A DNA stretch of 64,000 bases, from assembly GCA_964035545.1 (NCBI GenBank), contig OZ037765.1:15624995-15688994 (forward strand). Reading direction: 5' to 3'. The translations under genes were made by a program, and so were the position numbers. The DNA is from Bugula neritina. Taxonomy: Eukaryota; Animalia; Bryozoa. Below, piece by piece: positions 1 through 64,000 of the stretch; position 1 is the stretch's first letter, and every line of letters starts with the position of its first letter. A model generated the notes under the pieces. That model had not been told where the DNA came from. It ran no database searches and saw nothing but the letters and a program-made list of their open reading frames with translations.

Positions 1-174
1 ACCATTCTGGCTGGTGCTGGCCCCGGTCAGGCCCTGCGGGTGCCCCCAACGCCTGTGGGGCAGGGCTGGAGTAGCGCTGATCAGGACCAGGGACAGAAAA
101 GACGACCCCAATACCAGGGGGCGTTAAACTGTCACGGCCCGCGGACACTCTCCCTCCCCGCGGGCCGCAACTGA
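1..174 (+). CDS. gag: C-terminal end of gag of Gypsy copy A (partial)
   Basis: Frame 1 is open from base 1 to TGA 172-174, lies upstream of pol, and contains the slippery heptamer in the expected phase. Confidence 0.6.
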   Translation, partial: TILAGAGPGQALRVPPTPVGQGWSSADQDQGQKRRPQYQGALNCHGPRTLSLPAGRN

Positions 175-180
175 AGGAGT
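123..180 (+). promoter_or_regulatory. Putative -1 programmed ribosomal frameshift signal (G_TTA_AAC, 5-nt spacer, 10-bp GC stem-loop)
   Basis: GTTAAAC at 123-129 is in gag phase. CGGCCCGCGG (135-144) pairs perfectly with CCGCGGGCCG (158-167). The gag stop follows, while the -1 frame stays open to 476. Confidence 0.75.
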
Positions 181-475
181 ATGGTGGAACACGCCGTCGT
201 CTGTCCGTACGGACACAACGGAACACTCCACCCAAGTGGCAGGTACCACGCAGGACTAGTAGGCCCGCACAACGGCCAAGTACCTTCTCCCTGCCACTCG
301 CTAACCGGTTTCACCGGTTACCTCGGGAAGAGGAGCCCGCCACTGAAATGGAGCCGGAAGGCCCAGTGGAGAGGCCCGAACCCCGCCGGCACCAACCTCG
401 CCGCCGGAAGCCCCGTAAACCACGGGTGAAACCCCCGCCGTCCTGCCAAACCAGGACAGCACATGCGGGGGGGGG

Positions 476-3400
476 GTGAAAGTACAACCACATGGAGAGA
501 GCTATTTCCTACCCGGAAAGGTGGCCGGCAACGCCGTCACTTTCCTGCTCGACTCCGGTTGTACTACCAACCTTCTCAGTCGTAGAGTCTTTGAGGCACT
601 GCCCCGCCGGGACAGGGATAGAGTACGACCATATACGGGGGAACATGGCACCCTGGCAGACGGGTCATGTATTCCCTTTTATGGTATTATCGAGCTCCCT
701 GGGCGTGTCCGAGATCAGGCTGTACAGGAGACCTTTATCATAGGTCAACTGGAGGAAGATGCTATCCTCGGAATGCCCTTCTTGAAGCAACACCAGTGCC
801 GAATAGACTTTAGTAAGTCGGTGGTGCTGATGGGCGGGCGAGAACTCGCCTGTGTGGATAAGTTTGGGCGTCCTCTGGTGGGCGGTGTTCAGGTAGTTCG
901 AAACTGCACCGTACCCGGACGCTCCAGAGCTACTATCCACTGCCGAGTGAACAGCAACCGGATAGCCAGGCTCGGGGTCGTTGAAGGCGCGCACGAAAGG
1001 ATCCAACTCGCCAGTAGTTTAAACCGACTAACTGAGCGAGGGGAGGTCTTAGTGCAGTGTGTCAACCCCTTTACCGAGCCCATTGAGCTCCCAGCTGGGT
1101 CAATGCTGGGCCGGTTCCACTCCGTCCAGGAGGAGGACGTGGGCCCGTCGCTGGGTGACGCGACGGAGGCACCCCCTCGACACCCTATTCAGGGACGAGG
1201 GGCAGTCCCAACACATCTCCGGGAGTTATACGAAACAGCCAGTGGCGGCTGCGCGAGTAACCGAGAACGCCAAGCTATGGCTAAGTTACTACGCGACTAC
1301 GGTGATGTGTTCAGCAGCGGAGAGCATGACGTGAGACTGACTGGAATTGTCAGACACGAAATACCGCTGACTGCAGGGACAGTCCCTGTCCGGCAGCCCA
1401 CGCGCAGGCTGGGGCCGGAGAAAGAGAAGGAGGTTAGCCGACAAGTACGGGATCTTCTGGACCGGGGACTGATAGAGCCCGCCCATAGTGCGTGGAGCTC
1501 GCCAGTCGTACTGGTCCGGAAGAAAGACGGCAGTTGGCGGTTCTGTGTGGACTACCGCAAACTCAATAGCGTAACCATACAGGACGCCTACCCTCTACCT
1601 CGTATTGACGAGTCATTGGACGCCCTAGCCGGCAGCAAGTACTTCAGTACGTTAGACTTGCTAAGCGGCTATTGGCAGGTTCCTCTGAGTCCCGACGCCC
1701 AAGAGAAAGCGGCGTTTATCACACGGGACGGTTTGTGGAAGTGGAAGGTGCTGCCCTTCGGGTTAACCTCCGCCCCAGCCACCTTCCAGAGGCTGATGGA
1801 ACAAGTCCTTAGCGGACTCCATTGGAAGACACTGCTGGTCTACCTCGATGATGTCATCGTAATCTCTCCAGACTTCGAGACACATGTCAGTCGTCTGCAG
1901 GAGGTTTTCGAGAGACTCCGAGGTGCCGGTCTTAAGCTCAAACCTTCCAAGTGCGCTCTGTTGCAGCCGGAGGTCAAGTACCTGGGGCACGTTGTCGGTC
2001 GAAACGGCGTGGCAACGGATCCCGAAAAGGTACGGGCAGTAGAAGACTGGGTCACCCCCCAAGACTTGACCGGACTCCGGGCTTTCTTGGGGCTGGTAGG
2101 GTATTACAGGCAATACATACCAGACTTTGCGGGCATAGCCCAGCCGTTAAACCGGCTCACCGCAAAGGGAGTGACGTGGCAGTGGACTCCAGTCGAACAA
2201 GAAGCGTTCGACCGCCTCAAGTGCTGCCTCCTAACGGCGCCAATCTTGGCCTACCCAGACCCCACTCTGGAGTACATCCTAGACACGGACGCCAGTGACC
2301 AGAATGTTGGCGCTGTGCTGTCACAAGTGCAGGAAGGCCGAGAGGTAGTAGTAGCCTACTACAGCAAGTCCCTCTCTCCCGCTGAACGAAATTACTGCAC
2401 TACCCGCAAGGAGCTGCTGGCAGTAATCAAGTCAGTGAAGCACTTCAGACCATACCTATATGGCAGGAAGTTCCGGCTGCGTACGGATCATGCCTCGCTG
2501 ATCTGGTTGTGCAGGAGAGCAGAGCCCTCTAGTCAGGTCGCCCGGTGGCTCGAAATCCTAGCTGAATTCTCATACCGGATCGAACATCGACCGGGCAAGA
2601 GACACAGCAATGCGGATGGGTTGAGTCGCCGACCTGACGGAGGTTGCAAACAGTGTCTCAACATCGAGAGGAGGGATGGAGGTCCCCCACGATGCGAGTT
2701 GGAGACGCTGGCTCATCACGGAGCACCGTTTGACTGGGATCAAGGTCAACTCAGGCAAAGAGTTGATGAGTCCCCGGAGGATGTACAAAACCTTCGCGCC
2801 AACCCTGTACTGGCCGGTAATGTTCGAGAGCTGACGAAGCTCCAAGAAGAGCTGCCTGGAGTCGTGGCAGATATATACCGGGCCAAAAGGGAAGGGCGAC
2901 GACCCAGCGAGGAACGCATACGACAGGGATGCGCCGAGTTCCGGCTATACTGTCAGCGTTGGGACTCGCTGCGGATCGGGCAGGATGGGTTGCTAACCAT
3001 CTCTCCAGCTGCCAGCGACAGACACCCGGAAAGGAAGAGGGTAGTCTGCCCCACGGCCATCCGCCGTGAGTTGATTTGGGATACTCACAAACAGGCCCAC
3101 GCAGGGGTCAAGAGAGTGATATCCAAATTACGACTCCGGTGGTATTGGCCGCCGATGGAGCGTGACGTCCGGCTCAGAGTCAAACAGTGTGAGATCTGCC
3201 AGGCCAGTAAGCATAGCCGCCCCCCTGGTGAAGCAGGACGGCGGAGGCTATATGCTGGTAGGCCCTGGCAAGTAGTCGCTGTAGACCTGGTCGGACCCAT
3301 GCCCCTGACCCCCAGAGGCAATAATTGGATCCTAGTACTAACCGACCACTTTACTAGGTGGGCGGATGCTCTGGCTATCCCAGATGCATCAGCCCCAACA

Positions 3401-4750
3401 GTGGCCAGGGCGCTAGACCAACATGTATTCTGTTATTTTGGGCTTCCCGAACAGATACACTCTGATCAAGGCGCTCAATTCCAGTCTCAACTGATGAGCG
3501 ACCTTTGCCACCTCTGGGGAGTAAATCAGAGCAGGACCACCCCCTACCACCCTCAAGGTAACGGGGTGGTGGAGCGCAACAACCGGATGCTAGGTGATGC
3601 ACTCCGGAGTCTCCTCCTTGGACGAGGTCAAGAGGAATGGGATACGGTGTTGCCGCAAGTCATGCGTGCATACCGTAGCACCCCACACACCAGTACTGGT
3701 GAGACCCCAAACCTCTTGATGCTCGGGAGAGAGACTCGTGTCCCTGACCATCCCACCTATCACGTTCCAGAGCAAGACAACTCGGTTCACGAGTATGCCA
3801 GTGAACTAGTGGAACGGATGAAGGCCGCACACGATATACTGCGTCAACAGCAGTGGAAGGTGCAGCACGAAGATTCCGATGAACCACCTCTCTATCAAAC
3901 GGGAGATAAGGTGTGGATGGTCAATTACCGTAGGCGTCGCGGACAGGCTGATAAACTGAAGCCTAAGTTCGTAGGCCCCTACGTGGTCGTCGAGGCTATG
4001 CCCAATCATACGTACAAGATTGAGCGCTCAGGACAGGTGTCTGTCCAGAATGAGTCTCGCTTGAAACCGTATTGGGCTAGCCCTGACGGAGTGGGAGAAG
4101 CCCCCCCGTTGTTAGAGCCCAGGAGGCAGACAACGACGCGCGGGCGACGGCGGCATGGACCTGAATACGAAGTGGTCATACCGCGGGAGGAAAACTTGGT
4201 GAGAGAGGAGCGGCAGCTTTTGTCAACAGAAGCGTGTCCGCCACCGCCAAGTCTAATTCCATCACTTCCAAAAACCGAGCCGGTTCCGGAAGTGCAAACC
4301 CCCACGGAGGGAGGGGCTCCATCCGGAGAACAAGAAGAGGTGACCGCTAACGGTGAAGTAGAGACGCCATTAGAGGCCCCTACTAACGAACCGGCAAGCG
4401 TGTCACCCCCCCTAGAAAGGGGACAGCGTACGAGGAAACCCCCACCGTATTTGAAAGACTTCGTATGTGACTGCATTAGAAGCGGCGCACATGAAAGTCT
4501 AGGGGAAAACCGTACGATAAAATGTTGGAGTTGTGAACCCCACGCAAATATCAACTTTTGCGAGGGCGGAATAGTGGGAGGAATTAATGCGCGTAAAGCA
4601 AATAGTTCCGACCTCGTGCCTCAGAAACGATGCTCAGCCTTTTCTTATGCTGACATCGCCAAAGGCAGACGTATCTCACAACCAGCTCCAACCTTACCAA
4701 GAACGTTGAGTATGGACATTAATACCGAGTTCCCAGGTAAGCCAGTATAA
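476..4750 (+). CDS. pol: Gypsy Pol polyprotein (protease, RT, RNase H, integrase)
   Basis: Motifs FLLDSG (protease), WRFCVDYRKLN/LPFGL/YLDD (RT), DTDAS/TDH/NADGLSR (RNase H), H..AH..C..C plus VDLVGP/HSDQG/VERNNR (integrase) and GPY. Confidence 0.97.
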   Translation: MKVQPHGESYFLPGKVAGNAVTFLLDSGCTTNLLSRRVFEALPRRDRDRVRPYTGEHGTLADGSCIPFYGIIELPGRVRDQAVQETFIIGQLEEDAILGMPFLKQHQCRIDFSKSVVLMGGRELACVDKFGRPLVGGVQVVRNCTVPGRSRATIHCRVNSNRIARLGVVEGAHERIQLASSLNRLTERGEVLVQCVNPFTEPIELPAGSMLGRFHSVQEEDVGPSLGDATEAPPRHPIQGRGAVPTHLRELYETASGGCASNRERQAMAKLLRDYGDVFSSGEHDVRLTGIVRHEIPLTAGTVPVRQPTRRLGPEKEKEVSRQVRDLLDRGLIEPAHSAWSSPVVLVRKKDGSWRFCVDYRKLNSVTIQDAYPLPRIDESLDALAGSKYFSTLDLLSGYWQVPLSPDAQEKAAFITRDGLWKWKVLPFGLTSAPATFQRLMEQVLSGLHWKTLLVYLDDVIVISPDFETHVSRLQEVFERLRGAGLKLKPSKCALLQPEVKYLGHVVGRNGVATDPEKVRAVEDWVTPQDLTGLRAFLGLVGYYRQYIPDFAGIAQPLNRLTAKGVTWQWTPVEQEAFDRLKCCLLTAPILAYPDPTLEYILDTDASDQNVGAVLSQVQEGREVVVAYYSKSLSPAERNYCTTRKELLAVIKSVKHFRPYLYGRKFRLRTDHASLIWLCRRAEPSSQVARWLEILAEFSYRIEHRPGKRHSNADGLSRRPDGGCKQCLNIERRDGGPPRCELETLAHHGAPFDWDQGQLRQRVDESPEDVQNLRANPVLAGNVRELTKLQEELPGVVADIYRAKREGRRPSEERIRQGCAEFRLYCQRWDSLRIGQDGLLTISPAASDRHPERKRVVCPTAIRRELIWDTHKQAHAGVKRVISKLRLRWYWPPMERDVRLRVKQCEICQASKHSRPPGEAGRRRLYAGRPWQVVAVDLVGPMPLTPRGNNWILVLTDHFTRWADALAIPDASAPTVARALDQHVFCYFGLPEQIHSDQGAQFQSQLMSDLCHLWGVNQSRTTPYHPQGNGVVERNNRMLGDALRSLLLGRGQEEWDTVLPQVMRAYRSTPHTSTGETPNLLMLGRETRVPDHPTYHVPEQDNSVHEYASELVERMKAAHDILRQQQWKVQHEDSDEPPLYQTGDKVWMVNYRRRRGQADKLKPKFVGPYVVVEAMPNHTYKIERSGQVSVQNESRLKPYWASPDGVGEAPPLLEPRRQTTTRGRRRHGPEYEVVIPREENLVREERQLLSTEACPPPPSLIPSLPKTEPVPEVQTPTEGGAPSGEQEEVTANGEVETPLEAPTNEPASVSPPLERGQRTRKPPPYLKDFVCDCIRSGAHESLGENRTIKCWSCEPHANINFCEGGIVGGINARKANSSDLVPQKRCSAFSYADIAKGRRISQPAPTLPRTLSMDINTEFPGKPV

Positions 4751-4767
4751 GTCTTGTATTCCTATTC

Positions 4768-5841
4768 ATGGAAACGGGCTCGATGCCAGTAAATTCTGAA
4801 CTAATTCAGCAGATTGAATCAGAATTACTGGGAACCACGTTTCATGTGAATGACGATGAAGACACTGTAATGGCCGATGGTCTGTTAGACCTGGAGCTAG
4901 ACACTGTTCTTGGTCAGTCCACACATGATTCATCAGTTCCTCGAGTGCATTCCAAAAGCTGTGACTCTCAGGCTAGCAACGGTCGACAGTCACTAGAATT
5001 ATGTTGTAAAGATCCACCGCAATCTAACACTAATTCTACTTTTGTAGACACACTCGCGCCCGTCTCTCCGGGCATGCCTTCTCTAGAGATGGCGTGGGAC
5101 CCAGAGCCGGCCCCAACAACTTCTACAACCAGGCAACTGCCACCCCAGTTGGAAGCAACCTCCAACTGGATTACCCCTGCCACAGAGAGAGAGATCAGGA
5201 CCCATCAAGGAGGTGAGAGTAATCGTGAATGCAACCTCTGCCAGCAGCGATTCACGACCCACCGCAGACTAAAAGTACACTTGCCGCAACACTACATCAC
5301 CACTTTCTGCCCTTGCGGAGAATATAGCTACAATCGTGATTACCTATTGCGGCTCCAACGTACTATGCAGTGTTATCAAGGGCATGTCTATGAAGTAGAC
5401 GAATCATCCTATCCTGCCTTCCTCAACGCCATCAAACCACTCATCACTGACTCAGCTCGGCTATCTCGCCTGGAGCAAGGCTTCCCTTCCCCGCGACCCA
5501 TCATCTCTGGAGCCGCAGATAAACCTACACAGTCTACTAACTCTCCACCTCACAGTCCTCTACGCATGCCGCATACCTTTCCTCGTGTCGTACTACAGAG
5601 GGTAGACACAAATGCATATACACTCCCTCCTCCCCTTCCATCCTCAGAGCGGAAAAGACATAGACAGCCGGTTTCCTCTCGCTCGTCCCCCTGGGCCCGC
5701 AACCTACGTGAAGTAGAAGCTAGGGCACACGACTTGGAGCAAGAAGTGTACAGACTGGCCCCACGGGTGCAGGCTGCATCCAGTGAACTCAAATATTTAC
5801 AGGAGTCTATTAAACGCATGAAGCGTGCGGCCCGCAGTTAA
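4768..5841 (+). CDS. Gypsy accessory ORF3: acidic N-terminus, C2H2 plus C2HC-like zinc fingers, basic patch, C-terminal coiled coil (357 aa)
   Basis: ATG ORF between the pol stop and the PPT. Contains CNLC-x12-H-x3-H and FCPCG...C. Homologous translated blocks occur in copies C and D. Confidence 0.85.
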   Translation: METGSMPVNSELIQQIESELLGTTFHVNDDEDTVMADGLLDLELDTVLGQSTHDSSVPRVHSKSCDSQASNGRQSLELCCKDPPQSNTNSTFVDTLAPVSPGMPSLEMAWDPEPAPTTSTTRQLPPQLEATSNWITPATEREIRTHQGGESNRECNLCQQRFTTHRRLKVHLPQHYITTFCPCGEYSYNRDYLLRLQRTMQCYQGHVYEVDESSYPAFLNAIKPLITDSARLSRLEQGFPSPRPIISGAADKPTQSTNSPPHSPLRMPHTFPRVVLQRVDTNAYTLPPPLPSSERKRHRQPVSSRSSPWARNLREVEARAHDLEQEVYRLAPRVQAASSELKYLQESIKRMKRAARS

Positions 5842-6092
5842 CTTGAGTCTACCTACAATTCCATACTACTCATTCCCTACCGTAATGGTGGCACGTACTC
5901 TACATGTAGATAGGACCTTCTCTTGCTTATTACTTAGTGTGCACGTTATATATACCTGTATATTTTTTATCAGTTGTTGTTTTTTTTGTATATACTTTTA
6001 TACTGTTCTCTTACCCCCCCCACCACGAAGTATACGTTTTTTTATGTGAATTTTATTTTATCAGAAAGTGGGCTTTCTGCTGGAGGGGGCAG

Positions 6093-6398
6093 TGTGGTGG
6101 CTCGTGGAGCTACCAGCAACACAATACGCAAGGTTGCGTATTGACCCGGAACAATGTATTAGCCAATTAGCTAGGCTGTTTTATAAGTAATAGTAGCCGC
6201 TTCGCGCTACTAGCTCAGTTGAGGATAGTGCTGTAAATTAAATAGACGTGCGTATCATTACTGTTGTACATTAGATTTTATTATGTATTCTTGTATTAAA
6301 ATATAACGATATCTACTCGACTTAACCCGGTGAGGTTTCTCTAGTGATAAACAGACTCTCTTGGTGACACATCAACCCTAAATCTGAAAACTATAACA
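6093..6398 (+). repeat. 3' LTR of Gypsy copy A (306 bp)
   Basis: TGTGGTGGCT...CTATAACA directly after the PPT. Both ends match the reverse-strand LTRs at 27985-28319 and 31793-32131. Confidence 0.9.
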
Positions 6399-7009
6399 CT
6401 ATTCATATTCACATTGTAATCACAGCGAAGCCTAAACTTCATAGCTTTGTATTTACGTGCATGAGTAAGTCTTAAGTTTTTTAGTTTTATTTGCAAAAGA
6501 AATGTGTTTAAAAATTTTACCATTAAACAAAACTAAAAAAATGTACACATAAAGAAAAATAAAAAAATAAAATAACAAAAGTGGCAAAATTTTCCCTTTA
6601 TAACTTAGATAAACTCGCGGTACCGATCGCGGCATAATGATGTCCATATGATTCCCTAAGATTTCCTATATATACCACTCTGACGCTGTGCGTCTACGCC
6701 ATTTTCCGGGGTCAATAATACCCTGTGGTTGCCATTGTGATTGTTGTTGTGAACGTTCACATTGTGATTGTAATTCAAATTATAGCTAATTGACTTGGAG
6801 CTTGACAGTGGCCATGGGTGTGATACTGACTGCCATATCACTACATACATAGTTATACTATTAGTATTACTATTACTATAGTGATTGTCTATAACTATAA
6901 CTGTATAAGTATTAGTATAACTATAAGTATAAGTGTAAGTATACTCATACTGTATAGTGTATAGGTATATTATAATTATTATTATATTTATCATTTATAC
7001 AATTGATGA

Positions 7010-7121
7010 ACTATAGTGATTTTGTGTGATCATTATCATTATGATTATGATTATCAGTATCATACTTATAGTGATAATCATAATTATAATATTGATAATG
7101 ATCACACAAAATCACTATAGT
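7010..7121. repeat. AT-rich hairpin inside low-complexity sequence
   Basis: ACTATAGTGATTTTGTGTGATCATTATCA (7010-7038) recurs as its exact reverse complement ending at 7121. Confidence 0.8.
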
Positions 7122-10100
7122 ATGACTATGAGTATGACTTTGAGCATATAATCAGTAAATGTAATGATCATGTATCAGTATGGCCATGGGTAATAGGCAT
7201 AGTAAATGTAATACTATAATTTTGCTATAAGACAATAAGTATAACTATAAGTTAAAGTATAACTACTACTAGCCCTAGGCCTTTCAGTATCAATATGAAT
7301 AACTGAGTAACAAGACAAACTAAAGCTGAAACTCAATACTTTCAATTGGATCTTCAGCTTAATTTAGTGGTTTAATGATTGTAGTTTTCCTACAATAATA
7401 ATCATTAAAACGTAATAACATTATTTACTGTAATTATTATTTTATTGGTAAATCCTTTGAACTTGAAACTGAAACGTCATAGTCAAACGACTACTTTCTA
7501 GAAGTGATTGATTATAAACCCAGTTATAGTAATGTTTATACAAATAGAGGCCTTCTATTTGTAGCAATAACAATTACAATGTTTTAGTCCATAAATTACC
7601 AAATTTAAATCAAAGGATTTCAATTACTTAAGTCAATATGAATATAGCTTAAACTTAGTACTTGAAAGTCAAACTGCTAAAATGCTGTAAGTGTTTTTTT
7701 CAACTTATTAGCTTGGCATGCTTAATCTATTTACTTAATACTCATTGTAACGTCTACCCCAGTTTATTGATAACAGGTTGCACTGCTGGAATTTTGCTGA
7801 TATTTATTGAACTAACTGGTAACCAACGTGAAACTACAATAACACAATAATACGATTTAATAATATAGACATTATTGAAAGAAAAATGAAACATACAAAA
7901 ATTACAAAATTGTTGCAAAACAATGTTTAACATACCTCTATTACCCTTCCTGGGGAGAGTTAGAATTAAGTATATAAAATTGTGATGGTGAAAGTTTAAT
8001 CAAATAAAGAATGACTAGTTAGAACTGCAACAGTCAGTAGAGAAATGAAGGCATAAAACACCTTAGCTATTATAACTTTGCTAAAAGCTATAAAAAGCTG
8101 ACAGCTATTCTGTTAGCAAAATCATTGCATTGTAATAATGAAAACAAAGCTATTTGTGGTTTAAGAAAAAGCTGTGGCTATGTTAGTAGCTAAGTGAATA
8201 TGAGGGTGAATGGTATGCAGTAGTGAGTACTATAATAAAAAAATGATCAAAACGCTACACTTATCAACTATAAAAATTTGCTTGATGCAACCCGAATCAT
8301 TGAAGGATTTTCATCTAATCAATGACTTTATTTACGGAGAAATTGCTTTGACACTAGCTTAACTATGTTATTTTTGTTATAAATATGGTATTTTTAATTG
8401 ATTGCCTTAGGCTTAGTGGGCTTTGCGGTTTTTGGACACATGTAAGCTTTACTAATGTGATAGCCGAATTATTTTTGTTTGCAAGCTATATCCTGTGTTG
8501 TGTTTACATCGAGGCTATATTATATTTCTAGTTTTAGAGATCATATATATGTTGGGCATGCGTAGTGATATGCTAGTTATACTCGTGTGTGAGGATTTTA
8601 GTTCAGTGAAAATATATTTGATTGCTTATTTAACTCTGAGTAATTCTGCAATTAATACAATGCCACACCAATGACAATATAACATTGGCGACAAGTAAGT
8701 GTTAGCCTACGTTCTGATAGTATCTATTTTGGCTGCAAGCATAGCTATTCTTAGTTTTGGAGAGGGTACAGAAGTTGAGTCTTATTTGGAGAGATTAGAC
8801 TGGTATTTTCGGTTACCAAGACTACAGATGGGGACAGGGTGCCTATTCTACTTATGGGATTGTCAGCAACACCGTATCAGACACTTAGAGATTTGGTGTC
8901 TTCTGAAATACCTAAGGATGTTGCTTTTGCTAATTTATGCAAACTGTTAATCTCACACTATGGCAAAACCAATCAGTCCAGATCTATTTCTAGGAAGGAA
9001 GGTGAAAGCATAGTAGACTTTCAAATCCGGATTCGAAAAGCGGCCAGAGACTGTAAGTTTTGTAATCTGTTAGAGGATGATTTGTTGGAACAATTTATTG
9101 CTGGAGTGAACCATTCAACTCTTACTAGGAAGTTAGTTGAGAATGCTGACATTACCACACTAGCTGAAGCTATAGAAGTAGCAGCTACAGTTCAACTACT
9201 AGAAGGGGAGATGATTACTGCCACACCGACTGCTGCTAATAATGTTGCTAGAGTAACAAATTCTAAGAACAGAAAGACAAACACAACAAACAATAATAAG
9301 AAGACTCGTACTACTTCTATTAGGGACATAATCTGCTTCAGATGTTGTAGGGCTAGACATAAATTTAGTGATGAGAGTTGCCCTCCCTTAAGCAAGACCT
9401 GCAGAGACTGCAAGAAGACTGGACATGGATCCAAGTACTGCTGTAGTAAGACTACTTCTAAATCTACAGCTAACACTGTACAGCACACTCCTGTGGAGCC
9501 AGTTGTAACTCCAACGGCTGTTGACAGTTTCAGTAATCAGTTTGCAGTTAGAAATGAGAACAACTACAAGACTCCAAAATGTCAGGCTGCACTTGGTGGT
9601 AAGAGAGTGACGTTTCTAATAGACTCAAATGCTGTAGAAAATGTTATTGACAAACATACATATGAGCTGTTGAGTAATGACATAGTATTGCAACCTACTA
9701 CTAAGAGTTTGTATGCTTTTGGTCAATCAACTCCTTTACCATTGTTGGGTCAGTTTTTGTGCAGATAGTACTGTTAACTCACATACTTCTAAAGCGATAT
9801 TTTATGTTTTTGATGGTAGCGCATGTAATCTTATGATTGCAGAGACTGCTAGCAAACTTCATGTCATATGAAGCCTAACATGTGCAGTGTTATAGATATC
9901 AGTGATGCTGAGTTAGATAGTTGCGTAAAGGCACAGTACCCATAATGTTTCCGCGGTGTTGGCAAGCTGAAAGATGTACAGGTAAAGTTGCATATAGATC
10001 CTGAGTTCGAACCAGTTGCCCAACCAGTTAGACGGTTGCCATTTAACTATTGCAGTAGGGTTGAGAAAGCTTTGAACCAGTTAGTTGAGGAGGATATTTT

Positions 10101-12548
10101 TGAGCCAGTGCAGGGTGTAGCTTCTACATGGGTTAGTCCTTTAGTTGTAGTTCCTAAAGAAGGTGATGAGGTTCACCTTTGTGTTGACATGCGTAGAGCC
10201 AATACTGCCATCGTCAGAGAAAGATATTCGGTTTCTACCGTTCAAGAGATGCTTGTAGAGTTGAATGGTGCTTAGGTATTTTCTAAGCTAGATTAGCATC
10301 AAGGTTTCTTTCAGTGTGAGCTCGAGCTCTAGAGACATTACTACTTTTGTTAGCCATGTAGGTCTATTTCGTATGAAGAGGCTTGGAATGGGAGTGTCAG
10401 CTGCTCCTGAAGTATTCCAGTACACAATTCAGAAAATTATCAATGGTCTTAGTGATGTCTTAGATATGGCTGATGACATAGTTGTGTTTGGTAAGGATTC
10501 TGAAGAGCACAGAGATAGGCTAATGCAAGTGATGGCTTGCTTGTCAGAGTGTCACTTAACTCTGAATGTTGCTTTGGTTTGAGTTCCATCAAGTTTCTTG
10601 GTCATATTTTGTCTAGAGATGGCATTGCTCCAGATCCCTCAAAGGTTGAGTCAATTCTTGGTGCTAGACAACCAGAGACGGTCTCTGAGCTCAAGGGGTT
10701 TCTGGGTCTTGTGCAGTTCGTTGGTTGTTATGTCAAAGGGTTAGCCACAGTGGCAGCTCCTTTGTGGGACCTCACCAAGCCTAAAGCTACTTTTGAGTGG
10801 ACAGATATACGTCAGAAGTCTTTTGAGCAGATCAAGTCTTTGGTGGGGTCAACTCAGACTTTAGCTTACTATGATAAAATGCATCTACTACTGTGGTTGC
10901 AGATGCTAGCCCTGTGTGTTCTTATCAGTTTCAACAGGATGTGCCAAGAGTAGTTGCTTATGGACGTAGTCGGCTATCTGATGTAGTGTCAAGATATTCA
11001 CAGATAGAGCGTGAGGCACTAGGTCTCATGTGGGCCTGTGAATGCTTCAAGATGTACTTACTGGGTACAAAGTTTTAGTTAGTTACGGACCACAAGCCTC
11101 TAGTGAATATATTTGGTAAGCCTAAATCTAAACCGACACCTAGGTTAGAGAGATGAAGTTTGATACTCCAGGCCTTTGATTTTGCTTTAGAGTATAAGCC
11201 AGGTAGCAGTAACATTGCTGATTCTCTATCTCAGTTGAGTGTTTCTAAGGATGATGTTGTGGAACCTTCGACTGGTAACTCATACTTATGTACAGTTGCT
11301 AGCATGGCTGTCCCATGTGCTATGAGGTGGTCAGAGATTCAGAGTGCAGCTCAATCTTGTGAGGAGACTCAGGCTATACACAAAGCTATCGAGTCAAATG
11401 ATTGGAAAACTGTTTCTGCTGTGATTAGGTCTTTCAGAAATGAGATGAGTAGTCGAAACGGTGTAGTTCTCAGAGGTAAACGAATATTTGTTCCACAGAG
11501 TCTGAGGTCCAGGGCTTTATCTCTTGCTCATGAAGGACATGTAGGTATCGTAAAGAGCAAGAGTAGACCTAGGCTCAAGGTTTAGTGGCCTGGAATCGAT
11601 AGGGACGCTGAAAGCTTGTGTAGGCAGTGCTTGTCATGTCAGTTAGTTGGTTCTAGTGTTCCTCCTACTCCTATCACTCCCACTAAGCTACCAGGCGGTC
11701 CTTGGAAGTTCTGTAGTGTTGATTTACTTAGTCCCCTTTCTGATGGTCGTTCTACCATCATCTTCATAGATTACTATAGTAGACTATTTGAGGCTGGTTT
11801 TCTAAGTAATACTAAGACAGGCAAGGTTGTCTCAGTTCTTGAAAATGTCTTTGCTCGGTATGGTTACCCAGAGATTTTGAGGTCAGATCATGTTCCCCAG
11901 TTTGTTTCCAGTGAATTCCAGAGTTATCTTGCAGAGTGTGGTGTCAACTAGCTATCTACAACTCCATTGCGACCCCAGGCTAACGATCAAGTGGAGAGAA
12001 CTAACAGAGGTAATCTCAAGATGCGGAGAATTGCAAATTCTGAGTGTAGGAACTTGGAGCAAGCTCTGTTGAAATTTCTTATTGCTTACAAGTCTACGCC
12101 CCATGCGGCTACAGGTATGACACCTTATGCTATGATGTTCGGTTGTGAGATGCGTACCAAACTACCTATGCTCTTTAATGAGGTTGCTAAGACTGCTGAA
12201 GAGGCAGGAGACAGTAATGCTTTGTATAAACAGAAGATAAAAGATCAAACAGATGTTGGTTCTAAATATAGTCCTATAGGCCGATGCGATTTTGTGCTGT
12301 TGAGACGTGAAATTAGAAGTAAGCTGGATACTATGTATCATCCAGGGCCATACAGAGTCGTAAATGTTCAGGGTAGAGATATGACTTGCGTTGGTCCTGT
12401 TGGTAAAGTAGTTAGGCGCCATGTCTCTGTTACTCGTAAAGTTGTAGCGCCCGACCCTGGTCCAATAGTTGCTGATCCTCTTCTATCTTCATGTCCTATT
12501 TCTGTAGCTCCTGATGTTCCTGTTGCCCCGAGTTCTGTGTCTGGTTTT

Positions 12549-12641
12549 CCTGGTCTCAGTTCTAGTTTTCCTGGTCTCAGTTCTAGTTCTCCTGGTTTCA
12601 GTTCTAGTCCTCCTGGTCTCAGTTCTAGTTCCCCTGGTCCT
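12549..12641 (+). repeat. 21-bp minisatellite (CCTGGTCTCAGTTCTAGTTYY, about 4.5 copies) in the pol tail of copy B
   Basis: Direct tandem units encoding PGLSSS(F/S/P). Confidence 0.9.
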
Positions 12642-12856
12642 AGTGTTAGAGTCCGCGAGTGGAGAATACCGATACGATATCAAGATTACCATATGTACTA
12701 GTTCTGGGTACATGTGATCTGTGTTCTTTGTTCATTATAAATACTCATGCAATATGTTTTTTACATTATAAATACTCATGTAATATGTTGTTTACATGTT
12801 TTATTTTTCTTTAATAGTCCTGGATGGATATTGTGTTTACATCGAGGCTATATTAT

Positions 12857-13307
12857 TGTGAGTTGTCCTCTCGAACCGACCACGCTAGTTGCGTGTTCCG
12901 GTGGAGCAGCCATGTTGCATTACTCGCGGCCACTTCGAATTTGCTATTGCTTAGAGAAGGACGTGTGGTTTGCCATAACATTATTATTCAGTCTTATCAC
13001 TTATCAGAATAGTTTTATTGTTACATTTAATTAGTGTTGTTAGTAGTTAGTTATTTCTTCGTGTACATAAATAGTTTAGTCAGTGTAAGGTTTTCTTATT
13101 TGTAGTTTTAAGTTTAGTTGCCTGCCAATAAAGTTTTACTGGTAGGGGGCTACTAGTGTAGTCGTTAGTGTGCACTGCTTAGCAGTTTGGAGAGCCAAAC
13201 TGCGTTGTCTTGCGTGGAGCAAGTCGGGGTGGCGCTTGGTGTGACGCAGGGGTGGTAGGTGGTCACGGAGGCAGCTTGGAGCTGCCGTTTATTATAATTT
13301 GACAACA
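12857..13307. mobile_element. Solo LTR (451 bp) inserted in the 3' LTR of copy B
   Basis: TGT...ACA ends and 5-bp TSD ATTAT (12852-12856, 13308-13312). Removing it restores collinearity with the 5' LTR. Confidence 0.9.
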
Positions 13308-13717
13308 ATTATATTTCTAGTTTTAGAGATTATATATATGTTGTGCATGCCAGTTGAACTCATGTGTGAGGATTTTAGTTCAGTGGAAATATATTTGATT
13401 GCTTATTTAAATCTGAGCAATTATGCAATTAATACAATACCACACCAATGACAATATAACACCCTGTTATGTCCGTACCGAATAAGCCGAATAATCAGTT
13501 AAATCAGCTAAATGCAAGATAATAATCAATGTTAGGCTATATAATTGTTTCATTATAATTTAGAAAATTCAAGAGTTGCAAAGTTTTCATTTATTGATGA
13601 AATTATTATTTTATAATTCAGTCTGTTCTGAAGCATTCCTTACATGGAAAAACCCATGATTACTTTTTTAAATCTAAAAATATGTTTCAGTATTAAAATA
13701 TAACTGTTACAGGTATT

Positions 13718-15736
13718 ATGAATCGTGATGTAACAATAAAGATGGAATATAGTCCACTGAACAAGTTCTCTTCCAGTGAAGAAGTTGAACAATACAGTCT
13801 GCCAGCACCATCTGTGACGCCTGTTCGATCAAAAAGACGGAAAAAGCGGAGAGAATACGATTCTCTGAAAGCTCACGCTGTTGATTCTGGAAAAATTTTG
13901 CGGCTGTGTACTTGCAGTAGCTGCATTATGTCTATAGTCATTATTTTATTGTTAGTCTTTATTAGTGCTCTTGCAGTGGTAGTATATTATATGTCTTCAG
14001 AAGTGGCTAAAATGCAAAATCTTATAGACAACATGCACATTGCTGAGGAACATTCCTCTTTAAAATATGTATCTTTGCAAAAAGAATCAGATGATTTGTA
14101 TTTGATGATGCAAAAACTTGCAGCAACTCTACAAAATGTGAACTCTACTGTAAATCACCTAGAACTGAATGTCACATCAATTAGTGCCTTAGTTCGTAAG
14201 TCACCGTCAACTGCTAGCAGCAAAGACTCCTCGCCAGCTGTACAATCCATAGAGCACAAACTAGCAGCATTTGGAAGTGAACTAACATCTGTTAAAGGAG
14301 ACCTAGCAACTTTACGGCAGAAAGAGTTGAGCCTTGAGCACCGTATTGAAGAAGTTGATGCATCTATACTGCCAATAGCTCCTGAAAATACTTCTGTCGC
14401 CTTTGTTTCACCTTCATTGTGTAAGTTAGCAAGTATTATCCTGATAAATTATAGGTTTGCATCTAATTGACCACTCCAAAGATGCTGGATTATGTAAAAA
14501 TTAGCTACTAAGATTATAAGTACCCTTCATCTTACACTAGAGTTCTAATGAAATTATGCTATAGAAATGGGAGTGTCAGATTTAGTTGACAGCTTACACA
14601 CAGTCTAATTACTTTTTGATTGGTCTGACTAAGTATTAAATGCACAAACATATATTGTATATCTTGCGTCTCTTTATTTTGCTTTTTTCTCCTTACAGCT
14701 GCTACTGATCAAGAGTTTTTAGCATCACTGGAATCTCGCATTTCTGCGGTCAATGATACCTGCTCATCAAAAATAAGCTTCTTGCAAACATCAATTCAGC
14801 ATAGTTATCCAGCTGAAGACAAAATCCTGCAACTTGACAACAATACTGCAGTTTATACATTAGATTATCCAGAAGTTAGTATTTACATATGTTATTTTAT
14901 CTTCTTCAGTGATTAAAGCACTCTTTTATTGAAAATTAAAAGTCGTGGTTTTGTATTGTTCTCTGCATTCAAATAAGTTCCGATTAGTAGCTCTGTATAC
15001 TACTATTAGACTTCGTACACATAAAGTTGATGAATATACTGCTCAATATAGATAAATCACTTAGGAGAGTTTTTAACTTTTGAGACGTGAAACTGTAATT
15101 GGCTGAGCTGGAATTTTTAAAATCCAACTCTTAATTTTTAGAATTTTTTCAAGTTGAAATTTTACAGTTTTCAGGATCAGAAAAATGTAACTCAAAATTT
15201 TGATTTACATCTACACTGGTGTATCATTTTCTTTAATATATTACAGATTATATTTTTTCTAACAGCTAAATTCATTGTGTATATTGCAGGCTCTTTCGTC
15301 GTTAAACAAAACTCTTGAAGGTGTAACAATTAATTTTGACCACTTGAAAGTCAAATACAATTCGGAATCGGAGTTACTCCTGCAGAGAGTTGATCAGCTA
15401 GAGATTTCTGTACAAAACTTCAGAAATGAGTTGCAATATCTTCTGAGTAATAATTTAGAAAATAGGTTGATAAATCTGACAATAGCCTCAGGCATTGAAG
15501 ATATAATATCTCGGGTGATTTCGGACAAAACTACATTGATATCTCGAAACATTGCTGAACACTCTAGGCAACTCAATATGTTAGGAAACGAGATTCATGA
15601 GCTGAAAAAAGATCTCAACTTCAAAGCCATGCCTACCAAACCAACTTCAATGGCTAATGAAAACCTTCAGCCAACAAGTCTGAAAACCCCGGCCAAAAAC
15701 TCATTTCAAAAAATTGGGCACATCTCATTAAAATGA
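13718..15736 (+). CDS. EFCAB14/KIAA0494-like type II membrane coiled-coil protein (about 441 aa, 3 coding exons)
   Basis: Exons 13718-14420, 14699-14874 and 15290-15736 have GT-AG introns and compatible phases (1, 0). KKRREYDSL basic motif, single TM helix, then coiled coil with SIEHKLAAFGSELTSV resembling EFCAB14 as recalled. No EF-hand seen. A splice acceptor at 13712 implies an upstream non-coding exon. Confidence 0.7.
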
Positions 15737-16258
15737 AATCACAAAATTTAAAAGATTTATTTGGTGTTTTAAAATTCAACTAATCACCCAATGTGCAAGA
15801 ACTTGACCTTTTACAAAGTATGTAGGATATGCATGAAAAAAAATATCAATATTTAATTTTTACTTTTTGCTAGCAACATATAGTGTAATAAACCCCTAAT
15901 TTGTAAAATATATACTGTATCCTAAAATTTGGGTATTTAAGCTATTAATTAGTGCTGCTGTTGCTTTAAAATAATTTTATATAAGCTTATTTGATATTAT
16001 ATGACTAAATGTAAATAAAACTATATTTTATGAAAAATAATTGGTGGTGATTGAAACTAGGAAATCCAGGTGTGTGCCAAAGCATTATTAGGTTATGCAC
16101 ACAACTAACCATTTGAGCAATAAGGCAATGTAATATCAGTAATTTTAATTTTATAAATCTAAATTAAAGACTTAAAATTATGAAATATGGTAAATCAGAT
16201 TTGATTTTCCGAAATTATCCTTCTGAAAAAAAGGCAATAAAAGGACAATTAGTTTGGG

Positions 16259-19200
16259 CTAAGCTGGACTTCGGTTTGATTGCTGAGGCTTGGATTTGTC
16301 AATTTTGGAAGCTTCCCGATTTTTATGTATATATTCATGAACGTTGAGCATGCCTTTGACAACGCAGGCACTCAAAGCACTTCGGTAAACATTCATGTCT
16401 GTGGCATCATACCTTGAAATGTAATGAAATACAATGATGTGAGAGCATATTACACGCAAAGCAAATCTATCGAATAAAATTTCCTATTATCACTATAGGA
16501 TGTACCATTCAGATAACTTTGCCATGTCCTTTTTTAGACAAAACCATATCTATTTAATATTTCATGAAGTGGGCTAAAGTGAAATCTGTGTGCCTGTATT
16601 TATCATGAATTTGCATAATTGGCAGGAAATACTGATTTGCAATGTTTATAAAAAGCAATTAGCACCAGAACACTAACTCACCACTGGTCTACCAAATCAT
16701 CATAACATTCTACATTATAGATCGTGGTCACACCATTGAATCCTCCCATTACAAATATCATATCATCAATCACCTACAAATTAGCTATTTAATGTATCTG
16801 AACATATTATGTCAAATAGCTGTTTTTTGTACATAAATTACATTAGAGAACTATAGTGTTGAAAGTTAGACAGTTGTATTATAATACTAACAAAAAGACA
16901 TTTGTAAGCAGCCTGTTATGCAAAATACATTGCATTATAATAGACCAAGTAAACCTCAGCCAATTAGGGGTGTGTACCAAATTCTAAAACCTCACCATTA
17001 TAACATAAAAAATTCTGCAAGTCCAAATGCAAAATGCATGCTTCTGAAAACTATAGCTGTGCAACTTGCATTACATACATTGTTTTTATTTCATATCTTA
17101 AATTTATGTGTCTTGAGTTCATTTTTTACAATGTTTAAATTAAGTGCTTAAAAGATGCAATTGAAAAACAAATGGCTGCAAAAATGACCTAGTAGTGTTT
17201 TACCACAGCTCCAGCCGTTTTGGTAAAACATACTTGATGGTTTTTTATTGACATAGTGGTAAATGAGCTGGTTGTTTTTGGCAGTTGGTAGCTGTGAAGC
17301 ACTGCAGATTTTACATAATTCTAATTGGCTGAACTCTACATGACCAGTTGATGCTTGTATCTGATTGGCGTAATAATGCATTTGCATTTGAAAATGTAGA
17401 GCTTTATATAAATTATAATCGTGATATTTTAGAGTTGGTACACACCCCCTTTTGGTTGAGTTTTATAGTCTGTTCATGCTGTAGTGTATAGGGAAATTAT
17501 TAGTATTACGAAATCTGTTTGCTCAATGAACTATGTTAGCTTACTGTGCTATGCCAACTTTCTGAGTTGGTTTGTAATAACTATAGACAGCTATATCTTA
17601 GGTGATTTCATTGAAGGTAGACACTGCTTTAGAAGGCTACTCAAATCAACCACTGCTGTTACTATTACAACACATTAGCAAGAGCATAGCACAGTCAGTG
17701 AGCTGTAATGGCAGTCCTACACCATATTTATCAGTACTATCATATACATACATACACACCCACACAGTCTACACATGCTGTAGAGATGACTACAGCATAA
17801 ACAGACTATAAAACTCAACCAAAGTGTGGTGTGTACCAACTCTAAAATATCACGATTATAATTTATATAAAGCTCTACATTTTCAAATGCATTATTACGC
17901 CAATCAGATACAAGCATCATCTGGTCATGTAGAGTTCAGCCAATTAGAAATGTGTAAAATCTGTAGTGCTTCACAGCTACCAACTGCCAAAAACAACCAG
18001 CTCATTTACCACTATGTGAATAAAAAAACATCAAGTATTGATTTGGTTTTCATTATTCAATAATAATAACATAATCATCATAATTATCATTTATGGCCTA
18101 AGCCTGATTGTAGGGTATTATGACATTTTAGTACTCAGCAAAACTTACTTCTATAGCATAATTACTGCGGGGGCTGTACATTTCTGAAATTGGTGTCCAA
18201 AGGTTTCTCTTAGGATCCCATTTTTCGCAAGTACTTAGTCTTGTGACACCATTAAAACCGCCTGCAGAAAGCAAGAATTAATGTTGCAACAAGTTAAAAA
18301 CTGCTGCATTTATTAGCAAGCATTAATAGACGCTTTTCACATGTCCCATTAAGGGAATTTGTATTTTGAAGTTGTCTCTTCCCGCCAGGCTGCGGGGCAG
18401 TCTCTATGGTATATAGAAGGCACATAAAATCAGTAAAAATCTGAGGTTTGTGTGTAGAATATTGCTAGTGCGAGTTTTATTTTTTCTGAGATTAGTATTT
18501 TGGCATAAGCACACGTGGTGTGGTGAATTATGGTGCATCTGAAGTGACAACTCCAATACCCTGTTCTTCGACATCAGGGCTGCAATCATCTACGATACGC
18601 TCTACGATACGCTAAGCTACGCCCCCAACCCCATGCCATAATACACTGCTACGCTATCTCTCATGATACTAAATAGGATCGGCCAATCGGGGGTAAAGCT
18701 AATGATCATACGATCATTAGCATCTTACATCAGCAGCTGGATAGTTGATTGATTGATTGATTGATTGATTTATTACATATCACAAACATGACAACACGTT
18801 GCAAAATTCAGTGTAAATACTGGCTATAATAAGTAGGAATGAACAAAAATAAGAGAAAAAATCGAAACTCTGTTGGATTATTTAAAATAAAAGCTCATTT
18901 AAAGTATTTACAAGATGTCGCAAGAAGCTATCTCTGCCCCATGCCCCTCTATATTTGATGGTTCGATATCTTCCAGAAGGGCATTGACTAAGAAAGTTAT
19001 TGATGAAATGGTCATTGTCTGTTATATATTTGATGGCAAGTTCTTTAGTGAGTTTCTGAATGTGCAAATCAATGTTTAGATACTTAATTCCGAGTTTTGA
19101 GCAATCTTTGAGAATTCTTCGAATAGCCTTTTTATCACTGGCATAGATACAAGTAAAAATAGTAGGTAGACAATAGGCGATGCGGGACGTGATGAAACTT

Positions 19201-22200
19201 TTGAATAGCATATTTGCTAGAGGTTTAGAGCTAAGATACGCAAAATTCTTCACAATATACATTCTTCTTGATGCTGTTGTTACTACTGATTGTACATGTT
19301 CATGAAATCTCAAATTCTGATCCACTAACACACCAAGATATCTCACTTTTTCAGACAATACAATGTTTGTTTCATTCAATACGAGAGTAGGGGTATGAGG
19401 TTTAGCACGTTGGGTTGAGAACATCATTTCTTGGGTCTTGCTAGGGTTTAATAATAGATTTAAATCATCACATTGCTTAGAAATTCTTTTAATCTCGTCA
19501 AAGTAAATATTTAGATCAGACTGTTTGCCAATGCAGCCAATAATGCAAGTGTCATCTGCATATTTAATTACGGTGATGTTGCTCTGGCTTGAGGTAATCC
19601 TATTAGTGTAAATAGAAAACAATAGTGGAGATAAACAGCACCCTTGGGGAATTCCTGTGTTAGTTATGATTGGATTTGATGTTATGCCATCCACTACTGT
19701 GCGCTGTACTCTGTTTGTAAGAAAGCTGTAAATCCACTCAGTAACATTGGAGTCAAGATGAGTTAGTTGCGTAATGAGGTCTGGAATAGATATAGTATTG
19801 AATGCAGAAGAGAAGTATGAGTTGTTTGCATAGATATTGTAAAATAATGTAGCTTCTCTCACTTGTGTTATTTTATTTACTCTTGTATTATTCATACTAA
19901 ATAAACGCTATCTGTACTCAATACTCTACATTGGTAGTCTATCAGCACCCAGTCTCAAGTACCCACAATTAAAGTGAATAGCACAAATTCACAACAGTGG
20001 TGGCAGCAGTTGGATTAAATTAAGACTGATGCTCCTGGCTGAGAAGTAAAAGAGTATGGCGAGTGACGACGAAGGAGACATCCCCCGTCTGGAGCCGATC
20101 GAAGCAGGACCGGCAGCTGTAGAAGATGTCATAGGCGGCCCAGCGCTGCCTATGCACAGGTATTATTTCCGGGCTCCTACGTTCTGCGGAGAAGAACACG
20201 CGGAGCAATTCATTGCGGAGCTCCGCAATGTGGCGGCCATCTATAAATGGCACGCCAGGGTCACTTTGATACAGCTGTGGTTATGTCTGACGGGATCGGC
20301 TAAACCTTATTATATCGGCCAAGATTTCGACAGCATCTTGGAGGGGTTAAGAGCCAGGTTTGGGCTCACCGCTCGAGATGCGCGTGTGCAACTCCAAGGA
20401 CTTAGGCGAGATCCTATGACACCCTTGCGAGAACACGTGACCGTAGTGGAACGGCTGGCATAAGTCGCTTATGGCGACTTGCCGGCAGAAGGCCGGAGGA
20501 GTCTGGCATTAGAGGCGTTTCTCCAGTCGGTCAACAGTATTGGCTTAAAAGGGCACTTGCTGGTAGCTGAAGTTGATACGATGGAAAGGGCCCTTCAGCT
20601 TGGAAATGCCTATTGCAAGCCGGTAGCGCGTTTCGGCCTGATGTGAACGCGCAGCAAGTAAAAGCCGACGATGGATCACCACCGTCGTTGGCTGCTGCGG
20701 CAGTCCTTGTGGCCAAAGCGGCAGCTTAAGGGACCGGCTTAACTACGAGCCTGGTCCAAGAGCTGCTGACTGACAACCGGTAGCTGAGCGGCCTGCTAGG
20801 CCGCCGCCCTCTGTTGGGTTTGTGGTAGTGAACGACATCTCCTGAAGAGCTGTCCACACGGTGGGAGAAAACGCTTACCCCTAGACGGCCCACAGTAGAA
20901 TCCGCCGACCGTGGGCCTCGGTTCAACCCCCCCCAGCCTCCCGGACTAAAGCCGAAAGCCAACAGGGCAGGGAGACTGCCTTCCTCAGAATGGAAAGCCC
21001 TAAAGAGAGTCAGCAGGCCACAAGGTTTGCCGGAACCTCCGGCTTGGCCACCCAAAAACTGCTTTGGAGGATTACAAGAGGAAGGAGTGGGAGCAGGACC
21101 GAGATTTCCCTCGACTGCCCACGAGACCTCATAGACCTCCTCACAATCGGAGAGCGGAGGTGCATCCCAAACTCCATGCACATGAGATGTCGCCTCCAGA
21201 GACGAGCCGCTCAGTGAGCGCCCAGTCATATGGAAGCAGTTATATCCTGCCCGGTAAGCTTGCGGGCAAAGCTGCAACATTCCTGTTGGACACTGGGTGT
21301 ACTACTAATCTCCTGAGCCGGCGTCTTTTTGACACACTCAATGCAGGAGACAGGGCTAACCTGGAGCCATATGAAGGGGAGCACGGCATGTTGGCGGATG
21401 GGTCATGTATTCCATTCTATGGCATGATTAAGCTGACAGCTTGAGTCCATGATCAGGTGATCAGCGAGACTTTCATCGTCAGTCAGCTAAAGAAGGACGC
21501 TGTTTTAGGGATGCCTTTCCTAAAGAGACACAAGTGCCACATTGACTTTAACAGGTCAGCGGTGATGTTGGCCGGGCCTGAGCTTGCTTGTGTGAATAAA
21601 TTTGTCAGGCCCTTGGTGGATGAGTGCAGGTGGTACGATGTTGCACCATTTCTAGGCGCTCACGTGCTACAGTTTGCTGCAGAGTGAACTGTAGGAAAAT
21701 ATCTGACTTCGGAGTGGTGGAAGGGGCTTTTGGAGGCAAACAGCCTGAACCGACTGGACGAGCGTTGGGAGTTCCTGGTACAGTGTGTGAACCCTTTAAC
21801 TCCGTGCAGGAGGAGGATGTCGGGCCCACCATAGAGACAGCGGAGGAGACTCGTGGGGTACTCACTACAAACATCAGGGGGCTGGTACCTGAACACTTGG
21901 TAGATTTATACGGGAATGCCTGTGATGGCTGTGAGAGTAACTGGGAACGTCAGGTAGTGGCGCAGTTACTCTCTGAGTACAAAGATGTGTTCAGTTGCGG
22001 CGACCATGACATGGGCCTGATTACGGCTGTCTGTCATGAGATACCCCTAGCGGCAGGGACGGGGCCGATTCTGCAGCCGACCCACAGGTTAGGTTCTGAG
22101 AAGGAAAAGGAAGTGAGCCGTCAGGTGCAATACCTTCTGAGCCAAGACCTGATTGAGCCAGCTGACAGTGTTCTGTTTCGCAAACGGGATGGGAGCTGGA

Positions 22201-25200
22201 GGTTTTGCATGGATTATCGCAAACTGAACAGCGTGACCATCCAGGACGCTTACCCTATTACAAGGATCGATGAGTCGCTAGATGCCTTAGCTGGTAGCAA
22301 GTTCTTCAGTACGTTATATTTGCTGAGCGGGTACTGGCAGAGGCGTTTGAGTTTTGATGCACAAGACAAAGCTGCGTTCAAAAGGCGGCATAGGCTCTGG
22401 AAGTGGAAAGTGTTGCCATTCGGACTTACATCTGCTCCGGCTACCTTTCAGCGACTCATGGAGCAGGTTCTCAGTGGGCTACAGTAGAAGACCTTGCTTA
22501 TCTATCTCGATGATATCCTCATCTCTCCCGACTTCGACACTCATGTCAATCGGCTTAGAGAGGTGTTCGATAGACTTCGAGCCGCCGGTCGGAAGCTCAA
22601 GCCCTCTATGTGCGCGTTGTTGCAATCAGAGGTCAAGTACCTAGGCCATGTAGTTGGCCAGGACATGGTCGCTATCGACCCCGAGAAGGTACGAGCTGTG
22701 AAGGACTGGGCCGTCCCTGTGGACATCCCTGAATTGCAGGCATTCCTGGGGTCGGTGGGGTACTATAGGCAGTACATACCCGACTTTGCAGAAATTGCCC
22801 AGCCATTAAACTGGTTGACAGAAAAAGGGGTCCGCTGGCAGTGGGCGTATGCAGAGCAGCAGGCAGTCGAGCACCTCAAGTATCGCCTGATGAAGGCACC
22901 CATCTTGACATACCCTCCTCAAGGATTGCTTGGTAGAGGCGCCCATCTTGTCGTACCCTGATCCGGCGAAGGAGTGCATTTTTAACACTGATGCGAGTGA
23001 CTACAATGTGGGAGCTGTGCTGTCTCAAGTTCAAAATGGTCGCAAGGTGGTGGTGGCTTACTACAGTAAAGCTATGTCGGCCCTGAAAAGAACTACTGTA
23101 CTACCATGAAAGAGCTTCCGGTAGTAGTTAAAGCGGTTAAGCACTTCAGAATATATATGTATGGACGAACAGATCACGCGTTCTTGATATGGTTGTGCAG
23201 ACGAGCTAAACCCTCTAGTCAAGTAGCGCAATGGCTTGAGATCTTGGCTGAGTTTTCACACCGGATTGAGCACCTACCTGGAGAAAAGCACAGTAATGTC
23301 GATGGAATTAGTCGGCGGCATGGAGAGGGGTGTAAGCAATGCCTAAATATTGGGCACAGGGATGGTGAACCCCCTCGCTCGGATGTGGAAGAACAGATAG
23401 GGAGAGCAGGTGCATATAGCTGGGAAGAAGGCCAACTCTAGTTTGATGCCTCCTCCAGCGCTGTTAACACCCTTCATGAAAACCCTACACTGTTCAGAAA
23501 CATCAGGGACCTTTGCAAGCTCCAATCTACGCTACCGGAGGTAGTAGCCGACTTAGTCCGGGCAAAGAAGGGGGGCGGCGGCCTATACGAGGCCGAACAA
23601 CGGGTCAAGTGTGCAGAGTTAAAGTATTTCGTGACCGTTGGGACTCCCTCAAGTTCAATAGTGGTGGGCTGTCAAACTATAGCATCCGGTGCAAATTACC
23701 AGAAACGTGAGAGGGTAGTCTGTCTGTTTATCCTTCACCGGGAGGTGATCTGCGACACTCATAAGCAAGCTCATGCTGGAGCTGGGAGGGTGACCAGGTG
23801 TCTTCAGCTCCAGTGGTATTGGCCCGGGATGTCCGACTCTGGGTGCAGAAGTGTGAGATATGCCAGGCTAGTAAGCATGGCCATTCCACTGAGACCACAG
23901 GGAGGCGTCGCCTCCACGCCAGTCGTCCGTGGCAAGTAGTTGCCGCAGATTTGGTTGGTCCCATGCCCACGTTTGTGAGAGGTAATAACTTGATACTGAT
24001 TTTAACCGACCACTTTCCGCGGTCGCCTGATGCTCCGGCTATTCCGGATGCGTCGGCCCCCACGGTGGCCAGGGCCTTGGATCAGAACGTGTTCTGTTAT
24101 TTTGGAGTACTGGAGCAGATACACACTGATCAGGGTGCCCAGTTTCAGTCGCAACTTATGAGCGATTTCTGTAAGACGTGGTGTGTCAACCAGAGCCAGA
24201 CTACCGCATATCACCCGCAAGTGAATGGGGTTGTTGAGCGGAACAACCGTATGCTAGGCAACTCTCTGAGAAGCCTGCTACTGGGTAAAAATCAGGAAGA
24301 TGGGGACTTGGTGCTGCCGCAAATCATGCAATCATACAGTAGTACCACTAACTCCAGCACACTGGAGACCCCGACCTTCTGATGCTTGTTAGAGAAACAA
24401 GGGTTCCTGAGCAAATAACCTACCATGTTCCTGCTCTAGAGAGCAGCGTCCACAGTAACGTAGATAGAGCTCATTACGCGCATAAGGACGGCTTACGAGA
24501 TTTTGCGTGAGCAGCAATGGCGGTTGAAGAGTGAAGACTCTGATGACTTCCCTTCGTATAAGGAGAGAGACTGGATGATCAGTCACTGCCGGCGGCACGG
24601 ACAGGCAGCTAAGTTACAGCCAAAGTTCGTGGGTCCTTATTGCGTGACCGAGGTGATGCCCAATCACCAGTATGAGGTGGAACGTTCGGGTCAAGTGTCG
24701 ATCCAGAATAAGGCCTGCTTGAAGCCATATTGGGTGAGCCGTGATGCAGCCGGGCAGGCGCCTTCACTTCTGAAACCTATGCGCCGTCTGACCCTAAGGG
24801 GATGGGCTAGGGTCGACAGTGAGTTGGAAGTTATAGTGCAGAGACCGGAAGAAGCGGCCGAAGAGGCAACATACCAGCCCCACCACCAGTGGAGCCGGCC
24901 GACGCACCTGTAGCCCCCCAATGAAATGGAGACTTCTCAACTTAATGAGGATAATAGAGCTGGGGAGGACCCACCCGTACCGGTGGACCCTTTCGCACCA
25001 GAGACCCCACCCAAAATGGTGGACTCATGGGTGGCAGCAGCTCCCCCAGTACCATTAGAACATAGCCAACGTACTAGGGTTTCTCCATTTTATCTTCAAA
25101 ACTTTTTGCGACTTGGTCTACATGCATACTATATTATAAGTCGTCAGTCAGTACAAAAGAAGTCTGGGGGCAGCAATTGAGAGTTGTATTCCCCAGTGGC

Positions 25201-28200
25201 AATTACATTAGGTCAGCTGGGGGGTCAGCAGGGGCGGAGCCAACTCACTGGTTAAGAGGAGTGTTATGTAATCACTCTCACCATGTGGAGCGCCCTTTCC
25301 AATTGTAACTGTTGACATGACAGCATGTATTTGTGGTCATTGGCAGCTACATGCTCTAAACAGACAGTATGGCTGACACTGTGATTGTCTTGGAGGGTAA
25401 GTCTACTAGTGAAACTCTGTTAATTAATTGAAATTTAGCCTAGCAGCCGACTACAGTCTCACTTTATCATAATGATAAAGTTGGACTCCTGACGTCAGGT
25501 GATTTCACTGACGACTTGGAGTTGAGCAATTACCCGGATGGTTTATGAAAACCAGGAGGCTGCTGATTATTCAACTCGGTCACAGTGTCGTACTGAATAG
25601 GTGGAGTCCCCTACAAGGGAGTGGTGATTCAATAACTGCTTACGATTGAATCCATGTGCTCTGTTGCAGATGAGGCCGCACCTGGGTCCCCCGGGATGCA
25701 GTCCTTATTAGATACCCTACTCCACAATAGGAAGAGATATCTGACACCAGCCTGGAACTGCTATCCGACCTACACTTTGGTACCTAGTCGGCCGAATAAC
25801 CACCACCCGTAGATGCTAGTACAATGCGGGTGACTTGTATGCAATGTAAACAAATGATTTTAAAGCATTGTATACCTAGGGTGTTTGACATTTTTAGATC
25901 AGATATTGTTTGATATTACAAATTTAATCTATCTATTTTAACACATATATTTGTATTTGTGATATTATTTTTTGTAAAAATATTAGATAGTGGGGTGGCC
26001 TAGTTTTTTTTATAGTATAGGTGGGTAAGTATGTGAAGATGCTAATAAAGCTGAGCCAGTGCCTTCATAAACTACAGGCATGTGTTCCAACCCATAATTT
26101 GGATCATTTGGATTTTAGTAAGAGCTGACTATAAGTGTATTTATATTGTGTAAGATGAGCATGTTATTATTATCCTAAAAGTTGAAAGGTTAACAGCTCT
26201 AACCAGAGTGGTAACAGTCAGCAAAACAAGTGATTAGTGGGATTCATATGATAGCTGCCAGCTTCAGCATAGCTCAATAACAAAAATCACAAAAATGCTT
26301 TGAAGTTTATGTTTTGTCAAATTGATCAAGAAAATTTTTTAAAAAGTTCCTGAAGCTGCTAATATGTGTGCTTATGCCAAAATATTATTCTCAAAAAAAT
26401 AAAACTTACACTAGCAATAGTCTTCACACAAACCTCAGATTTCTATTGGTTTTATGTGCCCTCTATGTACCATGGAGACTGCCCCTCAGCTTGGTGTGAG
26501 GAGACAATTTTGAAAATACAAATTCCCCTAAAGGGACATGTGAAAAGCATCTATTGGGGTAGATAAGAATGTATCGACTAAAATAAAATCCTTTCCATAT
26601 AAAACCTCCATCAGACCTGCAGTCCTGTGTGGTAATGAAGTCTGACCATAAGTCATAGCATGGGAGATAGGATGAACACAACAGAAATGAGAATGCTGAG
26701 GCATGGGATAATTTATGAAGTAAAAGTAGTATGGGCATGTTTGCAGCAGAGATGATATTTGCCTGGTTTTAAGTTATAGATCACTGATAACCAGAGAAGA
26801 AGCTGGCCCGACTTAGATATGAAAAAACATCATTGAATGCTATGACATTGAGCAAGATGTTCATTGCCGAGTCAGATGACGCTCACTTATTGAGCTTAGG
26901 GTTTACAAACCGGCTACACTTACAAGGCTACAGGCGTCTAGGCAGAAAGACAAGAAATTAATTGAGGTAGAAAGAAAATTGGCACCTTATTAAAAAAATA
27001 TGTAGTTCTAGTCAACCAGGTTTGTGAAAGCAACACTTAATGAGGCAACCAAATTTTGAATGGAATCTGCAATATTGATTCCAAGAGTGTATTTTCCTCA
27101 AGTTGTCCGTTAAACGATTTCTTAATTATAGAGTCTGTCAAAATATTGGTAACAGTTTAAAATTAGGTCCAGCAAAGTTTAGAGAGTGTACATAGGTCGT
27201 AGAGCAAGTCATTCCAAAGAAAACGAAATTTAATAGGCTAATAGCTTATTCAAACGGTCAACAAATAGGACGAATAGCGGACCAAAATGGCACGACGAAT
27301 GCGAATTTTGTTAGTTTTGGATCACGTGATCGGACTATTGCGTCAATTGCGCCCAACTAGCGTCCTTTGATTGGTCTGACAGTAGAAGAGTTTGTCAGTT
27401 TTGGATCACGTGATCAACTTTTCAAAATTTCGTTGGAACCAGACCCAGCAAGGTTTCAGGCAACGAATTTTTTCTGGTTGCACTCCATTGGCTCATTTCA
27501 AAAAGCAAAAAGCACGGGCATAATTCACATGGCAAACATATTGCTCAAGTAGCATTGCTTGTAACTAAATTAAATAATCAATATTTTAGTAACATTAATA
27601 ATAACAAATAATAATTAATTAAAACAAACAAATTTGTAGGAAGCATATTATTATGCTAGTTAGCAGTATCTTAAAATTATTTCAAGCAATTTTCATGACA
27701 GAAGTATGGTTTTTTTTATAGAAATTGTGAGAGCTTGACCAGCTGCATTGTATCAGTATGATTTTTGTGATCCTAAATACAAAGATGCACGTAGGCAACT
27801 GAGTTGATGTGCACAATGTGTAGCAGTGAACAAAAGTTAAGATGTAGTTAAATTGAAATTGATGCAACTAAATCATTTCACCTAAAGTAGACACTACGTA
27901 CGAACTTCTATTTTATTTTATAATTATTCCAGCTAAAACGTCTTAGCCATAGTTTTTTCATAGAGAACAAAAAATGGTGGATGTTGTTATATTTTTCAGA
28001 TTTGGGTTGATATGCAATCCAGAGAGTCTATTTATTTGCTAGAGAACTTCACCAGGATAAGTCGAGTTAATACGAGTATATTTTACACACAACAATACAT
28101 CACAAAAACTATACAAATACATTTAGTTAATTGCTACGTCTATACAATTCAACACTCTATTCTCAACTAACAGCGGGACAACTAACTACTACTACTAACT

Positions 28201-31200
28201 GTCAGTATTGCTAATTGGCTGTCCATTGTTCCAGGTCATCTACATGACCCCATGCTGCACAAAGGGGGAAATAATGTTTCCCTGTTATTACGTTGCTGGT
28301 AGCTCCACTAGCCACCACACCACCCCCACCAGCAGAAAGCCTTCTTTCTGATACAAAAAAATATTCGAAAATCAACGCACATAACATCAGTAGACCAAAA
28401 ATAATACAAATACAGATACATATACAACAATAGCAGACACAACCATTATAACAGTATGTCACATACAATTGGCTAGCTATAGAGAGAGAGTACCGCTAGC
28501 TGTGGTGTTGGACAAGGAAGATGAGCTGTCAAGCATTTACATGATAATAATGTCGTAGCCTTAGACTTCCAAGAGGGCGAGGCTTACGGATCATTCTAGG
28601 CAGAAGAACTAGAGTCAGTGTTTGGAAAGCTGATGTTTGGCTTGACGGGCACGTAGCTTCCGTTTAATCCGGCCTACAGAACCTTTTAGCTGGTAAAGTC
28701 CTGTTGTGGTACTGAGTAGATCCGGGGCCAGTTGGGTGAACTCAGCCTGCAGCCGAAGGAGGCGCTCCTCTACAGTGGCCAGGCGAGCAGGATCTGGAGA
28801 TGAGGTCCGCCGTCTACAAGGGGGGGGATCTGGAGATGGGGTCCGTCTTCTACGAAGGGGGGGGTGAGACTTCCTCTTCTTCTTCGGGGTAGGCGAACTC
28901 TTTGGGGATATACACAATCTGAGGGCGGTCAGATACCAATGGGGATTGCTGTCTCGCATTGTCTAGCACATGCTGGAAACCGGAGGTTAGGACGGCCAGT
29001 AACATCGCCTTCGCCACCAGGGGCCGTATTAGAGTCAGGAATTCCGGATAGAGATCAGCGTCTACTACATAATTCTCTCCCGAGAAACATCCAGCCGCTC
29101 GATGCCTTGTGACGGGGTAAGGGTAGACATCATTGTATCCGCATGGACAGAACGTTGATAAGAAGTGGGCATTGACATGTAGCCTCAAGGAGCGGTGAGA
29201 CGGGCACTCTTCATAGCAAATCTGGCACTGTGTTTTTGCTTTGGACCCCCAGGCCGCTTTTATCTTCCTCTCCGTCTCCGGTGTCACCCACCACCAGCGG
29301 CGGCGCAGCGGTTCAGGTCGTCCGCCATTGGTATACTCCTCGTGGTGTGGAGCGGGAGGTGCTCTATCACGTACCCTGGTTGCAGCAGGTCGAGTGTAAC
29401 CTGAAAGACTTTCAACAGCGTCAGTACAATACACTGTAGTGTTGTCGGCCTTGTACAGCCTGACAATTTCTCGTTTAGTTAGCACTCGTAGAGATTTACG
29501 GTAGTGAATAGTTGGCAGAACACACACTGCAGTGAGATTGTGAAGTCTCTAAGTCAATCTGAGTTCCTACCACTGTAGTTCACTACCCTATCTCCAGCTC
29601 AATTGACTCAGATGAGTCGGAGCTGAGTGATGCAATCTAGTTTCCATATCTAGACATAAATAACTCACCCCACGATCCGGTATCAAATGACATACTGAAT
29701 ATTTGTGAAATGGTTTGAACTATTGACTAGGAACACGTCTGCTCTTGACTGCATCAGCATAAGAAAAGATCGAGCAACGTGGTTGGGGTGCGTGACTAAG
29801 ACTTTGCACACCCGGCGGGTGAATTTTATTTCCAAATCCGCCGATACAAAAGTTGATTTCCCCGTGGTGTCGACAACTCCCACAATTGCTCGATACTTTT
29901 CCCGTATGGTCCCCCTCTAAACTTTCATACGCACTGCTTTTAACGCAGTCACATACAAATTTTTTTAAATATGATGGGGGTTGCCTCGTACGTTGTCCCC
30001 GCTCCAGGGGAGGTGGCGCACTCACCAGTGGACTAGTAGAGGCTTCTGACGGCGCCTCTAATTCACTGGTAGTGGTTACTTCTTCCTGTTCTCCGGATGG
30101 AGCCCCTTCTTCAGCTCCCGGACATTACCGGCCAAAACAGGGTTGGCGCAGAGGTTTTGTACAACCTCTGGGGACTCGTCAACCTTCTGCTTGAGTTGAC
30201 CCTGGTCCCAGTCAAACTGTGCCCCGTGGTGAGCCAGTGTCTCCAATTCATATCGCGGGTGACCTCCGTCCCTCCTCTCGATATTGAGACACTGTTTGCA
30301 ACCCCCGTCAGGTCGGCGGCTCAACCCATCCGCATTGCTGCGTCTCCTGCCAGGTCGATGTTCGATCCGGTAGGAGAACTCAGCTAGGACTTCGCGCCAC
30401 CGGGCGACCTGACTGGACGGTTCTGCTCTCTTGCACAACCAGATCAGGGAGGCATGATCCGTACGCAGGCGGAACTTCCTGCCATACAGGTATGGTCTGA
30501 AGTGCTTCACTGACTTGATTACTGCCAACAATTCCTTGCGGGTAATGCAGTAATTTCGTTCAGTGGGTGAGAGAGACTTGCTGTAGTAGGCTACTACTAC
30601 TTCTCAGCCTTCCTGCACTTGAGACAGCACAGCGCCAACATTCTGGTCACTGGCGTCTGTGTCGAGGATGTACTCCAGAGTGGGATCTGGGTAGGCCAAG
30701 ATGGGTGCGGTCAGTAGGCAACCCTTGAGGCGGTCGAACGCTCCTTGTTCAACCGGGGTCCACTGCCACGTCACTCCCTTTGCAGTGAGCCGGTTTAACG
30801 GCTGTGCTATCCCCGCAAAGTCTGGTATGTATTGTCTGTAATACCCTACCAGACCCTAGAAAGCCCGGAGTCCTGTCAAGTCCTGAGGGGTAACCCAGTC
30901 TTCTATAGCCCGCACCTTTTCAGGATCCGTCGCCACGCCGTTCCGGTGGCGGCGCCGGCGGCTGCGAAGGCTCATAGGCGGTACCTACTGGGGTTTGATG
31001 TTTCAGAGTTGCTATCAGTTTAGCCAACATGTCGGTCAGTTGGGCGACCTTCGATGCGACAGTCAACTGTGCCACAACAGCGGTCGTGGAGGGCTCCGCC
31101 TCTTGCTCGGCTGCTGTGTCCGCGGGCTCTATCTCCACTTGGCGGGAGTTCCCGCGATTTTTATGCATCTGGTTTGCCAGGAGATAAGCTTCCCCTTCTG

Positions 31201-34200
31201 CCAGAGCACCCTCGACTGTGGTAACTCCCCGAGCTAGAAATTGGTGGTGGAGTCCCAAGTCGTTGACAGACTGTACAAAGGCATCAAGAGTATACCTCTC
31301 ACGGTTAGCTTGAGGCAGATCGCTATACGCAATCTGCGCCAGCTTCATGACCGTGGTGGCATGTTCTTGAAGCGAAGTGTGGGGATCACGCCGCAGCCTT
31401 TGTAGACGGGCCCGGGCATCTATAGCAGAGATGCCGAAGCGGGCCCGCAGAGAAGCAAAGATACTATCAATGTCTAGGCCTAGCCCATAGGGTTTGGCCT
31501 TGTTCATCAATGACATTCTGAGCTTCAGCAGGGCCACCCTAGGTGGCCACTGGGCGACGTCCATTACGTCGCTAAACTCTTGAATGAATTGCTCCACTTC
31601 TTCTTCGCCCGTAAAGGTGGGCGCCTTCAACCGGTAGCGATCCTCATTCAGCTCCCGAGGAACTCTTCGCTCTTCTACCACATGATTCACAGGAATAACT
31701 TCATCTTTACGCTCACCTTCCACTGGCTGTGGTTGCATTCCAGCGTCTTCAGTCTCCATCTTGGATGTGCACTATCCCACTGCTGCCACCACTATTATAT
31801 TTTTCAGATTTGGGTTGATATGCAATCCAGAGAGTCTATTTATTTGCTAAAGAACTTCACCAGGATAAGTCGAGTTAATACGAGTATATTTTACACACAA
31901 CAATACATCACAAAAACTATACAAATACATTTAGTTAATTGCTACGTCTATACAATTCAACACTCTATTCTCAACTAACTAACAGCGGGAAAACTTACTA
32001 CTACTACTAACTGTCAGTATCGCTGATTGGCTGTCCATTGTTCCGGGTCATCTACATGACCCCGTGCTGCACAAAGGGGGAAATAATGTTTCCCCGTTAT
32101 TACGTTGCTGGTAGCTCCATGAGCCACCACAATGTGACTAATAGCTTATTCAGACACGACGACTAACGACTAACAATCATTGCACCTCTTTATCGCACCA
32201 ACTGCAGTAGTAGTGTATAGCTGCTTAGCAACGGTGATTTTACTAGTATAAAGTTGTTACTAGTTCAATTTAATCATAGTTGTGCGATAACAAAGTAAAA
32301 GTTTTGCGTTGATAAAATTATCAAATATGACAAATTTAAAATTTATTAGCTAAGCAAAAGTTGAAATTTTAGCAAATTTATGTTTAACAGTTGGACTGTG
32401 AAAAGTAAATGAAAATGACACATAAAACTGAATGCCGTGTTCATGTTTTTATATCTAACTCAAACTGATTATTTATTTTTTCATAGCCTTTTATTACTTA
32501 TTACTTATATTTTTTATTGTTGCTGAATAAAAAATTAACATGACCTGTTTTATATTATTTTCTCTATGAAAGAACTATAGCTAAAACGTTTTAGCTGGAA
32601 TAACCATAAAATAAAATAAAAGTTGGTACCTAGTGTCTACTTTAGGTGAAACGATTCACTTGCATCAATTTCAATTCAACTACATCTTGACTTTTTTTTC
32701 AAATCACTGCTACTCATTGTGCACTCAGTTGCTTACGTGCATCTTTGTATTTAGGATCACAAAGATTATACTGATACAGTGCAGCTGGTCAAGCTCTGAC
32801 AATTTCTATAAAAAAAACGTACTCCTGTCATGAAAACTGCTTGAAATAATTTTAAGATGCTGCTGACTAGCAAAATAATATGCTTCCTACAAATTTGTTC
32901 ATTTTACCTAATTATAAGTTAGTTACAAACAATGCCGCTTGAGCAACTTGTTTGCTATGTGAATTATGTCCGCGCTTTTTGCTTTTTGAAATAAGCCAAT
33001 GGAGTGCAATCAGAAAAAATTCGTCAGCTGAAACTTTGCTGGGTCAGGTTCCAACGAAATTTTGAAAAGTCGATTACGTGATCCAAAACGAACAAACTCT
33101 TCTACTGTCAGACCAATCAAAGGACGCTAGTTTGGCGCCATTGTTGCCATGGTCCGATCTCGTGATTTAAAACTAACAAAATTTGCATTCGTCGTGCCAT
33201 TTTGGTCCGCTATTCGTCCAATTCGTTGACTGTCTGAATAAGTTATAAAATGGATGGCCACCTGGTGTCGCGGTCCGTGATACCCAGTTTAGTCATGAGA
33301 GGGGGTTTTGACTAAAATGGGTGTTGAGAAAAATTTTCGTTTTATTTTCAGATTTTTAGACAGTTGTGACTGCTGAAACTATTATTAAATAAATCTTCAG
33401 TGAATAATAAACATCTCACAATCGTTTAAACCAAAAGACGTAAATAAAAAATGATAAAATTGAAATAATTATAACAAAAACCAAACTCATCAAAAGTTAT
33501 CTTTTTTATCAAAAATTGGATTTTCAATCAATTTTATTGTTATTGTTGCGATCATAGACATCCCGACTTATAAAACATATACTTTAAACTAGTAAAAACA
33601 CTGGGAGCAATACTGGAAAAACAAAAAAGATCACAAAGTTTAAAAAAATTAAATATTTTTGCGACATCTATTTTAGTTAAAATACCCCAGAATGACTAAA
33701 ATGGGTGTCCCAAGAGTTTCTGATTAGCATTTAACATTGAGGACAGATATAATTTTACAATTGACATCATTAAACTGCTTTTGCATTTTTACACCAACTT
33801 GGCTAATTAAAAAGTTTGAAACTGCAACACAAGAATAAATAAGATTAAATTCGTTGTGAAAATCCTTGGGGTCAAAAACTAGGGGGTGTCCGAAGAATTC
33901 AATACATGAATTTTAACCTAATTTTATTGGTATTTTTCAGTTTTTAGGCATGCTGACCTCATGAACCATATACTTTATTCTAGTATAAATACTGAGAGCA
34001 ATGTTAACAAACAAAAGTGTTTCCAAAGTGTGAAAATAAAACTAAAAAACTTTGCGACACCCATTTTAGTCAAAATCCCCCAAAATGACTAAAATGGGTG
34101 CCACGGTGATTTTTGCTTTATTTCTTAGCTTTTTGGATATTTTTGTCATTAATTTGATTGTTGATCAAACCTTTAGAAAAACCCTAATATATTATAATTG

Positions 34201-37200
34201 TTTCATTCCAAGTGACCATAGTAATTTGAAATAAAAACAAATTATGATAAAAACCGAAACCAATAGTGACACCCCTAGAGTTATCTTCTTCTCGTTCTGA
34301 GTTTTGTTTTTATCGTTTTTCCCCAATCTTTATCAGTATTAAGAGTTTTAATAATCTGAATTAGTAAAAGCAAATAGAAGTTTTAATATGATATAATTTA
34401 GAGAATTCAAAGCCGCCCAGAAAGCTAAAAATAAAGCAAAAATCACCGTGACACCTATTTTAGTCATTCGGGGGTGTTTTATCTAAAATGGGTGTCGTGA
34501 AAATTTTTAGTTTTATTTTCACACTTGGTAAACATTTTTGTTTGTTAATATTGCTCCAAACGTTGTTACCAATTTAAGGTATATGTTTCATAAGTCAGCA
34601 TGTCTATGATCTCAAAAATAACAATCAAATTTAGTTGAAAATTGAAATTTTTTGTTACAATTATTTTAAGTTTATCATTATTTATTCATGTATTTTGGTT
34701 TAAACGATTATGAAATGTTTATTATTCAATGAAGATTTATTTAACTGTCTAAAAATCTGAAAATGATACGAAAATTTTTCGCAACACCCATTTTAGTCAA
34801 AACCACCTCTAATGAATGACTAAAATGGGTGTCACGGACCGCAACACCGGGTGGCCACCCATTTTAGTCACACCCAAAATGGGTCGTGTCTGAAAAAGCT
34901 ATAAAACTTCAAAATGTGAATAACCGCTTAAAATACATACCAATCGCAAAGATTTGATCATGATGAGCAATAATGCCAATACCACTTCTCCTACTTCTCA
35001 TTGGGGCAATGTTTGTCCATTGGTTCGTTTCAGGATTGTAAAACTCTGCTGAGCTCATGCATTCGCTACCATTGAACCCACCAACCATAAACACTTTATC
35101 TTTAAATAAAGCATCAATCGAATTATTATAAATGATGTATAAAATTGAAAGTGAGCGCTAAAATACTGTAACTGTGAGGACTTGACATCTTACGGGGATA
35201 ACCATTGCTATACCAAGTTACTTAATGTTTTTTGTAGCACAGCTCAGGTTTGAAATGCAATATAACAACTAGAATCTCAGTTTAAACATATTGAAACATA
35301 TAAAATCAAACCAAAATGTTGATATATACTATATTATACATACAAAATAATACCAGTGAAAGTTGAATACTGGCTCAGCATTTATCCCACAGCTGTAGCT
35401 GATATGCAACTCTAATGACTTTCTAACTAGTCCAATAAGGCAAGAGAAACACTCTATTTTGGAAAGCGAGCATACAATGTTAGAATAAAGTTCACCGGAA
35501 CATAACTGTCTTAAAAAGATCTGGCATCAGTTCATAAACATACAGTTAGACTCTAAAAATATCCTCGCCCTGTAAGGGACACACATGGATGGATATTATA
35601 TAATCTGATAGATAATTAAGATCTCGGGCTTTAGGTTACACTTTGAACTCAAAAACTGTAACAGAGCTACATTGCAAACAAACAAATATAATGTAGCAGT
35701 TCATTTACCAATTTAAACAATTCAATATTTATCAACTAAGCTACTGATTGGCCTTATTTATTATTAAATGGAGATACCAACCATTAAGTGTAGTTGCACT
35801 AGCATCACTTCGTTGTTGGCTCATGGGTGCAATAAGACTCCATTGATTAGTCAATGGGTTATACCTTTCAGCCGTATTTTGCCTGTTTACACCATCAAAC
35901 CCTCCCATTGCATATATCATGTTATTCAGCACTGTCACACTAACGTAACATCTGCAAAATATAGTTGATACAATAATTCCACTGTTGTGTTGGTTAGGTG
36001 AACACTAAGATTGAAGATATATCACAATCACAACAAACCTTCTTGCATTCATTGGAGAAACTTCAACCCATACTTTGCTAGCAGGATCAAAGCATCTGAC
36101 ACTATTGAAATATTCAACCCCTGAAACAAGAATTACACATTTGAACCTATAGTTAACAAAATGAATAGGCTATAGAAAAAAGTTACCTAGCAAAGTTAAA
36201 AAAACACTGGTTAGTAGCCAAAGTATTTGTTAAATGATAAACATGAAGTTAAAGATTTGCTAAATTTACTGCTGTAATGCAATTATGCAACATATTACAG
36301 TAATTTATCAAACTCAAATTTGCCACAGAAAAAAGATACACCAAAAAATTAAGAAAAATTACCAACCATCAAACCCTCCACAAGTGTATATCAATCCATC
36401 TACAGTCGCAGTTCCATGATAAGCACGGGGTCCTGTATAAAATAACCCAAGCAGAAAGGCTTAACTCAAGCAAACAATATATACATGTTTCACTGCTCTC
36501 AACTGATATTCATTACTATTAAAATTTGCAGCAAAGGGAAATTACCAGCAAAAAAGCAAAAAAGTTTATACTCTGTTTATTAGAAGATATCATTAAATTT
36601 TGAACCTCACAAGAATTCCTAATTTCTTTTTGCACATTTAATTGTTGCAAGCTTGATAATTTAGATATGCTATTTTAATAAATAAAATTACAAAGATTTA
36701 TACTTCTAGTATGCTATTCAAATGAACATTATGCATTATAATGATATTCTAATTTCTAACTAGAACCCAAAATTTGAGCCTATAAAACCTAGGTACCAAT
36801 AACAAAAGAACATTAATCAAATACAAGTTTAGACAATTTCAATTCAATTACTCCAAAACCTCTGTGATTAAAATATTTAAGTAATATGTTGACCAGTTTT
36901 GAGTCAACTGAGTTTTTCATACAATTTTATCAACTTAGAGCAACTATCTGGATATACAGTTTACCCAGTGGATCTCCCCAGGGGCATTGTATCCATCGGT
37001 CAGCTCTTGTATCATAGGTTTCAATAACATTAGTAGGGCTGCCCCCTGACCAACCTCCGATAGCAAATAATATTTCATTTGGAATTCTAGGTCTTGCTAA
37101 GGGATTTGATGGATCTACTTCACGATCATCACTGATGTCTAAATCGTAGAGAAACTTGATTGTTTCAATAATCAGCGGTTTGCACTGCTCACTGCCACTC

Positions 37201-38223
37201 ACATAAGGATGGCTTTTCACCTGAACATAATCAAATGATACTGATCACAAAGGGATCTAAAACATATCAGCTAAAAGTTTGATCTATGATAACATTAAAC
37301 TGACTATTTAAGTTGGCAGCTGAAAAGGTAAATAGAAGTCTACAACACTAACTAAAGCTACAATGCAATGAAAAAATATAGTCAATTATTATAGTTAATT
37401 ATTATAGTTAATTAGGTAGTTGTAGTCATGAAGAAATAGATACAATAAATAAGTTAGCACTCACCTTTTCTACAACATATGTAGTACTTAGCAGGCAAAG
37501 TCGAACACACTTTAAAAGCGGATAAATATATTCTTTACGGTTACTAGCATCATAATCAATCCAGCGTATAATAATTTCAAAAACAGGCTCTTCAGTTTTT
37601 ACATTGAGCTCTTCATGAGATAAAATCTCTACTAACTCTTCCAGACTAAGAGACAGCAATTCAGTGCTCTTTTCACAAACATCTTGAAATTTTAGTAATA
37701 GATACCTCATAGCATCTTTGTCTAATTGAACACAAAAGTAGCAGCGGGCAAAGTTTCTTATACCAATACAATTTTCTACAGTGAGTTGAGACTTGAGGAA
37801 ACGACAGCAGGCTTTGAGTAAACTAATAATATGCAAATGGTCAGCAACAGGCAGAAGTTCCTCTACATTTTCAGCTGTTATTTCTATATCTCTAGTATAT
37901 GCAAATTCAATAATCATGCTCATTATTTTTGAAGATATATCTGGTATGGTAAGTACCTTCTGCTGAGTTTCATACAGTCCATTGGTGAAAAGTGCTCTAA
38001 AATAGGGGCTGCATGATGAGATGATTGGTCGGTGTACAGGAAATTGAACACCTTCAGCCTCAAGAATAGCATCGCAGAGCTGACCATTTTTTCGAAGCTC
38101 TGATAAAACATTACATGCTGTTGCACTAATCTTCTTTTGGCATAAATCGGTGTCAGATGTTGAGCCTAAGTTATTTACACATGAAAAGAATGACTGACCA
38201 TTAGATAATGCTCCTGTGCTCAT
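16259..38223 (-). CDS. KLHL10: Kelch-like protein 10 (BTB-BACK-Kelch, 616 aa, 9 exons)
   Basis: Exons 38223-37465, 37220-36965, 36432-36367, 36120-36039, 35951-35782, 35099-34941, 18261-18149, 16773-16682 and 16412-16259. Introns are GT-AG, phases are consistent, total 1851 nt. Diagnostic peptides: GGWSGGSPTN, YDTRADRW, PRAYHG, RCYVSV, RSDASATTL, WYDATDMNVYRSALS. Confidence 0.93.
16967..17448. mobile_element. MITE with GGGGTGTGTACCAA terminal inverted repeats
   Basis: GGGGTGTGTACCAA at about 16967 and TTGGTACACACCCC ending about 17448. Related ends occur near 17828 and 59966. Confidence 0.65.
17231..18037. repeat. About 250-bp inverted duplication with about 300-bp spacer in KLHL10 intron 7
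   Basis: 17231-17485 is the near-identical reverse complement of 17789-18037. This also shows as duplicated opposite-strand ORFs in the ORF track. Confidence 0.92.
18327..18514 (-). mobile_element. End of a non-autonomous DNA transposon family (TAGACGCTTTTCAC terminus)
   Basis: Reverse complement of about 26365-26553 and of the end of the 63243-63754 copy. Confidence 0.75.
18745..19816 (-). mobile_element. 5'-truncated Rex1/Babar-like LINE (RT C-terminal half, 3' UTR, microsatellite tail)
   Basis: FSSAFNTI, TGIPQGCCLSPLLFSIYT, KYADD, YLGV and PSGRYR motifs. Ends in AATAAA plus (TCAA)n on the minus strand. Confidence 0.88.
19817..25850 (+). mobile_element. Decayed Gypsy copy D (same family as A and C), partial 5' LTR, 3' end lost; right boundary approximate
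   Basis: LTR end CACAACA at 19996, PBS TGGTGGCAGCAG, gag from 20056 homologous to copy C gag, fragmented pol collinear with copy A, and ORF3 remnant APGSPGMQSL at 25678-25707. Confidence 0.9.
26021..26553 (+). mobile_element. Dispersed non-autonomous DNA element, copy 2
   Basis: Aligns along about 520 bp with 63243-63754 and ends GTGAAAAGCATCTA. Confidence 0.8.
26560..26960 (+). pseudogene. Degenerate RTE-clade LINE 3' fragment (boundaries approximate)
   Basis: Translates to YKTSIRPAVLCGNE (from 26598) and RMNTTEMRMLR, typical of the RTE post-RT region. Confidence 0.7.
27242..27968 (-). mobile_element. Truncated inverted copy of the MITE at 32142-33245
   Basis: Starts TAGCTTATTCAAAC and is the reverse complement of about 32560-33245. 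Confidence 0.85.
28615..29527 (-). pseudogene. ORF3 zinc-finger/coiled-coil homolog of copy C (frameshifted)
   Basis: WVTPETERKIK, CQIC-x12-H-x3-H, FCPCG..H..C and YVVDADLYPEFLTLIRPLV in one frame. The basic patch and coiled coil are in the adjacent frame (28615-28959). Confidence 0.85.
30920..31759 (-). CDS. gag: Gag (capsid region) of copy C, truncated by deletion into pol
   Basis: ATG just downstream of the PBS. YRLKAPTFTGEEEVEQFI and LRARFG blocks match copy D gag. Confidence 0.85.
   Translation of the reverse strand: METEDAGMQPQPVEGERKDEVIPVNHVVEERRVPRELNEDRYRLKAPTFTGEEEVEQFIQEFSDVMDVAQWPPRVALLKLRMSLMNKAKPYGLGLDIDSIFASLRARFGISAIDARARLQRLRRDPHTSLQEHATTVMKLAQIAYSDLPQANRERYTLDAFVQSVNDLGLHHQFLARGVTTVEGALAEGEAYLLANQMHKNRGNSRQVEIEPADTAAEQEAEPSTTAVVAQLTVASKVAQLTDMLAKLIATLKHQTPVGTAYEPSQPPAPPPERRGDGS
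32142..33245. mobile_element. MITE (1104 bp) with TAGCTTATTCAGACA termini and 3-bp TSD TAA
   Basis: TIRs at both ends, TAA at 32139-32141 and 33246-33248. It interrupts the GACTAAAATGG motif of the neighbouring foldback element. Confidence 0.85.
33249..34901. mobile_element. Foldback-type non-autonomous DNA transposon with long inverted arms and repeated GACTAAAATGGGTGTC motifs
   Basis: About 33250-33720 is inverted at about 34430-34866. The right terminus GTCGTGTCTGAAAAAGCTA shares the TIR of the adjacent MITE. Confidence 0.85.
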
Positions 38224-38466
38224 GATTAAAAACTTTATAAATTTCAGATTTTTTTAATTACAAGCATTTCATATTTTTATAATTGTTTTTACGTTTGTAT
38301 TATTAGAAATATTTTGGAATTTAAGCTATGTGCATATTAAGTATGCAAAAAATTGGTTTAAAATTTGATTCAAAAGACCATCGACATACACTATCAGCAC
38401 TAATTATTACTTGTATAATTACAATGAATGGCATCATATAGCTTAACTAAAATTCAATCAACAAGG

Positions 38467-41400
38467 CTAGCACTTTTCTGTCAACAGGGCTTTCATTTCC
38501 TCAGCTGTTATATTGCTGCCAGTTAATACAATAACTAGGTTTTTATTTGATACATTAGGAATCTTTTTAAACATAAAAGCAGCAAATGCGGCTGCACCAG
38601 ATGGTTCTACCACTAGTCCGTGATTATAAAGGGCTTTAACTGCAGCGACAATTTCTCCATCACTAACCAATAAGATTTCATTTACATTACTTTTACAGAC
38701 TTCATAAGCATGTTTCCCTAAAAACAAAAACAAAACAACTGTTTAAAATTATGAAGATTTATAATAAAGCTTAACAAAAAGACTGACTGATGAAAAGTAT
38801 AATTCGGTTCCCGAGCCACTAAATGTTGGAACAACCAACTCAAAGGAAACGTTTTATTAATCCTAGCAAATCTAGAATACCTGCATATGGTGGTGAAAGC
38901 CCTGTAGCAATACTGTTTGAGGAAGATAAGGTAACAGCTTTCCCAGCTTCAAAGCTTCTATACATGCTATTGGCTAATAAATAAAATAAATAAAATATAA
39001 AAACTAATCACTAGCAAACTTTCAAAAATGATTTCCTTTCCATTTTCAGAAGTTTTCTCTTTCAAAATCAGTTATATTTAAATATGTAAAAGTTAGTTAA
39101 ACATATGACTAATGAAGCAAAAAAACATTTGTATATAACTTTGTTGAACAAATGAGTTTGTTGCAAAAACTTGAAGGAAACTCACAAAAATTTAAAAAGT
39201 AAGTCACAAAGCTGCCAAATATAGTTCACTTTTTTGCATAGTTGTACAAAAAACACATACACATGCTTCGCACACACACATAGAATATCAGAATTCGGCC
39301 ATTTTGTCCCTATACTATAAAAGAAATTTCTCCCCACTGGAATCCGAACCTGAAATCTTTGGCACGCTAACCATTACACCACAGTGACTACTGGGTAATC
39401 ACTACACATACACATAAGCTACAAAACATGGGTTCAAGCTCTTCTCGTAACCTATAGAATTCTGTGAGAGCTAGAACTGTGAGATTTGGAGGGAGCACTG
39501 TAGTCTGTGCTGGCAAGGGAACACATTCTAAAACAATGGCTGTCCACAGATTGAGGTATAATGCTTTCACTTTAAGCTCAGCAATGTGAGTCAGAGATTT
39601 AGCTCTTTAACCATGGTCATAAACTCAAGCGGCTAGCATTATGTAAGGCTTGCGACTTCTTGAGCCACCTAAGCTCTCTAGCTTAAATTAACACACTTTT
39701 TATATACGCTCTAGTAGATCCATGAGTTTCTTCCATTTCGAAGGTGGAGGTCATGGTGAGTAGTAGAACTTTGATGGCTCTGGCTCATTTTTCTGGCTCA
39801 CTTTTACACAAAACACAGAAATCCGTGCACGCTTTGAGCGGTAGGGACAACTCCAAAAAATGGATTAATTTATTATAAATTCTGGACCACCAATGATCCT
39901 GAGAAATGCAGGAATCTGCGCACGCATGAGACAACTCTAAAAATGAATCAGGACACTCAATGACTCTTGATTTCGTGCACGCATGAGAGTAGAGCAATGT
40001 GCAATATAGTTTACATTAAATACCTAGTTTCTATATACAGCAATGCTCTATGTATTGAGATACTAGTGATGCAATGCCTTAAAGTTCTATAGTATTAGCA
40101 ATTGAGATAACTCTTGATAGCAACTGACCTAGCAGTGTTATGACTAGTCATGTACATAAGTAGTAATGTTGGTGCAGATTATTTCACATAGTTAAAAGAA
40201 TTTTTGTATAATAAAATGGGGAACGCTGTATAATGGGCAAGCGCGATAAGCTCTTAGGACCGGTTAATTCGCGTGCTAATCAGCAGCCTGTGCGGCAAAC
40301 TTCATTGATGAATTGTTTTTTTATTTCTACCCATTTTATTATATAGAAATTGATTATCATATACTTAAAAAAAATTTTATATAATAAATGGATAAAACTA
40401 AGAAACACTTTTCAACAGTCAAGAACCTCAGGGCCTTGGCTAAACTAAGAGGCCTAAAAGGATACTCTTAACTTAAAAAAGCTGAACTCATACAGCTATT
40501 GACTCCTGCAAATATTATGGATGAGCCGGTTCCCAATGTTGGACAAGCTCCGCTAATACCTCAAGATGTAAAGCGTGGTGAAAGAAATATGATGACTGAA
40601 GCCAAAGAAAATACACGACTTAGAGAAGTGGATTACAAGTTATATACCCACACTAAAAGCCATAGATCCGGCTATAAAATCGTTTAAGGAAAAAATTATA
40701 GCATTGTATAATCAACCTAAAACTAAGCCCGTGCTAAAAGAGCGAGCCGTTAGAGGTTGGTTTCAAACCTATGAAATTCAGGGTTTGTTTACCAAAGCAC
40801 GATCTCGAGTCATTTGTCAAATTAGTAAAACCAAAAGTGTTAACATTGTTGAAATCTTCTATAAGTTTAAAAATTATGCCATTTCCGTCGAGTGTTGAAA
40901 TTGTATTAGAGTTTACGGATGTCTCTGAATTGTAGCAGCCGTGGTCTAGGGGTTAGAGCGTTTGCTTGGTGAACACGAGGTCATGGGTTCGAGCCCGGAC
41001 AAAGGCCATTGGTGATGTTAGGAAGAGCATTCAGTCATAATTTCTCCTGTGCCTCATTTAAATATGTCCTTAGCCCGCTTTAACAAAAACCCTTTCCACC
41101 AGGGGTTTCTCACAGGGATAGTGACTATAAACTTGCGTGAGTTTTTTTCTAAATTGTATGATTTGATGATCAAAAAAGCAAAAAGAAATTTAGCTGCGCT
41201 CAATGCGAGAGGGAGCAACTGGATATTTAAATCTATCATAAAAATGGAAATTAACATTGACAAATATCAACCTCTAAGAGGATCATCGTGGATCGATCTT
41301 CTGAAAAAAAAAACCACAAAAAGCGTAATAAACCCAAAGATAAAGATGTAGAATGCTTCACATGGGCTGTTTTGGCATCACTCTTTCCAGCCGATGATCA

Positions 41401-44400
41401 TGCGGAAAGAATATCTAAATACAGGGGGCACGTTGACAAAGTATCATAGAAAGGCGTTGAATTCCCGGCTAATAAAAAATCTATTGAAGCCTTTGAAGAA
41501 GCTAATCCTAATATCGGGGCAAATGTTCTGGCATGAGATGGTGCAGTAGTGTACCTGTAGAGTTTATCTAAAAATCAAGAAAAACGGTAAATTTACTTCT
41601 TATAACCAATGAGAATGGTAGTCACTACGCATGTGTTAAAAATTTGAGCAGACTGCTTAGCTCACAAGTAAATAGTAATGTAAGTGCGATGAATTTTTGT
41701 TTAAATTGCACGCAAACGTTTTGGTCAAAAGATTCTTTGGAAAAACATCAAGAATGGTGTTTGTTAAACGATGATGTGGATATGATGTTTCCAAAACCAG
41801 AAGATGAAATAAAACTTAATTCTAACCACTATTGCCGTAAAATGAGAGTTCCATTTGTGGTGTACACTGATTTTGAGTGTTTTACCAAACCTGTAGCCGT
41901 TAACCTAACCCTCAAGAAAGTTATACTCGAGAATATCAACAACGCAACCAAAAGTAATACTGTAATAAATATGAGTCATTCCCCTTGGCCCTTTTCTCCT
42001 GTGGCTAGTACTGTAGTTATAGCCAAGTCTGTGACGTAACTTTCTAACACTTTAAATGCTATGACTATTGTTTAAGCTTTTAGCGTAGTGAATAGATAAT
42101 CCTCTTTTCCCTAATTATAAGTACAATACGCATACACTTGGTTGAGTTCATTTCTTTTTATTTATGTAAACCAGCAGATAGACCGAGTTCGGCAGGAATG
42201 CAGGCAGACCGAATGTCGGTTCTCGACATTTCCAGTGTCGGTTGCTAGCATGACGAATGTCGGCATTTCCTGCCGAATGTCGGCCCGCTGTCGGTGGAAG
42301 GTTCTAGAAGTCCTTTGTTCTAATAGCATAAAAGAACACACATTTTCGAGCTTCAGTCACTTGAAGACTGGAGCCGGGACTGGATACATCTCTACTACAA
42401 TAAAGGGAATTCAACACTCTCTCTTGCCTCTTCTATAACAAGGAGTTATGTTCTCTGCCTGATTTCATTCTATAACCCACAAACTACTACAATACTAAGC
42501 GATTAGAAGATGAAAACGTGGGGCAAATATTTGTGGAAAATATAGAAAACGAAGTTAGACAACTGTATAAAAAGCATAAATTTCCAAAACCTATAAAACT
42601 CACACCAAAAAAGAATTTATCGTTTTGAGCAGTTAAGATTTGTCACATATGCGAAAAAGAATTAGGCGACGACAAAGTACGAGATCATTGTCATTTAACT
42701 GGAGGTTTTCGAGAAGCGGCTCATAATAATGGCAATCTGAATTATAAGATTCCGAAATTTTATCCGGTGTTTATTTACAACTTGTCCAGATACGATGCTT
42801 ACCTGTTCATTAAGAATTTAGGGGATGGTAAAATTTTGTGTATCCGAACAACGAAGAAAAGTACATATCTTTTAGTAAACAACTAGTAGTAGATGAATTT
42901 ACTGACAAAAAGGATAAAAAAGTTGAAGTTAAACGAGAAATTCGATTTTTAGACACGTTCAAATTTATGAGTTCTTCATTAGCGAAATTATTTGAGAATA
43001 TAAAGCGTGACGACTTTAAACATTTGAAAAAATATTATCTCGAGAAACAATTAGATTTATTATTAAGAAAAGAAGTTTTTCCGTACGATATTTTAACAAT
43101 CAATCGGTGTTAGATGAAATTTCTTTACCGTCAATAGAAAAGTTCTATTCGAGTTTGACTAAAAAAGGTATATAGAATAAAGACTATACCCACGCTCGAG
43201 ATGTCTAGAAAGTGTTTAATATGAAGACTTTTAAAGATTACCACAATTTTTATATGAAAGTTGATGTGCTACAGTTAGCGGATGTGTTTGAGAATTTTAG
43301 AGACGCATGTCTCAAACACTATTAATTGGACCTGGCTTAGTATTATACTGCTCCTGGCCTGTCGTGGGAGGCTATGCTTAAAACGACTGAGCTAGAGTTA
43401 TATCTGATTACCGATGTCGAAAAATTACTTTTCTTTGAGAAAGGGATTAGAAGTGGATGTATCAATTTTGTGACAGTGTCTGGGTGACTTAGATTGTGAT
43501 GTACTTTATCTATTAGCAACAGGTTCTTAAGTTTATTGACTATCGAATCGTACCCTTGAAATATAATGGGAAAAATAGAAATTATATAAACTGCTGTAAG
43601 TAACAATATAAATCAAAAAGTCAGAGAAACACCATGAAAACAGCACAGATCCAAACAAGATGACATTAGCTATTGTAATTCAAATGAAACTTACAAAATT
43701 GATGCACAGATAAGATTCTTTGTCATCCCAATGTCAAAACCGGTGGTCTATTCAGAGTGTAAATGTTAGAGTATAAAATTGTGTTTGTATAATATTGTAG
43801 CAAATGTAGTGAGTCTTCGATTGAAAGAGGGAAGTTAATAAATGTTTCTTTGCAGCTACTTAATCAGAACACACTGACCTGTGCTGTGCTAGGAACAGTG
43901 AATTGTAGTAACAGCATAGCTAGCTGAGAATAGATTTTGATGAATGTTTTAATAAAGCAAGAAAGCTTCAACGATTGGTGGCATACCAATACAGTGGAGT
44001 AAGCATGATTAGTCATAGACACCTCGAGCGAATAACGAGTACATGAAAAATTATATTCCTTATAAGTCTACGAGTTATATCACGTACTTGGACGTTAACA
44101 ATTTATACGGGTGGGCTATGTCTCAAAAGGTACCAGTTGGCAAATTTGAGTGGATGACCGATGAGCACTGTCAAAACCTAGAGAAAGGTGGAACTTTACC
44201 ACCTAGCTTTTTAGAGGTAGATTTGGAGTATTCTAACACTCTACATGACCTTCATAAAGAATTTTCATTTTGCCCAGAAAGGCTAATGATTAACGTGGTA
44301 GAAAAATTAATTCCAAACTTAAGAGATAAAAAAATTATGTTTTACACTATAAGGCGCTAGAGCAGTGTCTTAAATACGGCTTAAAACTTACAAAGATTCA

Positions 44401-47400
44401 TAGAGGCATAACTTTTGACAAATCTGATAAACTTAAAGACTACATAGACAAAAATACGGAGCTGCGAGCTCAAGCTCAAAATGATTTTGAAAAAGACTTT
44501 TTCAAGCTAATGAATAACTCGGTGTTCGGTAAGACAATGGAAAATATTCGTAATTGAATCGACGTTAAACTCATTAGCGAAGAAAGTCAAGCCAAAAAAT
44601 TAACGGCTCAATCAAACTACAAAGGCCAAACACTATTTTCTAATAATCTCATAGCCGTTCCTATGAAGTTAACGAAACCCGTATATTTAGGAGCAGCGAA
44701 CTTGGATAGCAGCAAAACATTAATGTAGGACTTTCACTATGGCTACATTACACCAAAGTATGGTACAAATGCGCAGTTGTTTACAGACACGGATAGCCTA
44801 ATGTATCACATCAGATTGATGATTTTTACAAAGACATATCTCAAGATGTAGAATCTCTGTTTGATACGGGTAATTATTTGAAAGGCCATAAATCGGGTAT
44901 ACCAATAGGCAAGAACAAAAATAAAATAGGTATGTTTAAAGATGAAACCGGTGGTAAACAAATCATTGAGTTTGTAGGTCTTCGCGCCAAGTTGTACTCT
45001 TACAAAATGGATTACTCGATAGAAGAGAAAAAGTGCAAAGGAATTAACAAATCTACACAAGACAAATGTATAACATTTGACAACTATCTAGAATGAAAAG
45101 AAATGAAGTGTTATATTCTTTCCAAAGTCAAATAATTGAGTTCAACTAATATTGTAACCTGATTAGTTTTAAACTTCTGAGTCATCTTAGGATCTTTTGT
45201 AAAATTATAAAATTTATTAAATAATGTGAAGTCTCCTAAAGTTACTGGAGTAAGTTTCATAGTGTATACGTGATATTCAATAGTAATAGATAAGTGTCAA
45301 CTGATACTCTGAAAGACTTCTAGAATTACTCAGTAATAAGACCTCTCTGCAACACTATTTAGTCTACTTAGAGGGTGTCTAAGTATAATTACTCATGACT
45401 TTTATAACTAGTCTAGGTTTGACAAAAATTTACACTTTTCATTAATTCCCCATTAATACTTGCTGTTGCTTAGTCTGCAACTGCTTATCCCATTTGTAAC
45501 CAGTTCCACAGTGTAGGCTGCAACAAGAAAGGGCAGGTTGTGAACAATAAGAGGATTATCTTCTCTTGTTGTCCCTGTTGCTACTGAAGTTAACAGTCCA
45601 TCCCTTTTAAGACAGCAACCATACACTTATATCAATAACACCCATAAGTAGTTGCGTAGGGCGACGTTTGACCACCCACATACCGTAAAAATCACCTAAA
45701 ATACCGCCGAAAAATTATTTCAAAAAACATGGAAAAAAACGTCGGCCTTTGAAGAAATACTAATAGAGGTTTAGGAACAAAACTCCAAAAGAAACAGAAA
45801 ACATAAAGAAAGATCTATATATATATATATCTAAAGAGTTTAGGACAGTTTAGTAGTAGCTTTCATAGAGTGAGGTTGTGCTTTTTCTTGCTCTCTCTTA
45901 ATGCTTTAAAACAGCTTACTCAATTTTAGCACTGTACTTATCTAGTTCTACATTACTGAATAACTACATTACCTAAATAACTCTTTTTGTATTGGATTCT
46001 GGATACAGTTACACTATACAGCTACAGCTAGAAGAGAGGATGGTGATATACATATGAGCCACCCTCGAATCGGGTAAGTGTCCAGTACACTTTATTATGG
46101 GTGCCAAGAAAGCATTAAAGTTAACATCAGCTTCTGAAAATGATGATAGCGCTAATACGGGGATAGCGGAGATTAACCAAAAACTAGATACTATCATTGG
46201 CAAACTAAACAGCATTGAATTTCGCCTAAATTTAATGGAACAGAAGCAAACTGATTTTGAAAAATCTCTAGAACATGCTCATGAACTAAAAGAATATCTT
46301 CAGACTGAACATAAAACATTGACTACTTCTGTTAACAATATAGAGCTTAAACTTGAAACCTTCAAAGGTTTGGAAAGCCGAGTCGAAGCAGCTGAATGTG
46401 TTAAACTTAATGGAATTCCATTAATTGATTCAGAGGGTCTTTTGACTGCATATCAAAAACTAATTCGTCTGTTAAAATCCCCTTTGCTACCAATTTCTGG
46501 GATGGACAAAACGTACAGTATTAGAAAAACTAAACGTATCATCATCAAATTTACTCAAACTACTCAACGAAATGAGTTTTTTCATCAATACCGGAAAAAT
46601 GTTTATCAATGAAGTACTCAGCCGATCCCAAAACACACTTTTCTGGATAACCTGCAATTTTAAAGTTAACAACAATTTTAAATATGTGTGGACTAACAAC
46701 CAGCGAATCTACTTACGAAGGGACTCAGAATCTGATGCAATTCAAATTAACTCTGGGGAAGACTTGGAGACTCTTAGTTCTAGTTCAAATCTCTAAGTGC
46801 TAGCTCTAAAATAACAGCTTTTGACATTGATTGCCAAAGTTACTTCTTGGAAGATTTACAATTTCATGACAGTTTTTTTTCTTAATAAGCTTTTGATTCT
46901 TAATGTCAATTGTCAAAGTTTTCGTAACAAATTTAACTTCTTTGAACAATTTCTTTGTTGTAGTATTCCTTTTGATATTATATGCGTAACAGAAATGTGG
47001 CTAAACAATGACAAATTGCCTTTTTTTAAATTCTCAAATTAGACTTTTTCAGGTTCACAAAGAAGTACACATGGAGGTGGTGCTCGGGTCTATGTGCGGA
47101 ACGACATAGCTGTGGAGGTGCTCCCGGTTGTGGTGCTTGTGGTTCACTCTGTTAGATTAGACTTTGGTGTATCAGCTCCACCTGTTGTTTTAACAGTTGT
47201 GTACAGACAGCCCAGCTTGGGTGTTGTGGAATTTCTTAATGACTTTGAACTACACATCTCTACTACACAAGCAAGTAATAATATTATTATTATCAATACC
47301 CTTGATCCTAGCAATGAAGACTACTCAATTTTGTTAGCCACTTGTTGCTTCTATAACATCATCATTCCAACCCATTATTTTAAACCCTCTAACAAATGGA

Positions 47401-50400
47401 CATGCTTAAATCATATTGCTACAAATATTATAGGACACAATGTTACATCTGGAGTTATCAACTCGGACTTCAGTGACCACTTGCCTTCGTTTTCCTTTCT
47501 GCATCAATTTAAAAATGTTGCATGCAATCAACTTGTTAACAAACCAAGGCATGTTATTAATTATTTGCAACTTGAAAAAAACTTAAAGTTGTGAATTAGA
47601 ACAATTTACACTCAGACGATATTAACAAATTTTACAATAACTTTTTGAAAAAGTTAAAGGAATGTGCTGATGATGGTAGAATAGAGCATTTTTCAAAACA
47701 ACACGTTAAAGATAAATTCAATAAACCCTGGATGACTGCTGATATCTTGTTGCTAATTAAGAAGAAACACCGGTAACATAGAAGACTTCAATCCAATCCA
47801 TTAAATTGGAGACTCGCACAAAAATTTATAAAATTGCGCAATGAAGTTGGCATGCTCTTAAAGAATGCTAAATATAAATTATTTTGTGTTATATTATTAT
47901 GTGTCTTTTGTTTATCACTAATTACAGACTAGCGAGAGGCTACGTTATAATGTCATGTGCATTTGTTTATTAAAATACATATTGGGTCACCGACGAACGA
48001 GAGACTACGAGATGAAGATGTCAGCCTACAGTAGAGAAACATGCTGATAGACTTTGTGATAAAATAATTATAAATCAGTACTATACTTTTGGTCCTTGTA
48101 TTTCCCCTGGCCGGCCAGACCCCACTTTATTGTTCTTTCGATACTTCAATGTCATGCCTACATACTTCGAGTAACTCTCAGGTAATTATATACTCACTAT
48201 ACTTAATGTTTCATGGTGGCAGCTAGATCGTACTCGCACCCTACTTTGCCACTGGAGTGGTGATTGTTTAGCTTTTAGTTGTTTGTTGTTGTGGACTGTG
48301 TTGGTCTGCCTTGGAGCTGTCATGGAAGGTTTGAAGGCCCCTGGAGAATTATCATTTGAAGGTAATGTGTCAGACAATTGGAGGAAGTGGAGAAGGGCCT
48401 TGGAAAATTATTTGCTTGCAAGTGATTTGGTTTTGAAGCCTCAAGAGAGTGGCCAAGAGCCTCCTCCTGAGAATGCGGGTATTATTAGACGTCAGGTTGC
48501 TATACTTCTGAACCAGGCTGGTGAGGAAGCTACTGAGATTTATGGTCAATTTGACTTTCCCGCAGACACCTTTGTGAAACGTCTAAAAACTCAAGCTACA
48601 AAATGTGATTTTGGCGAATTGCGAGACCGAATGCTTCTCTGCAGAATTGTGTTTGGACTCACTGATGGAAAGCTGAAGGAGCGGCTACTCCGTGACAAAA
48701 ACGTTAAACTTGAGAGTGCCTTAGATGACATCCGTGCTGCTGAGATTACCAAACAGCAGATGTCAAGGATGGCTGCCGGTGATACTACTATGAAGACAGT
48801 CAATGAGATAAATGATGCTGCAGTCAGCTCTGTGCAGAGTCAGTCTGGCGCTACGCAAAATAAAACCAGAAGTAACACACGTAAGGACAACATAGATTGC
48901 AAATTTTGTGGATATACACATGCCAAACGTAGATGTCCTGCTTATGGCGAGACATGTCATAACTGCGGGAAGAAAAATCACTTTGAGAAAGTCTGCAAAG
49001 GCAAAGCTCTTGCAGAGAAACAAATGAATAGCTTGTTCATAGGTGCTGTTGGTGCTCTTTCTAATGAATCTAAATTGAAATCTTGGATTCTTCCGATGAA
49101 GGTCAGTGACAAAGGAAAGGCCAATGATATTCAGTTTAAGATTGATACTGGAGCTGAAACAAATTGCATCAACCTAAGAACCGTTCAGTCACTTGGTGCT
49201 ACTCTAAAGCCCACTTCTGTATGCCTTTACGGCTATAATAAGACCAAGATCAAGAATGTGGGTGCAGTTCAACTCACCGTGAACCACAAGGAGCATAGCC
49301 AGAGTGTCCACTTTGAGGTGGTTGATGAGGACCTTCCTCCCATACTTGGCCTCGAGGCTGCTGAATCTTTTGGTCTGATCCGCAGAGTTGATCAGTTGTC
49401 AACCTCGATACTTCAGGAGTTCCCTGAGGTGTTTGAAGGAGTTGGCAGACTTGATGGAGAGCACGAGATATGTGTTGACGAGAATGTGAAGCCTGTGGTT
49501 CATCATCCAAGACGTGTCCCACTCAGTATGTTAGACAAAGTGAAAAAGGAGCTGGATGATATGGAGGCATCTGGAATCATATCTAAGGTTGACGTACCAA
49601 CCAACTGGGTGAGTAGTATGGTATGCGTTGAAAAGAAAGATGGGTCGGTTCGTATATGCCTAGACCCCAAGGACCTGAACAGAGCAGTGAGACGAGAACA
49701 TCACAAGATACCCACATTAGAAGACATTGCCTTCAGATTCAATGGTATGCAATACTACACCATCATGGACATGAAACATGGATACTGGCATGTAGCCTTG
49801 ACCAAAGAGCGTAGTCTGCTCACAACGTTCAACACCCCATATGGTCGCTACTGTTTTGATAGACTTCCATTTGGTCTTCACTCAAGTGCTGAAGTCTTTG
49901 AGAAGAAGGTGGAGCAAATATTTGGAGACTTGCCTGGTGTCTCAGTGTATTTTGATGACATCATTGTAGCTGGAAAGACACAACAGGAACATGATGCCAA
50001 TCTGAGAAAGCTATAGGTAAAGGCCAAAGAAGATAATGTGAAGTTTAATCGCAAGAAGATTCAGTTGAATCAGACGGAGGTGCGCTATTTAGGCCATATA
50101 GTATCGAAAGATGGTCTGCGTCCTGACCCAGACAAGATAGCTGCTATTGAGGCCATGCCTGACCCAACAGACCGAAAGGGAGTACAAAGACTGATTGGTA
50201 CTCTCAATTTTCTAAGAGCCTACATACCCAACATGTCAGCCTGTACTGAGCCCTTGAGAGTGCTACTGAAGAGTGATAGTCAGTGGGTGTGGTCCAAGGA
50301 ACAAATGGAAAGCTTCCAGGTAATTAAACGCTTGCTTACATCCGAACCTGTCTTGCAGTATTTTGATGTTACCAAGGATGCGCATTTACAAGTTGACGCT

Positions 50401-53400
50401 TCAAAGTCGGGACTTGGTGCAGTGTTACTACAGGAAGGTAAACCTGTTGCATATGCTTCACGCAGCTTAACTGAGACTGAGTGCAACTATCCCCAAATAG
50501 ATAAGGAGCTGCTAGCAGTTGTGTTCGGCTGTGAGCGCTTTCACAGCTACCTCTATGGACGTGCTGTTCACATGCAGACGGATCATAAACCTCTCGTCCC
50601 GATAATGAACAAGTCGTTGCACAAGGCATCCCCAAGGCTGCAAAGACTACTTCTGCGACTACAAAGATACCGGATAGCTGAGTTCACATATGTTCCAGGC
50701 AAGTATTTATATATTGCTGACACACTATCCCGAGCCTACCTTCAGCGCGTTACAAATGATCAGTGTAATCTCGAAGGTGAAGTTGTAATGGTTCATGCCT
50801 TAGAAACCGATGATAGCACCATGAATGAGATGAGACAGTCATATGCTGAAGACCCGACAATGGACAGTCTGAAAAAAGCACTGCAAGATGGTTGGTCATG
50901 GAGTAGACGGAGTCAGGCCCCCACAGAAATTCAACCCTACTGGAATGTTAGATCTGACATCTATGATGTGGATGGATTTCTTTACGTTGAAGAGCGGCTT
51001 ATAGTTCCGAAGTCACAGAGGAAGCACATTCTAAAGTCGCTACACATGGGCCACCTGGGCGTTGAGAAATGCAGAGAGCTTGCGAGGAAATCATTCTATT
51101 GGCCTGGGCTATCTGCTGATATACGGAATGAAGTGTCAAGTTGCCTCACCTGCGCTAAGTTTTCCAACCGTCAACAGAAAGAGCCGTTAATGTCTTATGA
51201 GCTGCCAAGTCTACCATGGAATAAAGTGGCTATGGATATACTGTCCTATAAGAATAATGATTACTTGGTAGTTGTGGACTGTTACTCTCACTTCCCCGAG
51301 CTGAGATTACTCAGGAGAAAGACTGCTGAAGACGTGGTTTTGGCATTGAAATCCATATTTGCTGTACACGGGGTACCAGTGTCCATTCTGGCGGACAACA
51401 TGCCTTTCAGCAGTAGAGTCATGCAAACTTTTGCATCAAGCTGGTGCTTCACCATTGTAACATCTAGTCCGCACTACCCTAAGTCCAATGAAATGGCTGA
51501 GCGTTATGTGCAAACGATGAAAGCCTTTCTAAAAAAATGTGAGGATGAAAGAGAGGATATATACAGGTCACTACTCAGATACAGGCAATCTCCCATCACT
51601 GGCTGTGCTTTCAGTCCAGCTGAGCTTCTGTTCAACAGAGCCCTAAGAAGTGATTTGCCAATCACTGCCGAGTCGCTTAAACCAGTTGTTATTGAGGCTA
51701 GCCAACAACTAATAGCCAACCAAAACTTGCAGAAGAAGTACCATGACCGCCATGCACGGCCGTTGGCTGATCTGGAACCTGGGACTCCTGCACTAATCAG
51801 GTCAAGCACTGACAAAGAATGGTCGCCAGGAATGATTGTCGAGCAGCATGACTCCCCCAGATCCTACTTGGTTGACAACGGTCAGTCTATAGTGCGTAGG
51901 AATCGTGTTCACCTCAAACCAGATAACACACAGACCCTTGGTGTCGCTGATGCTGCTGATTCTGATGTTGGGGATGCTCCTAATGAATCCCCCCACATGC
52001 CTGCCCTGCCTGCAACACCTCTCAGGAACGCGGCACCACCACCAGAGTGTCAACCCAGAAGCAACCGTGGAGTCCTCCCCGCTAAATACAAGGACTTCCA
52101 CATGGGATAAGCTATTAGCCGTTTCCCACCCTGTACATAGTTATTTAGTTTCATTGTTAATCCCCAATCCATATTAATCATGTATACTCGTATCATATTA
52201 TTAATCTCAGCAACCTTAATCACAATGTTATAGAAGGAAGTCACCTGCTTAAAAAGGGAGATGTTATATTATTATGTGTCTGTTGTTTATCACTAATTAC
52301 GGACTAGTGAGAGGCTACGTTATAATGTCATGTGCATTTGTTTATTAAAATACATATTGGGTCACCGACGAACGAGAGACTACGAGATGAAGATGTCAGC
52401 CTACAGTAGAGAAACATGCCGATAGACTTTGTGATAAAATAATTATAAATCAGTACTATACTTTTGGTCCTTGTATTTCCCCTGGCCGGCCAGACCCCAC
52501 TTTATTGTTCTTTCGATACTTCAATGTCATGCCTACATACTTCGAGTAACTCTCAGGTAATTATATACTCACTATACTTAATGTTTCATTTTGTTAATGC
52601 TTTTAATAGCTGCACTAGCTCTAAAAAGCTTTAGAATTTTGTGAATTGTGAAATTTTAAAAGAACACAACCAAGAAAGCCGAAAACTGCCTTCAAAATTA
52701 GTTTGCCTAATTGATCCCACCAAGATTCTAGAGAGTGATAGTGAAATAGCTGATGAGTTAAATTATTTTTTTAGTAATATCGGAAAACAGCTAGCTTCGA
52801 AGTTTGATGATAGGATAGAGCCAGATGATCAGCAAATATATTATGGGCATGCAACAGTGATTAGTGATGCTTTCAAGCTTCAGCATGTTGATCAAGCTAG
52901 GATATTACAATTAATAACACAATCAACTCCGATAAAGCTTCTGGTTTAGACCATATTTCAGTAAAATTTGCAAAGTCTGTATCTCAAAACATAGCTTACT
53001 CATTATGTAAGTTATTTAATCAATCTTTTGATTTTAGAAAAGTGCCTGACCAATTAAAATCAGGAAAGATATTTTCGTTGTTTAAAGGAGGTTCTCTCAA
53101 TGAATGTGGAAATTATCGCCCTATATCAATTTTGCGAGTTTTCAGCAAAATCTTGGGAAAAATTGTCAACCAACAAATCTTACATTATTTGGAAACTACA
53201 AATATACTTTTTTGCCACCAATTTTGATTTAGATGTGGTAGAGGTACATCAGATGCTGTTTTAATGTTCACCAATCACATTATTGAGTCTTTTGACAAAA
53301 GCGAATGTGTTCTTATTATATTTATTGATTTTCGTAAAGCATTCGACACCATTGATCACATTATACTTAGTAAAAAATTAAAGCAATATATATTTTAGCG

Positions 53401-56400
53401 ACTTAGCCATTCATTGAATTCAAAATTATTTAACAAACAAAAAACAGATAACTAAAATAAATGAATCCTTTTCTAAAATTAGTAATATAACATGTGGTGT
53501 ACCTCATGTGGCTCCATATTGGGTCCAACCCTATTTCTACCATATATCAATGATCTTTTTCTCAATTTAAAATATCTAACTCCCATACTGTATGCAGATG
53601 ACACAAATCTGTTTTTTAAATCTAGGAACCTCAATTATGTATTTTCTGAAATCAGTTATGACTTAGTAAAGCTTAACAAATGGTGTCAAACAAATAAACT
53701 AACTATAAAGTATGACAAAACCTGCTATATGATATTTAAAAACCATCAAAATAAGTTTATTTTAGATCAAAGTCTAACTTTAAATAATATGAATATTAAA
53801 GAGGTTGACGAAATAAAATTTCTTGGAGCAGTAATTGATAAGCACTTAAGCTGGTCGTCACATGCCAACAAATTGCTAAGAGATCTTAGACCTGCAGCTG
53901 GTATTTTTTATCGTTTCAGTAATTTTGTTCCTAGCTAAAAAAGTTTTAACATTGTTGTATTATTCATTCACACACTCTAAGTTATGCTACTCCATTGAAT
54001 CATGGGGAAATACATCTGGAGTTCATCTTCAAAGGTTGATTCAGTTTCAAAAGAAAATTGTAAGAATAATTAATTGGAAACCTTGTAGATTTCCAACCAA
54101 AGACCTATTTAAGACATTAGATATTCTAACTGTAGATAAATTATACAAATACAAGATACTCATTCAAGCACAAAAGCTATTTTATTCACTCAAGTCTTCA
54201 ACCTCCGCTTACTATTCTACTCGTTATCAGCTACTTTCCCTCCCTGTACTTTTTCATTTATCATCCGCTGGCCAAAGATCCTCAAATTTTATAACACCTG
54301 TGATGTGGAATCAACTATCAAGATCACTGAGAATGATATCCTGTTTAGGTAATTTTAAGGTGGAGCTGAGACACCACCTCATCTCTACAGAGTGAACATT
54401 TCATTTGTTTATTAATTTGTATGATGCACTACTGACTCGTTCTTGCTGGCTTTGCCTTTTCGCAATGGGCCCCATCATCATCTTCAAAATAATTTTTTGT
54501 TACACTTTCTTTTGATAATTATTGTCTTTTCTTTTTTCATCTATTTTATAATCAGTGTAAATGTTCTATGATGAAATAAACACACAGGCACACACACAAA
54601 TGGTGCAAAAATAACAAATAAAGCAAATAAGAAAATTATAAATGTTTCAACTTACCCTAAACTTAAACGACAAAACTACGCACCAATCACTATACCAAAA
54701 GGCTCTACTAAATACACCCATTGCAAACCCAACTGCCTACCAAACAACATCTCAAATCTAACGTTCTCCATCAAAAAATGATTATCTGCAATGTCCTCAA
54801 ATCATTAAACAATTTACATCAACCTACTAAAGCTTCTTTAATAACAGTAGCTACAAACATCAACTATAGCTTCTGCCAGAATCACAGACAAATATAACAC
54901 AGATACAATGAAACCAAGTAGAAAAATCGTTTGCTATATTCTTCGGTTTCATCCCAGACAGACTTTGGCAGTTAGACCCTTCCCCTTAGACACTTCCCAC
55001 TTGGACGTTTACCAGTCAGTCGCTATTTTTAATTTTGGTAAATATATTATATAGTGATATACCTATATATAAATAGCTGTTGTATTGATTGCTAAACATG
55101 AAATAATAGTTAAACTTAATATAAATTTCATGGATTTGTGTAGGACAAAAATAACAGCAATAATTGATAATAAACATTATTCTTAATGAACTCTCATTAT
55201 TGAAATATTTGTTAAACAAAAAGTACAGAAAATTAAAAGAATTTATTTATGTACTAGACGATATTTATTTAGTTTATTACAATAAGTGTATTCTATGTGC
55301 AAATTAAAAATTGAATATTATTGAAATAAATTTCTTGCAAACTTGATTAAATCCCACTGATTCAAATAAATTGCACATAAAATACATATATCGTAATCAA
55401 ATAAATAATGTTTAACTGGGAAGCGCCCATGTGGGAAATTCAGCCTAGTGTCTATCTGGAAAGACACTTATTCATCCTTTTAGTCAACATGCTTTGGAAG
55501 AAACATAAGTTTCTTTCATAGAGCATGAGTGGGCCATTGTACTTTATCCTGTGCTGACAAGAGGCGAAACCGTGGAAAAGCCACTTTACACAGATTGAAA
55601 TACACACATGCGTGCATGCGAGTGTGCGTGTGTGTGTGACACATATACATATACATATACATATACAAGGAGAACTTACCATTTACAGGCTCAACACCGT
55701 AGACTAGACAATCAGGATTTCTGAGTTTAGCTGCCATTGAGATTCCAGAAAGAAGGCCACCACCACCACAACAGGTTACTATTATCTCTGTGTTGGGGTT
55801 ATCATCAAAAATTTCTTGTGCTATGCTAAAAATATGTTGTTGTGGGCATAATATAAGTTGTTGAATCCAAAGATTTGTAAGTTTATGTGTTATGGTAACT
55901 GCATATTCAACTTCACCACCTAATCAGAAAATTGCATTCTACTATACAAGAGAGCAAGTGTCCCAAGAATGCTTCATGTGAAGTTGAATGATTTCTAATA
56001 TGGACAACTTGTTGCTTTAAGGTACTTACAATCTTGCATATAATTATTTGCACTACCACTTATAACAAGGTGGATTGCGTATAAGTGAAAAGTAAAAGTT
56101 TTATTCTGCACTGACTGCACTCGCAGCAACAACTGACTGCTTTACAATCAAGCACGGTCTATTGTCTAATATTGCACTCAAAATCATGACTAATAAAATA
56201 AGTGCATTAACCTTTCACATAATGAGTAAAACAAATGTGGACACTTAACCAGGATACAACACCACTCAGTCTCAAATTTTCAACATTTTATAACAAGGAT
56301 TAGGTTACATATGACAATGGCAAAAAAGTAAGTTGGAAAATAGTAGCAGCAAAGGAATGTTTGCCCCGATTTTAGGTTGATTTTTTATAGTGCGGCAGTT

Positions 56401-59400
56401 GATAAATCAGCTATTTTTCTTATGTTAATCAACTAAATTAAATTGGGTCATTCCGTGTCAAATCAACCAAATTTCAGAAAGTCCATTGCCTTTGTGTCTC
56501 AGATTTTGTTCATATTTACACTAAATGGACCTACACATGTCTTGAGTACTATTCTTGAATATTTCTGGCCTGATACAAAAACTTTTTGAGAAATTACTAT
56601 TTCCATGAACAAAGGTTGAGAAAGATTTTGAGGAAAATTTGCGATTTTTACTTTTAGACCAATTTGTAAACGTCCATATCTCCATTATTTTTCTAGACTG
56701 AGCCTTAAAATTTGGTGTGTGATTTGATAACATCTATCAATTTGCACTAGTAGTAACACATACTGCAGAATACTTGGTGTGCATATATGCTAAGCCATTG
56801 AATATTGGAAATTTTTTATGAATTTTGAAAAATTTCGAATATTTGCCACATCACAAAAGGCGTTAATTTTTATTTTGCTTCCATGAATTTTTATCCATAA
56901 ATAGTTGATTATGGTGACTTTATACTCTTTACTTTTTGTAATTTTGAAAATAATATTTTCGGAGATATAGACACCCGAAGTGAAGAAAATGTGAAAATTC
57001 GCCCAACTTCACAAGGATGTAACCCGATGTTTGAATACAGTAAAATCTTTCAAACAAGCATTTTCTCTCAGTTTCTACAATTCAAAGGAGTAGAATTATA
57101 CCAGGAGAGCCCCAAAAATTAGTCCTTGCAGTAAAGTGAACTATGGGAAAAAAACAGAATCAAGTAGAGGAGGTCATTGCTAAGAAGGTTGCCACAGTTG
57201 CAAGTATAGAGGGAGAGGAATTCCACCCAGAAGCAACAAATGCCTGTATAAAGCCTAATAACCATAAAGATTTGAACATATTAATATGTTCCTTGAATAA
57301 AGTGAAAGTTTCTTTGTGACAAAAGAAGGTCCAGTTATTGACATTGGCACCAGAAAGCTAGACCATTGATAAGACATCTATAGAATTTGAAGTAAACAAT
57401 TGTCGTTGTGTTTTAAGTTAGAGAAATAAATATTTATTATAATAGCAGACTGAAAAAATAGCAACGTAAAAAAAGGTTATCTCATGAGTTACAAGTTGCC
57501 AGTACAAGTGTGAAATGCAAGTCTGGATAAGAAAAAAACTGCTGGGTCTTTACAGTCGTAAAAAAGTTAGCTTTTGTGTATTAGCTATAATGAAAATGGA
57601 AAAGCATAATATAGCTGAGATGACATGTGAAAAGCTATCATGTATTAGGAAAAAGCTTTCCCAGCTTATGTAAAAACCCAACAATTACCTTGCACAGCAA
57701 GCCAGAAGACTGCAAAAGGAGTTCTGTCTGAACCAGATACTAAAGTTGGAAGACCATTGTTTCCAGTTATAAAAAAGAGAGTTGTAAATTTTTTTTAGGA
57801 TGATGAACATTAGACATGGCATGAGGCCAATTACTTGATTCTTTAACCAGTACTGACCAAATTAGGGCGAGGTTAGGGCCATTCTGCTATATTTAGGCAC
57901 ATCTGTTTCAAAAGCCACAATTATTTCCGGCATGTATTAAACACCTTCATCGAATTAATTAGGCCTATTGTGTTCAGGGCCATGGTGTTATATTTGGGCA
58001 TGTTTTTTAAGCCACCCTTGCTTCAGTTACTTAATGTACTTGATTCCAGCAAGATTTCGGCTGCTTCACACCATTCACTCACAGAAATAACAATTGCTAC
58101 CTGAAACTTAATGGGAATATAATATAATGTCAATCGGCAGAATTTGTCTTACGATATTACACACAAATCAGACTTTATTGTAATCGTCAGTAGATTTGAC
58201 ATATATAGGAAACATATATGTATCTACTTGATATTTTGAACAATATGAATAATAAAAAATGTATGATCCCAATATATTATATTGAAAAATTGCATTTTGC
58301 CGATTTTCGTACGCATACCATTTTTCCGTGTGATTTACTTTAAGTTTGGACAATATAAGGACGTTCAAAGTTATGAATCTACAAAATAAACTAAATGACG
58401 TTACAGAAAATGCTTGTTTGAAAGATTTTACTGTATTCAAACATCGGGTTACATCCTTGTGAAGTTATGCGAATTTTCACATTTTCTTAACTTTGGTTGT
58501 TTATATCTCGGAAAATATTATTTTCAAAATTACAAAAATTAAGGAGTATAAAATCACCATAATCACCTATATATGGATAAAAATAGATGAAAGTAAAACA
58601 AAAACCAACGCCTTTTGTGATGTGGCAAATATTCGAAATTTTTTTCAAAATTCACAAAAATTTGCCAATATTTAGTGGCTTAGCATATATGCACACAAAG
58701 TATTTTGCGGCATGTGTTACTACTAGTGCAAATTGATAGGTGTTATCAAATCACACACCAAATTTTAAGGCTCAGTCTAAAAAAATGATTGAGATATGGA
58801 CGTTTATAAATTGGTCTAAAAGTAAAAATCACAAATTTTCCTCAAAATTTTTCCCAATCTTTGTTCACAGAAATATTCATTTCTCAAAAAGTTTTTGTGT
58901 CAGGCCAGAAATATTCAATAAAAGTACTCAGGACATGTGTAGGTCCATTTGGTGTAAATATGAACAAAATCTGAGACGCAATAGCGGGGGGGGGGCATTT
59001 GTTGAGTTGACGTGGAATGACCCAATTAGCAGAAGCTTGTTACAACAGAAGGGGTAGAAGTTACAACTACTAAAACTATTGGTAGTAAAATCAGGCTATT
59101 TTATATTTCATGTTGGAATAGTTACTGTATATAAGGCAACCTTGAGTACAAAACTTTTCTAATACCCGAACCTGAGGTTTTACTTGGTTGAACCTACTTT
59201 TCAAGTTTAAAAACGTGTATTAGAAGTAGAAAAGCAGAAGGGATTTGGATGACTAATTAAATTACTCTTGGCAATATCTTGTTTAGTCTCGATAACCTTT
59301 ACTTTAAGTGACTTACACAAATAACCAAATAAAACAAGTTTGAATTTATATATTGGATCAAAACATTACCTGCTGTAGCCATAAAATAAAGTAGGATCAT

Positions 59401-61246
59401 CAAATGGATGCAGGAATAGCAGGCCATCTTTTTCATAAGACATCACCCGCTCAGAGAGCAGATTACTAGAAACTGTTTCTACTTTCAATCCTTTATTCTT
59501 GCAAAATCAATAAAAAAGTCCCTATTATATATTATAAAATAATTTTATGAAGCAAAATATGACAACAGAACTGAATATTTAAGATGCCAGTTCATGTTTA
59601 AACACTAACAACTTTCATGACCGCATACATGTATAGTCATTAGGCAGCTTTTCTACCATTATAATAAATGTTTATTATTATATAAATAAATATAACATAG
59701 TCACGTTAATCAGTAATGTGTTGTCAATTTTATTTTAGCAAAATAATTATATCTATACAAGATCTTAAACACTACATTTCCATCATCCGAATTATGCAAA
59801 CCCCAAATCCGCAACGAAAATCCATTCAAACGAAAATCCATTTAAACTGTTCCTTCGGAAGAAAATCCCCTTCCCTTAGAAATGGATCATTCCATTAAAT
59901 CCAATGAAATCATTTGTGCCGAAGGCAAAGACCGGCAATAGAGCATGTAAAACTCAGCTAATCAGGGGTGTGTACCAAGTCTCGAATCTAACCCTTATGT
60001 GCTTAGCCTCGCAGTTTCAACTGTAGTCTGACATGCGCATTACAACTTATATAAAATTCTCCAAGTTCAAATTCAAAATGGATGCTTCCGAAAACTAACT
60101 GTACGAACTTTATTCCATGAACTTTTATGCCATTGCTTAAAACTACTAGTTTTTGTTACTATTATAAAACAGTATCAAAAGCATAGTACAGTCGCTGAGC
60201 TGTAATGGCGGTGCTACACCATATTTATTAATACTATCATATAGTACACCACGCACATATTGTTGGGACATATTACATTGGCATGGAAAGCCAAGTACTG
60301 AACTATGGACAGATGAGAGATAAAGGTTTATGACATTTATTGGAGACAACTCAATTACATATGACAAAGTATCACAAATATCTTTGACAAATCTATCAAC
60401 AACCATCTACAAGCGATTGAGTGAGTGGGCAGATGGACAATATTTATAACCACATGATGACCCAGTACAACTCAAGGACTTTTAGCATCAGAGAGAGATA
60501 TATATTCTGGAGCGACATCAAAAGAAAACCAGGGGATATAATTCTTGAACTAGCTGCCAGAATTCAACATGACGCAACAACTTGTAACTTTACTTCTATC
60601 CATAACACACAAGATGAAGCACTCAAAACAATATTTGTCTGTTTAGTAGGCAATGAAGCTATACTGAAAGCACTCTTCAAACTAAATGATGAAGATCTCA
60701 CCTTCACCTGAGCTATTAAAGTTACAGTGGAACGTGAAGAAGCAGCAGAGGTAGCCAAAGAAATTCTACATGTAACTACTGTAAAATTAACGGATATCTT
60801 GAAGTGGTATGCCAGAAGAAAAAGTATAGGAATAACAAGCCATTGAAGATTATGGGAGCCTTAATTATGGTAAACACCATTCCACAACTTCAATTGAGTT
60901 TGAAACTTGAAACTTTTCACAAGTATCAGAGAATCGAGAAATTACTAAATGATATTTTAGCCATATGTATATATCAAATGGCATAACTGGTACATTATAG
61001 AGCAGCAATACAATTGCATTTATAAAAAAATTGAAATTTAAAGTATTACCTTTATATACTGAGATCGAGAAGGTGGAGCAAATTCTGGAAGGACAACAAT
61101 CCCTTGCATGTTAAAATTGTAACAGGCTTCTGCAAATGATCTTCCATAGTTTCCAGCTGACATAGTTACCAACTGACGCTCGCCCTCAAGGACATCTCGG
61201 GGCAAAGATTTGAATTGGTTGACTATTCCTCGAATTTTAAAAGAAC
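38467..61246 (-). CDS. PLP-dependent serine/threonine dehydratase (TdcB-like)/serine racemase family enzyme, 5' exon(s) not found
   Basis: Exons 61246-61050, 59497-59370, 55825-55680, 38973-38881 and 38717-38467 with consistent phases. Motifs GSFKIRG (PLP lysine), SAGNYG, HPFDD, CGGGGLLSG, GVEP, VVEPSGAA and LTGSN. Confidence 0.92.
39325..39390 (-). mobile_element. tRNA-derived SINE head
   Basis: The minus strand has A box TGGTGTAATGG and B box GGTTCGGATTCC, with no intact cloverleaf. Confidence 0.6.
40932..41130 (+). mobile_element. tRNA-derived SINE inserted in the pPolB relic (3' boundary approximate)
   Basis: A box TGGTCTAGGGG and B box GGTTCGAGCCC, followed by a non-tRNA body. Confidence 0.7.
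41961..42491. mobile_element. Solo LTR (531 bp) in pPolB
   Basis: TGTAATA...TACTACA ends and 4-bp TSD ATAC. Confidence 0.8.
43458..43993. mobile_element. Solo LTR (536 bp) in pPolB
   Basis: TGTAT...ATACA ends and 5-bp TSD GTGGA. Excision restores GIRSGVSMISHR. Confidence 0.9.
47887..52588 (+). mobile_element. Recent full-length Gypsy (Mag/K02A2.6-like) copy E
   Basis: 327-bp LTRs (47887-48213, 52262-52588) with 4 differences seen, 5-bp TSD TTTTG, PBS TGGTGGCAGC and PPT AAAAAGGGAGA. Confidence 0.97.
48322..52110 (+). pseudogene. Single-frame gag-pol of copy E with one in-frame TAG at 50014-50016
   Basis: CCHC knuckles, KIDTGA protease, YFDD RT, RNase H and integrase. The two ORF-track ORFs are in the same frame on either side of one stop. 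Confidence 0.9.
54953..55460. mobile_element. Possible old MITE with degenerate inverted ends
   Basis: CCAGACAGAC...TTCCCACTTGGACG on the left is loosely inverted as CGCCCATGTGGGAA...GTCTATCTGG on the right. The interior is AT-rich. Confidence 0.4.
56445..59023 (+). mobile_element. Sola2-like DNA transposon derivative with about 620-bp TIRs
   Basis: GGGTCATTCC...GGAATGACCC termini and 4-bp TSD AATT. 56445-57065 is inverted at about 58405-59023. Internal decayed transposase-like peptide KVQLLTLAPES near 57325. Confidence 0.75.
60421..60780 (+). pseudogene. Isolated Gypsy gag fragment
   Basis: IRERYIFWSDIKRKPG..ELAARI..ATTCNF..DEALKT, typical of K02A2.6-like gag. Confidence 0.7.
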
Positions 61247-61604
61247 CTGCATGTTATTATGTATAAATAAAATTATCGCAGACAGAATCAATTGTTTTCT
61301 TTTGTGTTTCACAAAATCTGCCAAGTTCAATATTAAAAGTTATTAGATATAATATTTATAATATTCTAGTAGAGTGCAAAAAGCTTTTTAAAGTGCATCT
61401 CAAAACATGAAAGTGAAACATAAAAGAGGATAAGTTTGAACAATATACAACAAAGCTGAAAATCAAATATATACAGCCTTTATACAAAATTTACACAATA
61501 ACACTTTGGGAAGTTTCAGTGCTCTTAATGTACAGTATACCTCTCTTTCTTGCCGTCAGTTGATACGACTATGACTGTTTTATGGATTCGGCTTAAATTT
61601 GGTT

Positions 61605-62349
61605 GTAAGTTTATGAATAATCTGCAAGACAGCTATTGATTTTATATAAGCTGTCAAGCTAAAAAATTAAAATTGATTATCATAAATTGGTCAATTTACT
61701 TCACACTAAAAGATTTGCTGCGCGTATAGTTTATAGCTGGCGTTAATTTTTAGACTGCAAAAACCTTGTTTTTTGACAGCAGTAGCCTTGATCAGTCAGA
61801 TTGGTGAGCAAATTATACCATTAAAGTATCTTTAACTCAAGAGGAGGTAGCTCCGTGAGATCGATCTGACACTCTCATAGAAAAACAATCGATCTGAGCA
61901 CATTTCTCAGATCAATCTCAGTGAGATCGATCTGAAATCGATCCATGGAAAGCCCGTGATTGTGTGAACAGGGGGTCAGCATTGCGTTCAACATAATCAC
62001 GGGCTTTCCATGTACCGATCTCAGATCGATCTCAGCAAGATCGATCTGAGTAATGTGCTCAGATCGATTGTTTTTCCATGAGAGTGTCAGATCGATCTCT
62101 CGGAGTTGCCTCCTCTTAGGTGAAGACTACTGTAATAGTATAATTTTTTCACCCACCTGAGTGATAAAAGCTACTGCTGTTGAAAAACAAAATTTTCGTA
62201 GTCTAAAATTTAACGTCAACTATAAACTCTACGCAGTAAAGCTTTTAATATGAAGTAATTTGGCCAATTTAAGATAATTGATTTTAATATTTTAGCTTGA
62301 CAGCTTATATGAAATTAATAGCTGTTGTGCAGCTTATTCATAAACTTAC
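61605..62349. repeat. Large palindrome: inverted duplicate of the MITE left half plus flank
   Basis: 61605-61969 is the reverse complement of about 61986-62349, with a spacer of about 16 bp. Confidence 0.9.
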
Positions 62350-62769
62350 GGGACTATTAGGCTTAAAATTACGCAGCAAATAACTAATGACAGTCCATTA
62401 TACTAGTCGTTTAAATTCAATTTAAATGCTTTCACTTTTTGTATCTTCTACCGTCTATAATTTTACATAATTAAGTTTTCTTAATCATTTTACTGAAAGT
62501 CAAAGTTTTGCCACTTGAAAAGGTGGCTATCTTAATTATTAAGTACTTTGCTTAGTAATTAACAATAAGTCATCATTTTTATTAGCAGACAACATTTTAG
62601 CGAGCAGTCATTTTTCTACTTCTCGGATCGATCTTTCGTCTTTCCATGGTCTTATTGCCTTGGGATCGATCTAAGTTCGAGCTCAGAACGACTGAGATCG
62701 ATCTTTGACGTCTTTCCATGGATCGATCTCCCTGAGATCGATTTGAGATCGGTACATGGAAAGCCGGTG
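61998..62769. mobile_element. MITE with CAC(G/C)GGCTTTCCATGTACCGATCTC TIRs, 3-bp TSD AAT and GATCGATC subterminal repeats (CMC/Chapaev-like)
   Basis: The TIR pair and AAT flanks (61995-61997, 62770-62772) are read directly from the sequence. Confidence 0.8.
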
Positions 62770-63242
62770 AATGTGGCTGCAGACTACAGTCGAAACTGAA
62801 CTGTGAACCCGTTTTTCCACCTGCTCGAGCATACCTTCAATGCCACATTCTACTTTTTGCTGGTCACACTACAAAAGCTGAACGCCAACTGTCTCTAGCC
62901 CCGCAGTAAACTTTTAACTAATAGGAATACCGTAACTCAGTTTCTGCTGTATCCACAGCAACCACCAATCAAAATTAGCGCAATTTATTGAGATTTGCTC
63001 CATAATTCAATAAGATTTACTAGTTATTTTTATTCTAATTTACTCACTTCAATTATTTAAAATTATTAGCTTCATTTAATAACATTTACTAACTTTATTC
63101 ATCCGCATTCACTAGCATAGAGAACTGGTAAAATTCAGTGAAATTTATCAACTAAATATTTATTTTCATAATTTATTAAGATTTGCATACATAACTTGAT
63201 CATATTATTAAGTAAAATAATATAGTTATCTTTATAGTATAA

Positions 63243-63754
63243 GTGTGTAAGTATGTGAACATGATAACATGATGAACCAAGGCATGTGTTCCAACCTATA
63301 ATTTGGATCATTTGGATTTTAGTAAGACAGAGCTGACTAGTGTAGCTATATTGTGTACGATGAGCATGTTGTTATTATTCTAAGAGTTGAAAGGTCAACA
63401 GCTCTAAACGAAGTAGTGACAGACAGCAAAACAAATGATTAGAGGGTTTTATAATGACAGCTGTCAGCTTCATAATTGCTCAATAATAAAACTACAAAAA
63501 TGCTTTTAAGTTTATTTTTTGGCAAACTTTTCAAGAAAATCTTTTAAAAATTTCTGAAACTGCTAAAATGTGTGTGTATGCCAAAATATTAATCTCAGAA
63601 AAAACTCGTACTAGCAATATAGCTTTCACACAAACCTTAAATTTCTATTGATTTTATGTGCTTTCTATATATCATTGATACTCCCCCTTGGACAGGTGGG
63701 AGAAGACAACCTCAAAATACAAATGCCCCTAGCGGGACTTGTGAAAAGGGTCTA
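63243..63754 (+). mobile_element. Dispersed non-autonomous DNA element, copy 3
   Basis: Homologous to 26021-26553 and ends GTGAAAAGGGTCTA. Confidence 0.8.
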
Positions 63755-64000
63755 TTAACTGCTGGAACTGTATAATTGGTAAAATTAAAAATAGAAGTTA
63801 TTTAGGTATTGTAAACACAGCAACAGTTTAATTCAGGTTTTTTTTAACATGCGCTACTGACCCAGCACTAGCAAAGCTCTACAATACCCTTTTGAGGTAG
63901 GTGCAGTAATGGAGAAATTGAGAAAAATCTGTGTTCTAGATTAGAAATGTAGCATAAGAAGTTATGTTCTCATGAGAATTTCAACCAGCGCCCAAACTAA

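What the first reader, a model, noticed from the sequence alone, without database searches (positions are those of the whole stretch)
4768..5841. Gypsy lineage with a conserved non-env third gene: a predicted nuclear double zinc-finger/coiled-coil protein
Seen: a 357-aa ORF occupies the env position between pol and the PPT. It has no signal peptide or TM helix. It has an acidic N-terminus, a WITPxTEREI block, a C2H2 finger, a CPCG-type second finger, a YxVDxxxYPxFLxxI(K/R)PL block, a basic RKRHR patch and a C-terminal coiled coil. Copy C (28615-29527, minus) has the same blocks in the same order despite strongly diverged DNA, while its pol remnant is close to A. Copy D keeps APGSPGMQSL versus APVSPGMPSL in A. 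Known: metazoan Gypsy third ORFs are usually env (errantiviruses), and some TEs encode accessory anti-silencing factors (e.g. VANC in plant MULEs). Inference: this is a selected, fast-evolving accessory gene, possibly a dimeric transactivator or silencing antagonist. It is the best candidate here for an undescribed system.
Basis: partly seen in the sequence, partly recalled or inferred. Interest (0 to 1): 0.85.

Follow-up and report, generated by a model that had tools for sequence, protein, structure and literature searches.

The report
Retrotransposon's intron-switched zinc-finger accessory gene
A family of jumping genes in an invertebrate genome carries, where retroviruses keep their envelope gene, a conserved extra gene for an unnamed two-zinc-finger protein that likely regulates the element's own transcription, with a predicted optional intron that would add or remove its activation-like segment.

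Summary
The third gene is real and is not env: 357 codons between pol and the polypurine tract, with no hydrophobic stretch. It belongs to a large unnamed family (280 clusters at 50% identity; one named relative in the bryozoan Bugula neritina). The family has a confidently predicted core with a C2H2 finger and a CxC finger, a basic patch and a C-terminal coiled coil. Several relatives carry traces of Gypsy pol or the same 3' end. New here: all three related copies share a start codon, a 25-28 nt mini-exon and a 268-311 nt phase-1 intron-like stretch that contains the acidic N-terminus. This layout occurs nowhere else in the window, yet copy A keeps that stretch open and coding. Two isoforms are likely; no RNA junction was seen. 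Corrections: copy C is a broken mosaic, so 'fast-evolving' is not shown; copy D lacks the core; copy A lacks one zinc ligand. Best guess: a self-transactivator (about 0.4), with a Rev/CERV-like RNA regulator next. The scan had not seen this family, but noted different third ORFs in other genomes. Repbase and GyDB could not be searched.

The parts
773..4750 (+). Copy A pol from its first ATG (the frame opens further upstream): RT, RNase H, integrase, then a tail of about 100 aa with Cys residues
4712..4736 (+). Predicted mini-exon of copy A: ATG in the pol frame, 8 codons plus one base, then a phase-1 donor
   Evidence: the only GGTRAGY in 6085 nt of copy A
4737..5047 (+). Predicted optional intron of copy A (311 nt, GT..AG); open in the ORF3 frame and coding for the acidic N-terminus when kept
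4768..5841 (+). ORF3, long form, 357 aa
4771..4887 (+). Acidic, leucine-rich tile resembling an activation domain (aa 2-40)
   Evidence: the rule used is recalled
4961..4993 (+). Small predicted hairpin with a bulged A upstream of the acceptor; a similar one is in copy C (lead only)
5134..5487 (+). Folded core (aa 123-240): W-x4-T helix, C2H2 finger (aa 155-175), CxC-x12-H-x4/5-C finger (aa 181-202), VD strand and two helices
5650..5664 (+). Basic patch RKRHR, candidate nuclear localisation signal
5689..5835 (+). C-terminal helix with heptad pattern (aa 308-356)
6072..6398 (+). Polypurine tract and 3' LTR (6093-6398) of copy A
27985..32131 (-). Copy C: whole insertion with 96% identical LTRs, a 4-bp target duplication, a primer-binding-like site at 31788, gag and an internally deleted pol
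29401..29693 (-). Copy C predicted mini-exon (29693-29669) and intron (29668-29401, 268 nt, phase 1)
   Evidence: this in-frame acceptor failed the strict filter
28615..29400 (-). Copy C second exon: core, then a frameshift, then basic patch and coiled coil
25369..25810 (+). Copy D predicted mini-exon (25369-25396), intron (25397-25669, 273 nt, phase 1) and the stub of the second exon; no core

Best explanation
This Gypsy lineage carries a conserved third gene after pol whose product is predicted to be a nuclear protein that likely binds DNA through two tandem zinc fingers and likely activates the element's own transcription, while a predicted optional intron would switch its acidic activation-like N-terminus in or out. 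Shown: the gene, its place, its family and its conserved zinc ligands, and the splice-like layout in three copies. Inferred: splicing itself, nuclear location, coiled-coil pairing, DNA binding and the target (LTR or an internal promoter). With the intron kept, translation from 4768 gives the long acidic form, a likely activator. With it removed, the upstream ATG at 4712 would give a short form that has the fingers, basic patch and coiled coil but no acidic part, a likely damper of the long form. My odds: real element-borne accessory gene 0.93; intron really spliced 0.8; this mechanism about 0.4.
For: Family and selection: 280 clusters; ligands kept in 120-129 of 129 domains; codon-position identity A versus C 0.50/0.63/0.26. 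Fold: core mean pLDDT 93-98 in each 10-residue block of aa 121-240. The family profile matches tandem C2H2 arrays (HIC2, E 5.5e-8), and residues 145-202 overlay on DNA-bound finger pairs (ZNF217 Z 3.7, rmsd 2.8 over 51). Conserved basic residues lie on helix 1 (R/K166 109 of 129, R167 102 of 129). Activation-like tiles occur upstream of the core in 24 of 27 near and 13 of 33 farther homologues, against 0 of 32 and 2 of 51 downstream. A basic patch follows the core in 38 of 61. Splice layout: 3 occurrences on both strands of the window, all in these copies; 1, 11 and 8 of 3000 shuffles. The residue pair at the acceptor fits a phase-1 YAG in 53 of 53 near relatives.
Against: No spliced junction was seen and no binding site is known. 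Structural scores are low (Z under 4; no Foldseek match at E 0.001), and C2H2 fingers also bind RNA and protein (general knowledge). By my reading the conserved helix residues are not at the usual base-reading positions. The layout rule was drawn from these same copies. In one search, 9 of 144 column pairs reach 90% and 3 reach 100%, and the rows are kin. Copy C's in-frame acceptor failed the strict filter. The activation-domain rule is recalled and only compositional, and 3 of the 13 'farther' hits (P0036, P0037, P0061) are by their sequence near relatives. Element context could not be fetched for any outside relative.
Confidence: 0.4

Rival explanations
1. Rev/CERV-like RNA regulator: the protein is made from the spliced message, binds the element's RNA and lets intron-keeping genomic RNA leave the nucleus.
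For: The genomic RNA must keep a stretch with strong splice signals. CERV of Cer1 is a spliced, nuclear, Cys-rich, leucine-zipper protein needed for export and switched by Ser-Pro phosphorylation (PMC10309623). The basic patch here sits among 4-5 SP/TP pairs. A similar small hairpin lies upstream of the acceptor in A and C.
Against: No export-signal pattern in A or C, and in only 16 of 59 relatives. The intron folds no better than pol tiles (z -3.3 against -0.8 to -6.4). The acidic tiles are not explained.
Confidence: 0.2
2. Integration-targeting module: splicing fuses the finger domain to the end of integrase, in the manner of a chromodomain.
For: In copy A the donor is phase 1 in the pol frame, so a singly spliced RNA would fuse Pol to the core. 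P0101 and P0163 run from the pol tail in one open frame into ORF3 sequence, and P0171 and P0184 have an integrase-tail-like motif upstream of the core.
Against: The mini-exon has its own ATG in all three copies. None of 101 scanned homologues has an RT or integrase Pfam match. In unspliced A, pol stops at 4750.
Confidence: 0.13
3. Silencing antagonist: it binds element DNA or a piRNA/chromatin factor and lifts repression (VANC-like; VANC is recalled, not read here).
For: Nuclear features as above. Exchange of the 3' module between lineages would fit host conflict.
Against: No enzyme domain or known anti-silencing fold. No sign of rapid protein change: the core is 77% identical among six full-length relatives, like the N-terminus.
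Confidence: 0.12
4. A captured host zinc-finger gene carried as a passenger.
For: A Bugula neritina gene model holds the domain and shares an extra N-terminal stretch with P0153. P0057, P0087 and P0139 appear to hold the domain twice, so some members may be host genes.
Against: The gene is kept, with selection, across deeply split element subfamilies. Of the 30 proteins looked up, one cluster had an NCBI record. An intron-like layout is kept through reverse transcription.
Confidence: 0.05

Closest known systems
CERV of the C. elegans Ty3/Gypsy element Cer1 (PMC10309623; abstract and sections 6, 9, 15 read)
   Same: Retrotransposon-encoded accessory protein from a spliced message, with a basic NLS candidate, a leucine zipper and a Cys-rich metal site.
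   Different: CERV shares exons with gag, has a C4 loop, a ring-forming domain and a G-protein-like domain, and has no stated homologues outside nematodes. This protein has tandem C2H2-type fingers, an acidic N-terminus and its own start codon after pol. Direct sequence comparison was not done.
Plant 3' additional ORFs: Retand TRP28 and the Grande accessory gene (PMC11963269, passages; Grande only as cited there)
   Same: Extra gene between pol and the 3' LTR, nuclear or predicted DNA-binding, proposed regulator.
   Different: Those are antisense, plant-restricted, and TRP28 is a different domain (PF04195, not matched here).
Non-env ORF3s of bdelloid LTR elements, GDSL esterase and DEDDy nuclease (PMC5408684; abstract, opening part, discussion, passages)
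   Same: Animal LTR elements with a non-env gene in the env position; the paper notes that ORF3s are usually expressed from spliced messages.
   Different: Those are enzymes with no clear departure from neutrality; the text has 0 hits for 'zinc', 'C2H2' or 'finger'.
sORF1 of Drosophila MDG1-group elements (bioRxiv 10.1101/2025.03.14.642691, passages)
   Same: Nuclear accessory protein of an env-less Gypsy lineage.
   Different: About 110 aa, upstream of gag, predicted helix-turn-helix, unspliced.
Tandem C2H2 DNA-binding pairs (ZNF217, Kaiso, ZBTB, HIC2)
   Same: Finger 1 spacing and the geometry of the two fingers.
   Different: Finger 2 starts CxC and usually ends in Cys; extra helices and a strand wrap the pair; Pfam cut-offs are not reached in copy A.
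Retroviral transactivators Tas, Tax, Tat (recalled)
   Same: Proposed role, and 3' position with spliced expression.
   Different: No sequence or fold likeness found in the viral library; an analogy only.

Membership tests
Ty3/Gypsy LTR retrotransposon | RT, RNase H, integrase in that order after the protease | tested here: met
   the upstream pol frame aligns with the aspartyl protease of P0185
Ty3/Gypsy LTR retrotransposon | LTRs, primer-binding site, polypurine tract, target duplication | tested here: met
   complete in copy C; 3' end in copy A
A named Gypsy clade (such as MolGy1) | RT/RNase H tree placement with reference elements | not testable with these tools
   reference FASTA supplements unreadable; no loci fetched
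Envelope gene (errantivirus type) | Signal peptide and membrane anchor | tested here: not met
   highest 19-residue hydropathy 0.58 in A and 0.65-1.13 in four relatives; no dedicated signal-peptide predictor was run
Classical C2H2 finger (PF00096/PF13894) | C-x2-C-x12-H-x3-H spacing | tested here: met
   finger 1, aa 155-175
Classical C2H2 finger (PF00096/PF13894) | Pfam curated score | tested here: not met
   15.7 against 27 bits in A; 1 of 101 homologues passes (P0087)
CERV-type export factor | Made from a spliced message | tested here: inconclusive
   signals conserved; no junction in the runs laid
CERV-type export factor | H, M and G domains; homology to CERV | tested here: inconclusive
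   fold searches list only C2H2 pairs and generic coils; CERV itself was not compared
CERV-type export factor | Needed for export of genomic RNA | not testable with these tools
   needs cells
bZIP factor | Basic region continuous with the zipper helix | tested here: not met
   a Pro/Ser-containing gap separates patch and helix; bZIP matches only at E 0.7-10
Integrase C-terminal targeting domain (chromovirus-like) | In frame with integrase in the genomic RNA | tested here: not met
   pol stops at 4750; a spliced fusion stays possible
VANC-type anti-silencing factor | VANC domain and loss of silencing marks on its element | not tested
   recalled only; no Pfam match of any such name

The most novel reading that the evidence does not exclude
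A widespread invertebrate Gypsy lineage is a 'complex' retrotransposon: it encodes its own zinc-finger transcription factor, hides the activation domain inside a retained intron, and uses one splice choice to make an activator, a damper and possibly an integrase fused to the same fingers, a self-regulating circuit so far known mainly from complex retroviruses.
Probability: 0.25. Interest if true: 0.82.

Novelty: new variant of a known kind. Interest (0 to 1): 0.62.

Why it matters
Only a few animal retrotransposons are known to encode regulatory proteins, and CERV is the one with a tested function among the papers read here. A conserved, unnamed zinc-finger family in the env slot, with a clear predicted splice switch, gives a direct test of whether env-less elements control their own expression as complex retroviruses do. 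It also defines a new domain for annotation and may be a source of host genes such as the Bugula model.

Tried and rejected
No whole genome is held. Scans for outside loci found nothing usable. Metagenome contigs: 0 of 228 and 0 of 166 candidate stretches confirmed. Viral contigs: 0 of 54, 0 of 1, 0 of 7, and no match to a polypurine-tract pattern. Prokaryote genomes: 2 of 43, both 23-26 residue matches to finger 1 only, not followed up. So dN/dS across many copies and the fixed position after pol could not be tested on DNA.

RNA: no joint in four runs laid on 4640-5900. The one run on record as RNA gave 4 contigs, at 5071-5212 and 5493-5768; lack of cover elsewhere proves nothing. Homodimer prediction for the coiled coil of P0003 gave no verdict, score 0.20 against a mark of 0.32.

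Rejected ideas. Likeness among the three introns, which I first saw by eye, is not above shuffles (z at most 2.1). Special folding of the whole intron looked likely from z -2.45, -2.48 and -1.52 but was rejected against pol tiles. Rfam gave one chance-level hit. Repeats in 4400-6400 are unremarkable.

Fold and atlas searches. The wide fold search was filled by the C-terminal helix; the core was never folded alone because both prediction jobs went on the full protein. Atlas searches gave unnamed or generic C2H2 clusters. The tree (89 of 130 domains, 108 columns, midpoint root) has weak deep support and gives no direction of transfer between host and element.

Literature. Ten searches listed no description of this family. 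Passages of PMC2774666, PMC6238403, PMC8556966, PMC13269885, PMC6338049 and PMC5718144 gave none either. Supplements of the two clade papers were listed, not read, and bioRxiv supplements are closed.

Full report
Setting. The window is AT-rich animal DNA with a BTB-BACK gene fragment and many mobile elements. No genome is held, and the host is not identified. Runs holding a small share of the stretch include marine plankton metagenomes, whose contigs were laid on it. Three related Gypsy copies are present: A (plus strand, its 5' part outside the window, ending at 6398), C (minus, 32131-27985) and D (plus, about 20000-25830). Two other LTR elements in the window lack the third gene: the family profile hits only A and C in six frames.

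The observation. ORF 4768-5841 sits between the pol stop and the polypurine tract and has no hydrophobic stretch. C matches its core (E 1e-22) and coiled coil but is frameshifted between them; D has no core.

The family. A word search gave 30 then 37 proteins. A full profile search gave 280 clusters at E 0.001 or better, of which the best 150 were listed. Of 101 of these scanned, 97 have no Pfam match; three match C2H2 models and one an aspartyl protease. In 129 domains that cover the core (of 183 domain hits; rows include close kin), C155, C158, H171, H175, C181, C183 and H196 are kept in 120-129, and C202 in 103. Copy A itself has Leu at 196. Two AlphaFold runs give a confident core at aa 123-240 and a long C-terminal helix, with the rest low-confidence. 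The profile matches tandem C2H2 arrays, and the model overlays on DNA-bound finger pairs with low scores (Z up to 3.7, rmsd 2.5-3 over about 50 residues); Foldseek has nothing at E 0.001. One of 30 proteins looked up has a named cluster member: Bugula neritina KAF6040922.1.

Link to Gypsy outside this window. No DNA loci could be fetched, so this rests on read-through proteins. P0039 runs on into sequence like A's 3' untranslated region and polypurine tract (E 3e-4). P0185 joins a protease 42% identical to A's to the domain. P0128 joins the integrase C-terminus (69%) to ORF3 sequence. P0101 and P0163 start in the pol tail, and P0171 and P0184 carry an integrase-tail-like motif (P0171 p=0.025, P0184 not significant by alignment). 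That is 7 of about 205 proteins held, spread over near and distant branches; the rest carry no context.

Selection and rate. In the core, A and C share 50%, 63% and 26% of first, second and third codon positions; dN is 0.63 and dS is saturated: purifying selection over a long time. Their pol remnants have dN 0.029 and dS 0.41 (278 codons), and their LTRs are only about 68% alike. Silent sites that differ this much between regions mean C is a mosaic whose 3' module comes from an older-split subfamily; C groups with P0103, P0111, P0147 and P0187 (support 0.999). 'Fast-evolving' is therefore not shown.

The splice-like layout. Each copy has, near the end of pol, an ATG with A at -3, 8 or 9 codons plus one base, a GTRAG donor, and 268-311 nt later a YAG in phase with the finger exon. 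A rule describing this finds exactly three places on both strands of 64 kb, the three copies, and 1-11 of 3000 shuffles per region. The rule was made after seeing them, and for C it picked a different acceptor (29376), since the in-frame one (29401) has another AG close by. The three stretches share no detectable sequence but are all 43% GC. In 53 of 53 near relatives the two residues at the acceptor fit a phase-1 YAG, varying among V, L, S and D, E, A, G; 3 of 144 column pairs do as well. Five of the 16 listed pieces from runs X5 and X6 stop matching at 5047-5049, right at the acceptor (562 pieces not shown). No junction was seen, so splicing is inferred.

The same stretch is also coding in A's subfamily. 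It has 1 stop in the ORF3 frame (before the ATG) against 9-10 in the others, and it is 59% identical to six full-length relatives, like the core (60%) and unlike the linkers (36-38%). Of 26 listed differences in it 12 are silent, against 7.5 expected (p 0.04; the list is cut). In P0061, P0127 and P0163 the mini-exon region and the downstream ATG are in one frame, and D's intron length is a multiple of three. So two products are likely: a long one with the acidic N-terminus and a short one without. How the message starts is open. C has a phase-1 donor 14 codons into gag, which could feed the same acceptor as env messages do; A's gag is outside the window.

Mechanism. Tandem fingers, a basic patch (38 of 61 relatives), a heptad helix and acidic leucine-rich tiles upstream but not downstream of the core (37 of 60 against 2 of 83, recalled rule) are the parts list of a transcription activator. 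The simplest target is the element itself, and the intron would toggle the activation part. I give this 0.4. A Rev/CERV-like role (0.2) fits the retained intron and a small hairpin shared by A and C (51 of 53 relatives compatible, 5 of 122 column pairs as good), but export signals are not evident. A spliced integrase fusion (0.13) is allowed by phase in A. Anti-silencing (0.12) is untested, and a passenger host gene (0.05) fits poorly; the remaining 0.1 is for roles not listed.

Comparison and novelty. Non-env third genes are known: CERV (PMC10309623, abstract and three sections read), rotifer enzymes (PMC5408684, abstract, opening part, discussion, passages), plant TRP28 and Grande (PMC11963269, passages) and MDG1 sORFs (bioRxiv 10.1101/2025.03.14.642691, passages). 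None of what I read describes this domain or an intron holding an acidic N-terminus. Ten searches of the open library found no description, but Repbase, Dfam, GyDB and subscription journals were not searchable, and unread supplements may bear on clade naming. The scan has no look-alike by sequence; it has noted third ORFs with different described domains in other genomes, unchecked by me. Verdict: a new variant of a known kind, interest 0.62.

Noticed in passing
window 4430-4750 (+) and 30010-29720 (-): Pol runs about 95 residues past the usual integrase end motif, with Cys residues and an FSYAD motif shared by A and C; no Pfam match.
   Followed up: partly
window 31716 (-): Phase-1 splice-donor-like site 14 codons into copy C's gag, a possible 5' donor for the third gene.
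   Followed up: no
window 4709-4714, 25366-25371, 29696-29691: All three start codons follow AGT; in C and D the preceding base makes a CAG, so the mini-exon may itself have an acceptor, but A has GAG there.
   Followed up: no
P0203 (Bugula neritina KAF6040922.1) and P0153: Share an N-terminal stretch (E 2e-6) absent from the window; with the double-domain proteins P0057, P0087 and P0139 they may be host genes derived from, or ancestral to, the element gene.
   Followed up: partly
window 47887-52589 (+): Another LTR element with 98.8% identical terminal repeats and long gag-pol frames, without the third gene.
   Followed up: partly
window 8519-13461 (+): A decayed LTR element with 86% identical terminal repeats, also without the third gene.
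   Followed up: partly
window 13718-14470 (+): 250-aa ORF with a basic patch, a hydrophobic stretch and a coiled coil; probably a host membrane-protein exon, only weak Pfam hits.
   Followed up: no
window 37426-38223 (-): BTB-BACK (kelch-like) host gene exon.
   Followed up: no
window 41689-44360 (+): Fragments resembling a protein-primed B-family DNA polymerase (weak PF03175 match at 44043), possibly a Polinton remnant.
   Followed up: no
window 61605-62349, 56441-59027 and 17230-18038: Large inverted repeats (84-94% identical arms), probably foldback or miniature DNA elements.
   Followed up: no
window 73-4737 (+): Most 311-nt tiles of copy A's pol fold better than shuffles (z down to -6.4), while the second exon of ORF3 does not.
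   Followed up: no
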